Positions 1 to 64,000 of a stretch of 64,000 nt of DNA are shown piece by piece. The position numbers were made by a program, and so were the translations under genes. Source of the stretch: Entomortierella parvispora E1425 (lineage: Eukaryota; Fungi; Mortierellomycota). The stretch lies in NCBI GenBank assembly GCA_020891255.1, contig BQFW01000012.1, forward strand, positions 992,001-1,056,000. Direction: 5' to 3'. How positions within the stretch are numbered: position 1 is the first letter of the stretch; every line of letters begins with the position of its first letter. The notes under the pieces were generated by a model that saw only the letters and a list, made by a program, of their open reading frames with translations, searched no databases and was not told where the DNA came from.

Positions 1-70
1 GCTTTGCTGTGAGTGAAGGCGCTGCACGGTCAGTCTGATTTGACTGTTGCACGAGGTCTATTTGTTTGCA
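1..70 (-). repeat. Partial LTR of family H (outer end of a 5' or solo LTR) interrupting the pol of element F
   Basis: Matches the last 70 nt of the LTRs at 24857-25062 and 59068-59273 and ends ...TTTGTTTGCA. Element F pol resumes at 71. Confidence 0.9.
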
Positions 71-1091
71 TCGTCAGTCTCATCGGTCTCGTCAGACTGT
101 TCTGAGGTGTTGCGGATGAGGGCAAGGAACACTTCGGAGCCGGGTAAGCTTGCCATGGCGTGGAAATGCATGTGTGCGAGGAGGAGACCTTTGGAGCGGG
201 ATTGGATGTGGTCAGCCTTGAAGCCACGACAGTTCCACAGGACGTCAACGCCATTGTGATTGAAGTGGAGATCGTTGGTGCGCCAATTGATGAGGGGGTT
301 GATCTTGGTGAGCCATGGTTTACCAAGAATGAGGTCGTATTTGTTGAGGGGGTAGAGGATGGGGTTGAGTGTGTCGGAGTAGTCGCCGCGGTCGAGGGTG
401 ATGGGGACGGTGTGTGATGTGATAGAGGAAGTGCCGTTGGGGAGGAGGATAGGAATGGACAGGCATTGGGTTCGATCAAGCTTACGGCGTTTTTGAAATG
501 AGGAACTGATAATATTACCTTCTGCCCCACCATCAATTAGAACTTTCGCGGGGCGACCGTTGATCGAACCAATGAAGGTGAGCAGTTGGTTCTCCGCCTT
601 CTCGACAGTGAATTGGTGTAGGCGAATCGCACGACGCTTCAACTTCTTCAACTGACTTTTAGACGGAGGTACATGCAATAGGAGTATCGAGGGTGGAGTG
701 GAGACAAGAAGTGAGTTTTATTATATTGCAAGTTTCTAGCTTTTGTAGGTACACATCGCGTGATGTCACCGTATTCCTGTTACAGTACACTAGGTGCCAG
801 CGGAACAGCGAGAGGGTCCGGTTCATCTGTAGCGGAGGATCTAGGCACAGGAGCGGACTGGGCAACAGGGTTTTGGTTTTGGTTTTGATCCGAGGAGTCA
901 ACCAGTGGGGCAAGGATGTGAGCACTCTTGTCATGATTTGGGGCATGTTTTTGGGGTTCAGAATCATGAGAAGCTTTATTTGAGTTACTTAGCTTTGGAG
1001 TGCTGGATCCCCCTCCGCCACTGGCGTGACAAAGAGGTTCAGCTTCGGCAGCTAAGGTCCGGACCGACCTTAGTTGCCGGGGGCATTTCCC
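71..1091 (-). pseudogene. pol: Pol N-terminus/aspartic protease of element F, split by a solo A LTR
   Basis: ORF 58..678 contains [10 protein letters not shown] and [10 protein letters not shown]. The frame continues across the 674-784 insertion from the -1 slippery site at 1085-1091. Confidence 0.88.
674..784 (-). repeat. Solo LTR of family A (111 bp)
   Basis: Same sequence as the A1/A2/A3 LTRs. 5-bp TSD GTACA at 669-673 and 785-789; the empty site AGGTACACTAGG is seen in the paralogous A3 near 56921. Confidence 0.96.
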
Positions 1092-2044
1092 GAAGGGGAG
1101 CCGCCCTCGTTAGAAGATGTCATGTTGTTAACAGATACAGGTCCAGGACAGGACGTGGCGTAGTGACCGGCATTGATCTTGCGGCAGCGGAAGCAACCGT
1201 TGTTCTTGATGAGATATTGTTTATCTTCAGGTGTCAGTCTTTTCAGAGAAGAGTCTTGGTGGTGGCCGGAGCGAGATCGGTTGTTATTTCTAGAGAGGTT
1301 ATTGACCTGGATAGATAGGTTGTTGATAGTCTTCACAAGTGCAGCAACGGTGATGTTATCAATATCCATTGCCATGCTGGCGTCCTTAATAGCGTTAGCA
1401 CTAGCAGCAGTGTAGTCGAGTCCTGCAGAGGAAGACGAAGAAGGGGGGCGAACTTTGTACTCGTAGATCTGGTCGAACTGCTCGGCTACGCTGCACAGAT
1501 CTTGGATAGTGCACTTGGGATTGTTGAGCTTGTAAGTCAGGAGAACCTGTCGGAGATCTTTGGGGGCACCTTTCAAGAAGCACGAAGTGGCGGCCTGTTC
1601 AAGGGTGAGACGAGAGTCGGGGCTCATGTCGTGGGGACAAAGGAATGACATGTACTTGCGGGTGCGTGCCACGTAGTCCGATACCGTAGAGGTCATCTTG
1701 ATATCGAATAACATATTGCGCACTTGGTCAATAAAACCAGCCGGCTGGAATGCAGCGTGGAAAGCTTTGACAAAGTCGTCCCAAGGGGCCTCATCGGAGA
1801 GGGCATTGCCCTCCCACCACAAGGTGGCGTCGTCGGTGAGGAAGATGGTTGCATGCAAGGTGCGTTCATGGTCGGGGATGCGGGCGCCTTTGAAGAAGCG
1901 AGTGATCGCAGTGAGCCAGATCTCGCATTTGAAGCCATCACGTTCGCCCTTGTAGTGTTCGGGCTGGGGAAAGCGGAATGTGGCCGCTGAAAAGAGGTTG
2001 GCAGCCGGGGTGGTGGTCGCAGGAGGGTTGTTTGGGACAGTCAT
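1070..2044 (-). CDS. gag: Gag of element F
   Basis: PQPEHYKG capsid-like motif and zinc knuckle CFRCRKINAGHYATSC; ends SGNAPGN*. ATG at 2044 (the ORF track starts upstream at TTG 2122). Confidence 0.88.
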   Translation of the reverse strand: MTVPNNPPATTTPAANLFSAATFRFPQPEHYKGERDGFKCEIWLTAITRFFKGARIPDHERTLHATIFLTDDATLWWEGNALSDEAPWDDFVKAFHAAFQPAGFIDQVRNMLFDIKMTSTVSDYVARTRKYMSFLCPHDMSPDSRLTLEQAATSCFLKGAPKDLRQVLLTYKLNNPKCTIQDLCSVAEQFDQIYEYKVRPPSSSSSAGLDYTAASANAIKDASMAMDIDNITVAALVKTINNLSIQVNNLSRNNNRSRSGHHQDSSLKRLTPEDKQYLIKNNGCFRCRKINAGHYATSCPGPVSVNNMTSSNEGGSPSGNAPGN

Positions 2045-2162
2045 TGAAAGGCCGTGGAAAAGGTCGGTGAGGTTGTCGATGGAATCGAGGGGTGTTGTTG
2101 GAGCCAGGGTGGCAAGGTTCAAGGGTCAAGGGTCAGGGGTCAGAGGTCGGGGGATCGAGGTT

Positions 2163-2174
2163 CCTTTGCTACCA
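2163..2174 (-). promoter_or_regulatory. Primer-binding site, initiator tRNA-Met type (element F)
   Basis: TGGTAGCAAAGG immediately after the 5' LTR. The same 12-mer follows the A and H 5' LTRs. Confidence 0.85.
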
Positions 2175-2293
2175 TGCAATAGGAGTACTGGGGACAGAGT
2201 GGAAACAAGAAGTGATGTTTATTTGAGTGCTAGATACTAACTTATATAGGCGAGGACCGCGTGATGTCACCGTATTAATGTCATACTGTTACA
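2175..2293 (-). repeat. 5' LTR of element F (119 bp)
   Basis: TGTAACA...ATTGCA termini. Shares blocks (CGCGTGATGTCACCGTATT, ACAAGAAGTGA) with the A LTR. Confidence 0.9.
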
Positions 2294-2455
2294 CAAGATG
2301 ACATCTTGTTTTGAGGTCAAAATCCTCCCATGACTTTCTTCTTTGATGCCCTACAGGTATATACCAAACCTGAGTGATGTAAAAACCCATTGGGATAAAA
2401 AAACCATCAATGCATCGCTCCAACACTTCGCCCAAATTCTCGTTGAGTATGGTGA

Positions 2456-4114
2456 TTAACGGCGGCTGCGTTTGATCGCTCGAACAGTCCTGTCGCTGCT
2501 GTCCTGGTCGCCACTAATTGTCTGCCTCTTTCTTGCAGACCTGGACGAAGCAAGCGGTATTAACTCTTGCTCCAAAGGCTGTCCTCTTTTTGACCTCCTC
2601 CGATCCAACACCTTACTGGTAGTATCGTTCTTCTTCACCATGATTGTCTGATCCTGGTTTATATACTGCTGAGTTGATTCTTGTCGCTTTCCAACTGTCT
2701 GCGCTTGACTCTTCGCCTGCCGACAAGGCTGCGTGGGGTCCTGTTTAGCTGGTTGACTCTGATCATAAGCCTTCCAATAGTCGCTAATACATTTCCGCTC
2801 AATAAAGTTCTCCTGAGGTTCCCAAGTTCTGTCTTTGGCCTTATACCCTTTCCAGTTGACGAGGTACTCCACCCCCTCCCCAGGTTCTTGCCTGTGATCG
2901 AGGATTTTCTCTACTTCATAAGTACTTGTTTCTTCAAAGTCGTCGAGCACAAGCTTTAACTGTGAAGGCGCGAATTTCCTGCCGAGCTCTTCACCTGTTC
3001 CGTCCTTTAATACGTAAGAACCGCCCACAGTCCGTCGTACAACAGTATACGGACCTTCATACCGAGGCGAAAGCTTGTCTCCTTGTATAGGGTCCAATGA
3101 CATTACTTTTGCTCCGTCTGGAAACTCATTGTGCAGTATCGTCCGGTTAAAACGCTCAATCATTCGACGTTGAGTATCCTGCGCTTTTGTTTGGATTGCG
3201 GGGAAGACGACCTTCGTCATGTACTCCAATCGCTTCACAAGTTCCTCCTCTGATGACCATTTTTCTGTGGTTGTGGTGAATTTGCTGAGACCATTGAATC
3301 GGCGCCCAAAAAATAAAGAAAATGGTGATGAGTTGTGTAAAGCCACAATTCTTGTGTTCATCGCCAATTGCGCCATTGGCACATGTAGTGCCCAATTGTC
3401 CTTCTGATCCTCGATCTCCTTGCGAATAATATTACATGCTGTCTTGACATGATTTTCTGCTACTCCGTTGCCTCTGGGCCAGATGATACGGGGTGACAAG
3501 TCGATGTTGAACATCAAACCTGGTGGTCAATTGCAGAAGGACGTTATTAGCAAATTCTTTTCCATTGTCCGATTGTAGAATGCGAGGAAAGCCGATAAGA
3601 GTAAATATCTTGAACAAGACTCTGGCAACAGTGAGCGCGCTCTTGTCTGGGATCGCCTCTAGAAAAACGAATCTTGTACAGACATCCACTAAAACGAGTA
3701 GGAATCGATTTCCATTGCTTTGTACAGGGAACGGACCGGCCAAGTCCACTGCCATATGTTCTCCTGGCAGCTGGGCGTGAATGGCAACCATAGGGTGGTA
3801 TCCTTTCCTAGCGATGTTGACTCGCTGGCATTCTTGGCAGCGTTGAACAAACTCCAAACAATCCTTGGCTAGCTTTGGCCAAGTCTTGCCCAACGAATGA
3901 ATCTGCTTCACCATCGCATTTGTGCCAATATGGCCCATTGCATGTGCATCGCTCACTATCTTATTGCGATTGGCCAACTTCACCGTCTCTTTAGGGGTGT
4001 CTTTGTCCTGAATTAAGTGAATGTAACTGTAGATCTTTGCTGCGTTTCTTTCCCCAGTCCTGTTCAACCACAGCTCCTGAGGGAATTGTCGCGACAGCGC
4101 GTCTGGCAGCACGT
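2456..4114 (-). pseudogene. pol: Integrase with chromodomain of element D (frameshift near 3480)
   Basis: HHCC (HAMGH...CQEC), VDLAGP / LQSDNG / E catalytic core, GPY motif (YEGPY) and chromodomain YEVEKILDHR...YLVNWKGY...TWEP. Confidence 0.93.
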
Positions 4115-5151
4115 TGTGATGTTGTCTAAAGTAAGTGTAGTCTAACGTCAGCAAAGGCTGGAGGTGAAAATGATAACGAAAAGAATAATAACGAACAAAG
4201 CTCGCTGCTTACATATGATAGGGACTTTGCTCTCTGTGCCACAAGGATCAAGCACAGCACTGCTATATGATCAGATACAATCTCGAGAGAATGAACTGGA
4301 TAGACAGGAGGAGGAGAATGAGCAACAGGATCACGATGTAAGCAGGAACGAAACTGAAAGGAGACTAATAAGGACATACCAATGAGCTAAGCACGTCCTA
4401 ATGGTAACCAAACAGGAGAATAAACAACTACGGAGGCGAACACTAGGTACTATACTAACTAATAACAACAACAAGGGAGGATTGAAGGGATCTAATCAGT
4501 AAGAGCAAGGCTAGAAGTATTCTATCAGGGTAAGGGGACAAGGCCGCCTAACTGAGGGTTCAGGAGGGACTCGAGGGAAGGCGACGAGAAGATAAGGGAG
4601 GTTCCCAAGCACCAGTTAAGGCCTCAGGGTGCCCAAGCGCCAGTTAAGGCCTCAGGGTGGGATGCCAAGATCGTACAAGTCCACTCAAAAGAGACAAGAC
4701 ATTGTTGGTACCTCGTAAGTGAGCAAGGACACGGAGAACGGGTTGGCCGAGGTTCCTGACGGGACTTGTCGAGGACGGGGAAGATCGTAACTTGTGAGTG
4801 TACAAGGTCGATCAACAGAACGCAATAGGTCTGTGATATCCAAAGGTAGGGGGGGGAGGAGGTTTAGACTAGCTACTAATAGTCTCAGCAATCGGAATTA
4901 AGGCGTCGAGCTTGCTGCTGCTGCAAAGGGGATATCGGGCAGGAAGGGGGGGATGTATGTTTGTGTTCTGAAGGGTTCAACAAAAGTGTACTGGCAGGAA
5001 TCGTAAAGGAAAAAGGCAACCAGGAGCAAAATGGATTTTGCTCCCTTCTTTATAGAAAAAAAACTGAAACTAAACAAAATAATAAATGCTACTGAAAATA
5101 TATCTCTACTCCGATGGATGTGGACCGGGACTCCACATCTACTACACCACA
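4115..5151 (-). repeat. 3' LTR of B1
   Basis: TGTGGTG...CATCACA in element orientation; near-identical to 13286-14323. Confidence 0.95.
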
Positions 5152-5234
5152 CCGATCCCAGGGTCTCTTTCTCACATCCTCCTATGTGAGAGCAAGCCAG
5201 TGAGTGTCTCTGGTGGGCTGATCCCCATATCCTA

Positions 5235-6400
5235 CTAGGTCGTTCGTTTATACGGTCTAAGGCGACTGTGATTAACGGGTCGACCTCCATAATATCGATG
5301 CCATTGTCCATCGATCTTTTCACTCAATCGATAGGCTCCTCCGGGCAAAGCTTCAACAATAACGTAAGGTCCCTTCCATCTGGGTGAGAGCTTACCGCTC
5401 CACTGCTTGAGAAGCGCGGATTGATGTACTAGTACCTCATCTCCAACTTCGTACTGTCGAGGGGGAGGGAGGTCGGCTGCATCGGTGGACCATTTGTGCT
5501 CATTTATGATCCTTTGATGAACCTCCGCGCGTAAAACTCCCAAGATTTCCCGTCTCTCCTCATCCACCTCTTCACGTTCTTCCAAGTCCATGTTGTGGTT
5601 AAGATCGATATCCCAGGGAAGGCGGGCTCGTTGCCCAAAAAGGATCTCGAACGGTGAAACCCCCCGGGTCTGTTTGATCTGGGTCCTCCAAGTCCAGGTA
5701 ACACGATCCAGAATGGTAGCCCACGCATTCTCTGGTAATCCATCGTGCTGGATGATACGGGCCATTTGACGCACCATGAAACCATTATACCGCTCTACCA
5801 TTCCGTTGGTCTGTGCATGATATGCAGAGGCTGGATCCAGATCGATCATATGCTTGATACACCATGCTTTGAAGACTCCTGCGGACAACGATGATCCATT
5901 ATCCGTGATGATACGTTTAGGATGGCCGTATTGCATCGCCCAATGTTTTTCAACTGTTCGCAAGACTAGGTTTCCAGACAAGGATGACAATGCAACGGAC
6001 ACAACCCATCCGGAGAGATAATCCACCATGTTCAAAACGAATCTTTTTCCATTGGACATTGGCAAAGGTCCGACGGCATCTAGTCCCACAGTCTCAAAGA
6101 TAGTTCGAGGCGGAGGTATGCGATGGAAACGATATCGGGTGGGGTCTCGTGCCTGATACCGTTGACATGCATCACAGCTGGATAAGTGTTCCTTAACGTC
6201 CTTGTACATCCCAGGCCAGAAGTATCCCTCGGCGATGAGAGTATAGGTCGAAACTACGCCCAGATGCCCGACGATGGTGGATCCATGAGCGCGTTCTAAC
6301 ACCCTAGATACTTCTCCTGGCGGCACGTATTGGCGAGGCATGCCGCCAGGCGTGCGCTTGAATAGACGACCTTGAGCAACAAAATACTTGGGTAGCATGC
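5235..6400 (-). pseudogene. pol: Integrase of B1 (no chromodomain), separated from RT/RH by A1
   Basis: HGSTIVGH...CDAC, GLDAVGP, IITDNG, MVERYN and WKGPY motifs; matches B2 47150-48319. Confidence 0.93.
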
Positions 6401-6629
6401 TGTAACAGGAATACGGTGACATCACGCGATGTGTACCTACAAAAGCTAGAAACTTGCAATATAATAAAACTCACTTCTTGTCTCCACTCCACCCTCGATA
6501 CTCCTATTGCATGGTAGCAAAGGTTTTCGATCCACTGACCTCACTGACCCACTGACCCTCCGACACACTTACACCCTGGACCCCCTCGTATCCCTCTTCG
6601 ATCAACTCTCCCTCGACAATTCACCCAAC

Positions 6630-7550
6630 ATGGACCCCGCGACACCGTCATTCAAATTCCCTCATCCAACACCGTTCAACGGCAAGCGCGACGGATTCTC
6701 TGTTCTCGGTTTTCTGAAACGCATGACCTTTTTCTTCGATGGCGCTGGAATTGCCGAATCTCGCAAGGTCGGGGTTACCCTTGCCTTTGCCGGCGATGAG
6801 GTTATCGGCTGGTGGGCACTCTTAAACAAGCCATCCGACACCTCATTCCCGGATTTCAGCGAGCTCCTTGCCACCGAGTTCAGTCCTGCGAAGTTTAAGG
6901 AGCACATTCTCGCCCTCACAATGCAAATGAAAATGACACTACCATTGAACATCTCCAACGTCATGGCCTATATTACCAAAGCCCGTGAATACCACCTGCT
7001 CCTCCAGTCTTACTACGCCGACAACGCAGTTCTCAACGATACTATCCGTACTGCCTTTCTCAGTGGTGCACCTACTCAGCTTCGCCAGATGCTGGAAGTG
7101 GCCATTGTTAATGCAGGCAACGACACCATAGATCTGCCCAGACTCTTCAAGGCCGCGGAGGAGTTCGGTCGTATCTTCCACACTGGAGACCCATCACTCG
7201 GTGCCAAAGCACTGGCTGCCTCGGGATCCTCTGCTGGTATCACCGACCCCAACGCAATGGAAGTGGACAATATTCATATCCAACTCAACAATATCCACAA
7301 GCAACTCGGCACCCTTCACCGCTCCTTACAGAACCGCCCCACCAACGGTACTAACAACCCTTCTCGAGATCGCCCCGCACCCCTGACCGCCGCCGACCGA
7401 GAGTACCTTGTACGTAACGGTGGCTGCTTCCGCTGCCGCGAATTGGGTCACATCAGTCCCAATTGCCCTAAGTACGGCAACGGCAGCCGAGGAATTAATC
7501 AAGTAACCGCGGGTGAATCCCCTGATTCGGGAAAAGCCTCCGGCAACTAG
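6630..7550 (+). CDS. gag: Gag of A1
   Basis: PTPFNGKRDG motif and CFRCRELGHISPNC knuckle; slippery site G GGA AAA at 7529-7535. Confidence 0.92.
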   Translation: MDPATPSFKFPHPTPFNGKRDGFSVLGFLKRMTFFFDGAGIAESRKVGVTLAFAGDEVIGWWALLNKPSDTSFPDFSELLATEFSPAKFKEHILALTMQMKMTLPLNISNVMAYITKAREYHLLLQSYYADNAVLNDTIRTAFLSGAPTQLRQMLEVAIVNAGNDTIDLPRLFKAAEEFGRIFHTGDPSLGAKALAASGSSAGITDPNAMEVDNIHIQLNNIHKQLGTLHRSLQNRPTNGTNNPSRDRPAPLTAADREYLVRNGGCFRCRELGHISPNCPKYGNGSRGINQVTAGESPDSGKASGN

Positions 7551-10500
7551 GGTCGGTCCGGACCCCAGTTGTCGAAACTGTAGCCAACAACCCTGAGCTA
7601 AGTACCTCAAATAAAACTTCACTTGATTCTACACCTCAGAAACATGACTCCAATCATGACAAGCGAACTCACATCCACGATGCTCTGGTTGTTCTATCGG
7701 ACCGAAACCAAAACCAAACCAAAAAACCTGTTGCCTCGCCCGCTCCAGTTGCCCTGTCCGCTCCTCTACCTAGATCCTCCGATACAGATGAACCGGACCC
7801 TCTCGCTGTACCGCCGGCACCTAGTGTACCTCTGTCCAAAAAGTCAGTTGAAGAAGTTGAAGCGTCGTGCGATTCGCCTACACGAATTCACTGTCCAAAA
7901 GGCAGAGAGCCAACTGCTCACTTTCATCGGTTCTGTCAATGGCCACGCTGCCAGAATCCTGATTGATGGTGGTGCAGAAGGTAATATTATCAGTTCGTCT
8001 TTTCAAAAGCGACACCAGCTCCTCCGCACTGAATGCTTGCCCATCCCCATCCTCCTCCCCAATGGCTCTTCCTCCCTCACATCACACACCGTCCCCATCA
8101 CCCTCAACCGCAGCGACTACTCCGATTCGCTCAACCCTATTCTCTATCCTCTCAACAAATACGACCTCATCCTTGGCAAACCCTGGCTCACCAAAGTTAA
8201 CCCTTGCATCAATTGGCGCACCAACGATCTTCATTTCACTCACAATGGAATCGATGTCAAATGGAGCTGCCGCGGCTTCAAGGCCGATCACATCCAAAGC
8301 CGCACCAAAGGACTCCTCCTCACACACATGCACTTTCATTCCATGGCAACCCTGCCCGGCTCGGAGGTGTTCCTGGCCCTTATTCGCAACACCCCAGAGC
8401 CCTCTGAAGAAACTGACCAACCGCGTACAATTCCCGATATGACCCCCAGAGGTGCGGTCCATTGTCATGGAAGAGTTCGCTGATGTCTTTCCGGAGAAAC
8501 TCCCGGACGGCCTGCCCCCAGACCGTGGTGATGCTATGAAGATCGAGACCGACCCGACAGCCGACCCACCCTTCCGCCCTGTCATTAGACTTTCAATCGC
8601 CGAGCTTGACGAACTTCGCAAACAACTGGACCAATTGCTAGCAGCAGGTTTTATCAAACCCAGTACCTCTCCCTATGGCGCCCCCGTGCTCTTTGTGCGG
8701 AAGAAGGACGGCACACTCCGAATGTGCGTCGACTACCGTGGCCTCAACAAGATCACCAGGAAGAACAGACACCCGTTGCCCCGTATCGACGAGCTTCTTG
8801 ACCGCTTCCGTGGAGCACGCTATTACTCCAAGTTGGACTTGTTATCCGGTTATCATCAGCAGCGTATCTTTGAACCACACACACACAAGACTGCCTTCCG
8901 TTGTCGCTATGGTCACTTTGAGTTCAATGTTGTTCCCTTTGGCCTTACTAACGCTCCTGCTTCGTTCTCCAATATGATGTTGCGAGTACTCGATCCAGTC
9001 TTGGACAAATGGGTTGTCGTGTATCTCGACGATCTGTTGATCTACTCCAAGACAAAGAAAGAACACCTGCAGCATCTCCGAAGCGTCCTGGCTCTCCTCC
9101 GCAAGAATGGTCTGTACGCGAAATTGAGCAAGTGCTCCTTCATGCAAGACGAAACTGAATTTTTGGGCCACACCATCACGAAGGACGGGATCAAAACATC
9201 GGCCGGGCTCAGCAAAGCCATCAGTGACTGGCCCACCCCCAAGAGCACAAAGGACGTCCAGCAATTTTTGGGGCTTGCGCAATTTTATCAACAGTACGTA
9301 TCGGGCTTTGCAGGGATTGCCCTCCCTCTCTCTTCCCTCCTCGCCAACAACACTCCCTTCAAATGGACCGACGAACAACAATCTGCATTCCTTCAGCTCA
9401 AACGCGCCATCTGCTCCGCCCCCGTCCTCCGCATCTTCGACCCTGATCTCTCACCTTTGTCGAAACAGATGCATCCGGTTTCGCCATCGGTGCAGTGCTG
9501 CTGCAGACTGACCGGGAAGGGAATACCCATCCCATCGCATTCACTTCCAGGAAAATGCAGTCAGCTGAGCGGAACTACCCTGTCCATGAGCAGGAACTGT
9601 TGGCTGTCATCCATGCGCTCCGCACTTGGCGCTACTACCTCGATGGAACCAAGTTCAGCGTCCACACCGACCACGCCACCCTCCGCCACTTCCCCCACAC
9701 AGCCCAAACTCACTCGTCGACAGGCTCGCTGGATGGAGTTGCTTCAGGAATACGACTTTGACTTCAAGTACAAGCGAGGAGTTGACAACATCGTCCCAGA
9801 CGCTCTCTCCCGACGACCGGACTACCGCGAGCCTGACCCTGTTGAGCTATACAACCTCAGCGTCTCCCTGTCCCCGGACGTCCGTGACCAGCTTGTCCAG
9901 GACTACAACGACGATCCTCGACTTGGACCCATCTACAAGGATTGCCTGGATGGGAAGGTTGCCAATGGATATTCATTCCAGAACAACCTCCTCTACTTTA
10001 CCCGACGTGGAGCAACCACCCTGGCCATCCCTCGGCACTCCCCGATCCGCCTCACTCTCTTGCACGACGCTCACGACTCTGCCACTGCTGGACACTTTGG
10101 TTTTCAAAAGACTTACGACAACCTGCGCCGTTTCGTATATTGGCCCCACATCGCCAAGGATACCCAGCAGTATGTAGCAACCTGCGAGAAGTGTCAAAGG
10201 AACAAGGACTCACAGGATCGACCAGCTGGACTCTTGCAACCGCTACCCATTCCTTCGCAACGTTGGGAGGTAGTCACCATGGACTTCATCGGCCCTCTTC
10301 CGCCCACAGCTAGAAATTTTGACGCCATCACAGTGTTTGTCGACAAGCTGACCAAGCAAGCTCACTTCGTCCCCAGTACTACCTCTGCCACAGCCGTCGA
10401 CGTCGCCCACCAGTTTTTTGACAACATCTTTAAGCTGCATGGCACACCAACATCCATCATCTCGGACCGCGACACTCGATTCACTAGTAGATTCTGGCAA

Positions 10501-11346
10501 GAGTTGCACAGGCTAATGGATGTCAAACTTGCACTGTCAACCGCCTACCACCCACAGACGGATGGGCAGACAGAGGTTATGAACAAGACGCTGAAGACTA
10601 TGTTGAGAGCGTTTATTGACAACAAGCAGTCTAACTGGGACCAGCTCCTTCCGTCACTGGAATTCGCCTATAACAACGCTGTCAATGCATCCACGGGATA
10701 CTCGCCGTTCTTCCTCAACTCTGGCCAGCACCCTCGTCTCCCCACCGCTCTCCTCGGTAAACCCAGCAGCTCAGTCCCCACTGTCGATACCTTCCTGACT
10801 GAGCAGGCGACCACCCTTGCCCTGGCCCAGGATGCTCTGCAGCGTGCTCAGGATCATCAGGAGCAACAGGCAAACAAGCGACGACGGGATCACAAGTACA
10901 AGGTTGGCGATAAGGTCCTGCTGCGTGCCACCAATATCACCATCCCTGCCGACAGTATCAGACCAGCCGATAAACTTCGACCTCAATTCCTTGGCCCGTT
11001 CACACTTTTGGAGCAACACTCACCTGTCACCTTCCGCGTCGAGCTGCCACCATTCTACAAAATCCATGACGTCTTCCACGTTGATACCTTTCGACCCTAT
11101 TTGCCGTCCCCGGAGTCACTCGGCATTCGAGCTCCTGCCCCCGTGGATCCCACTGTAATTGACGGCGAAGAGGAGTATGAAGTGGACGAAATTTTAAAGT
11201 ACCGCTTCTACCGCAGACAACACCAGTTCCTAGTGTCATTCAAAGGCTACGGCAGAGAAGCTGACGAATGGCTCCCAGTAAGCAACTTGGACAACTGCAT
11301 GGACTTGGTCACAACCTTCAAAGAGCAGCACGGTATCATTTTTTAA
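7529..11346 (+). CDS. pol: Pol of A1 (PR-RT-RH-IN-chromodomain), with four single-base indels
   Basis: LIDGG protease, YLDD RT, RNase H in the alternate frame 9495..9761, IN core and chromodomain [10 protein letters not shown]...WLP. Indels near 7840, 8445, 9450 and 9692. Confidence 0.9.
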
Positions 11347-11472
11347 AAGGGGAAGGTGTAACAGGAATACGGTGACATCACGCGATGTGTACCTACAAAA
11401 GCTAGAAACTTGCAATATAATAAAACTCACTTCTTGTCTCCACTCCACCCTCGATACTCCTATTGCACATGC

Positions 11473-12999
11473 TCATAATTTTGCCCCTTGAATTTTTGTC
11501 CAAATAGGTCAAAGGATCTCCTTGTAACGCAGCCACAATTGAGACGAATGGCTCTTGGTCCTCCGAGATGAGCAAAGTGCTCATCAACCTCTTGTTTTCT
11601 TGTACCTCAATGGCTTCCTCCACCCCAAGGTCCGGTAGATCCTCCCCAGTGACATTCTTGTGATGGATGCGAGATAAAGGATCGGAGTCTTTCATGTCCC
11701 GCCCTGGTCGATGATGAATGGTAACCCGGTATTGGGCGATGATTAATGTCCACCGAGTGAGTCGCGCGCTCCTCGAAGAAAGGTTATGCATGTATAACAA
11801 CGCCCGATGGTCGATGAAGACATGAATCTCCTTCCCTTCTAACAGATGACTGTGCTTGACGAGGCAATACACTAGTCCTAGCAATTCGCGCTCCGTGGCA
11901 AAATAACGAGACTCGGCCCCCGATAATTTCCGGCTTCCAAAAACAATGGGCTGATATTTGACGTTGATATCGATCCGATCGTCATCTTCTGGGTTCAGAC
12001 AATGAGCAACCACATGCCCTGTGGCGAAATCCGACGTGTCGGCGGATATAATAACCGGTCTCTTATGGTCCATCATAATTAGAACTGGAGCGGTGACCAG
12101 AGCAACCTGAATATCGCGGAAGGCTTTCATATATTTGGGATCTGACATCCATTTTTCCACAAAAGCGTTTGGATCCTTGTGCAATTTGTACAGAGGAAAC
12201 AATGGGGCAGCCATGGCAGAAAAGTTGGATATGAAATCACACAAAAATAAAGCAAAACCAACGAAACCGCGTAGTTCAGTGACATTCTGAGGCACGGGCC
12301 AATATTCCATCTTGAATAGCTTCTTGGGGTCCGCAGAGATCCGACTATCTCCTACAATCCTTCCCAAGAACTCGCGCTGTTTGACAAAGAACGCCGATTT
12401 CTTGCCTGAAAACGAACCGTTGAACATATCCATGCGGGCTAGCACTTCTTCAACGGTGCGGAAATGGAGATGAAAGGTGCCGTCGCCTGTAGCCATGTCG
12501 TCCACGAAATTCCCTAGTCGTTCCTTGATTGTGCTGAAGACCTCGCCCATGTGTCGAGTATACCATTGCATAGAATCGATCAATCCCATAGGCAATACGT
12601 TATACTCGTATAATCCATCCGGAAAGGCGACGGCGGTGAGGAAGCGACTGTCTTCGGCGATAGGTGATTGAAGATACCCATCTTTGCAATCCCAAAATGA
12701 CAAAAACTCGCATCCTTGCAACTTGTATATCTCGGTGATGGGATCCGGTAGCGGCCATGCCATAGGTGCAATCAACTTGTTGACTGGTATGAAATTAACG
12801 CATACCCGATAGGAGTTATCCTTCTTTTGTATTAAGAGCGGATTGCAGGAGGCAGGAGAGCTGGATCGCCTCATCTTTCCAGCCTTGACCATTTGATCGC
12901 GATATTCACATAAAGTGGTTATCTGACCCGGTGAATATTTCTTGTTGTACGCACGCGGAAACTTTGAGCCAGGCTTGAGGTGGAAAGAAGCGGGTGCTT
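11473..12999 (-). pseudogene. pol: RT-RNase H of B1, 5'-truncated by the internal deletion
   Basis: FVDD RT motif, ADTSDFATG and ERELLG RNase H motifs; matches B2. Confidence 0.92.
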
Positions 13000-13285
13000 T
13001 CCATCAGCCATTTCTCTCTGTCCGTGGCTACAAACACTTCAGGTGTGTTTTTGAGGTGACCTGGGATCTCTCCTTCTAGGCGCATATCTGGCACACTACT
13101 CTCCATGCTGCTAGTGGATGCGGCAGGGGACCGGTCCGCGGAGATACTATCGGAGCTGCGCAGGGTCATGTTGGGATCCAATGAAGACTGGTTTCAAATT
13201 GATATCGGAAAGAAGAAGAGTTTCTCTTTAATCTCAGACGGGAGGGCTTGTAACTGCCCAGGTTCTCCACCAAATTGGCTTCGGG

Positions 13286-14323
13286 TGTGATGTTGTCTAA
13301 AGTAAGTGTAGTCTAACGTCAGCAAAGGCTGGAGGTGAAAATGATAACGAAAAGAATAATAACGAACAAAGCTCGCTGCTTACATATGATAGGGACTTTG
13401 CTCTCTGTGCCACAAGGATCAAGCACAGCACTGCTATATGATCAGATACAATCTCGAGAGAATGAACTGGATAGACAGGAGGAGGAGAATGAGCAACAGG
13501 ATCACGATGTAAGCAGGAACGAAACTGAAAGGAGACTAATAAGGACATACCAATGAGCTAAGCACGTCCTAATGGTAACCAAACAGGAGAATAAACAACT
13601 ACGGAGGCGAACACTAGGTACTATACTAACTAATAACAACAACAAGGGAGGATTGAAGGGATCTAATCAGTAAGAGCAAGGCTAGAAGTATTCTATCAGG
13701 GAAAGGGGACAAGGCCGCCTAACTGAGGGTTCAGGAGGGACTCGAGGGAAGGCGACGAGAAGATAAGGGAGGTTCCCAAGCACCAGTTAAGGCCTCAGGG
13801 TGCCCAAGCGCCAGTTAAGGCCTCAGGGTGGGATGCCAAGATCGTACAAGTCCACTCAAAAGAGACAAGACATTGTTGGTACCTCGTAAGTGAGCAAGGA
13901 CACGGAGAACGGGTTGGCCGAGGTTCCTGACGGGACTTGTCGAGGACGGGGAAGATCGTAACTTGTGAGTGTACAAGGTCGATCAACAGAACGCAATAGG
14001 TCTGTGATATCCAAAGGTAGGGGGGGGAGGAGGTTTAGACTAGCTACTAATAGTCTCAGCAATCGGAATTAAGGCGTCGAGCTTGCTGCTGCTGCAAAGG
14101 GGATATCGGGCAGGAAGGGGGGGATGTATGTTTGTGTTCTGAAGGGTTCAACAAAAGTGTACTGGCAGGAATCGTAAAGGAAAAAGGCAACCAGGAGCAA
14201 AATGGATTTTGCTCCCTTCTTTATAGAAAAAAAAACTGAAACTAAACAAAATAATAAATGCTACTGAAAATATATCTCTACTCCGATGGATGTGGACCGG
14301 GACTCCACATCTACTACACCACA
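13286..14323 (-). repeat. 5' LTR of B1
   Basis: Direct repeat of 4115-5151, followed (element sense) by a 13-nt spacer and TGGTGGAGAACCTGGG. Confidence 0.95.
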
Positions 14324-14327
14324 ACGT

Positions 14328-15129
14328 TCAACACTCCAGGGCGATAAACGACCTTGAATGTATAATCCAGAATGGTTTCCTGCCATGCCGTCAACATTGA
14401 GTTCATCTCCTTTTGCGTGTGCATAAAAGTCAAAGCACGATGGTCAGTAAAGAGCGTGAAACAACGACCCCACAGGTAATAATGAAGCTTTTTTAACGCA
14501 AAGACAATGGCCAAAAGCTCACGCTGCGTGGCGGAATAATTCCTTTCACTTGGTTGCAATGAGCGTGCAACAAATGATACGTACCGAATATTCTTCGGTT
14601 CATCTTCTCCTCCTGGTAGCTGGTACAGTACTGCTCCAATGCCATAGTTCGATGCGTCCGTGGCCACATACTGTAAAATGGCTGACTGAAGTCTGGGAAA
14701 TGTAAAATTGGCGCTTGCACCAATAAGTTTTTTAAAGTGTTGAAGCACTTCAACTGGAGTTTGTTCAGCGTGAACGTTCCTGGTTCATTTCTCAGTGCAT
14801 CTAATGGTGCTGCTACCGTGCTGATTAATGGGACGAATTCTCTAAAGAAATTAAACGTTCCCATATACGACATTACCTGCTTGCCTGTCGTAGGTGCCTT
14901 CCATTCATCGATGTTCGCCAATTTGTTGGGGTCAACTCTCTTCCCATTGACGTCAATGATGAATCCCAATAAGGCCACCTGAGTGCTGTAAAACCTGCAC
15001 TTGTCTCCGTTGATGATAAGATTCGCCTCTGTCAGTCTCTCGATGACAATCCTGACATGCACAGCGTGCTCCGCCTTGTTCTTTGAAGCTATCAGGATAT
15101 CATCAATGAAATTCCTAACGAATTTTAGA
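14328..15129 (-). pseudogene. pol: RT C-terminal half and RNase H of element D
   Basis: FIDDIL, ATDASNYGIG and ELLAIV motifs; 5-bp insertion at 14669-14675. Confidence 0.92.
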
Positions 15130-16905
15130 TCCCCCAAACAAGAAGGCAACACGGATTTCGTGACCGTCTTTTTGGTGCAATTTGATTGGTTATCGCTAAG
15201 TCATGTGACCATCCCGTTGCAATCAAACAATCAATCACACAAATGCAGCTTACTTACACCTCCGTCTTTTACACCTCCGTCTTTTACACCTCCGTCTTTT
15301 TTTTTATAGATTTATATAGACTATTATAATACATATTTTACATATTCGTTATATAATATTTTCCTTGGCTCCTCATTCTTGAACTTCCTTATTATGCATG
15401 CATGCATGCTAATTAACAAGTACAGTGTACACCTCCGTCTTTTTTTTTATCAAGTTTAATATGTATAATATTCGTTTTATATCTAATTATTAAATTAAAA
15501 AGAAATTCACGGGGGGGTTTTTTTTTTTTCGTTTTTCTGTTACCCTGTTACCATTTCCGGCCATCTATTCTTCCTCACTCCCACTCTCACTCCCTCTCTC
15601 CGCCAGTATTTCCTCTTGCCTCTGCTCCTATCTCCCTCTCTCACAGGCCCATGTCCTTTCTGTCTAGGCACCAAAGCCGGAGCGTTTGTAAGGGCAGATG
15701 ACGGCCATGCCATGCCACCCAGATGACGACCAGATTAGAGTCAGCCACTAGATGGCCACCAGATGATGACCCATGCCAGCCAGATGATGGCCAGATAACG
15801 GTCAGCGCCAGGCAGATGGTCACCATCTGACCTGTGCCAGCAAGATGATGGCCCATTACAGCGAGATGGGGGGCAGATGACGGTTAGCGCCAGCCAGATG
15901 GCGACCAACTCTCCTGTGCATGCAAAATGGACGCCAGATGACGGTCAGCGCCAGGCAGATGGCCACCATCTGGCCTGTGCCAGCAAGATGATGGCCCATT
16001 AAAGCGAGATGGGGGGCAGATGACGGTTAGCGCCAGGTAGATGGCGACGAACAGACCTGTGCCAACAAGATGGCGACCCATGCCAACTCAAGATGGCGAC
16101 GAACTGTCCTCTACCAGCAAGATGATTGACCTGCGTCTACCAGATGACGGTCAGCGCGCAGTTAGATGTCCTGTTATAACAAGTTGATTGACATGCGCCT
16201 CTCAGATGACCGCAATGAGGGGGGGACAAGGACAAGGACAAGGACAAGGACAAGGACAATGACGTGGCAACTGTTAAGGTAACTAAGCGTCCTTCGCTGC
16301 CTTCCATCTCTACTCGATACCAGCCAGACAGCTTACATGTAACGGCTCTTTCCAATTGATTGTCACTCTCAATGCTGCTGTCATATATCAGAAGAGATAA
16401 GATAGGAGTGTGAAAACTACCGCTTTTTTCTCCACCACTTATCACTTCCGTCTATTCAGCGTGGCACTAGCGGCAGATAGGGGCAAGGATAGGGAGGTAC
16501 AGGAAGAAAGCAGAGGACGCGTATTACTTTGAAGAAAAGAAAGAGCAGGTAGGATTGATTTTTTGAACATGGAAGCACCGTGCGACTCGAGTGTTCCGGA
16601 ATATCTCACATTCTTTTGTTTTTCCCTTTCCATAGTCCATCCGGTGGAGTACCATCTCTCTCTGCCAGTGTTTCCTCCTGCCTCTGCTCCTATTTCCCTC
16701 TATCTGTTGGTGCTCAAGTAACTTTCTAAGAGCCACAGGCCCATGTCCTTCCTGTCTAGGCATCAAAGCTGCAGCGTTTATAATAGCAGCAATAGAGGTA
16801 TGTGCCTGGACTGGCAACGGTTCCTTATTTTTGCTGTTTCTCACTGTTGACCACTTGAAATTGACGCGCGCACACTTTGCTCTGTCGGGGCAGCGGCAAT
16901 TAAAC

Positions 16906-16942
<37 letters not shown>

Positions 16943-19015
16943 GTTTAAGCGCTTTACCTCATCATCCTTTCTACCAGATGTTCTGCAAATGACCTGCGTC
17001 GATCACATGGAAGCCAGATGGCGACCAACTATCCAACTATCCTGTGCCAGCAAGATGATTGACCTATGTCGACCAGATGACGGTGTGGTGTAGTAGATGT
17101 GGAGTCCCGGTCCACATCCATCGAAGTAGAGATATATTTTCAGTAGCATTTATTATTTTGTTTAGTTTCAGTTTTTTTTTTTTCTATAAAGAAGGGAGCA
17201 AAATCCATTTTGCTCCTGGTTGCCTTTTTCCTTTACGATTCCTGCCAGTACACTTTTGTTGAACCCTTCAGAACACAAACACACATCCCCCCCTTCCTGC
17301 CCGATATCCCCTTTGCAGCAGCAGCAAGCTCGACGCCTTAATTCCGATTGCTGAGACTATTAGTAGCTAGTCTAAACCTCCTCCCCCCCTTACCTTTGGA
17401 TATCACAGACCTATTGCGTTCTGTTGATCGACCTTGTACACTCACAAGTTACGATCTTCCCCGTCCTCGACAAGTCCCGTCAAGAACCTCGGCCAACCAC
17501 TTGTCCGTGTCCTTGCTCACTTACGAGGTACCAACAATGTCTTGTCTCTTTTGAGTGGACTTGTACGATCTTGGCATCCCACCCTGAGGCCTTAACTGGC
17601 GCTTGGGCACCCTGAGGCCTTAACTGGTGCTTGGGAACCTCCCTTATCTTCTCGTCGCCTTCCCTCGAGTCCCTCCTGAACCCTCAGCTAGGCGGCCTTG
17701 TCCCCTTTCCCTGGATAGAATACTTCTAGCCTTGCTCTTACTGATTAGATCCCTTCAATCCTCCCTTGTTGTTGTTATTAGTTAGTATAGTACCTAGTGT
17801 TCGCCTCCGTAGTTGTTTATTCTCCTGTTTGGTTACCATTAGGACGTGCTTAGCTCATTGGTATGTCCTTATTAGTCTCCTTTCAGTTTCGTTCCTGCTT
17901 ATATCGTGATCCTGTTGCTCATTCTCCTCCTCCTGTCTATCCAGTTCATTCTCTCGAGATTGTATCTGATCATATAGCAGTGCTGTGCTTGATCCTTGTG
18001 GCACAGAGAGCAAAGTCCCTATCATATGTAAGCAGCGAGCTTTGTTCGTTATTATTCTTTTCGTTATCATTTTCACCTCCAGCCTTTGCTGACGTTAGAC
18101 TATACTTACTTTAGACAACATCACAACGGCCAGCCCTCAGCCAGATGTCCTGTTGTAATAAAACAATGAGAGGGGACAAGGACAAGGGCAACTAATAAGG
18201 TAACTAAAACGCCTTTCGCTGCCTTTCATCTCTACTCGATACCAGCCAGATAGCTTGCCCTGTCTAATTGTCAGGCACCAGGTGGTCAAATACTGTAATC
18301 TTTTCTGATGACCTTTTCTTTTTGTAATGGTTCTTTTCAATTGATAGGCAATGCCTCTGTCATTTACAAAGCTTCCATCGTCTATCAACATTTCCTCACT
18401 GGACATGAAAAATTCGACTTGAAGAGATAAGGATAGGAGTATGAAACTACCGCTTTTTTTTCTACTACTTATCACTTCCGTCTATTACTTGGTGGCGCTA
18501 GAGGTACTGTAAGTAGGGGCAAGGACGGGGGCACAGGAAGAAGGCAGAGGATGCGAATTATCAAAGGAAACGTAGTGGCTATTAAACTCGCCTTGATTCA
18601 AGGCTGGCATGCATTCGCCTTACTGTTGGTAGTAGAGCCACCAAAAGTGGGGCATTGTGCGGTATCCAATAATCTCCGCTTCGCATCATGTAGGTAAGTA
18701 ACATGAAAGTGCCAGTAACCAAATGCCAAAGCAAATGTTACAAGAGAGGTTGATTCTACTCATCGACAATATGAAATAAATCACAGTATAAATTTGAACA
18801 AGTATAATGTGGTGCCACGAAGACCCGTGGCGTGACCCACGGGCACATGGCTACGCGTTAAATGTTTGCTTAAAATAAAAAAACTATAATAGCTGATTAG
18901 TCTAGGTTTATTAATAATATAAAAATGATAAAATGAAGCCTTCAATAAAATATTATCGAAAATCAGATGCCATCGTCTTGATTGGGTACCGCGGCGAAGC
19001 TGCGGGTGCCGCTAG
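15130..19015 (+). mobile_element. Non-autonomous Helitron (no RepHel ORF) carrying a solo B LTR
   Basis: 5' TC, 3' CTAG, subterminal hairpin CCGCGG-CGAAG-CTGCGG (18989-19005). Inserted between A15129 and T19016 with no TSD; removing it restores CTT GGA GAT CTA AAA TTC (LGDLKF) of D RT. Confidence 0.93.
17084..18125 (+). repeat. Solo LTR of family B
   Basis: Full B LTR with TSD ACGG at 17080-17083 and 18126-18129. Confidence 0.96.
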
Positions 19016-19512
19016 TCTCCAAGAATTCTACTCATTCCTCTTTGAAACAATGACGATAACGGTTTGAGTCCGAAAGGCGCCTTCTTAAACATGTATTGAA
19101 CTCCTCCATGCATGAATGCTGTCAAATTTCTGTCTGCTGCATGAATTGGTAGCCTGTGGTATGCTTGTCTGAGATCAATCGTCGTGAAAACTTCGTTGCC
19201 TCCCGCAAAGTTCATAATATCTGATATCAGTGGGACAGGGAAATTGTCATCCGGTAAATAGGCGTTTAACGGCCTTGGATCCAAGCATACACGATACAGT
19301 GTTTTGTTCCCTTCCAAATCCTTTTTTGCTGCGAGCGTCAAAGTATTGTTGTATCTGTTTCCAGCTGGTGCTAACATGATCACATCGTCCTTTATCCATG
19401 CTTCCACTGCTGCATCCAGAATTGGAACCTGCGACGCTGCAAATACTCGTGGTCTTGTATAAAGTTCTACTCCTTCTGGTACTGCTAAAAATACCTTCAT
19501 TTCTGGTATCGG
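19016..19512 (-). pseudogene. pol: RT N-terminal half of element D
   Basis: YRVCLDPRPLN, IDLRQAYH and APFGL RT motifs. Confidence 0.92.
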
Positions 19513-20532
19513 TGTGGTGTAGTAGATACAGATCACACATTTGTAGAAGTCAGTTTAGACACCCTTAAAAGATTGCGTTAATATAATTTTGTGTTCAGAG
19601 CAATAATTGCTCTGGGTCGCTTCCTTCCCTACTTTTTCGTTTGCCTTTGTTTGATCGTTACAGAACACATACACATCCCCCCCTCACTTCCTGCCCGATA
19701 TCCCCTTTGCAGCTGCAGCAAGATCGACGCCTTAATTCCGATTGCTGAGACTATTAGTAGCTAGTCTAACCTCCTCCTCCCCCCTTTACCTTTGGATATC
19801 ACAGACCCTGTTCTGCCGATCAAGCTTGCCTTCGTACAAGTCTTGAGCTTCCACCGGACTGAGATCTTTATTGATACTTGGTTCACACAGTTTAAACAGA
19901 GAGATCCTGCAACGTCTATCCTCCCCCTCGCAAGCAATCCCCTTTCCCTTGATCACTTGTGACCCGCTGTGGTGTAGTAGATACAGATCACACATTTGTA
20001 GAAGTCAGTTTAGATACCCTTAAAAGATTGCGTTAATATAATTTCGTGTTCAGAGCAGTAATTGCTCTGGGTCGCTTCCTTCCCTACTTTTTCGTTTGCT
20101 TTTGTTTGATCGTTACAGAACACATACACATTCCCCCCCCCCCACTTCCTGCCCGATATCCCCTTTGCAGCAGCAGCAAGATCGACGCCTTAATTCCGAT
20201 TGCTGAGACTATTAGTAGCTAGTCTAACCTCCTCCCCCCCCTTTACCTTTGGATATCACAGACCCTGTTCTGCCGATCAAGCTTGCCTTCGTACAAGTCT
20301 TGAGCTTCCACCCGACTGAGATCTTTATTGATACTTGGTTCACACAGTTTAGACAGTGAGATTCTGCAACGTCTATCCTCCCCCTCGCAAGCAATCCCCT
20401 TTCCCTTGATCACTTGTGACCAGCCCCTCTCTCCTTGAGCTACGACCGATCCCCAACCCATTGTAGCAACACCACACCGCCCCTCTCTCCTTGAGCTACG
20501 ACCGATCCCCAACCCATTGTAGCAACACCACA
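19513..20532 (+). repeat. Solo LTR C1 (~0.5 kb) with solo LTR C2 inserted
   Basis: TGTGGTG...CACCACA termini. Flanks are TCGG (left) and TCGT (right), non-matching because of the inversion described under findings. Confidence 0.92.
19968..20476 (+). repeat. Solo LTR C2 (509 bp)
   Basis: TSD CCGC at 19964-19967 and 20477-20480, inside C1. Confidence 0.95.
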
Positions 20533-21926
20533 TCGTCTGAAGAAATAAAAATGGAGCAAAAGCCAGAAACGGCTACGAAAAAGAAAAAGAAAAGAAAAGC
20601 GAGAAAAAGAATGCCAGCGAATGGCGGCGTAAGAGTCATAACAAGGGAAGACATTGTTAAGACTATGATTGCAGTGCTAGAGGAGAGGGAAAGGAGAAGC
20701 GCCTCTGGCGACAGCGAAGGGAGCAGCAAGGAAGCAGAGGAAGCAGAGGTGAAGTTTGCTGCAGCAACAATGGTTGAAGAAATCGCTGCCGATCCCGATG
20801 TGGAGGACGCGCAAGCAACAGAGCATGAAGGGTATACGATTGAACATGATGTGGTGACGTTGTGGTGTTGCTACAATGGGTTGGGGATCGGTCGTAGCTC
20901 AAGGAGAGAGGGGCTGGTCACAAGTGATCAAGGGAAAGGGGATTGCTTGCGAGGGGGAGGATAGACGTTGCAGGATCTCACTGTCTAAACTGTGTGAACC
21001 AAGTATCAATAAAGATCTCATTCCGGTGGAAGCTCAAGACTTGTACGAAGGCAAGCTTGATCGGCAGAACAGGGTCTGTGATATCCAAAGGTAAAGGGGG
21101 GGGGGAGGAGGTTAGACTAGCTACTAATAGTCTCAGCAATCGGAATTAAGGCGTCGATCTTGCTGCTGCTGCAAAGGGGATATCGGGCAGGAAGTGGGGG
21201 GGGGATGTGTATGTGTTCTGTAACGATCAAACAAAAGCAAACGAAAAAGTAGGGAAGGAAGCGACCCAGAGCAATTACTGCTCTGAACACGAAATTATAT
21301 TAACGCAATCTTTTAAGGGTATCTAAACTGACTTCTACAAATGTGTGATCTGTCATCAAATCTTTTGCCATTCGAATCGCCAGGCTGCATCTTGCATTTC
21401 AATGCAAGCAAGAAGGCAGGAAAAAAAGACAACCGCATCTTTGTCCCGATTATTATCAGACAGGAGCGACACTATGCATTGATTGACACTGGAGCAACAC
21501 ATTCATTCATAAGCAAGACAGTTGTCGACCAATATCGCATACCGACTAGCCCCCAAAAAGGACTTATTCAGTTAGCGGACAGGTCGACCATACCAAGGTT
21601 GGGAGAGACAGAAAGTGTAGAAGTCACATGCGGGGAGCATATGCTCAGTGCACCATATGAAGTAATTGATCAGGAGCATGCAATAACAATTGGCATGGAT
21701 CTATTTCATAGGTATGGATTTAACCTCATGGGCCTACCTGACCCAGAAATGGCGACGGAGAAGGAGACACCGCCAAAGGAGGATGACAAACCCACACTCA
21801 TCCCATTACAAACACCTCTCGTGGAGGAGACAAGTGAGTTCATCAAGGAGAAGCAAGAATTCATGAGGAAGATCAAGGACGCCTTGAAAAAAAACGCACA
21901 GATATCGCCGCAAAGCCATTGCCCGA
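20533..21926 (+). pseudogene. pol: Inverted gag-pol spacer and aspartic protease segment of element D
   Basis: ALIDTGATHSFI and ITIGMD protease motifs on the + strand, while the rest of D is on the - strand. Confidence 0.9.
20861..21353 (-). repeat. Solo LTR C3 with a small terminal deletion
   Basis: Left flank ACGT. About 19 nt (LTR end plus the second TSD) are lost at a GT microhomology; the empty site GTG ACG TCA TCA AAT is in frame. Confidence 0.88.
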
Positions 21927-22433
21927 TGTGGTGTTGCTACAAGGGGTTGGGGATCGGTCGTAGCTCAAGGAGAGAGGGGCGGGTCACAAGTGATCAAGGG
22001 AAAGGGGATTGCTTGCGAGGGGGAGGATAGACGTTGCAGGATCTCACTGTCTAAACTGTGTGAACCAAGTATCAATAAAGATCTCAGTCCGGTGGAAGCT
22101 CAAGACTTGAACGAAGGCAAGCTTGATCGGCAGAACAGGGTCTGTGATATCCAAAGGTAAAGGGGGGGGGGAGGAGGTTAGACTAGCTACTAATAGTCTC
22201 AGCAATCGGAATTAAGGCGTCGATCTTGCTGCTGTTGCAAAGGGGATATCGGGCAGGAAGTGGGGGGGGATGTGTATGTGTTCTGTAGCGATCAAACAAA
22301 GGCAAACGAAAAAGTAGGGAAGGAAGCGACCCAGAGCAATTACTGCTCTGAACACAAAATTATATTAACGCAATCTTTTAAGGGTATCTAAACTGACTTC
22401 TACAAATGTGTGATCTGTATCTACTACACCACA
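21927..22433 (-). repeat. Solo LTR C4 (507 bp)
   Basis: Inverted relative to C1; flanks CCGA (21923-21926) and ACGA (22434-22437). Confidence 0.93.
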
Positions 22434-23959
22434 ACGACGCCTCTACTTTTGTCTTTCCCTGCTCCGTGTGCGTCTCTTCTATTGCTATCACCTCTTCGCA
22501 CTCTTCTTCAGACTGCTCTTCTTCTGCTGTCGCTACAACAACTCCCCTCTCGTCTTCAGCGCTCTCTTTCGCTACTTCAGAGTGTGTTTCCTCCAAGAGG
22601 CTTTTGTCCTTGAGGCTGGTGACTTCCTTCGTGATTGCCACAGTATTATTGTTAATTACATCGTCACTTCCCGCTTCAGCTTCGTCAACATATTCTTCGC
22701 ACTCACCTTCATGTCTGTGGTACGGTGCACCTCTGTACGACCCTCTGTTCGTGTTATAGTTTCCACCTCGGTAACCTGAGCGTCCTCCTCTGTAACCTCT
22801 GTAAGGTGCTTGGTACGAGTAGCCTGAAGCAGGTGCCCCCTGGTGGTTGCTGTGGGTGTTGCTTTCATTGCTGTTTGCGGATGAGCCATTCGTCACCGGC
22901 TTCTTGTTTTTCTTTGCATCTTCTCCTTCCTTGAGCACTCGTCGTCTGCGCGCTTCGTCAATTACTGTTTTCCATTCAGTGCAATCGTCAGGACCATAGG
23001 CATGAGGAATACTATCCATCAAAAAATCCAGCGTTCCAGTCTCAGGCATCGCCATTCCTATGTGTGCGAGCATACGCTTCTGCACTTCTGCTATCTGCAT
23101 GACGGTGAGTGTCAAGGAGGGGATTGACATGTGCAACGTTTGCGTGACGTCGGCGTGTTTCGGCAATTCTTTAACCCTGTATACTTCGACTAGACGTTTC
23201 AATCGATACTGGAGCTCCTTGTAACTCTCTCCCTTCTCCCTTCCAGCCTTGGCAAACTCATCCACTTCTAACGCTTTCTCCAGTAGAGTGAGCGCGGCGT
23301 CAACAAACTCCTGTTCGCATCGCTCCCAGTCCCATTCGCTTCCACGATCCGCTTCTCGTGTCACTACGAACGCGTCTGCAGCTTTTCGATCCAGATTCGC
23401 CAACGACAATAATCGGAAGCAGATTTTCTGGAATGCCAGATGTCCATACTTCAATTGACAGATGGTGCGGAATGTCAGTCGTCAACTTAATCTCCGATTC
23501 ATCAGACGACTTGGCGGCACCTGTGGCAACCAAAGCACCTGTAGTCGACTTGATCATCGTCGATCTCGTCGTTGACAGTCTCTCAGCTTCCCTGCTTTTG
23601 TTCAGATCCTCAACAATGGCGGACCATTCGACGATGCTCTCTTTAATGCCCTGGATCTCTTCCTTCACTTTTTCCAATGCGGCTTTATGGGCCGGTGTCT
23701 TACTGCTTGGACCCATGCTCTTGCGACCAAGTGTTATGCGTTGGTCTGTCTTGCTTTTCAACAGCTGTCCCTGTTCTTTCAAGCAATTCTGTGCCGACTC
23801 CAAGGTCAAAGGCTCATCGAAGGTCTCATCATCTACCTCCATGTGGGAGTCTTCTTCAGGTACGTCCTCAACCACTTCGGTTGGTACGACCACTTCACCA
23901 CTGCTCGTTCCAAGGTTGCCCTCTTCCTCCACTTGAGGAGTCTTCGAAGTCTTTGCCAT
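22434..23959 (-). pseudogene. gag: Gag of element D (frameshift near 23460)
   Basis: First ORF after the 5' LTR (ATG 23959), with a coiled-coil/helical region and an RGG/Y-rich stretch; continues into the inverted segment. Assigned by position. Confidence 0.75.
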
Positions 23960-24106
23960 TTCCTTGCGCTAGGGCAGGTAATATTTGTCAATGATATTGT
24001 CGTTGAGACAATCACAATGACCGATGCACGATCGATTATTGTTCACAAGGATGTATCCCAATGCCGATGGATGTAACCTTTTTGCGGATTGGATCCGATC
24101 TTGTAT

Positions 24107-24118
24107 TCGATAAAAAAA
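24107..24118 (-). promoter_or_regulatory. Atypical primer-binding position of D: TTTTTTTATCGA
   Basis: Abuts the 5' LTR end and lacks TGG. Complementary to LTR sequence TCGAT(A) (24152-24157) plus oligo(A). Confidence 0.6.
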
Positions 24119-24290
24119 TGGGATATTTTGGGCTCTCACTTACAATATGACTATCGAGACAAGAAGAAGGATCTTTATGTTCTGCCCTCGCACTCCTTTG
24201 ATAGGGGAGTGCGAGGGTGGCTTGCTACTAAACTAGGTTACTAAAATAAACATCCCTATTAATACACTTCAAGGCCCACGATATGCCACA
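24119..24290 (-). repeat. 5' LTR of element D (172 bp)
   Basis: TGTGGCATAT...ATATCCCA. A near-identical solo copy with TSD at 61611-61782 defines the ends. Confidence 0.94.
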
Positions 24291-24856
24291 TATAGTATCC
24301 GCTAGGCCAGACGCTTCTAACAGAAGATCAACCTTGTACGCATAGAGGTGGATATCGGCAAATGTTGCTGAATCCAAAGAGAAAAGCTTGTTCATCGCCT
24401 CAGCTTGCAGGAGTTCGATCGAAACAGCTCTTGGATACACTTCTCGACTGGAATCCAAGTGTTGATGGAGTTGTAATCGTAGTACGGAGGTGACTCTGTC
24501 TCAATCACATTGTCCATCTGGGAGGCTAGGTCCTTGCCCATTTGCTTGAGCATGTCTTCGAGCAACTTTACTTCGATACCAGCCTTGCGGAACGCCTTCA
24601 TCATGTACTGGCCCGCCATGATGTCGAACAAACTGCCCAGCTGGATCTTGTAAAACTCGGAGAACTCACGCATGAACTTGTTGATCGTACGAACAATCTC
24701 CATGGCATCAGTGCTGGCTTGGAAGTTGAGCTTGAGTTAAGGCTTATCATCGAAGTTTATCGGAATCACTCTGGAGAAGTCGATCTTCTCACTGTCCTTG
24801 AATACAGGAACGGCTTTCTCCTTCAAACGCCTGATGTCAATATGATACAAGTTGGA
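24291..24856 (-). pseudogene. Middle part of the gag-like ORF of element I (interrupted by H on the right and D on the left)
   Basis: The frame continues from 59764-59274 across the TTGGA TSD (PFNNSN|LYHIDIRR); contains a stop and a frameshift. Confidence 0.7.
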
Positions 24857-25088
24857 TGCAATAGTAAAGGCCAAGGGAAGAGCACGAAGATTGAATGATG
24901 TTTATTGATATGAAGTCCGGGGTATTTATACTAAAGGTTGTGGTGGTGGCAATGGTGGCAATGGTGGTAGTGGTTGTAGTTGACCCTTTGTGGCTTTGCT
25001 GTGAGTGAAGGCGCTGCACGGTCAGTCTGATTTGACTGTTGCACGAGGTCTATTTGTTTGCATCCTTCCCCTCTAAAAAAAAAACGGC

Positions 25089-27696
25089 TCAAGGTTTTCT
25101 GGTGCGTTCAAACTCTACAAGTGCTTCTTGGGCATTTGCGAGAGACCGTTTTGGTTCCCAAGTGGCATCGTCGAGGGTGTAGCCTTTCCAGAGAACGAGC
25201 CATTTCGGTGTTTTACGATCCATTTTGTAGTCCATCGTCAGTTGTGATCGGAAGGGGACGGTCGGTTGTGGTGCGGTTGAAGGAAGGTGGAGAGGTCGAT
25301 GTTGAAAACTGGATGCTGTTTCATACAGGGCTAGTTCAAACGCGTTGTCGTTGGCTTTACGTGTGATCCGAAATGGGCCGATGTATTTCGGTTCCAGTTT
25401 ACGTGCTGGGCGGTTTTGACGAGCTGCAAGTGACAAGTGGTCTGCATTGAGGAGCACCATGTCGCCCACTTTGAAGGTTGATGGTCGTCTTGCCTTATCT
25501 GCTTGTGTTTTCTGCCGCTCCTGTGCCTGATGGATGACGTCTTGAGCTTGCGTGAGGGCGCTTTGTTGTTGCAAAATAAACTCGGTAGCTGCGGGAGTGT
25601 TGGTTTGGATTGGGTGCAGTAATGCGGACGGGGTAACTGGATCGTGCCCGTAGTTTAATCGGAAAGGAGAGAAGCCTGTGGGCGGGTTTTGGGAGTTATT
25701 GTAAGCAAACTCCATCATTGGGAGTAGGACGTCCCAATCTTTTTGGTTGTACGAGATATAGGCGCGTAGCATCTCTTCTAGTGTACTGTTGCTCGCTCTG
25801 TTTGACCGTCCGATTGGGGATGGAACGAGGTTGACATATCGAGTTTGGTGTCCATAAGGCCCATGAGGGTGGTCCAGAAGTGGCCTGTGAATCGTGAGTC
25901 GCGGTCGGAGACGATTGCTCGGGGCATGCCATGGAGACGGAAGACTTCTCGGAAGAAGATACGTGCTACATCAGCAGCCGTATCGGTGGTGTTGCTTGGG
26001 CAGAAATGGACTTGTTTTGACAGTTTATCGACGAAGACAGTGATCGCATCATAGCCACGGGCAGTCTTTGGTAGTTTGACAATAAAATCCATAGAGACCG
26101 TATCCCATCGTTGTCCTGGGATCGCAAGTGGCATATAGAGTCCCGCTGGTTGTTGTAGGGATGGTTTGTTCCTCTGGCAGAGGTCGCATGAGAGAACGTA
26201 CGCTTTTGTGTCTTTGGCCAGGCGGGGCCAGTAAAAGCGCCTGCAGAGGAGGTCGTAGGTCTTGTCGAATCCGAGGTGTCCTGCCAGTTTGGAGTCGTGG
26301 GCATCGTGCAGGAGTTGATTCCGAATTTTGTCGTTGTCGGGGATGCATAGCCGAGTGCGTCCTGCAATGTTGGTGAACAAAAGGCCCTCACTGAGGAAGT
26401 AGCGATCTGTAGGGGCGGCGTCTTTGTGTAACTCCATGATCTTCATACATTTTGGGTCATCGGCGTATCCCTGGCGTAGTTGATCGTGAAGTGAGGGGTC
26501 GATGTCCACCTGCAAGGATGCTAGGGATGTTTGATCTGGTGGTTTGTCTTGGTGGTCTGGTCTTCTGGACAGGGCGTCGGGCACTATGTTGTCCACACCT
26601 CGTTTGTACCGGAAGTCGAAATTGTACTCCTGTAGCAACTCCATCCAGCGGGCTTGTCGCCTGGTAAGGTTGGGTTGAGTGGGGAAGTGTTGGAGGGTGG
26701 CGTGGTCCGTGTACACTATGAAGTGAGATCCATCGAGATAGTATCGCCAAGTGCGAAGGGCATGGACCACTGCCAGTAACTCCTGTTCGTGGACGGGTAG
26801 TTGCGCTCGGCCGGGTTGAGTTTGCGGGACGTGAAGGCGACAGGCCTTGATCTGCCAAATTGGTCGGTCTGGAAGAGGACAGCACCAATGGCAAATCCTG
26901 AGGCATCGGTGTCGATCGCGGTGGACAAGGCGGGATCAAAAATTCGGAGAACAGGGGCTGAAGTGATCGCAGCTTTAAGTTTGTTGAAGGCGGCTTGAGC
27001 TTTTCTGGACCAGGTGAAGGGGGTTGTACGATTTAGCAGCTCTGTGAGAGGCAGTGCAATGTCTGCGTATCCTTTGACATACTGGCGGTAGAAGTTGGCA
27101 AGGCCAAGGAATTGCAAGAGTTCACGGAGTGTCCTGGGTTGAGGCCATTCACGTATTGCCTTGACCAATCCTCCATTGGTTTTGATACCGTCCTTGGATA
27201 TGATGTGGCCCAAAAACTCTGTTTCTTCTTGCATGAAAGAGCATTTCGATAACTTAGCGTAGAGGCGATGTTCTCGTAGGAGGGTCAGGACCTTGCGGAT
27301 ATCCTCGATATGTTCCTCTTCTGTGTCCGAATAGATCAGGATGTCATCAAGATAGAGTACTACACATTTGTCAATGACAGGCGCGAGGGCTGTCCGCATG
27401 AGGGTTGAGAACCATGCTGGTGCATTTGTGAGCCCAAATGGGACCACATTGAACTCGTAATGGCCGTACCGTGTGCGAAAAGCGGTCTTGTGGCGATCGT
27501 CGGGGTGGATTTGCATCTGATAGTAGCCAGATCGGAGGTCCAGTTTGCTGAAGAACCGGGCGGTCTTGAAGCGGTCGATCAGTTCGTCGATACGGGGCAG
27601 AGGGTGACGGTTTTTGCGGGTGATGCGATTCAATCCACGGTAATCAATGCAAAGACGTAGGCCACCATCTTTCTTTTTGGTGAAAAGAACAGGGGC
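25089..27696 (-). pseudogene. pol: RT-RH-IN-chromodomain of H
   Basis: YLDD, DTDASG, IVSDRD, YIGPF and the chromodomain WLVLWKGYTLDDATWEP; several -1 indels. Confidence 0.93.
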
Positions 27697-27925
27697 TGTA
27701 ACAGGAATACGGTGACATCACGCGATGTGTACCTACAAAAGCTAGAAACTTGCAATATAATAAAACTCACTTCTTGTCTCCACTCCACCCTCGATACTCC
27801 TATTGCATGGTAGCAAAGGTTTTCGATCCACTGACCTCACTGACCCACTGACCCTCCGACACACTTACACCCTGGACCCCCTCGTATCCCTCTTCGATCA
27901 ACTCTCCCTCGACAATTCACCCAAC

Positions 27926-28846
27926 ATGGACCCCGCGACACCGTCATTCAAATTCCCTCATCCAACACCGTTCAACGGCAAGCGCGACGGATTCTCTGTT
28001 CTCGGTTTTCTGAAACGCATGACCTTTTTCTTCGATGGCGCTGGAATTGCCGAATCTCGCAAGGTCGGGGTTACCCTTGCCTTTGCCGGCGATGAGGTTA
28101 TCGGCTGGTGGGCACTCTTAAACAAGCCATCCGACACCTCATTCCCGGATTTCAGCGAGCTCCTTGCCACCGAGTTCAGTCCTGCGAAGTTTAAGGAGCA
28201 CATTCTCGCCCTCACAATGCAAATGAAAATGACACTACCATTGAACATCTCCAACGTCATGGCCTATATTACCAAAGCCCGTGAATACCACCTGCTCCTC
28301 CAGTCTTACTACGCCGACAACGCAGTTCTCAACGATACTATCCGTACTGCCTTTCTCAGTGGTGCACCTACTCAGCTTCGCCAGATGCTGGAAGTGGCCA
28401 TTGTTAATGCAGGCAACGACACCATAGATCTGCCCAGACTCTTCAAGGCCGCGGAGGAGTTCGGTCGTATCTTCCACACTGGAGACCCATCACTCGGTGC
28501 CAAAGCACTGGCTGCCTCGGGATCCTCTGCTGGTATCACCGACCCCAACGCAATGGAAGTGGACAATATTCATATCCAACTCAACAATATCCATAAGCAA
28601 CTCGGCACCCTTCACCGCTCCTTACAGAACCGCCCCACCAACGGTACTAACAACCCTTCTCGAGATCGCCCCGCACCCCTGACCGCCGCCGACCGAGAGT
28701 ACCTTGTACGTAACGGTGGCTGCTTCCGCTGCCGCGAATTGGGTCACATCAGTCCCAATTGCCCTAAGTACGGCAACGGCAGCCGAGGAATTAATCAAGT
28801 AACCGCGGGTGAATCCCCTGATTCGGGAAAAGCCTCCGGCAACTAG
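27926..28846 (+). CDS. gag: Gag of A2
   Basis: Protein identical to A1 gag. Confidence 0.92.
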   Translation: MDPATPSFKFPHPTPFNGKRDGFSVLGFLKRMTFFFDGAGIAESRKVGVTLAFAGDEVIGWWALLNKPSDTSFPDFSELLATEFSPAKFKEHILALTMQMKMTLPLNISNVMAYITKAREYHLLLQSYYADNAVLNDTIRTAFLSGAPTQLRQMLEVAIVNAGNDTIDLPRLFKAAEEFGRIFHTGDPSLGAKALAASGSSAGITDPNAMEVDNIHIQLNNIHKQLGTLHRSLQNRPTNGTNNPSRDRPAPLTAADREYLVRNGGCFRCRELGHISPNCPKYGNGSRGINQVTAGESPDSGKASGN

Positions 28847-31800
28847 GGTCGGTCCGGACCCCAGTTGTCGAAACTGTAGCCAACAACCCTGAGCTAAGTA
28901 CCTCAAATAAAACTTCACTTGATTCTACACCTCAGAAACATGACTCCAATCATGACAAGCGAACTCACATCCACGATGCTCTGGTTGTTCTATCGGACCG
29001 AAACCAAAACCAAACCAAAAAACCTGTTGCCTCGCCCGCTCCAGTTGCCCTGTCCGCTCCTCTACCTAGATCCTCCGATACAGATGAACCGGACCCTCTC
29101 GCTGTACCGCCGGCACCTAGTGTACCTCTGTCCAAAAGTCAGTTGAAGAAGTTGAAGCGTCGTGCGATTCGCCTACACGAATTCACTGTCCAAAAGGCAG
29201 AGAGCCAACTGCTCACTTTCATCGGTTCTGTCAATGGCCACGCTGCCAGAATCCTGATTGATGGTGGTGCAGAAGGTAATATTATCAGTTCGTCTTTTCA
29301 AAAGCGACACCAGCTCCTCCGCACTGAATGCTTGCCCATCCCCATCCTCCTCCCCAATGGCTCTTCCTCCCTCACATCACACACCGTCCCCATCACCCTC
29401 AACCGCAGCGACTACTCCGATTCGCTCAACCCTATTCTCTATCCTCTCAACAAATACGACCTCATCCTTGGCAAACCCTGGCTCACCAAAGTTAACCCTT
29501 GCATCAATTGGCGCACCAACGATCTTCATTTCACTCACAATGGAATCGATGTCAAATGGAGCTGCCGCGGCTTCAAGGCCGATCACATCCAAAGCCGCAC
29601 CAAAGGACTCCTCCTCACACACATGCACTTTCATTCCATGGCAACCCTGCCCGGCTCGGAGGTGTTCCTGGCCCTTATTCGCAACACCCCAGAGCCCTCT
29701 GAAGAAACTGACCAACCGCGTACAATTCCCGATATGACCCCCAGAGGTGCGGTCCATTGTCATGGAAGAGTTCGCTGATGTCTTTCCGGAGAAACTCCCG
29801 GACGGCCTGCCCCCAGACCGTGGTGATGCTATGAAGATCGAGACCGACCCGACAGCCGACCCACCCTTCCGCCCTGTCATTAGACTTTCAATCGCCGAGC
29901 TTGACGAACTTCGCAAACAACTGGACCAATTGCTAGCAGCAGGTTTTATCAAACCCAGTACCTCTCCCTATGGCGCCCCCGTGCTCTTTGTGCGGAAGAA
30001 GGACGGCACACTCCGAATGTGCGTCGACTACCGTGGCCTCAACAAGATCACCAGGAAGAACAGACACCCGTTGCCCCGTATCGACGAGCTACTTGACCGC
30101 TTCCGTGGAGCACGCTATTACTCCAAGTTGGACTTGTTATCCGGTTATCATCAGCAGCGTATCTTTGAACCACACACACACAAGACTGCCTTCCGTTGTC
30201 GCTATGGTCACTTTGAATTCAATGTTGTTCCCTTTGGCCTTACTAACGCTCCTGCTTCGTTCTCCAATATGATGTTGCGAGTACTCGATCCAGTCTTGGA
30301 CAAATGGGTTGTCGTGTATCTCGACGATCTGTTGATCTACTCCAAGACAAAGAAAGAACACCTGCAGCATCTCCGAAGCGTCCTGGCTCTCCTCCGCAAG
30401 AATGGTCTGTACGCGAAATTGAGCAAGTGCTCCTTCATGCAAGACGAAACTGAATTTTTGGGCCACACCATCACCAAGGACGGGATCAAAACATCGGCCG
30501 GGCTCAGCAAAGCCATCAGTGACTGGCCCACCCCCAAGAGCACAAAGGACGTCCAGCAATTTTTGGGGCTTGCGCAATTTTATCAACAGTACGTATCGGG
30601 CTTTGCAGGGATTGCCCTCCCTCTCTCTTCCCTCCTCGCCAACAACACTCCCTTCAAATGGACCGACGAACAACAATCTGCATTCCTTCAGCTCAAACGC
30701 GCCATCTGCTCCGCCCCCGTCCTCCGCATCTTCGACCCTGATCTCTCACCTTTGTCGAAACAGATGCATCCGGTTTCGCCATCGGTGCAGTGCTGCTGCA
30801 GACTGACCGGGAAGGGAATACCCATCCCATCGCATTCACTTCCAGGAAAATGCAGTCAGCTGAGCGGAACTACCCTGTCCATGAGCAGGAACTGTTGGCT
30901 GTCATCCATGCGCTCCGCACTTGGCGCTACTACCTCGATGGAACCAAGTTCAGCGTCCACACCGACCACGCCACCCTCCGCCACTTCCCCCACACAGCCC
31001 AAACTCACTCGTCGACAGGCTCGCTGGATGGAGTTGCTTCAGGAATACGACTTTGACTTCAAGTACAAGCGAGGAGTTGACAACATCGTCCCAGACGCTC
31101 TCTCCCGACGACCGGACTACCGCGAGCCTGACCCTGTTGAGCTATACAACCTCAGCGTCTCCCTGTCCCCGGACGTCCGTGACCAGCTTGTCCAGGACTA
31201 CAACGACGATCCTCGACTTGGACCCATCTACAAGGATTGCCTGGATGGGAAGGTTGCCAATGGATATTCATTCCAGAACAACCTCCTCTACTTTACCCGA
31301 CGTGGAGCAACCACCCTGGCCATCCCTCGGCACTCCCCGATCCGCCTCACTCTCTTGCACGACGCTCACGACTCTGCCACTGCTGGACACTTTGGTTTTC
31401 AAAAGACTTACGACAACCTGCGCCGTTTCGTATATTGGCCCCACATCGCCAAGGATACCCAGCAGTATGTAGCAACCTGCGAGAAGTGTCAAAGGAACAA
31501 GGACTCACAGGATCGACCAGCTGGACTCTTGCAACCGCTACCCATTCCTTCGCAACGTTGGGAGGTAGTCACCATGGACTTCATCGGCCCTCTTCCGCCC
31601 ACAGCTAGAAATTTTGACGCCATCACAGTGTTTGTCGACAAGCTGACCAAGCAAGCTCACTTCGTCCCCAGTACTACCTCTGCCACAGCCGTCGACGTCG
31701 CCCACCAGTTTTTTGACAACATCTTTAAGCTGCATGGCACACCAACATCCATCATCTCGGACCGCGACACTCGATTCACTAGTAGATTCTGGCAAGAGTT

Positions 31801-32642
31801 GCACAGGCTAATGGATGTCAAACTTGCACTGTCAACCGCCTACCACCCACAGACGGATGGGCAGACAGAGGTTATGAACAAGACGCTGAAGACTATGTTG
31901 AGAGCGTTTATTGACAACAAGCAGTCTAACTGGGACCAGCTCCTTCCGTCACTGGAATTCGCCTATAACAACGCTGTCAATGCATCCACGGGATACTCGC
32001 CGTTCTTCCTCAACTCTGGCCAGCACCCTCGTCTCCCCCACCGCTCTCCTCGGTAAACCCAGCAGCTCAGTCCCCACTGTCGATACCTTCCTGACTGAGC
32101 AGGCGACCACCCTTGCCCTGGCCCAGGATGCTCTGCAGCGTGCTCAGGATCATCAGGAGCAACAGGCAAACAAGCGACGACGGGATCACAAGTACAAGGT
32201 TGGCGATAAGGTCCTGCTGCGTGCCACCAATATCACCATCCCTGCCGACAGTATCAGACCAGCCGATAAACTTCGACCTCAATTCCTTGGCCCGTTCACA
32301 CTTTTGGAGCAACACTCACCTGTCACCTTCCGCGTCGAGCTGCCACCATTCTACAAAATCCATGACGTCTTCCACGTTGATACCTTTCGACCCTATTTGC
32401 CGTCCCCGGAGTCACTCGGCATTCGAGCTCCTGCCCCCGTGGATCCCACTGTAATTGACGGCGAAGAGGAGTATGAAGTGGACGAAATTTTAAAGTACCG
32501 CTTCTACCGCAGACAACACCAGTTCCTAGTGTCATTCAAAGGCTACGGCAGAGAAGCTGACGAATGGCTCCCAGTAAGCAACTTGGACAACTGCATGGAC
32601 TTGGTCACAACCTTCAAAGAGCAGCACGGTATCATTTTTTAA
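28825..32642 (+). CDS. pol: Pol of A2 with indels
   Basis: The -1 frame from GGGAAAA runs directly into the protease ORF 29143..29778; RT, RH, IN and chromodomain as in A1. Confidence 0.9.
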
Positions 32643-32763
32643 AAGGGGAAGGTGTAACAGGAATACGGTGACATCACGCGATGTGTACCTACAAAAGCTA
32701 GAAACTTGCAATATAATAAAACTCACTTCTTGTCTCCACTCCACCCTCGATACTCCTATTGCA

Positions 32764-33836
32764 GGGGCACCGAATGGCGAAATGCTGGGGGAGATAAAGC
32801 CTTTGTGGAGGAGGTCTTGCAGTTGTCGCTGGAGCTCATCAAGTTCAGCCATTGATAGGCGGATGACTGGTCGGACAGGTGGGTCGGCGTTGGGGTCGGT
32901 ATCGATGTGGATTTCAGTGCCGCGATCTGGGGGAAGTCCTGGTGGGAGGTCATCGGGGAAGACATCGGGGAACTCAACGTGTACAAGGTGGCGGATGGCA
33001 TTTGGGAGTGGTTTGGGAGTAGGGGTTTGGTCTGGAGTTTGGTCTGGGCTGGTGTTTGTGTCGGTAGGGGTGTCGGTGGGGGTGGGGGCGAATTTGACGT
33101 GGGCGAGGTAGATCGTGTGAGAGGGGTCTTGGGCGGTAGCAATGAAGTTAATGGCGGAGAGTAGGCGAGTGGTGTTCTTCTGTTTTTGTTTGGCAGGGGT
33201 TGAGAATCCAGTGCAAGTCCAGTGGGTGTGTACTCCATTGTGTTCGAATTCGACGTCATTGGTGCGATAGCTGACACGAGGATCGATGGCGGTCAACCAT
33301 GGTTTGCCAAGGATAAGGTCATATTTTCGTAAGGGATACACGATGGCTTCGATGTTGTCGGAGTAAGTGCCACGCTTGAAGTCGATGGAGGCAGTGTGGT
33401 GGGTGAGGGTTGCGTTACCATTGGGGAGAATGACTGGGATGGGGTCCCCTTCTTGGAGGCTGATTTTGTTGGCACGGCAATAGCTCTGACTGATAACGTT
33501 TCCTTCCGCACCACCGTCGATGAGAGTGCGGGCTGGGCGTCCGTTGAAAGCGGCGGTGAAGGTGAGGAGTCGGCGGGAGTTCCGGAAGAAGGTCTGGAAT
33601 GATAGTAGTCGGATTGGTCGTGTTTTGTGGGGAGGGGATGAGGGTGGTGCTTGGTGTTCAGGAGTGGTGGTGGGCTCAAGGAATTTTTGGATGGACTCTT
33701 TTAGATCGTGGACACGCAACAATGGGACTTCAAAAAGATTTGTATTCTTTTGAGACGTGCTACTACTAAAACTAGTCTGTTGGTCTTTGGTTTGGGCGGA
33801 ACTATCCTTTTCTAATTCTCGCCCTGAGCGTTTCCC
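32764..33836 (-). pseudogene. pol: Protease and RT start of H
   Basis: [10 protein letters not shown] motif; open -1 frame from G GGA AAC (33830-33836). Confidence 0.92.
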
Positions 33837-34190
33837 GATTCTTCGTTGGTGTTGTTGCTGTTGGCGGGGGTGCCAGTGTTGTTAAGAGATCGTCGGGGGC
33901 CAGTGTTGGGGAAGGAAACGCGACAGTCTTTGCTTCTATGACCAGGCTGTCGGCACCGGAAGCAGGCACCTATGCGTATCAATTCGGCTCGGATTTCAGG
34001 AGTAAGCTTCTTTGGGAGCTGGTTGTATCGTCCAAAAGCGTTGATATTGGTGGCATTGGCTCCTTGGAAGAGCGCAGCCATTTGAGCCATGAAAACGTGC
34101 ATGGAGTCGAGGTCCATAGGTGTAGGGCCAGAGGTTGGGGGCGGGGGAGTGGGTTGGGTTGGAAGGTCTTGAGGGTGTGTAGGGTGCAGG
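33812..34190 (-). pseudogene. gag: Gag C-terminus of H
   Basis: CFRCRQPGHRSKDC knuckle; ends SGNAQGEN*. Confidence 0.9.
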
Positions 34191-34311
34191 TGCAATAGGA
34201 GTATCGAGGGTGGAGTGGAGACAAGAAGTGAGTTTTATTATATTGCAAGTTTCTAGCTTTTGTAGGTACACATCGCGTGATGTCACCGTATTCCTGTTAC
34301 ACCTTCCCCTT

Positions 34312-35436
34312 TTAAAAAATGATACCGTGCTGCTCTTTGAAGGTTGTGACCAAGTCCATGCAGTTGTCCAAGTTGCTTACTGGGAGCCATTCGTCAGCTT
34401 CTCTGCCGTAGCCTTTGAATGACACTAGGAACTGGTGTTGTCTGCGGTAGAAGCGGTACTTTAAAATTTCGTCCACTTCATACTCCTCTTCGCCGTCAAT
34501 TACAGTGGGATCCACGGGGGCAGGAGCTCGAATGCCGAGTGACTCCGGGGACGGCAAATAGGGTCGAAAGGTATCAACGTGGAAGACGTCATGGATTTTG
34601 TAGAATGGTGGCAGCTCGACGCGGAAGGTGACAGGTGAGTGTTGCTCCAAAAGTGTGAACGGGCCAAGGAATTGAGGTCGAAGTTTATCGGCTGGTCTGA
34701 TACTGTCGGCAGGGATGGTGATATTGGTGGCACGCAGCAGGACCTTATCGCCAACCTTGTACTTGTGATCCCGTCGTCGCTTGTTTGCCTGTTGCTCCTG
34801 ATGATCCTGAGCACGCTGCAGAGCATCCTGGGCCAGGGCAAGGGTGGTCGCCTGCTCAGTCAGGAAGGTATCGACAGTGGGGACTGAGCTGCTGGGTTTA
34901 CCGAGGAGAGCGGTGGGGAGACGAGGGTGCTGGCCAGAGTTGAGGAAGAACGGCGAGTATCCCGTGGATGCATTGACAGCGTTGTTATAGGCGAATTCCA
35001 GTGACGGAAGGAGCTGGTCCCAGTTAGACTGCTTGTTGTCAATAAACGCTCTCAACATAGTCTTCAGCGTCTTGTTCATAACCTCTGTCTGCCCATCCGT
35101 CTGTGGGTGGTAGGCGGTTGACAGTGCAAGTTTGACATCCATTAGCCTGTGCAACTCTTGCCAGAATCTACTAGTGAATCGAGTGTCGCGGTCCGAGATG
35201 ATGGATGTTGGTGTGCCATGCAGCTTAAAGATGTTGTCAAAAAACTGGTGGGCGACGTCGACGGCTGTGGCAGAGGTAGTACTGGGGACGAAGTGAGCTT
35301 GCTTGGTCAGCTTGTCGACAAACACTGTGATGGCGTCAAAATTTCTAGCTGTGGGCGGAAGAGGGCCGATGAAGTCCATGGTGACTACCTCCCAACGTTG
35401 CGAAGGAATGGGTAGCGGTTGCAAGAGTCCAGCTGG
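34312..35436 (-). pseudogene. pol: Integrase-chromodomain of A3
   Basis: Identical to the A1 IN C-terminal part. Confidence 0.93.
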
Positions 35437-35982
35437 TGTGATGTTGTCTAAAGTAAGTATAGTCTAACGTCAGCAAAGGCTGGAGATGAAAATGATAACG
35501 AAAAGAATAATAACGAACAAAGCTCGCTGCTTACATATGATAGGGACTTTGCTCTCTGTGCCACAAGGATCAAGCACAGCACTGCTATATGATCAGATAC
35601 AATCTCGAGAGAATGAACTGGATAGACAGGAGGAGGAGAATGAGCAACAGGATCACGATATAAGCAGGAACGAAACTGAAAGGAGACTAATAAGGACATA
35701 CCAATGAGCTAAGCACGTCCTAATGGTAACCAAACAGGAGAATAAACAACTACGGAGGCGAACACTAGGTACTATACTAACTAATAACAACAACAAGGGA
35801 GGATTGAAGGGATCTAATCAGTAAGAGCAAGGCTAGAAGTATTCTATCCAGGGAAAGGGGACAAGGCCGCCTAACTGAGGGTTCAGGAGGGACTCGAGGG
35901 AAGGCGACGAGAAGATAAGGGAGGTTCCCAAGCACCAGTTAAGGTCTCAGGGTGCCCAAGCGCCAGTTAAGGCCTCAGGGTG

Positions 35983-37394
35983 CAGTAAAGTTATTCGTAG
36001 TCGCAGACTACGAATAATAGTTGTAGTCATACATATATATAGTCGTCGACTACACGCTCTAATTGTAGTCAGGAGACTACATTCCATATCCGTAGTCCGA
36101 AACTTCAGATAATAGCTGCAGTCTTGGACTACGTCTGCAATACATAGTCAGTCTCCATAATTCGTAGTCATCGGTTGACCTCTTATACGTAGTCTGAAAT
36201 AAGGTTTGAACACTACTATTCGTAGTCGCCGATGGATCTCTTAGACGTAGTCTTGCGAATTTCGAATAGCATTCGTTATTATTATTAGGCGTTATAAAAA
36301 ATCGGTAATAAAAAAATCGGTAGTAAGATTATTTTATTTTGAGACTTATTTAAAAACTAGTTTTAACCCCCAGAAAAAATCCAATGTAAAATATATTGAA
36401 TAAACTCGATAACCTAATTACGATAAATACTTAAGTTAAACTGTCACAGATAACTGCAGTGAAATAAAATCAATTGATCATTTATTGCAGATTATGATAG
36501 GGCGGCAACCTGCTACTTGCCCACTATCTCCAGTACCGTCGCCAATCGACAAACATAGCTTGGATTTGTACTTACCTTCTTTCACACTTTCCTATGGCTG
36601 CTCCCAAAACGTTGGACCCTGTTTGGACACGGCTCAAGAAATGGATGGGGAGGGCTTGGGAAGCCCAAAAAAAACGTGTGGTGTGGGAGCATGCACTTCG
36701 TACCAACACCTGGAACATCCTCCCTAGGTTGTGCCTTTAGTGAGGGCCAGAGCGAGTCAATGACCGGTTGCAAGCTCCTTCGCAGAGAGGGGCTGTCTAA
36801 ACAAGTGATAGATTACTATTTAGCTGATCCATAGCGTACAAACAATGGCGAGAGAAAAAAAAAAAAAAAAAAGCAACAACACAATCACTTACCCTCATCT
36901 GTCACAACTTGCGCATCTGATGCAAACGCCTGCCATTGCTCGAGGCGGAACATGAAGGCTTGTAAGGTGTAACGTGTGGTGGGCAGGTATACGAAGGATG
37001 AGAAAGAGAAGTAGCATGCAAGTGCAGAATCTGGTATGGATGAAGGGAAAGAGACGGCATGAGCGAAGAAGGCATGGGTCAGAAGGATCTGGCATGGGTG
37101 GGAGGGAAAGAGATGGCATGGGTGGGAGGGAAAGAGATGGCATGGGTGGGAGGGAAAGAGATGGCATGGGTGGGAGGGAAAGAGATGGCAGTGGGTGGGA
37201 GGGAAAGAGATGGCAATGGGTGAGAGACACAGATGAACCGCCTCCATACGGAGGAAGCGGGAGGAAGCTCCTCCATTGAGAAAAGACGGGTCGGCCACTT
37301 CCGTAACGGCGAGCGGCGAACGCGTGGGCGGCGAACGCGTTTGGCAGACTCCCTGCTCCGAAAAGAAAGAGCCAAAAAAAAAAAAAAAAAAAAA
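35983..37394 (+). repeat. Left TIR of the MULE
   Basis: Reverse complement of 45137-46567; GACTAC/GTAGTC subrepeats in the outer ~290 bp. Confidence 0.95.
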
Positions 37395-38350
37395 TAGCTT
37401 TGTGTCTAAACTCCAACAGAGCCTTGACGGAGAGATTCAATGCGATCCTTATTCCTTACTTCAATGTCTGACAATTGAGTGGACTCAAGCGAATGCTGGC
37501 GACTGAATGGGTTCCAGGGTCAAGCCCTGCTGTTCTTTTTCAAGTCAGTCGATAAAGTCCTATTCTTCATATTTCGACGGATATGGTAGCTATTGGGCCA
37601 TAAACTCGTAGGCCCTGACTGGCGACATTCGCATGAACTCCTCTATTCAGGTACTGCCTACACACAGCGGCGATCAGATCTGGGTTAGGTGTGACTACAG
37701 TGGATGAGTATGGTTTGGTCAAGAAAAAAAAAAATCACAGCAGTCCTGCTGAAAGAAAAAGAAAAAAAAATGGGAGGACTAAGTATATCCATTGAGTCTA
37801 CATGTGAGGCTCAGACTGCATGGGGGGACCTGAATGGGATAAATAGAAAACACAAAGTCTGGTGCGCTAAATGTTGCAGCACCCACCCAAAAAGCCTGAT
37901 CCAACTCTTCTTCTCACAAACTATCACCCATGCAATTGAGAAGCAAACGCAAGGCCCCTGGTCTGGCGCCGCCGAAAACAAAACGCCATGCTTCTAACAA
38001 AGAGGTGCTGGGAAAACGAACTGCTTCCACTATGGAGATGTATGTATTTCGAGTTTTTTGTCAACACGGCGCATAACCGCCGAGGCTATCATAGAGGGAC
38101 TGCTAAATTAACAAGAAAATTTGTGGATTTAGTACTGGCCGTGCGAGGCTCGCTGATCTGACGAATCTTACCGTGAGGGATGTTGACAGCTGTCGTCAGA
38201 ACTTCAAGTGAGTAGTTGAGCTATATCAGCCCTGTATTATCTGGAGTAGCAAGAACAGGATTACTAAAAGTTCACGAATTGGTCTTCATACTCGATTCAA
38301 CTAGGTACCTCGTCACCTCAGTGGACATTCCCTGTGGTTCAATATCTCCG

Positions 38351-41300
38351 ATGCGAGCGAGAACCAAGGCAACAAGCAACCCCTTCGCGTACAGCCTGAG
38401 GTCTAAACTACCACTGGCGATCGCACAGAATCTCGCGCGTTTTCAAGTAGCCTCTCTCGATCTTGACATCCCGGTATTGTCAGAGAAGTCCTTAGAGTCC
38501 AGCCAATCTCCTACTGATGCCACTTCTCTTACATCCTCGGCTTCCTATGAAAGCATCAAGCATACCGGGCAAGATGAGAAGAACACAGCTGATCCGGCAC
38601 TGTCTGCTGCAACTCCTGTGCCAAACAATTCAATCGGCCCCGACCTTTCAATCACAACTGGGCTTCCTCTGAATGAGAGCGCCAAACCCTTCGAGCAAGA
38701 CGAGAAAAACCAGGCTGCTCCGGCACCGTCCGCTGCAACCCCTGTGCCAGACAACTCAGTCGAACCCGACACGTCCATCACAACTGAGCCTCCTTTGAAT
38801 GAGAGCGCCAAACCCCTCGAGCAAGACGAAAAAAACCAGGCTGCTCCGGCACCGTCCGCTGCAACCCCTGCGCCAGACAATTCAATCGACCCGAACACTT
38901 CCATCGCGGCTGGGCCTCCTCTGAATGAGAGCGCCAAATCCCTCGAGCAAGACGAGAAAAACCAGGCTGCTCCGGCACCGTCCGCTGCAACCCCTGTGCC
39001 AGACAATTCAATCGACCCGAACACTTCCGTCGCGGCTGGGCCTCCTCTGAATGAGAGCGCCAAACCTCTCGAGCAAGACGAAAAAAACCAGGCTGCTCCG
39101 GCAATGTCCGCTGCAACCCCTGTGCCAGACAATCCAATCGGCCCAAACACTTCCATCGCGGCTGGGCCTCCTCTGAATGAGAGCGCCAAACCTCTCGAGC
39201 AAGACGAAAAAAACCAGGCTGCTCCGGCACCGTCCACTACAACCCCTGTGCCAGACAATTCAATCGACCCGAACACTTCCATTGCGGCTGGGCCTCCTCT
39301 GAATGAGAGCACCAAACCCCTCGAGCAAGACGACTCAATCGACCCGAACACTTCTTCCATCGTGACTGGGCCTCCTCTGAATGAGAGCACTAATGCTCCA
39401 GTATCGCGCGTTCCAATCTATGTACCAGACGATCCGGATTTAGACGCGGCAAATCCTACTCCATCTTGGTTGAGGAAATCTAGCACGCTAAAGCAGATTC
39501 TTGACAGTGAACTGCCATCTGTTTCTGCAGTCCAGTTTCGTAAAATCGGACCTGCAGAACCTGGCAAAAACTCTCTGACCGTCGCTGACTTGGAGATAAC
39601 ACTACCCAAAATCCCGTCGGATGAAGCGATCAAAACTGCAATGCAAGAGATTTCTAAGACGGACTTAAAAGATGCGCAAGCCTGGTTTGGAGAACGGTTT
39701 AGAAAGCCATCCTTATTTATGTCTATTGAGACAGTGCGAGCAATATTACGTACCCATGAGGTTATTGAAATCAAGAGTCATTTTCCGAAGATGCTTAACT
39801 GGCTAAAGGACACTGTCGATGAGCTGAATCGTATTTCCAAATCTCAAGCTACCCTCCGAAGCTCACTCAAAGGCGACACGCGCTTCCTTAAGAGCTTTTA
39901 TTCCAAGCTGATAGGCCAGACCGACACCATTAACTGCACCATTGCTGTAGGCGACAATCAACTAAGGATGAAGAGTCTCTATTCCTTTGCCGAGGAGACA
40001 TGGATGGACGACGACGTGGTTATGGTCGCGTTGAATCTATTCGGGAAACGCGACAGTGGCGATAACTCTTTCTTATTCATATCTCCGAGAGACTTGAGTA
40101 TCTCTGAGTCTGAGCTTTCAATGACATATTGGAGTTCATCGTTAGAGCAAATGGAATACATGAAGAAGGAAGGAGAACGAGTCCGTCTTGGGAAGCTGAA
40201 AAAACAAGTCAAGGCGCTAGGCGCAGTGTTTGTCAGAAACAATCACTGGATGGTAATGGGGTACGATTTCGTGACGGATGAGCTTATTCTTGGTGATTCT
40301 CTTGATAAAGGCATCCTCAAGACGAATGAGCTCGTAGATCAGCTGCTGGACAAATGGATCGACTACCATGTGTTGAAGAAACGGAAGCCTGGTTATCGCC
40401 ACCTCAAGATGCCTCAGCAAAGTTGGAGAAGTGGATCATGCGCTGTGATTACTTTGAATACCATCGAACACATTTTGGATCCGCGTGTAAGGGTTTGGAC
40501 AGAAGACGCAAGCAGATTTCACCGCGCCAGACTGCTGCGAATGCTTTTCGGCCCCTATGCAGGCACCGACGGATTAGATGACGCTGCTGTCTTGGAGTGC
40601 ATGACTCTGGTGACAAGTCATCGGCCACAGTCCAACGTCGCAGAGGAGGAGGAAGAGGAGGAGGACGAGGAGGAAGAAGAATGGCAAAGACAACAGCCCG
40701 ATGTCGAGGACGAGGACGAGGAAGAATGGCAAAGACAACAGTCCGATGTCGAGGACGAGGACGAAGAAAATGATGAGGACGAGGAAGAATGGCAAAGACA
40801 ACAGTCCGAGGACGAGGACGAAGAAAACGATGAGGACGAGGAAAATGATGAGGACGAGAAGGAGCAGGGGGAGAAGAGCAAGCAGTCCGCTGGGACAGAA
40901 GAGGATGCATCAGATGTTGACGTTGTCTTTCCTTGGGACATTGGTCACGCCTTTCCCTCTGATCGAGCGGCCACAATCGAACTCATAAAAGAGTGGATGC
41001 TCCCTCGCGGATACGACCTGATAATAACCTCGTCTCCGACGCTCTCAAGCTGTTTAAAACGTAAGTGCCACAGAGTCAAAAGACGTGTCTATTTGTTCGA
41101 AAGAACTCACCGCTTACTCTTGTTTCTATAGTTGTTTTGCATTGCGACAAGGCAGGAGACTGGAACCCTCTCAAGCACGACGACCCCAAAAAGCGACGCA
41201 ATACGAAATCAAAACGCAAAAATTGCAAGTTCCGCCTCGTCTTCAAAGCTGCATTTCGATATGAAGATGGAGAGAGGAAGAATGATGGTTGGATTTTGGA

Positions 41301-43366
41301 GAAGATGGATGATGAGCACAACCATCCACCTGATCCAAAGATCAAGGAACGCGGCTGGTCAGCGACAAGACTTAGCGATGAGCAAAAGGAGTTTATTCGG
41401 ACAGCCCAAACAACATACGGTCTCGATGTGCTGGGCACTCGCAAAGCAATGGAGGAAAATGGTCTTGGACACAATGTGAGCTACAAGAGCATTGCATACC
41501 AGTCCCATCTGATTACACTTGCTAGAGACAGCATGCACGACAATGGCCCCAAAAGTGAGGCGATGGAGTTGATCGACGAGCTGGAAGAGAAGAAGCGCGC
41601 CGACAACCGCTGGTTTTTTGTCTACGAAATCAACCGAAAGGATAGGACTCTTGAGAGGGTTTTTTGGATGTCGCCAGAGCAGCGCGTGCTATATCTGCAG
41701 TACTCGGATGTGATTGTCAATGACAACACCTCAGGAACAAATCACTTTGGCTTGTTCCTCAATGCCTCAGTTGCCATTGATAATGCCGGTAACAGTCGTT
41801 TAGTAGCCTGCGCCTTGGTCATGCGACAGCAGTCCGTGGATTACAGCTGGATTTTAGAGCAACTCAAGGCCTCTGGAGATGAGAAGGCACCGGACGTTAT
41901 CCTTGTTGACGAAGACACTGCAATGGAAGCTGCTATTCTAAAGGGCCTACCCAACACTAAGATTATCAACTGTATTTGGCACATGTCTGAAAATATTCCA
42001 CGGACAATGCGCAAACATATCAAAGATTTCACCTGGCATGACTTCAAGCCCAAGTTTTGGTCGGCAAGGAACTCCATCTCGCCAGAAGAGTTTGACAGGC
42101 GCTGGAAAGATCTGGAAAGCGAATTTGCCTCGAAAAACAAAGGTCTTCAAGAATATCTGGAAAGACTCTACAAGCGCCGCGATCGTTGGGCTTTGGCCTT
42201 TGTTGGAACCACGTTCACTGCTGGTGCGCAATCAACACAGCGAGTTGAAAGCACTCATGCAGTTATCAAGCGCGTACTGAGTCCTAAGATCCGACTTGTG
42301 GGGTTGTTCAAGGCGTTGCACGAAAGATCTCTTACTGAGATCCACAAAAACAACGCCGCTGCTTTTTACAATGCGCACAAAAGTGAAAAACCACCTCCAG
42401 ATTGGACACAGCAACAATTCAGTGCAATCGAGGATGAGAATCAACGGTATCTTGGCCCCTTTGCACGCAATCGAATCGTAGAGGAGATCAGATACAGTAA
42501 TTTTTATAAGTTTCGGCTCTATGAATCTACTTCTGAACATGATGAGGTAAAGGCGACAAACATGTTGTCTGACTTGAAAACGCGTCATCACGAATATTTA
42601 TATTTATTTTTTTTTTATTCATTATTTTTTTTTTTTCACACTGCTTCAGTCGCTTAGATCTCCAAGAAAACTGATCGACGTCCTAGGAAGTGGCAATGTC
42701 GCTAGGACATTTGAGGTGTCACCGGACCGCAAAAGCGGCCCTGGCGTTCCCGATCCGCACTTTGTGATGCTTTTGAAGGATGGTAGCTATATGTGCTCTT
42801 GCTATGCCTTTTGTAATATTGGTATTGTGTGTCGCCATTTCTTCCGGGTAGGACGAGACGAGCCTACTCTCAGGTACCACATAACTCTTATCAACCCGCG
42901 ATGGCGTGAGCGAGAGCATGACCTTGTTGACTTGAGTACACGTCCTATGATCTCAATGTCGGATGACTCGGCGAAATTACCCCCGCCTGGCCCCGCTTTC
43001 ATGCAGTCTTGGGAGAGAATACTGTCTTTCCGTAATGCCATACCGGGGCCTACAAAGGAAGAGATATCTAAAAAGGCCAAGTTTGGTGATCTCAAGGGAA
43101 AGTTTGAAAGCCTGGCAAACAAAACACTCGTCAGCGGAGATCCCGACAGGCTAATGGCCATCCTGAGCGAAATGGAGCTTGATATCGATATCCGATCAGG
43201 GAGCAAGGACAGAGCTCAGGACCCTGTGGAACACAAGCGCCCAGGCCCCCCTCAACGAAAAAGGTTAAAGTCCGCTTTAGAATTAAAGAGACCTAAAGGA
43301 CCCAAGTCAAAAACCAAGGCCTCTTCAGTGAATGGGGCGCCCAATGGAATCCCCAAGAAAAAGTAG
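38351..43366 (+). CDS. Ulp1/C48-like cysteine protease fused to a FAR1-type DBD, MULE DDE transposase and SWIM; 3 exons (38351-41060, 41132-42546, 42650-43366), ~1613 aa
   Basis: GT..AG introns 41061-41131 and 42547-42649 join three ORFs in frame. Protease motifs WMDDDVV, NNHW, GDSL, QQ..SGSC. Transposase motifs CDKAG...CKFRL...HNHP, NDNT, VDED, CIWH, VEST. SWIM CSC...CRH. Splicing is inferred. Confidence 0.88.
38567..39390 (+). repeat. Coding tandem repeat, 126-bp (42-aa) unit, about 6 copies plus a partial
   Basis: EQDEKNQAAPAPSAATPVPDNSIDPNTSIAAGPPLNESAKPL recurring at 126-bp spacing (38693, 38819, 38945, 39071, 39197, 39323). Confidence 0.95.
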
Positions 43367-43660
43367 GACCAGCTCATTAAATAAACAGTGACCACATTCG
43401 AATCGAAGCCATTTTTTTTTGCGATCGATAAATCTTAATCTACACAAAGTACTGTAGTCTATTGACAATAAGGTTTGATCTCCACACATTTCTCTATATA
43501 GTGGACAACTTGTCAAACAGTAATGATGCTTGGCCCCAGAAGAACATGGTAATCAAGGTGGGACCTGTGTCATTGCACTCAAGAATGTCGTGACAAAGGT
43601 TTAACTAGATACTCCTATCGTCATATCAGCAGCACATGGGAGTCCTCAATGGCCTGTCTT

Positions 43661-43699
<39 letters not shown>

Positions 43700-45134
43700 A
43701 TATTCTCAACGTGCTTGATGCTGACGCTGGCATCGTTGATGCTGGCCATATACACTGGAGCTTCTCATCAATTCTGCTGGAACCTGGGGCCCCAAGAACA
43801 GGATTCCTCAGTTTAAATAGGATGCCGAGATCAATCAGGGTTGCAGGCGTCCTTCTACATAGCAGAGGCTCCAGCTATGTTCAGTTTTTAGGATCACCTA
43901 GATAGAGCCTCTACGCCTCAAGGATATGTCCTCGGCCGCCCCTATTATTCGAATATTGTAAATCGTTGCAAGACGCAAAAGGTCATGTCATTTATCTATG
44001 ATTTGGGTGAAAGTTGCTTTGTCAATAACTATAGATAAACCTGGTATACTCTCAAAGGAATAGTTCATGCGTTTGGTCTTCATTGGGAGTTGCTATGAAC
44101 GCGATCTCTATTTTTTTACCTGACCATGTCGGTAGACCAGCTTAACCAACATAAGACTAGCCAGACCATCACAAATGGCCATTGCTCACTGTTCTCCAAT
44201 GTAAAAAGAGACATAGAGGACGAATTATCTTATAATCGCTCTCTAACAGCTATGACTGATCGCTTGGTTCATGGAGTTTCATGTGCCATCTACTTTTGAG
44301 TCGCCCTGAAGGGTTAATACATTGGATGGGGCGTTCTTGGGTTAACTTCCAACCGCCTATCAAATGGCGAAAGGTATCGTCTTGACAGCTGTGGATCCTA
44401 CCGATAGAGGCATGAACTGCAGAAGTATATCGTCATGTAGCCTGAGTGTGGGCTACCAAAAAGAAAACGGTGCGAACGCACATGAGGTTATGTTGACTAA
44501 ATATATAAAAAGAGGAGGGTAAGGAGCAGGTAGAGAGAGAAGGCAACGCCAGAACTGCAGGACTGCAAATGAAAGGACGGGTGCCATAAAAAGAGGCGGC
44601 TTTAACTGATTTCGAACCTGGGGATTGGTCTGCAAAAAAAAAAAGGCTTGCGCTCTCAACTAGAGAGCAAAACCAACTGCTACACATGAATACAACATTG
44701 AAGAGTTGTAGACTATATAACTCTTCCCCCTCGGTCTACATTCAATTATAGATCGTGCAATTATACATGGTATTATAAAAAAAAACCCCCTCCTTCTCGG
44801 TGGAGCAGAAGAGCCAGTCGTTCCCACCTCGTCCCAATCTCGCTCCGATGCAAATGCACAGGTTGGGCGAGCTTCAAATCTCTCTGTTTCTGCATTAAAA
44901 AGGTCTTATTCCCTCCATTCTCCGTTCCTCATTGAATTCCAAATTCGTCAGATCTGACTGGGGGCTTAAGCGTTAATATGGTGTTTTCATATCGACCACT
45001 GCACTCCCACTTCATATGAGGTTGTTACAAAACACTCGCGCGCCCCCCTTTCCAACCAACGCAAAAGCCGCCCGAAAACCCGCGCAAGCTGAACCAGAAC
45101 CCTTCTTCTGATGTGACTCTGCCCCGTGCCAAGT

Positions 45135-45136
<2 letters not shown>

Positions 45137-45167
<31 letters not shown>

Positions 45168-46567
45168 GCTCTTTCTTTTCGGGTTCTTTTCGGAGCAGGA
45201 ATCTGCCAAACGCGTTCGCCGCCCACGCGTTCGCCGCTCGCCGTTGCGGAAGTGGCCGACCCGTCTTTTCTCAATGGAGGAGCTTCCTCCCGCTTCCTCC
45301 GTATGGAGGCGGTTCATCTGTGTCTCTCACCCATTGCCATCTCTTTCCCTCCCACCCACTGCCATCTCTTTCCCTCCCACCCATGCCATCTCTTTCCCTC
45401 CCACCCATGCCATCTCTTTCCCTCCCACCCATGCCATCTCTTTCCCTCCCACCCATGCCAGATCCTTCTGACCCATGCCTTCTTCGCTCATGCCGTCTCT
45501 TTCCCTTCATCCATACCAGATTCTGCACTTGCATGCTACTTCTCTTTCTCATCCTTCGTATACCTGCCCACCACACGTTACACCTTACAAGCCTTCATGT
45601 TCCGCCTCGAGCAATGGCAGGCGTTTGCATCAGATGCGCAAGTTGTGACAGATGAGGGTAAGTGATTGTGTTGTTGCTTTTTTTTTTTTTTTTTTCTCTC
45701 GCCATTGTTTGTACGCTATGGATCAGCTAAATAGTAATCTATCACTTGTTTAGACAGCCCCTCTCTGCGAAGGAGCTTGCAACCGGTCATTGACTCGCTC
45801 TGGCCCTCACTAAAGGCACAACCTAGGGAGGATGTTCCAGGTGTTGGTACGAAGTGCATGCTCCCACACCACACGTTTTTTTTGGGCTTCCCAAGCCCTC
45901 CCCATCCATTTCTTGAGCCGTGTCCAAACAGGGTCCAACGTTTTGGGAGCAGCCATAGGAAAGTGTGAAAGAAGGTAAGTACAAATCCAAGCTATGTTTG
46001 TCGATTGGCGACGGTACTGGAGATAGTGGGCAAGTAGCAGGTTGCCGCCCTATCATAATCTGCAATAAATGATCAATTGATTTTATTTCACTGCAGTTAT
46101 CTGTGACAGTTTAACTTAAGTATTTATCGTAATTAGGTTATCGAGTTTATTCAATATATTTTACATTGGATTTTTTCTGGGGGTTAAAACTAGTTTTTAA
46201 ATAAGTCTCAAAATAAAATAATCTTACTACCGATTTTTTTATTACCGATTTTTTATAACGCCTAATAATAATAACGAATGTTATTCGAAATTCGCAAGAC
46301 TACGTCTAAGAGATCCATCGGCGACTACGAATAGTAGTGTTCAAACCTTATTTCAGACTACGTATAAGAGGTCAACCGATGACTACGAATTATGGAGACT
46401 GACTATGTATTGCAGACGTAGTCCAAGACTGCAGCTATTATCTGAAGTTTCGGACTACGGATATGGAATGTAGTCTCCTGACTACAATTAGAGCGTGTAG
46501 TCGACGACTATATATATGTATGACTACACCTATTATTCGTAGTCTGCGACTACAATTAGAATTTGTG
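45137..46567 (-). repeat. Right TIR of the MULE
   Basis: Reverse complement of 35983-37394. Confidence 0.95.
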
Positions 46568-47149
46568 CTCAGGGTGGGATGCCAAGATCGTACAAGTCCA
46601 CTCAAAAGAGACAAGACATTGTTGGTACCTCGTAAGTGAGCAAGGACACGGAGAACTGGTTGGCCGAGGTTCTTGACGGGACTTGTCGAGGACGGGGAAG
46701 ATCGTAACTTGTGAGTGTACAAGGTCGATCAACAGAACGTAATAGGTCTGTGATATCCAAAGGTAAGGGGAGGAGGTTTAGACTAGCTACTAATAGTCTC
46801 AGCAATCGGAATTAAGGCGTCGAGCTTGCTGCTGCTGCAAAGGGGATATCGGGCAGGAAGGGGGGGATGTGTGTTTGTGTTCTGAAGGGTTCAACAAAAG
46901 TGTACTGGCAGGAATCGTAAAGGAAAAAGGCAACCAGGAGCAAAATGGATTTTGCTCCCTTCTTTATAGAAAAAAAAACTGAAACTAAACAAAATAATAA
47001 ATGCTACTGAAAATATATCTCTACTCCGATGGATGTGGACCGGGACTCCACATCTACTACACCACACCGATCCCAGGGTCTCTTTCTCACATCCTCCTAT
47101 GTGAGAGCAAGCCAGTGAGTGTCTCTGGTGGGCTGATCCCCATATCCTA

Positions 47150-50100
47150 CTAGGTCGTTCGTTTATACGGTCTAAGGCGACTGTGATTAACGGGTCGACC
47201 TCCATAATATCGATGCCATTGTCCATCGATCTTTTCACTCAATCGATAGGCTCCTCCGGGCAAAGCTTCAACAATAACGTAAGGTCCCTTCCATCTGGGT
47301 GAGAGCTTACCGCTCCACTGCTTGAGAAGCGCGGATTGATGTACTAGTACCTCATCTCCAACTTCGTACTGTCGAGGGGGAGGGAGGTCGGCTGCATCGG
47401 TGGACCATTTGTGCTCATTTATGATCCTTTGATGAACCTCCGCGCGTAAAACTCCCAAGATTTCCCGTCTCTCCTCATCCACCTCTTCACGTTCTTCCAA
47501 GTCCATGTTGTGGTTAAGATCGATATCCCAGGGAAGGCGGGCTCGTTGCCCAAAAAGGATCTCGAACGGTGAAACCCCCCGGGTCTGTTTGATCTGGGTC
47601 CTCCAAGTCCAGGTAACACGATCCAGAATGGTAGCCCACGCATTCTCTGGTAATCCATCGTGCTGGATGATACGGGCCATTTGACGCACCATGAAACCAT
47701 TATACCGCTCTACCATTCCGTTGGTCTGTGCATGATATGCAGAAGCTGGATCCAGATCGATCATATGCTTGATACACCATGCTTTGAAGACTCCTGCGGA
47801 CAACGATGATCCATTATCCGTGATGATACGTTTAGGATGGCCATATTGCATCGCCCAATGTTTTTCAACTGTTCGCAAGACTAGGTTTCCAGCCAAGGAT
47901 GACAATGCAACGGACACAACCCATCCGGAGAGATAATCCACCATGTTTAAAACGAATCTCTTTCCATTGGACATTGGCAAAGGTCCGACGGCATCTAGTC
48001 CCACAGTCTCAAAGATAGTTCGAGGCGGAGGTATGCGATGGAAACGATATCGGGTGGGGTCTCGTGCCTGATACCGTTGACATGCATCACAGCTGGATAA
48101 GTGTTCCTTAACGTCCTTGTACATCCCAGGCCAGAAGTATCCCTCGGCGATGAGAGTATAGGTCGAAACTACGCCCAGATGCCCGACGATGGTGGATCCA
48201 TGAGCGCGTTCTAACACCCTAGATACTTCTCCAGGCGGCACGTATTGGCGAGGCATGCCGCCAGGCGTGCGCTTGAATAGACGACCTTGAGCAACAAAAT
48301 ACTTGGGTAGCATGCTCATAATTTTGCCCCTTGAATTTTTTGTCCAAATAGGTCAAAGGATCTCCTTGTAACGCAGCCACAATTGAGACGAATGGCTCTT
48401 GGTCCTCCGAGATGAGCAAAGTGCTCATCAACCTCTTGTTTTCTTGTATCTCAATGGCTTCCTCCACCCCAAGGTCCGGTAGATCCTCCCCAGTGACATT
48501 CTTGTGATGGATGCGAGATAAAGGATCGGAGTCTTTCATGTCCCGCCCGGGTCGATGATGAATGGTAACCCGGTATTGGGCGATGATTAATGTCCACCGA
48601 GTGAGTCGCGCGCTCCTCGAAGAAAGGTTATGCATGTATAACAACGCCCGATGGTCGATGAAGACATGAATCTCCTTCCCTTCTAACAGATGACTGTGCT
48701 TGACGAGGCAATACACTAGTCCTAGCAATTCGCGCTCCGTGGCAAAATAACGAGACTCGGCCCCCGATAATTTCCGGCTTCCAAAAACAATGGGCTGATA
48801 TTTGACGTTGATATCGATCCGATCGTCATCTTCTGGGTTCAGACAATGAGCAACCACATGCCCTGTGGCGAAATCCGACGTGTCAGCGGATATAATAACC
48901 GGTCTCTTATGGTCCATCATAATTAGAACTGGAGCGGTGACCAGAGCAACCTGAATATCGCGGAAGGCTTTCATATATTTGGGATCTGACATCCATTTTT
49001 CCACAAAAGCGTTTGGATCCTTGTGCAATTTGTACAGAGGAAACAATGGGGCAGCCATTGCAGAAAAAGTTGGATATGAAATCACACAAAAATAAAGCAA
49101 AACCAACGAAACCGCGTAGTTCAGTGACATTCTGAGGCACGGGCCAATATTCCATCTTGAATAGCTTCTTGGGGTCCGCAGAGATCCGACTATCTCCTAC
49201 AATCCTTCCCAAGAACTCGCGCTGTTTGACAAAGAACGCCGATTTCTTGCCTGAAAACGAACCGTTGAACATATCCATGCGGGCTAGCACTTCTTCAACG
49301 GTGCGGAAATGGAGATGAAAGGTGCCGTCGCCTGTAGCCATGTCGTCCACGAAATTCCCTAGTCGTTCCTTGATTGTGCTGAAGACCTCGCCCATGTGGC
49401 GAGTATACCATTGCATAGAATCGATCAATCCCATAGGCAATACGTTATACTCGTATAATCCATCCGGAAAGGCGACGGCGGTGAGGAAGCGACTGTCTTC
49501 GGCGATAGGTGATTGAAGATACCCATCTTTGCAATCCCAAAATGACAAAAACTCGCATCCTTGCAACTTGTATATCTCGGTGATGGGATCCGGTAGCGGC
49601 CATGCCATAGGTGCAATCAACTTGTTGACTGGTATGAAATTAACGCATACCCGATAGGAGTTATCCTTCTTTTGTATTAAGAGCGGATTGCAGGAGGCAG
49701 GAGAGCTGGATCGCCTCATCTTTCCAGCCTTGACCATTTGATCGCGATATTCACATAAAGTGGTTATCTGACCCGGTGAATATTTCTTGTTGTACGCACG
49801 CGGAAACTTTGAGCCAGGCTTGAGGTGGAAAGAAGCGGGTGCTTCCAACATATCAGCGTTCAGAGTCCTTGACATCTCGCCCTCCTTTGGAAAGCATTCC
49901 TCATGTTTCTGGAAAATACGTCGAATTTCTGATAAATTATCATGCACCTCCGGTATGTCTCCCACATACACTGATCGTTCCTCCAAACCAGGCAGCAACA
50001 TGACCGGAGTGTTAGTCAACCGGTCTCGGCAACGTGGTGCTTCCAGGTGGAAACCATAGGAGTCATTCACCATGATCGGAGAAGCGTCGAAGATAGAACT

Positions 50101-51850
50101 GATTTCAGCAGATGGTGACGGGTGGGAAGCATCCACAACGGAGAGACATGATACAGGTTGACGACCATCCGGAATAGGGGGTTCTGGGAAAACCGCTTGC
50201 AAAAACCAACAATTGACAATGTCTCCCTTGGCATCGTCCTGCTTGAGTTGTTCCACGGTAGTGCGCTCTACCCTCCCTTCCTGGATGTTTCGAATAAGGA
50301 GGGCGTATCCTTCATCCCCATCTTCTTTTTCGCTGGTGGAGGACGCTTCGTTATCGGTACCTGAATCCTCGGACGTGTCTTCGCTGAGTTCGGCTTCGGA
50401 TTCACTCGTATCGTCTTGGTTGTCAACGCGAGAAACGATCGGAAGGGTGCGGGCGCGACCATCAATTGTGACCTTGAATCCTTGGACATGCAAGGTAGTG
50501 ATAGCAGTAGACCAATTTGTGTATCCGCTGCAAGCCTCGAGAAATGGGCGGCCCAACAAAATATCGAAGTCGACAGAGTCCACAATCACGCAGCCCGCTG
50601 GAATCATGATACCTTGAATGTCGATAGGAACGCCCGGAGCTTCTCCAGCAACTCCAGCGTTTCCAGTCAAACCTTTCAACGAAAATGACGAGTAAGGTGT
50701 GTGGTTGGTTATCCCGATTTGATCGAGAAATCCACGACGGATAACATTGACACAGGAGCCACCATCCAACAAAATCTCGCACTTGGTTCCCATGATGGCA
50801 GCTCTGAATCCATGGGTGTCGGTTTTGGATCGTTCCACTCGGTTCAGAAAAACACGTAGCTCTTCTATTTCGGACTCGCCCAGTAATAACGAGGGATATT
50901 CTTGAGTGAGTAGGACTCGCTCCTCGCGCGGCACAGTTTTCAGCGAGGCTTGTACAGTCCGTCTAATGCTGGGTGACAACTCCATCAGTTGCCCGATGGT
51001 TAAGCCTTCGACTTTGGTGGTTCGTAAGCACTGACGGATGTCAAAAGGTTTCTGCTTCAACTGCAACACGATAGGATTGGGTAACGACTTCAAAAACGCC
51101 TCATCTGACTCGAGGGTAAGATCCGGTCCGTCCGTTTTTTTTTTTCTTTTGCTCCCCTTTTTTGTCGTTCTTGCTGCTCTCTTTTTTCTTTTCGGGCGAG
51201 GGTGGCCGTGACTGGTCTTTTTCCTCCCATGTGATCTTCTTGGCCGATGACGCACGCATGCTCGTTCCATCATCTCTTCCTCCATTCACTTTTCTTGTCT
51301 CCATTACTTTTCGACTTTCCTTCGGCGGCACCATCATCCTTCGTAATCCGCCATCTGAGTCGTCCGCCTCCATCTCATCTCGCCCATCTCTCTCAATTCC
51401 CTTCGTTGCCTTGATTGCATCTTGTGCAGCGATGGTTCGTTCGAGCCGGGCCAAGTTTTCCGCAGCAGATGGACCTTCAATGGAACTTGGGACACTCTCC
51501 TTGGGCTTGATGGGAATCTCCACTGCGGTCATCATCTCTCGTCGAGGAGGAGGATCGACATCCATCGAGCGAGCCTTGGCCGCAGCATGTTGGAGGGCTT
51601 TGACATGCGACATGGCAGATGGGCCAACACGTGTAGTCATGGCAGGTGGTCTTTTCAGGACTTGGGTGGCAGCGTTGGGGCGAGGCACTCCTCGAGGCGG
51701 CGGCGCTTTTGCATACGGTAACGAGCTGGTAGGGTTGCGGGTAGTGGGACGAGTAGCAACCAGTACGCTTACTTCTTCTGTGTTTTCTCCATGGATAGGG
51801 TCAGGGGGTTCATGGTTTGGAGTCTCTCCATGGTCCCCTTCTAAAAATCC
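47150..51850 (-). CDS. pol: Pol of B2 (spacer-PR-RT-RH-IN), broken only by +1 homopolymer indels
   Basis: LLDGGS protease, FVDD RT, RH and IN with GPY. Indels near 51130, 49070 and 48340; B1 is in frame at the last two. Confidence 0.88.
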
Positions 51851-53374
51851 ACTTCGACTTCAACAAATCCGAAGAAATAACAGCGAACGTCGAAATCCTC
51901 AACTCCAGCGCCTTCATCGATCCTGGCTTCGACCAACAAAGTTTGAGGTGTCTTCTGCGCGGGGCAATCTCGGGCTATATGTCCCAACTGTTGGCAATTG
52001 TAACACTGTCTCTCAGACATGGGGTTCTTCTCGCCTGAGTACCGAGTGGTGGGCGGTCCAGCCGGTCTAGGAGTAACTCGATTACTCTTACTGATGAGGA
52101 TTTTCAGGCGGTCCAGCTCCTGAGTGACAGCTTCGATGTCGTCCTTGGAAGCTAAATTCTTCTGAGTCGAGTTGTTTTTGGCAGAGGTAAAGGATTTGGT
52201 GTCGCGTTTCACGGACGGGGAGCCGACGGCCTTTGATTCAGATTTGCCACGGTCATCTAACGGGTCCTTCTTCTTTTGCTTGTCCTTAGCAGTCGGGTTC
52301 TTGTCATCGTCATCATCGCTGGACTCGCTTTCATCATCGGTATCGTCCGTTTCCTCGTTATGTCGTACCAGATACAACTCGTACATCTTGCGAGAGCATT
52401 TATGGGCCTCCTCCATCATATCCTCAAGCTTGTTCTGGTGATGGACCTCCTTGGCAATGTCAGGAAGGAACAAGTTCTTGAGATAAGCCTTGCGTACGCC
52501 TGCTTCATCATACACACCAAGTCCTTGTCGAGTAGCCTGTTGATATTGTTCGTTTAGGATCCTAAAACGGATGTTGAAGGCCTGGACCGACTCTTTTCTT
52601 TGTCTGCTTGCACTTGTCCAACTGCGCCAAGGATCCTGAGAGCAACTGATCACGAACGGACATGAAGGTATTGCGGAAATCCTCGTAGAGGCCTTCGGGG
52701 CGAACCTCCCGGTTATTTTCGAGAAAGTATACAAACCATGCCTGTGTTTCGTCTGTTCCCATGGATGCTCCAAACGATTCGATGGTACGAGAGGCGGCCG
52801 TATGTGGGTTCATGTTGGTAAATTGCGTTCCAGCCCACAATTGGTACTGATGCAGCCATACCTCTGCTTTATGTTTCTTAGGATTGAACTTTCCAGCCGA
52901 ACATACACGAGGTTCTTTCTTGCCATGGAAGTCGTTGGGAGGCGTCCGATACTGATCATGAGGGCGTTCGTCACGTGACCAAGGGCGTTCGAGTCGTTCT
53001 CGACTCCTTCCGTCGGCAAAGTTAGAGGGCCTGTAAGGGGTCGAGAAATGGCTGGTCGGCTGAGTCGTCGGTAACGAGGGAGTGGATTCAGGGATTGGTC
53101 CTGGATCGGCAGTTTGGGCGTACTCGGGATGGCGATTAGCGGCTGCCAATTCCGTACGCTTCAGCACGTTCAACAGCATGCTCTCCATCCTGCTAAGGGT
53201 GCTTTCCATCAGCCATTTCTCTCTGTCCGTGGCTACAAACATTTCAGGTGTGTTTTTGAGGTGACCTGGGATCTCTCCTTCTAGACGCATATCCGGCACA
53301 CTACTCTCCATGCTGCTAGTGGATGCGGCTGGGGACCGGTCCGCGGAGATACTATCGGAGCTGCGCGGAGACAT
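51841..53374 (-). CDS. gag: Gag of B2 (one +1 indel near 52600)
   Basis: ATG at 53374, AGKFNP...WLHQY capsid-like region and CYNCQQLGHIARDC knuckle; ends G GAT TTT TAG. Confidence 0.87.
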
Positions 53375-53460
53375 GTTGGAATCCAATGAAGACTGGTTTC
53401 AAGTTGATATCGGAAAGAAGAAGAGTTTCTCTTTAATCTCAGACGGGAGGGCTTGTAATT

Positions 53461-53477
53461 GCCCAGGTTCTCCACCA
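53461..53477 (-). promoter_or_regulatory. PBS of family B, tRNA-Ala type, displaced 13 nt from the LTR
   Basis: TGGTGGAGAACCTGGG implies a tRNA 3' end ...CCCAGGUUCUCCACCA with U70 (Ala G3:U70 identity). Same sequence in B1 at about 13256-13272. Confidence 0.72.
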
Positions 53478-53490
53478 AATTGGCTTCGGG

Positions 53491-54526
53491 TGTGATGTTG
53501 TCTAAAGTAAGTATAGTCTAACGTCAGCAAAGGCTGGAGATGAAAATGATAACGAAAAGAATAATAACGAACAAAGCTCGCTGCTTACATATGATAGGGA
53601 CTTTGCTCTCTGTGCCACAAGGATCAAGCACAGCACTGCTATATGATCAGATACAATCTCGAGAGAATGAACTGGATAGACAGGAGGAGGAGAATGAGCA
53701 ACAGGATCACGATATAAGCAGGAACGAAACTGAAAGGAGACTAATAAGGACATACCAATGAGCTAAGCACGTCCTAATGGTAACCAAACAGGAGAATAAA
53801 CAACTACGGAGGCGAACACTAGGTACTATACTAACTAATAACAACAACAAGGGAGGATTGAAGGGATCTAATCAGTAAGAGCAAGGCTAGAAGTATTCTA
53901 TCCAGGGAAAGGGGACAAGGCCGCCTAACTGAGGGTTCAGGAGGGACTCGAGGGAAGGCGACGAGAAGATAAGGGAGGTTCCCAAGCACCAGTTAAGGTC
54001 TCAGGGTGCCCAAGCGCCAGTTAAGGCCTCAGGGTGGGATGCCAAGATCGTACAAGTCCACTCAAAAGAGACAAGACATTGTTGGTACCTCGTAAGTGAG
54101 CAAGGACACGGAGAACTGGTTGGCCGAGGTTCTTGACGGGACTTGTCGAGGACGGGGAAGATCGTAACTTGTGAGTGTACAAGGTCGATCAACAGAACGT
54201 AATAGGTCTGTGATATCCAAAGGTAAGGGGAGGAGGTTTAGACTAGCTACTAATAGTCTCAGCAATCGGAATTAAGGCGTCGAGCTTGCTGCTGCTGCAA
54301 AGGGGATATCGGGCAGGAAGGGGGGGATGTGTGTTTGTGTTCTGAAGGGTTCAACAAAAGTGTACTGGCAGGAATCGTAAAGGAAAAAGGCAACCAGGAG
54401 CAAAATGGATTTTGCTCCCTTCTTTATAGAAAAAAAAACTGAAACTAAACAAAATAATAAATGCTACTGAAAATATATCTCTACTCCGATGGATGTGGAC
54501 CGGGACTCCACATCTACTACACCACA
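53491..54526 (-). repeat. 5' LTR of B2
   Basis: Full B LTR, 1036 bp. Confidence 0.95.
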
Positions 54527-54530
54527 CTGG

Positions 54531-57223
54531 TCGATCCTGTGAGTCCTTGTTCCTTTGACACTTCTCGCAGGTTGCTACATACTGCTGGGTATCCTTGGCG
54601 ATGTGGGGCCAATATACGAAACGGCGCAGGTTGTCGTAAGTCTTTTGAAAACCAAAGTGTCCAGCAGTGGCAGAGTCGTGAGCGTCGTGCAAGAGAGTGA
54701 GGCGGATCGGGGAGTGCCGAGGGATGGCCAGGGTGGTTGCTCCACGTCGGGTAAAGTAGAGGAGGTTGTTCTGGAATGAATATCCATTGGCAACCTTCCC
54801 ATCCAGGCAATCCTTGTAGATGGGTCCAAGTCGAGGATCGTCGTTGTAGTCCTGGACAAGCTGGTCACGGACGTCCGGGGACAGGGAGACGCTGAGGTTG
54901 TATAGCTCAACAGGGTCAGGCTCGCGGTAGTCCGGTCGTCGGGAGAGAGCGTCTGGGACGATGTTGTCAACTCCTCGCTTGTACTTGAAGTCAAAGTCGT
55001 ATTCCTGAAGCAACTCCATCCAGCGAGCCTGTCGACGAGTGAGTTTGGGCTGTGTGGGGAAGTGGCGGAGGGTGGCGTGGTCGGTGTGGACGCTGAACTT
55101 GGTTCCATCGAGGTAGTAGCGCCAAGTGCGGAGCGCATGGATGACAGCCAACAGTTCCTGCTCATGGACAGGGTAGTTCCGCTCAGCTGACTGCATTTTT
55201 CCTGGAAGTGAATGCGATGGGATGGGTATTCCCTTCCCGGTCAGTCTGCAGCAGCACTGCACCGATGGCGAAACCGGATGCATCTGTTTCGACAAAGGTG
55301 AGAGATCAGGGTCGAAGATGCGGAGGACGGGGGCGGAGCAGATGGCGCGTTTGAGCTGAAGGAATGCAGATTGTTGTTCGTCGGTCCATTTGAAGGGAGT
55401 GTTGTTGGCGAGGAGGGAAGAGAGAGGGAGGGCAATCCCTGCAAAGCCCGATACGTACTGTTGATAAAATTGCGCAAGCCCCAAAAATTGCTGGACGTCC
55501 TTTGTGCTCTTGGGGGTGGGCCAGTCACTGATGGCTTTGCTGAGCCCGGCCGATGTTTTGATCCCGTCCTTCGTGATGGTGTGGCCCAAAAATTCAGTTT
55601 CGTCTTGCATGAAGGAGCACTTGCTCAATTTCGCGTACAGACCGTTCTTGCGGAGGAGAGCCAGGACGCTTCGGAGATGCTGCAGGTGTTCTTTCTTTGT
55701 CTTGGAGTAGATCAACAGATCGTCGAGATACACGACAACCCATTTGTCCAAGACTGGATCGAGCACTCGCAACATCATATTGGAGAACGAAGCAGGAGCG
55801 TTAGTAAGGCCAAAGGGAACAACATTGAACTCAAAGTGACCATAGCGACAACGGAAGGCAGTCTTGTGTGTGTGTGGTTCAAAGATACGCTGCTGATGAT
55901 AACCGGATAACAAGTCCAACTTGGAGTAATAGCGTGCTCCACGGAAGCGGTCAAGTAGCTCGTCGATACGGGGCAGCGGGTGTCTGTTCTTCCTGGTGAT
56001 CTTGTTGAGGCCACGGTAGTCGACGCACATTCGGAGTGTGCCGTCCTTCTTCCGCACAAAGAGCACGGGGGCGCCATAGGGAGAGGTACTGGGTTTGATA
56101 AAACCTGCTGCTAGCAATTGGTCCAGTTGTTTGCGAAGTTCGTCAAGCTCGGCGATTGAAAGTCTAATGACAGGGCGGAAGGGTGGGTCGGCTGTCGGGT
56201 CGGTCTCGATCTTCATAGCATCACCACGGTCTGGGGGCAGGCCGTCCGGGAGTTTCTCCGGAAAGACATCAGCGAACTCTTCCATGACAATGGACCGCAC
56301 CTCTGGGGGTCATATCGGGAATTGTACGCGGTTGGTCAGTTTCTTCAGAGGGCTCTGGGGTGTTGCGAATAAGGGCCAGGAACACCTCCGAGCCGGGCAG
56401 GGTTGCCATGGAATGAAAGTGCATGTGTGTGAGGAGGAGTCCTTTGGTGCGGCTTTGGATGTGATCGGCCTTGAAGCCGCGGCAGCTCCATTTGACATCG
56501 ATTCCATTGTGAGTGAAATGAAGATCGTTGGTGCGCCAATTGATGCAAGGGTTAACTTTGGTGAGCCAGGGTTTGCCAAGGATGAGGTCGTATTTGTTGA
56601 GAGGATAGAGAATAGGGTTGAGCGAATCGGAGTAGTCGCTGCGGTTGAGGGTGATGGGGACGGTGTGTGATGTGAGGGAGGAAGAGCCATTGGGGAGGAG
56701 GATGGGGATGGGCAAGCATTCAGTGCGGAGGAGCTGGTGTCGCTTTTGAAAAGACGAACTGATAATATTACCTTCTGCACCACCATCAATCAGGATTCTG
56801 GCAGCGTGGCCATTGACAGAACCGATGAAAGTGAGCAGTTGGCTCTCTGCCTTTTGGACAGTGAATTCGTGTAGGCGAATCGCACGACGCTTCAACTTCT
56901 TCAACTGACTTTTTGGACAGAGGTACACTAGGTGCCGGCGGTACAGCGAGAGGGTCCGGTTCATCTGTATCGGAGGATCTAGGTAGAGGAGCGGACAGGG
57001 CAACTGGAGCGGGCGAGGCAACAGGTTTTTTGGTTTGGTTTTGGTTTCGGTCCGATAGAACAACCAGAGCATCGTGGATGTGAGTTCGCTTGTCATGATT
57101 GGAGTCATGTTTCTGAGGTGTAGAATCAAGTGAAGTTTTATTTGAGGTACTTAGCTCAGGGTTGTTGGCTACAGTTTCGACAACTGGGGTCCGGACCGAC
57201 CCTAGTTGCCGGAGGCTTTTCCC
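54531..57223 (-). pseudogene. pol: PR-RT-RH of A3
   Basis: Near-identical to A1/A2; truncated by the B2 insertion at DSQDRP|AGLLQP. Confidence 0.92.
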
Positions 57224-58122
57224 GAATCAGGGGATTCACCCGCGGTTACTTGATTAATTCCTCGGCTGCCGTTGCCGTACTTAGGGCAATTGGGACTGAT
57301 GTGACCCAATTCGCGGCAGCGGAAGCAGCCACCGTTACGTACAAGGTACTCTCGGTCGGCGGCGGTCAGGGGTGCGGGGCGATCTCGAGAAGGGTTGTTA
57401 GTACCGTTGGTGGGGCGGTTCTGTAAGGAGCGGTGAAGGGTGCCGAGTTGCTTATGGATATTGTTGAGTTGGATATGAATATTGTCCACTTCCATTGCGT
57501 TGGGGTCGGTGATACCAGCAGAGGATCCCGAGGCAGCCAGTGCTTTGGCACCGAGTGATGGGTCTCCAGTGTGGAAGATACGACCGAACTCCTCCGCGGC
57601 CTTGAAGAGTCTGGGCAGATCTATGGTGTCGTTGCCTGCATTAACAATGGCCACTTCCAGCATCTGGCGAAGCTGAGTAGGTGCACCACTGAGAAAGGCA
57701 GTACGGATAGTATCGTTGAGAACTGCGTTGTCGGCGTAGTAAGACTGGAGGAGCAGGTGGTATTCACGGGCTTTGGTAATATAGGCCATGACGTTGGAGA
57801 TGTTCAATGGTAGTGTCATTTTCATTTGCATTGTGAGGGCGAGAATGTGCTCCTTAAACTTCGCAGGACTGAACTCGGTGGCAAGGAGCTCGCTGAAATC
57901 CGGGAATGAGGTGTCGGATGGCTTGTTTAAGAGTGCCCACCAGCCGATAACCTCATCGCCGGCAAAGGCAAGGGTAACCCCGACCTTGCGAGATTCGGCA
58001 ATTCCAGCGCCATCGAAGAAAAAGGTCATGCGTTTCAGAAAACCGAGAACAGAGAATCCGTCGCGCTTGCCGTTGAACGGTGTTGGATGAGGGAATTTGA
58101 ATGACGGTGTCGCGGGGTCCAT
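57202..58122 (-). CDS. gag: Gag of A3
   Basis: Protein identical to A1/A2 gag. Confidence 0.92.
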   Translation of the reverse strand: MDPATPSFKFPHPTPFNGKRDGFSVLGFLKRMTFFFDGAGIAESRKVGVTLAFAGDEVIGWWALLNKPSDTSFPDFSELLATEFSPAKFKEHILALTMQMKMTLPLNISNVMAYITKAREYHLLLQSYYADNAVLNDTIRTAFLSGAPTQLRQMLEVAIVNAGNDTIDLPRLFKAAEEFGRIFHTGDPSLGAKALAASGSSAGITDPNAMEVDNIHIQLNNIHKQLGTLHRSLQNRPTNGTNNPSRDRPAPLTAADREYLVRNGGCFRCRELGHISPNCPKYGNGSRGINQVTAGESPDSGKASGN

Positions 58123-58356
58123 GTTGGGTGAATTGTCGAGGGAGAGTTGATCGAAGAGGGATACGAGGGGGTCCAGGGTGTAAGTGTGTCGGAGGGTCAG
58201 TGGGTCAGTGAGGTCAGTGGATCGAAAACCTTTGCTACCATGCAATAGGAGTATCGAGGGTGGAGTGGAGACAAGAAGTGAGTTTTATTATATTGCAAGT
58301 TTCTAGCTTTTGTAGGTACACATCGCGTGATGTCACCGTATTCCTGTTACAGCAGG

Positions 58357-58913
58357 ATACTGTGAATGATGGTGGCATGGGTAATGGCCTCGTCTAGAGT
58401 CTTCGGTTGAAGCAGTCGAACCTGGGTGCTGGTCGCGGGATCAAGTCCCCGAAGGAACTCGAAAAGGATTGTGCCATCGTCAATCTTGGGAATCAACCGA
58501 GTACAAGAGCGGAACTCGCTGGTGTAAGTGGCTACAGATTGTTTGCCCTGGGTGACAGTAGTGAGTTTTCGTCGGGCAGCGTGGATGGCGTCAGGGGGCG
58601 TGAATCGTTTTTCAAACTTGTCGCGGAACGTGTCCCAATTTGTTGCTAGGGTGAGACCAGAGACGCGTCACCACGAGCGGGCCTCGAGGATGAGGGCGAG
58701 GACGGTAAATTTTACCCACTGGCTTTTGTCCAGGAAATTGAGGCAAAGGTCGGCGTCGATTTTGCCAGTGTATGGTTCGGGTTTCTGGGGTTTGAGAACA
58801 GCAGCGAGTGTTCGTGCACGATCGTTCGTGGCCGCGGCGTCTTCTGCTGTCTCGGGTGGTCTGATGGTATTATCGGTAGAGCCAGAGTTATTGGCATCAT
58901 CTTCTCCGGCCAT
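58357..58913 (-). pseudogene. gag: Gag N-terminus of H
   Basis: LKPQKPEPYTGKIDA capsid-like motif downstream of the PBS; frameshifted. Confidence 0.8.
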
Positions 58914-59273
58914 GGTGTTATCGCTGGAGTCTTGGGGAGGTCAGGAATTCAAAGTATCGTAGGATCGTGGAATGCAGTGTGATCAGGTGGAGTCTGAGAG
59001 GTTCGAGGGTCTTGTCTGTGGCGGTGGAATCGGAGGGGTCCAGGATCGAGGAAACCTTTGCTACCAATGCAATAGTAAAGGCCAAGGGAAGAGCACGAAG
59101 ATTGAATGATGTTTATTGATATGAAGTCCGGGGTATTTATACTAAAGGTTGTGGTGGTGGCAATGGTGGCAATGGTGGTAGTGGTTGTAGTTGACCCCTT
59201 GTGGCTTTGCTGTGAGTGAAGGCGCTGCACGGTCAGTCTGATTTGACTGTTGCACGAGGTCTATTTGTTTGCA

Positions 59274-59764
59274 TTGGAGTTGTTGAAGGGAATGGCGTAG
59301 GCACCGGTGGTTTCAACTGATGGAGTCGTGGCGGCTGGCGTGGGCGACGACATGGGCGTCTCGCTTCGACCTTTCAACTGTATGTCCACTGGCTCTCGAG
59401 GACAGAACTCCTTCCAATGATGGTGTGCCAAGTCCATGTCTCGACCTAACATCTTGAGCTTGCGGATAGTGGCCTCGATCTGAGCATCGCAGTCGTTGAT
59501 GATCCTGTCTCTTTCCGCAGGATCCAAATTTGCATCCTGGTCAAGTTCTTTGGTCTTATCTCGGAGGGCGTTCTTTTGCTTTAAATAGTATACCAGCAGT
59601 TCGTTCCGCTCCAGCGTGACCTTATCCAGCTCTGCCTTCATTATGTCAGCCATAGAATGAACTTCTGTTGAGATAGAAGCGGCAGCATCATACTCCTGCA
59701 TAGGAACGTCTTCGGACAGAGGCGCTGGTGGGCGCTCTGGACTTGCATCGACCTCGGCACTCAT
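59274..59764 (-). pseudogene. N-terminus of the gag-like ORF of element I
   Basis: First ATG ORF about 460 nt (excluding the solo B LTR) after the 61273-61484 LTR; coiled-coil-like. Assigned by position only. Confidence 0.65.
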
Positions 59765-59809
59765 AAGGTAGCACTATTGATGCGAATGAATACAAAAGGA
59801 GCGTTACGC

Positions 59810-60850
59810 TGTGGTGTAGTAGATGTGGAGTCCCGGTCCACATCCATCGGAGTAGAGATATATTTTCAGTAGCATTTATTATTTTGTTTAGTTTCAGTTT
59901 TTTTTTCTATAAAGAAGGGAGCAAAAATCCATTTTGCTCCTGGTTGCCTTTTTCCTTTACGATTCCTGCCAGTACACTTTTGTTGAACCCTTCAGAACAC
60001 AAACATACATCCCCCCCTTCCTGCCCGATATCCCCTTTGCAGCAGCAGCAAGCTCGACGCCTTAATTCCGATTGCTGAGACTATTAGTAGCTAGTCTAAA
60101 CCTCCTCCCCCCCCTTACCTTTGGATATCACAGACCTATTGCGTTCTGTTGATCGACCTTGTACACTCACAAGTTACGATCTTCCCCGTCCTCGACAAGT
60201 CCCGTCAAGAACCTCGGCCAACCAGTTATCCGTGTCCTTGCTCACTTACGAGGTACCAACAATGTCTTGTCTCTTTTGAGTGGACTTGTACGATCTTGGC
60301 ATCCCATCCTGAGGCCTTAACTGGCGCTTGGGCATCCTGAGGCCTTAACTGGTGCTTGGGAACCTCCCTTATCTTCTCGTCGCCTTCCCTCGAGTCCCTC
60401 CTGAACCCTCAGTTAGGAGGCCTTGTCCCCTTTCCCTGGATAGAATATTTCTGGCCGTGCTCTTACTGATTAGATCCCTTCAATCCTCCCTTGTTGTTGT
60501 TATTAGTTAGTATAGTACCTAGTGTTCGCCTCCGTAGTTGTTTATTCTCCTGTTTGGTTACCATTAGGACGTGCTTAGCTCATTGGTATGTCCTTATTAG
60601 TCTCCTTTCAGTTTCGTTCCTGCTTATATCGTGATCCTGTTGCTCATTCTCCTCCTCCTGTCTATCCAGTTCATTCTCTCGAGATTGTATCTGATCATAT
60701 AGCAGTGCTGTGCTTGATCCTTGTGGCACAGAGAGCAAAGTCCCTATCATATGTAAGCAGCGAGCTTTGTTCGTTATTATTCTTTTCGTTATCATTTTCA
60801 CCTCCAGCCTTTGCTGACGTTAGACTATACTTAGTTTAGACAACATCACA
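59810..60850 (+). repeat. Solo LTR of family B
   Basis: TSD ACGC at 59806-59809 and 60851-60854. Confidence 0.96.
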
Positions 60851-61260
60851 ACGCTATGTCTCTTGAATACAGATAGTGAACGCTAACCAGTCAATCAAGT
60901 TGGTGGTTTAGACGTAAACAATAATATTTTGTTTTGGGACTCAGCCAACAAAAACAAAATCAGTGATATGGACGACAACAGTTGCTGGACTCACTGCAGT
61001 GGATCAACCTCTGAACAATGGATCCACAGTAACAATGGTGTTCGAACGATATTGGAGCACAAAGGAATGATCTAAGAAAAGGGGCACGTAGGACAAGCCG
61101 TTGCGTTCTTTCCGATCAACCTGCGCGGGTGGATACGACTGAGAGGAGATCCCAATTACTGTACACTACACAACAGAGAGGATGATCGATTCTCAAAGGA
61201 TGGATGATCAACCGGACTGATGGATGTTAATGGTAATGGATGGATGCCCACTCTTAAGTA

Positions 61261-61272
61261 CGTTGAAAAAAA
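61261..61272 (-). promoter_or_regulatory. Atypical primer-binding position of element I: TTTTTTTCAACG
   Basis: Abuts the LTR end and lacks TGG. Complementary to LTR sequence CGTTG(A) (61323-61328) plus oligo(A). Confidence 0.58.
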
Positions 61273-61484
61273 TGTGATATTCTCGTGGGGTCTTACTTAC
61301 AAACAATAACAGTCAATAGAAGTCAACGAGAACAAGAGAGGGTTTTATTAAAGACAGGCACCAGCAGGTCTTTTATAGTCCGGCTGGTGCCAGTCACGGA
61401 AGACTCTTAAACATCGGAGAAGTAAAAAAGGACTGCGACTCAGGACTGGCGTCCTGAACCCCATACCTAGTGCTAAACATCACA
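61273..61484 (-). repeat. Putative 5' LTR of element I (212 bp)
   Basis: TGTGAT...ATCACA inverted termini, TATAAAA and AATAAA signals; interrupts a MULE transposase frame at 61485. The partner LTR is not in the window. Confidence 0.78.
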
Positions 61485-61610
61485 AGAGGAATCCAGTGAT
61501 CTAAGGACAAAGCCCTCAACGACCTCAAGTCGATTATGTATGAAGCAGACGAGTTGCAGGCACGTCTTCGGATCACACAGTTCAGGCAGCACTGGAAGGA
61601 CCATGTCGCT

Positions 61611-61782
61611 TGGGATATTTTGGGCTCTCACTTACAATATGACTATCGAGACAAGAAGAAGGATCTTTATGTTCTGCCCTCGCACTCCTTTGATAAGGGA
61701 GTGCGAGGGTGGCTTGCTACTAAACTAGGTTACTAAAATAAACGTCCCTATTAATACACTTCAAGGCCCACGATATGCCACA
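61611..61782 (-). repeat. Solo LTR of family D (172 bp)
   Basis: TSD TCGCT at 61606-61610 and 61783-61787. Confidence 0.95.
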
Positions 61783-62462
61783 TCGCTTTCCTCACATATA
61801 TTGAAGGCGAGTACTTCACAACTGATCGCCAGAAACTGTGGATGAAGGCATTCCGAAGCGGCATTTACTATGGAAGCATGGACACAAACAGTTATGTGGA
61901 ATCCTGGCACAACCACCTTAAGTCTCATATTCTGCGAGGTCATGCTCGGATTAGGGGCGATCGGTTGATCTACCTTCTCTCCCATTCGATCATTGCTGAC
62001 AAGAGGCAAGATGAAACAGAGGCTGACCTCCATCTCGGTAAACGGTCCAACGGTGAGATTAGGGACATCATACATCAAAGAGAGGTTCAAGCCATGGACA
62101 TCGATTTCCTCCGCAGTAAAGTTGTCCGTATTCCTGACTCAAACGCTCCAAACAAGTGCCGGTACTCAGTCTTTTCGTTCACGAACGATGGAGCCAGCTT
62201 TGAAGTCTCTGTCAATGATAAGAACATGATCATGGCATGTTCTTGCCCATATTTCATCCGGTGGCGACGAGTTTGCAAACATATTCTCGCCGTTTCGATG
62301 GTGGACCGTCACATTCACATGCCTCCTGGGTACAGTTTCCATTTCTCAAGCAAGAGCTCCAATTCTTATGTCAGTACCAATACTCCGGCTGTTGTCCCCG
62401 CAGAGGCTGCTGTGAGTCCAGAAGCTGTTGATCTTGATCTCGAAGGACAATTGGACCACCAG

Positions 62463-62530
62463 CAGGATGAGCCGGACGAGCAGGACCAGCAGGACCAGCA
62501 GGACCAGCAGGACCAGCAGGACCAGCACCA
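62463..62530 (+). repeat. Coding 9-bp tandem repeat (CAGGACCAG, Gln-Asp-Gln)
   Basis: DQQDQQDQQDQQDQHQ in ORF 61842..62714. Confidence 0.85.
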
Positions 62531-63148
62531 GGCCGAGATTCAAAACCGATTGAACTTGGAGGTAAACTCCGTGCATGACTCAGTCAAATCATATATTCGT
62601 TCAGCCAAGTGCACACCGGAGATGCTTTCTACAATGAAGAAAGCACTGGAGATAGCTCAGGGACTAGAAACGCCAATCGACACTCGATGGAATTCCACCC
62701 GTAATCGGCAATAAGCAGAGACATGTCAATTGGGATGCTCTGTTAATGACTGAGCGCCTGCAGCAAATACACAAATGGACAGAATAATGAATAAATATGT
62801 TTTGTGGCCTTGTAAGATTTCTAAGAGAGGAGTTGGGAAGAATGTGGTGGAGACAGGCCACACACTCACACACTGGCGTGGGAAGGATGTGGGAAGTGGT
62901 GTTGCGGGACTCGTGTTGCGTTGCGTGGTGTGTGGTGTAACCCAAAAAAAAAAAAAAAAAAAAAAAGAACCGCTGTCCCCCTGAAGGAAGAGTGAGTGGA
63001 TGTGACATCTATGTAATCACCATGGAGTTTCTGTCGTTTGTCGTCGAAATGTCGAGATGTCGGCAACTTATCAACTTATCAACTTGACCTTGTCCAAAAA
63101 CGTCGTCTGCAACTTTGTTGCAGGACTGGTCACAGGTAGAATAGGTCT

Positions 63149-63181
<33 letters not shown>

Positions 63182-64000
63182 AAAGATGGCTGCTGCCTGT
63201 GTTAGTGTCTAGCCGTTTCACGGGTAGAAGTGTTTCTTTATTCTGGGAAAATCAATGATAAAAGTCAATGCCCTCATGAAGCCTCATGTAGAGTAAGAAA
63301 GGGAAGAACACGCCAGGCGCACGCACTAGCGCGCAATTGAATAAAGACGGGAACCATGAGGGAATGGCCTGTGAGTAGAAGCTTTATACATTGAGGAATT
63401 TCTCCTTGTGTATGTGTCTATGCTCCCGCAACCCGCTCCTGTGTTATCCTACAGTCATGACAACACTGGTTGTCATCAGTGAACCACCAGAGCTCGACAA
63501 CTCGACATCATTCATTAATAGCCCGTTGTATCCATGCTTCAAAAGATGTCAACTCGCTTCATTGGTGTCCATTTGCGACAAACGAAGCAGGAAACTGATC
63601 TTCAATGCCTTTGCTACAAGTCTCGTTAAGAGGAACAAAGACAAAAAGAAAAGGCAGTGTACCCTGCCTTCACATGGAGATCAAACATGTCGTTTGACAA
63701 TTTGAGAACTAGCAAAATGCGTCAGGAATATTTGTTTGTCAATTGTGATCGTAGTTTTTATCCGTTTCTAACGAAAATTATATGAGCATGTGTGCGGTAG
63801 TGTGCTCTGCAAATGTCAAATAATAAGTGCTATCAGGGCTCGTCATCCAAGGGTACTTCACATAGGAAGAACTAGCCAGATGCACCTTGGAAGCCCCTTG
63901 GACACCAACCTACGGGCGGAGCGCAATCCGATTGGTCTGCGTATGTGCCCCCCGCCATTTTCAGTCACTCTGGCGGAACTAAGCAGACTCAAAGGGCTCC

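Follow-up and report, generated by a model that had tools for sequence, protein, structure and literature searches.

An oligo(T) run at the primer position of fungal chromoviruses matches a putative R-poly(A) junction of the elements' own RNA

How LTR retroelements choose the primer for minus-strand DNA synthesis has two known answers, a host tRNA or the 5' self-primer of the Tf1 type. Self-priming is established for Tf1 and predicted for Tj1, other fission-yeast elements, and the plant Tcn1 clade (PMC4600332, PMC10085805, PMC6317226). In Tf1, an 11-nt primer-binding site (PBS) abuts the LTR, with ATAAC, its first five bases, directly following the LTR, and forms a perfect duplex with the first 11 nt of the mRNA (PMC11042837, PMC10085805), while the leader is described as a three-duplex "pretzel" and the RNase H of RT cuts an RNA duplex (PMC10085805). 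Two other reports describe chromoviruses without a recognized priming mechanism. Skipper chromoviruses of Dictyostelia have a polypyrimidine tract with a characteristic C directly after the left LTR in place of the PBS, with no TGG and no complementary region in the LTR, and their authors used the C to argue against simple poly(A) pairing (PMC5006619). SM-Tcn1 of Selaginella, in the Tcn1 clade, is described as lacking a tRNA site or self-primer and as having a conserved, thymine-rich sequence between the 5' LTR and gag, with an unclear priming mechanism (PMC2864245). The supplementary tables of PMC6317226 carry no PBS sequences for the Tcn1 clade.

We analyzed a 64,000-nucleotide stretch of Entomortierella parvispora E1425 (GenBank assembly GCA_020891255.1, contig BQFW01000012.1, positions 992,001 to 1,056,000; hereafter the window), in which an initial annotation had proposed that a Ty3/gypsy element, D, carries an oligo(T) PBS complementary to its own predicted poly(A) junction. 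The observation was confirmed at every coordinate. On the minus strand, the 172-bp 5' LTR of D (24290..24119, TGTGG...CCCA) is followed at once by a T7 run (24118..24112) and ATCGA (24111..24107). Within the LTR, CATAAA (24179..24174), a candidate poly(A) signal, precedes ...TCTCGATA, which ends in TCGATA (24157..24152), such that the terminal A at 24152 lies 22 nt after the last A of CATAAA. The LTR ends are fixed by an identical solo LTR (61611..61782, minus strand) flanked by the target site duplication (TSD) TCGCT, and the D gag reading frame (23300..23959, minus strand; ATG at 23959) verifies that the LTR at 24119..24290 is the 5' LTR. No TGG-type PBS lies in the next 60 nt.

The D copy in the window lacks a 3' LTR and is split between 2293 and 24290 into at least seven pieces, some inverted, by nested insertions of other elements in a dense retrotransposon cluster. 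Three full copies elsewhere in the genome (L021, L022, and L023) are about 6.2 kb long and about 99% identical, with both LTRs, 5-bp TSDs, and the polypurine tract GGGAGAGAGC next to the 3' LTR. The 5' LTR of D in the window is identical to the LTRs of these copies, apart from the deletion in L023 described below. TSDs of D copies included GGCAA, TCGCT, CTGTT, and CTTCT. In L022 and L023, Pfam searches detected Asp_protease_2, RVT_1, RT_RNaseH, Integrase_H2C2, rve, and a Chromo domain at the integrase C terminus, identifying D as a Ty3/gypsy chromovirus (Metaviridae). The nearest named proteins are from Entomortierella, Lichtheimia, Absidia, and Rhizopus. The full copies have T runs of 7, 8, and 8 (T8 in L022 and L023). 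Of 15 LTR ends examined, the 3' and solo ends stop exactly at ...CCCA followed by the TSD and never carry a T. One copy, L023, has an internal deletion of LTR positions 49-135 in its 5' LTR only (L023:224-308; G000:C8:2109123-2109207 in our numbering of the genome's contigs), which removes CATAAA, most of the complementary block, and the upstream hairpin described below, while its 3' LTR is intact.

The complementarity extends beyond the 12-mer (T7 plus ATCGA) of the initial annotation. A 22-nt LTR block, GATCCTTCTTCTTGTCTCGATA (24173..24152), at a unique position in the LTR, contains GATCC, CTTGT, and TCGATA separated by TTCTT and C, ends in a single A followed by G, and pairs in three helices with an anti-block at 24111..24092 that consists of ATCGA, ACAAG, and GGATC separated by AT and ATC. 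The terminal A of the block pairs with the last T of the run. Between the block and the LTR end lies a putative U5 of 33 nt (24151..24119), which is GT/T-rich and ends in ...ATATCCCA. Taken alone, the 6-nt match TCGATA inside a 130-nt LTR tail is weak (shuffle p = 0.04), and it is the extension to three helices and the recurrence with compensatory changes in related families that make it more than chance.

To determine if this layout is shared, we searched for relatives by protein similarity in the same genome and in public assemblies. All nine families whose 5' junction could be read, four in this genome, four in soil metagenomes, and one in Lichtheimia, have an LTR block ending in a single A, then 23-62 nt of U5 ending in CA, then T6-8, and then an anti-block. 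For D (window and L021-L023), the junction helix is TCGATA with T7-8. In the same genome, Y (68% identical to D) has CAATTA with T7, X (61%) has TCACTGA with T7-8, and I (44% over the RNase H-integrase-chromodomain part of pol) has CGTTGA with T7. Element I is also in the window (61261..61484, minus strand), with its 5' LTR at 61273-61484, T7 at 61266-61272, an anti-block beginning CAACG, and the LTR block CCCTCTCTTGTTCTCGTTGA. Among the soil metagenome families, M1 (L075; 63%) has TCACTTA, plus an 11-bp distal helix, GGTGTGTAGAC, with T7; M2 (L073/L074; 66%) has TCGTCGA with T7; M3 (L084; 59%) has CATTA with T8; and M4 (L085; 59%) has TTCGTTA with TTTTTCTT. Lc of Lichtheimia corymbifera (L080; 44%) has TCAAAGGA with T6. 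Of 64 run positions, 63 are T. All families but X were first reached by protein homology alone, and X, first reached through a sequence pattern, was also recovered by homology. In M4, the leader downstream of the anti-block carries an A23 run flanked by partly inverted CACACTCACTCG / CGAGTGAGTG sequences (L085:2330-2400), which could be an assembly join or a real structure. Two Logan contigs (L086 and L087) and several metagenome contigs (L076-L079 and L081/82) did not reach a readable 5' LTR junction or a transcript end and are not among the nine families. The count also omits the 5' junction of a further family, Z (42% identical to D), which has a 154-bp LTR with a D-like block, AGATCTCTTCTTCCGTCTCGTCA, after ATTAAAAC (L051:3246-3399); the D copy L022 is inserted into a Z LTR (G000:C11:379466-379609).

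The covariation that the initial annotation had named as a test was found. Each anti-block pairs with one unique site of its own LTR over 4-7 contiguous Watson-Crick pairs beyond the A:T but with the LTRs of other families over only 0-3. On a 23-column alignment anchored at the junction, 98.1% of cells are paired and five of six pairs change on both sides (21 cells); none of 500 shuffles reached this level, and sliding the register reduced pairing to 28-50%. Because the LTR register was chosen by complementarity, these pair counts lean towards the structure, and the cross-family matrix and a separate shuffle test of the nine families (combined p = 1.2e-8) are the fairer controls. We also examined run-length variation, since the T run varies between 7 and 8 among 99%-identical copies in D and in X. 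However, in D (7/8/8), one of nine other homopolymer runs also varies, and the copies are too few to count this as evidence.

We next examined the LTR geometry. In seven of nine families, a TATA-like motif lies about 22-36 nt before the start of the block by our count. In D, Y (L062), X (L059), I (L060), and M3 (L084), this motif sits in the loop (CCTATCAAA, TTATA, AATAT, CTATAAAAG, and TATAAATTTG) of a 7- to 12-bp inverted repeat about 30 nt before the block, which is conserved in position while its sequence differs. In D, this is a 12-bp inverted repeat (CCCTCGCACTCC / GGAGTGCGAGGG; 24185..24217, minus strand) with the loop CCTATCAAA. It is presumed to be the promoter region, although its function is inferred and it may be a promoter element or an RNA hairpin in U3. 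An A(A/C)TAAA hexamer ends 15-27 nt before the terminal A in D, X, I, M3, and Lc, including AATAAA in X, I, M3, and the independent Lichtheimia LTR, whereas Y, M1, M2, and M4 have no such hexamer within 10-30 nt of the block end. Four of the nine putative cleavage dinucleotides are GA. By the usual spacing rules, the block would be about equal to R (about 20-30 nt), with the poly(A) signal at or just before the transcription start, but this is an inference from sequence alone.

We then asked what could pair with the T run. The LTR base after the terminal A is G, C, or T in every family, so the run has no templated partner in cis. D RNA contains no complement of the 12-mer at up to two mismatches, and the block followed by A5 does not occur in the genome. 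A search for retroposed copies ending in block plus poly(A), which would have marked the poly(A) site, found none for D and one unrelated one-mismatch hit for X. Pairing of the run with A-rich parts of U5 or with the AATAAA before the block was rejected because the A-rich stretches are not conserved across families and the geometry puts AATAAA opposite the far side of the anti-block. A neutral spacer would not stay T at 63 of 64 positions across families whose pol proteins are only 44-68% identical. Half-tRNA and internal-tRNA primers exist in other LTR elements (PMC6317226), raising the possibility that a host tRNA, tRNA fragment, or other cellular RNA ending in TCGAT-A7 primes D. However, the junction helix differs in every family and always matches that family's own LTR, such that a host primer would have to differ for each family. 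The 12-mer occurs 35 times genome-wide against 37 for its reversed control, no tRNA gene was found in the window, and tRNAs do not end in A7. A host RNA primer is close to excluded. Rfam and bacterial-type promoter/terminator scans around the site returned nothing relevant.

These results partly support the interpretation in the initial annotation that the primer is the element's own poly(A) junction. Its claims that there is no tRNA PBS and that the seven A's are templated nowhere in the LTR were upheld, the run sits exactly where the 3' end of a primer must pair, and the A's of such a primer must be untemplated. The poly(A) site, in contrast, remains a prediction. In the model that we tentatively favor, transcription would start about 30 nt after the TATA-like motif, at the start of the block, and cleavage and polyadenylation in the 3' LTR would fall at the single A that ends the block, so that the RNA ends in ...CUUGUCUCGAUA-AAAA(n). 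This end, in cis or from the co-packaged RNA, would anneal to the U run and anti-block just after U5, giving 12-15 contiguous base pairs abutting U5, the length and position of a normal PBS, plus two further helices. The tail beyond the duplex would be removed, most plausibly by an RNA-duplex-cutting RNase H activity as in Tf1, and the last paired A would prime minus-strand DNA, placing the cDNA end exactly at ...CCCA. In duplex predictions, the tail adds about 5.5 kcal/mol, and without it only 5-8 bp adjoin the primer end. Our analysis demonstrates the anatomy, its conservation, and the covariation, whereas the transcription start, the poly(A) site, the trimming, and priming itself are inferred. 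The model explains the pure T run, the single terminal A, the exact LTR ends, and the AATAAA spacing, and priming, or at least pairing, by the element's own R-poly(A) junction is the explanation that accounts for most of the features, but the model requires a trimming step that has not been demonstrated, and the M4 run TTTTTCTT would mismatch a pure A tail. In the incomplete set of papers searched, none proposed poly(A)-junction priming of an LTR element.

Covariation cannot distinguish the 3' partner from the 5' partner because both copies of R have the same sequence. The initial annotation had considered that Tf1-type 5' priming could not supply the A's, but it missed that the complement is about 22 nt long and begins about 28-32 nt after a TATA-like motif; the block therefore looks like all of R, and the 5' copy of R could pair as well. 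In this alternative, the first about 22 nt of the mRNA would fold back onto the anti-block, RNase H would cut after the terminal A, minus-strand DNA would start by copying the T run, and integrase would remove the 6-8 extra T:A pairs before integration. D belongs to the chromoviruses, the group in which self-priming is established, and a cis hairpin is predicted in 7 of 9 leaders. Tf1-type integrase is reported to cope with cDNA ends carrying the full PBS as a 3' extension, which about half of Tf1 cDNA is reported to keep (PMC11042837). Long trimming also looks possible in this genome, since family B in the window (minus strand, 53461-53490, also 13256-13285) has a 1,037-bp LTR starting TGTGATG at 53491, with a boundary confirmed by different flanks at other copies, and a tRNA-like PBS, TGGTGGAGAACCTGGGC, 13 nt (CCCGAAGCCAATT) beyond the LTR end. 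The 14-mer of the putative tRNA 3' end has 24 exact genome matches, many of them in TE clusters. The spacer of family B, however, is not T-rich, and the Tf1-like model gives no role to a T6-8 run conserved in nine families. It also leaves only 5-8 bp at the primer end, followed by an internal loop, and the helix next to the priming point is at the 3' end of the block. If the poly(A) site is at the block end, cutting the primer from the same RNA would leave no R for the first strand transfer. We consider a Tf1-like 5' self-primer with a trimmed T spacer somewhat less likely than the poly(A) model, but it is not excluded and remains a serious rival.

Two further possibilities appear unlikely. 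First, the pairing may be real but serve another step, either bringing the RNA 5' and 3' ends together for strand transfer, as the Ty1 CYC sequences and the Ty3 bipartite PBS do, or hiding the promoter-proximal poly(A) site in the 5' R, with a different, unidentified primer. Helices 2 and 3 are imperfect and look like a selected RNA structure rather than a copied primer, and in the 479-bp LTR of Lichtheimia (L080:4241-4800) the AATAAA lies inside the segment that pairs with the leader (GAAUAAACA with UGUUUGUUC), so the 5' poly(A) signal could be hidden in a stem, as in the HIV-1 poly(A) hairpin. Something must still prime at the U5 border, however, and nothing else was seen there; the first helix abuts the T run and the T run abuts U5, exactly as a PBS does. 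Second, and less likely still, the T run may have a function unrelated to pairing with A's, such as a Pol III-type terminator for a short LTR transcript, a protein-binding oligo(U), or an integrase processing signal, with priming by some other route. T7-8 is a canonical Pol III stop, a TATA-like motif lies 60-90 nt upstream, and Skipper has a polypyrimidine tract at this place without an LTR complement. This view does not explain why the run is always immediately followed by the complement of an LTR site that ends in a single A, gives no primer, and no evidence for such a small RNA or protein was found.

If the tentative poly(A) model is correct, a clade of chromoviruses in Mortierellomycota and Mucorales starts reverse transcription from the trimmed poly(A) end of its own genomic RNA, with a PBS (U6-8 plus 4-7 nt) that reads the R-poly(A) junction and an R of only about 20-30 nt. 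This would be a third way of priming LTR elements, would tie polyadenylation-site choice to replication, and may explain the T-rich or pyrimidine "PBS" of SM-Tcn1 and Skipper. The conserved, covarying signal at the priming position fits neither known answer as it stands. As a practical consequence, LTR annotation tools that look for tRNA matches or for self-primers of at least 10 nt starting 0-5 nt after the LTR, the criterion used for plants (PMC6317226), will report no PBS for this whole group. The families are young, with copies about 99% identical and some with long open frames, and a heterologous transposition assay exists for the related Tj1, making the question directly testable.

Compared with the Tf1/Tf2/Tj1 and Tf1/sushi group, element D and its relatives are likewise chromoviruses with no tRNA PBS, a sequence after the 5' LTR complementary to a site inside the LTR near the predicted mRNA start, and a predicted multi-helix leader; RNAfold, without a search for pseudoknotted folds, predicts one long interrupted hairpin with three helices, rather than a three-duplex pretzel, in 7 of 9 leaders. 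They differ from Tf1 in that T6-8 with no templated partner abuts the LTR and the templated complement starts 6-8 nt after the LTR, is only 5-8 nt long before the first internal loop, and lies at the 3' end of the block. As in Skipper, a pyrimidine run sits directly after the left LTR, but here the run is pure T, except in one metagenomic copy, and is followed by a covarying LTR complement. SM-Tcn1 shares the description of a thymine-rich sequence after the 5' LTR without a tRNA site. In retroviruses with AAUAAA in U3 and a very short R, such as RSV and MMTV, the poly(A) signal likewise lies at or just before the transcription start and R is only about 15-25 nt, although those viruses use tRNA primers. 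Finally, in target-primed reverse transcription of LINE/SINE elements, oligo(T):poly(A) pairing also sets the start of cDNA synthesis, but there the T-rich strand is nicked target DNA that serves as the primer on a poly(A) template, whereas here the poly(A) end would be the primer and the U run the template, inside a particle.

Follow-up and report, generated by a model that had tools for sequence, protein, structure and literature searches.

Covarying T-run junctions in fungal chromoviruses and possible priming of reverse transcription from the poly(A) junction

Known priming systems and the junction of element I

The mode by which reverse transcription is started is a defining trait of retroelement lineages, and to our knowledge only a few such modes are known among LTR elements, namely priming by the 3' end of a tRNA, by an internal tRNA fragment, or by the 5' end of the element's own transcript, as in Tf1. 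In Tf1 and Tf2 of Schizosaccharomyces pombe, the first 11 nt of the RNA pair with a site next to U5 (Levin 1995-1998, as given in PMC7175516), and according to the same source a cut by RNase H in the RNA duplex makes the primer end of Tf1. In Skipper, a Dictyostelium chromovirus, the left LTR is immediately followed by a polypyrimidine stretch, and TGG is absent; its authors proposed an unknown kind of self-priming and deemed plain poly(A) unlikely (Spaller et al. 2016, PMC5006619). In SM-Tcn1, a Tcn1-like chromovirus of Selaginella, neither a tRNA site nor a 5' self-priming site was found. A conserved thymine-rich stretch extends from its 5' LTR to gag, and the mechanism was described as 'unclear' (Novikova et al. 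2010, PMC2864245).

The window examined in this study, i.e. the whole stretch of 64,000 nt that was analysed, contains on its minus strand the 5' LTR of an element designated I, and the genome of Entomortierella parvispora (38.9 Mb, 20 contigs) was searched. The LTR (61484-61273, TGTGAT...ATCACA, 212 bp) ends in ...GAATATCACA with its last base at 61273, and about 12 genomic copies gave matches ending exactly at both limits. Three full-length copies of 6.65 kb each were found, with LTR pairs that were 100% identical within each element, 5-bp target duplications (CATTC, TGACC, and ATGTG), and a polypurine tract, GGAGGGGGAGTC, preceding the 3' LTR. A sequence-only reading of the window had taken 61273-61484 for an LTR; the ends found again on other genomic copies, together with the target duplications of the full-length copies, established that it is one. 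The coding region contains, in Pfam order, Asp_protease_2, RVT_1, RT_RNaseH, Integrase_H2C2, rve, and a C-terminal Chromo domain, and the reading frame is unbroken over 1723 codons in one copy and divided into four frames in another. Since protease, reverse transcriptase, RNase H, integrase, and chromodomain are all present, element I is a Ty3/gypsy chromovirus (Metaviridae), and a young one; it met both membership tests for this group, one on LTRs, target duplication, and polypurine tract and the other on domain order. The window's own copy is fragmentary and disrupted by nested insertions. Its leader holds a 1.05-kb solo LTR at 59806-60853, its gag is broken near codon 103 by a 34-kb composite insertion bounded by LTRs of 208 bp each (24856-25063 and 59067-59274), and no 3' LTR belonging to it turned up on the contig.

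On the minus strand, T7 (61272-61266) and CAACG (61265-61261) directly adjoin the LTR, exactly as had been read from the sequence before, and we propose this stretch (61261-61272) as the primer-binding site of I. T7-CAACG was found after the 5' LTR in all three full-length copies, and neither the other 5' LTR copies in this genome nor relatives at 84% and 66% protein identity depart from it. The complementary word, CGTTG followed by A, lies inside the LTR at 61323-61328 (minus strand), where it is proposed to be the end of R and the poly(A) addition site; it was unique within the scanned 75-nt LTR stretch (90 to 15 nt before the LTR end). The cut predicted after this word falls 51 nt short of the LTR end and 26 nt past the start of AATAAA (61344-61349, minus strand), which is probably the poly(A) signal. 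A U5 of about 50 nt with a GTAAGT motif (61273-61322, minus strand) is inferred from the predicted cut alone. The previously stated pairing of ...CGUUG-A7 with U7-CAACG at 12 of 12 positions also holds, with AATAAA at 61349-61344 and CGTTGA at 61328-61323. A candidate tRNA site further downstream in I (TGGGCATCC, 22 nt after the proposed site) was rejected, as its TGG is not conserved in the relatives L061 and L063.

Element D, which is nested in I by insertion at 24290, has a 5' LTR of 172 bp (24119-24290, minus strand) with 14 genomic copies showing these limits, four of which are solo copies with 5-bp target duplications. Its site consists of T7 and ATCGA (24107-24118, minus strand), and the complementary TCGAT followed by A (24152-24157, minus strand) lies in the LTR, at distances of 28 nt from the preceding ACATAAA and 34 nt from the LTR end. 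The T-run was T7 in two 5'-LTR copies of D and T8 in the third, and a further D-type junction on C8 also had T8. After 3' and solo D LTRs, only flanking DNA without T was observed, as after the solo LTR at 61611-61782 (minus strand), which has the TCGCT duplication on both sides and no T-run; the T-run is thus outside the LTR. The LTRs of I and D had been described as lacking obvious similarity, yet they are not unrelated: their U5 ends align over 37 nt at 81%, and both share a layout of hairpin, A-rich hexamer, CT-rich stretch, TCTCG-like word site, and a U5 ending in AATATC(A/C)CA. As formerly noted, the 5-mer differs between the two elements and matches the own LTR in each (CAACG/CGTTG versus ATCGA/TCGAT), and because these matches lie at homologous positions, the difference is a true covariation. 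The D copies have LTRs about 99% alike, yet the reverse transcriptase of the only full D copy examined (L047, C15:613908-620702; related observation at 14320-19500 of the window) contains several stop codons. This family may have decayed, or may be non-autonomous and depend on relatives for its movement.

The T-run junction meets the feature test derived from Skipper and Tcn1-like elements, namely a T or pyrimidine run adjoining the left LTR in the absence of TGG, although this is a test of that feature only. Both Skipper and the clade of I have a pyrimidine run after the LTR, whereas an LTR sequence complementary to it was not found for Skipper (PMC5006619). SM-Tcn1 likewise shares a T-rich sequence after the LTR, and no LTR match has been reported for it. 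As in tRNA-primed LTR retrotransposons and retroviruses, the site lies 0-1 nt after U5 and is presumably regenerated during plus-strand synthesis; unlike those elements, the clade of I has no TGG or tRNA complement, and its primer would be family-specific.

Several other features of the window were recorded. A family with 1.05-kb LTRs (TGTGGTGTAG...ACATCACA; 4112-5154, 13286-14337, 17080-18128, 53491-54526, and 59806-60853) continues with CCCGAAGCCAATTTGGTGG, which is neither TGG-first nor a T-run. An open frame at 61800-62715 (plus strand) encodes a SWIM-type zinc-finger motif, CPYFIRWRRVCKH, with a CAGGAC repeat at about 62487-62522, and is likely the remnant of a Mutator-like transposase. 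A pure run of 24 A (62944-62967) and a pure run of 30 T (63151-63180) lie in unique-looking DNA beyond the elements.

Covariation and clade-wide distribution of the junction

A search of the genome with the reverse transcriptase of I revealed several families at 44-59% identity. Relatives were taken from public assemblies, soil metagenomes, and Rhizopus delemar, and the families of this genome were sampled in small pieces at the expected place. In total, junctions were read in 21 elements with 14 different words, comprising five families of this genome (I, D, F2, J, and F3), soil-metagenome contigs, and R. delemar; junction features were tabulated for 20 of these elements, and F3 was read separately. 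F2, present at no fewer than six loci (at least 6), has T7-CAGTGA at the site and TCACTG followed by A in the LTR. J has a C spacer, T7-GACG, and CGTC followed by A, and F3 has T7-AATTG and CAATT followed by A. F3 had been considered an exception with a T8 in the leader that does not adjoin the LTR; this was dismissed when the true LTR border was located 1.4 kb upstream, where the family obeys the rule. As a separate observation, F3 (L115 and L074, C7:626051-628400) has a 1.4-kb leader between the site and gag, which may hold an extra open frame. The relatives added the words CAAGG, CAGGA, AACG, AACGA, GATGA, GTTG, AAGTGA, AGATTG, and AACGGTGA.

The anatomy observed was the same throughout. 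In each of the 21 elements, the LTR is separated by 0 or 1 nt from a T-run of 5-8 and a word of 4-8 nt, no TGG-type tRNA site is present, and the reverse complement of the word occurs in the own LTR, 24-60 nt before the LTR end. The complement is single in that stretch in 20 of 21 elements, J having a second, chance CGTC. The 'exactly seven T' claimed at the outset therefore stands for I and fails as a universal rule, the T-run varying from 5 to 8 across the clade. A pyrimidine-rich stretch precedes the word site in the LTR (21 elements). Among the 20 tabulated elements, an A directly follows the LTR word in 19, and in 15 the predicted cut lies 25-33 nt past the start of an AATAAA-like, A-rich hexamer; no canonical hexamer was found within 35 nt of the predicted cut in the other 5 or in F3. 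A single defective contig (L081) has a (CA)n repeat after the LTR and has lost the site, three relatives (L069, L072, and L090) have no readable 5' junction, and the LTR ends of L071, a tandem array, are undefined. L071 (JGI 3300030617), a relative at 47% identity, has an array period of 7471 bp and an A25-G7 run before gag.

The word matched the own LTR in 14 of 14 families, compared with 12 of 182 pairings with the LTRs of other families, and most of the latter are explained by words contained within other words. When the pairs were shuffled at random 200,000 times, no more than 9 matches were ever reached, and never 14. This covariation is beyond chance and constitutes a clade-wide rule; since the family-specific words always match the own LTR, the primer is expected to be the element's own sequence. 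The proposal that I and D share a mechanism rather than a coincidence is supported by these figures, and the search among relatives for covarying pairs yielded 12 further word pairs, so that all 14 word types of related T-run families carry the matching LTR word. Single compensatory changes between close relatives were among them. Between F2 (TCACTG/CAGTGA) and L103 (TCACTT/AAGTGA), a change of G to T in the LTR is met by a change of C to A in the site, and compensation was also seen between J (CGTC/GACG) and L066 (CGTT/AACG), between F3 (CAATT/AATTG) and L073 (CAATCT/AGATTG), and between the sisters D (TCGAT/ATCGA) and L093 (CAAC/GTTG), whose flanks are nearly identical.

Added together, T-run and word measured 11, 12, or 13 nt in every one of the 21 elements, and longer runs went with shorter words (r = -0.73, p = 0.003, 14 types). 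Such a constant sum is expected from one continuous duplex. The predicted duplex energy was -10 to -19 kcal/mol for the own junction, and averaged -4 to -10 kcal/mol for foreign junctions.

A reverse transcriptase tree of 28 rows included 17 elements whose junction could be read, and all of them fell on one side of a branch with support of 100/99, together with eight further rows without a readable 5' junction. The expectation that I and D would belong to one clade was thus fulfilled, every readable 5' junction in that clade being of the T-run type, and the two elements lie in different subclades of it. On the far side of the branch are two related gypsy families of the same window, with LTRs of 111 bp and 208 bp followed by TGGTAGCAAAGG(T)TTTC..GATCC (6401-11470, 27697-32766, and 55000-58352; LTRs 24856-25063 and 59067-59274); TGGTAGCAAAGG is an initiator-tRNA-type site. 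The trait was retained down to 37% protein identity to I in the survey and 42% over the reverse transcriptase region in the tree, the latter value being that of the R. delemar element, which has a T-run junction with TCGTT as its LTR word. With so distant a carrier in Rhizopus, the trait extends over both Mortierellomycotina and Mucorales.

The LTR of I also contains a hairpin (61357-61391, minus strand; z = -4.6) with a 9-bp stem, GGCACCAGC/GCTGGTGCC, and a loop with TATAAAAG (61377-61370). A hairpin was found at the same place in all 10 T-run families with enough LTR sequence to fold (in addition to I, D at 24185-24217, minus strand, and L061, L063, L064, L065, L066, L070, L073, and L075). 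The stems of 7-12 bp are family-specific and covary between families, CTATAAAAG or a variant of it forms a TATA-like motif in the loops, and about 30 nt separate the end of the hairpin from the word downstream, at the proposed poly(A) site. The hairpin may belong to the promoter or may mark the 3' end for recognition; if the TATA of the loop is the promoter, R is very short.

Further motifs were noticed near the junction. About half of the families carry GTAAGT or GTGAGT, resembling a 5' splice site, in their inferred U5 (61290-61300 and 24136-24146, both minus strand, and L061, L063, L073, L093, and L115). This motif may be a true splice donor, or it may bind U1 and thereby block polyadenylation in the 5' LTR. 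In many family leaders (61230-61255, minus strand, L061, L063, L065, and L067), the site is succeeded by CATCCATCC repeats. A purine block (AAGAG) is often present in the leader and could pair with CTCTT of the CT-rich stretch before the word, forming a possible second helix.

Priming from the poly(A) junction and its rivals

We propose that minus-strand DNA is primed by the element's own RNA, whose R-poly(A) junction would pair with the site. This reading is probable in our judgement; the poly(A) site is unproven, and no RNA data are available. The position of the LTR word resembles a poly(A) site in that a hexamer lies upstream, a pyrimidine-rich stretch precedes it, and an A follows, and that it is the real poly(A) site and the tail the primer is an inference made from these letters. 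Because the site adjoins U5, where the 3' end of a minus-strand primer must sit, the primer would end in 5-8 A that are not encoded by the LTR; as the LTR encodes only one A after the word, these would be added after transcription.

According to this proposal, the genomic RNA would end with the last 4-8 nt of R and a poly(A) tail, and the junction of the two would pair with the T-run and word just after U5, forming a duplex of 11-13 bp. Whether the pairing would occur within the same RNA or with a co-packaged one is a matter of inference only. To place a 3' OH at the U5 border, the tail would have to be trimmed or to remain short. Since poly(A) tails normally exceed 5-8 nt, and hence the T-run, by far, either a short tail or a trimming step, itself inferred and unproven, is needed. 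Trimming would most plausibly be performed by the RNase H of the element, with a cut after the paired A's, similarly to Tf1. Such cleavage of an RNA duplex is known for Tf1 and is only proposed for the clade of I, for which there are no biochemical data. Reverse transcriptase would then extend the tail end through U5 and R, and the predicted joint for I is ...CTCGTTG + A7 + TGTGATATTC.... The strong-stop DNA would stay covalently joined to the RNA that is copied next, with R just upstream, so that the first strand transfer could take place within one molecule, possibly as a fold-back. Plus-strand synthesis would finally copy the primer into DNA, rewriting the site from the R end in each cycle, and we infer that this copying accounts for the perfect matches between site and R end and for their covariation. 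RNA evidence was not obtained: none of the related contigs ended in a poly(A) run, and a genome search with the R end of I and A6 found no R-poly(A) retrocopy, the sole match being in the intron of a host gene.

The word is necessarily present in the 5' copy of R as well, and a stem of 5-8 bp formed with the site in the own RNA would covary too. It is accordingly conceivable, albeit unlikely, that the word of the 5' R and the next A pair with the word after the T-run, closing U5 into a loop, while the T-run is bound separately by an A-ended primer such as the end of any poly(A) tail. Such a stem could also take in the last T, paired with the A that comes after the word in 19 of 20 LTRs, and U5 stems are required by Tf1 and retroviruses (PMC7175516). 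However, the stem would be just 5-8 bp long and would leave unexplained the purity of the T-run, its compensation with the word to a constant 11-13, and the poly(A)-like position of the word. Moreover, an A-tailed primer would still be required, the nearest being the element's own tail beside the same word.

A somewhat weaker possibility, which we doubt, is that a host RNA with an oligo(A) end serves as the primer, or that synthesis starts without a nucleic-acid primer, and that the LTR match circularises the genome for packaging or translation. Priming was not directly observed here, and the reluctance of the Skipper authors to accept simple poly(A) self-priming for a polypyrimidine site (PMC5006619) could be cited in its favour. 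Against this, in every family the match joins the T-run without a gap and is placed exactly at the U5 border, and the family-specific words point to the element's own RNA.

Self-priming from the transcript 5' end as in Tf1 appears very improbable. Tf1 and the clade of I are alike in being of chromovirus type, in lacking a tRNA site, and in the proposed pairing of the own RNA beside U5 with a duplex of similar length (11 versus 11-13), and one related contig (L062) begins at GTTCTCGTTGA, 44 nt after a TATA box, which hints at a very short R, although the library type is unknown. Nevertheless, the Tf1/sushi-type test, in which the whole site is complementary to a contiguous LTR stretch of about 11 nt at the transcript start, was not met: the contiguous LTR-encoded complement, i.e. 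the word and A, is only 5-8 nt long, and the T-run has no encoded partner. In addition, such a primer would leave about six T to be copied into U5, yet no T follows the CA end of 3' and solo LTRs, and on this ground 5' priming was rejected. The primer of Tf1 is the transcript 5' end and is fully encoded by the LTR, whereas the pairing partner in the clade of I consists mostly of non-encoded A's, pointing to the 3' poly(A) junction; unlike that of Tf1, this primer would also remain joined to the whole genomic RNA.

Chance, or an inherited motif without function, could be entertained only because the words are short and some 4-mers recur in other LTRs (the 12 of 182 pairings), and it was tested and rejected on the own matches of all 14 different words, the permutations, and the persistence of the trait over deep divergence.

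Significance of poly(A)-junction priming

The idea that the poly(A) tail of an element pairs with a T-run to begin DNA synthesis recalls the target-primed reverse transcription of LINEs. In LINEs, however, the T-run is the nicked chromosomal DNA that serves as the primer and the tail is the template, whereas in the clade of I the tail would be the primer and the T-run lies in the own RNA. No description of poly(A)-junction priming was found in full-text searches of the literature; the 'novel mechanisms of priming' of which Goodwin and Poulter reportedly wrote in 2001 for Cryptococcus Tcn2-5 could foreshadow it. Whether priming from the poly(A) junction is a fourth mode of starting the minus strand, belonging to an old, Mucoromycota-wide clade of chromoviruses, and may also explain the T-rich or polypyrimidine sites of Tcn1-like elements in plants and of Skipper, is a broader claim on which we consider the balance even.

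LTR finders that seek tRNA-type sites will miss or mis-score such elements, and the rule of a T-run plus the complement of the R end could be used to annotate them and predicts their poly(A) sites. If the proposal is true, it offers a candidate answer for sites published as unexplained, those of Skipper (PMC5006619) and SM-Tcn1 (PMC2864245). It would also explain the co-evolution of the primer site with the R end and provide for a first strand transfer without a jump between molecules, and the element would be independent of host tRNA, using its own tail as the primer.
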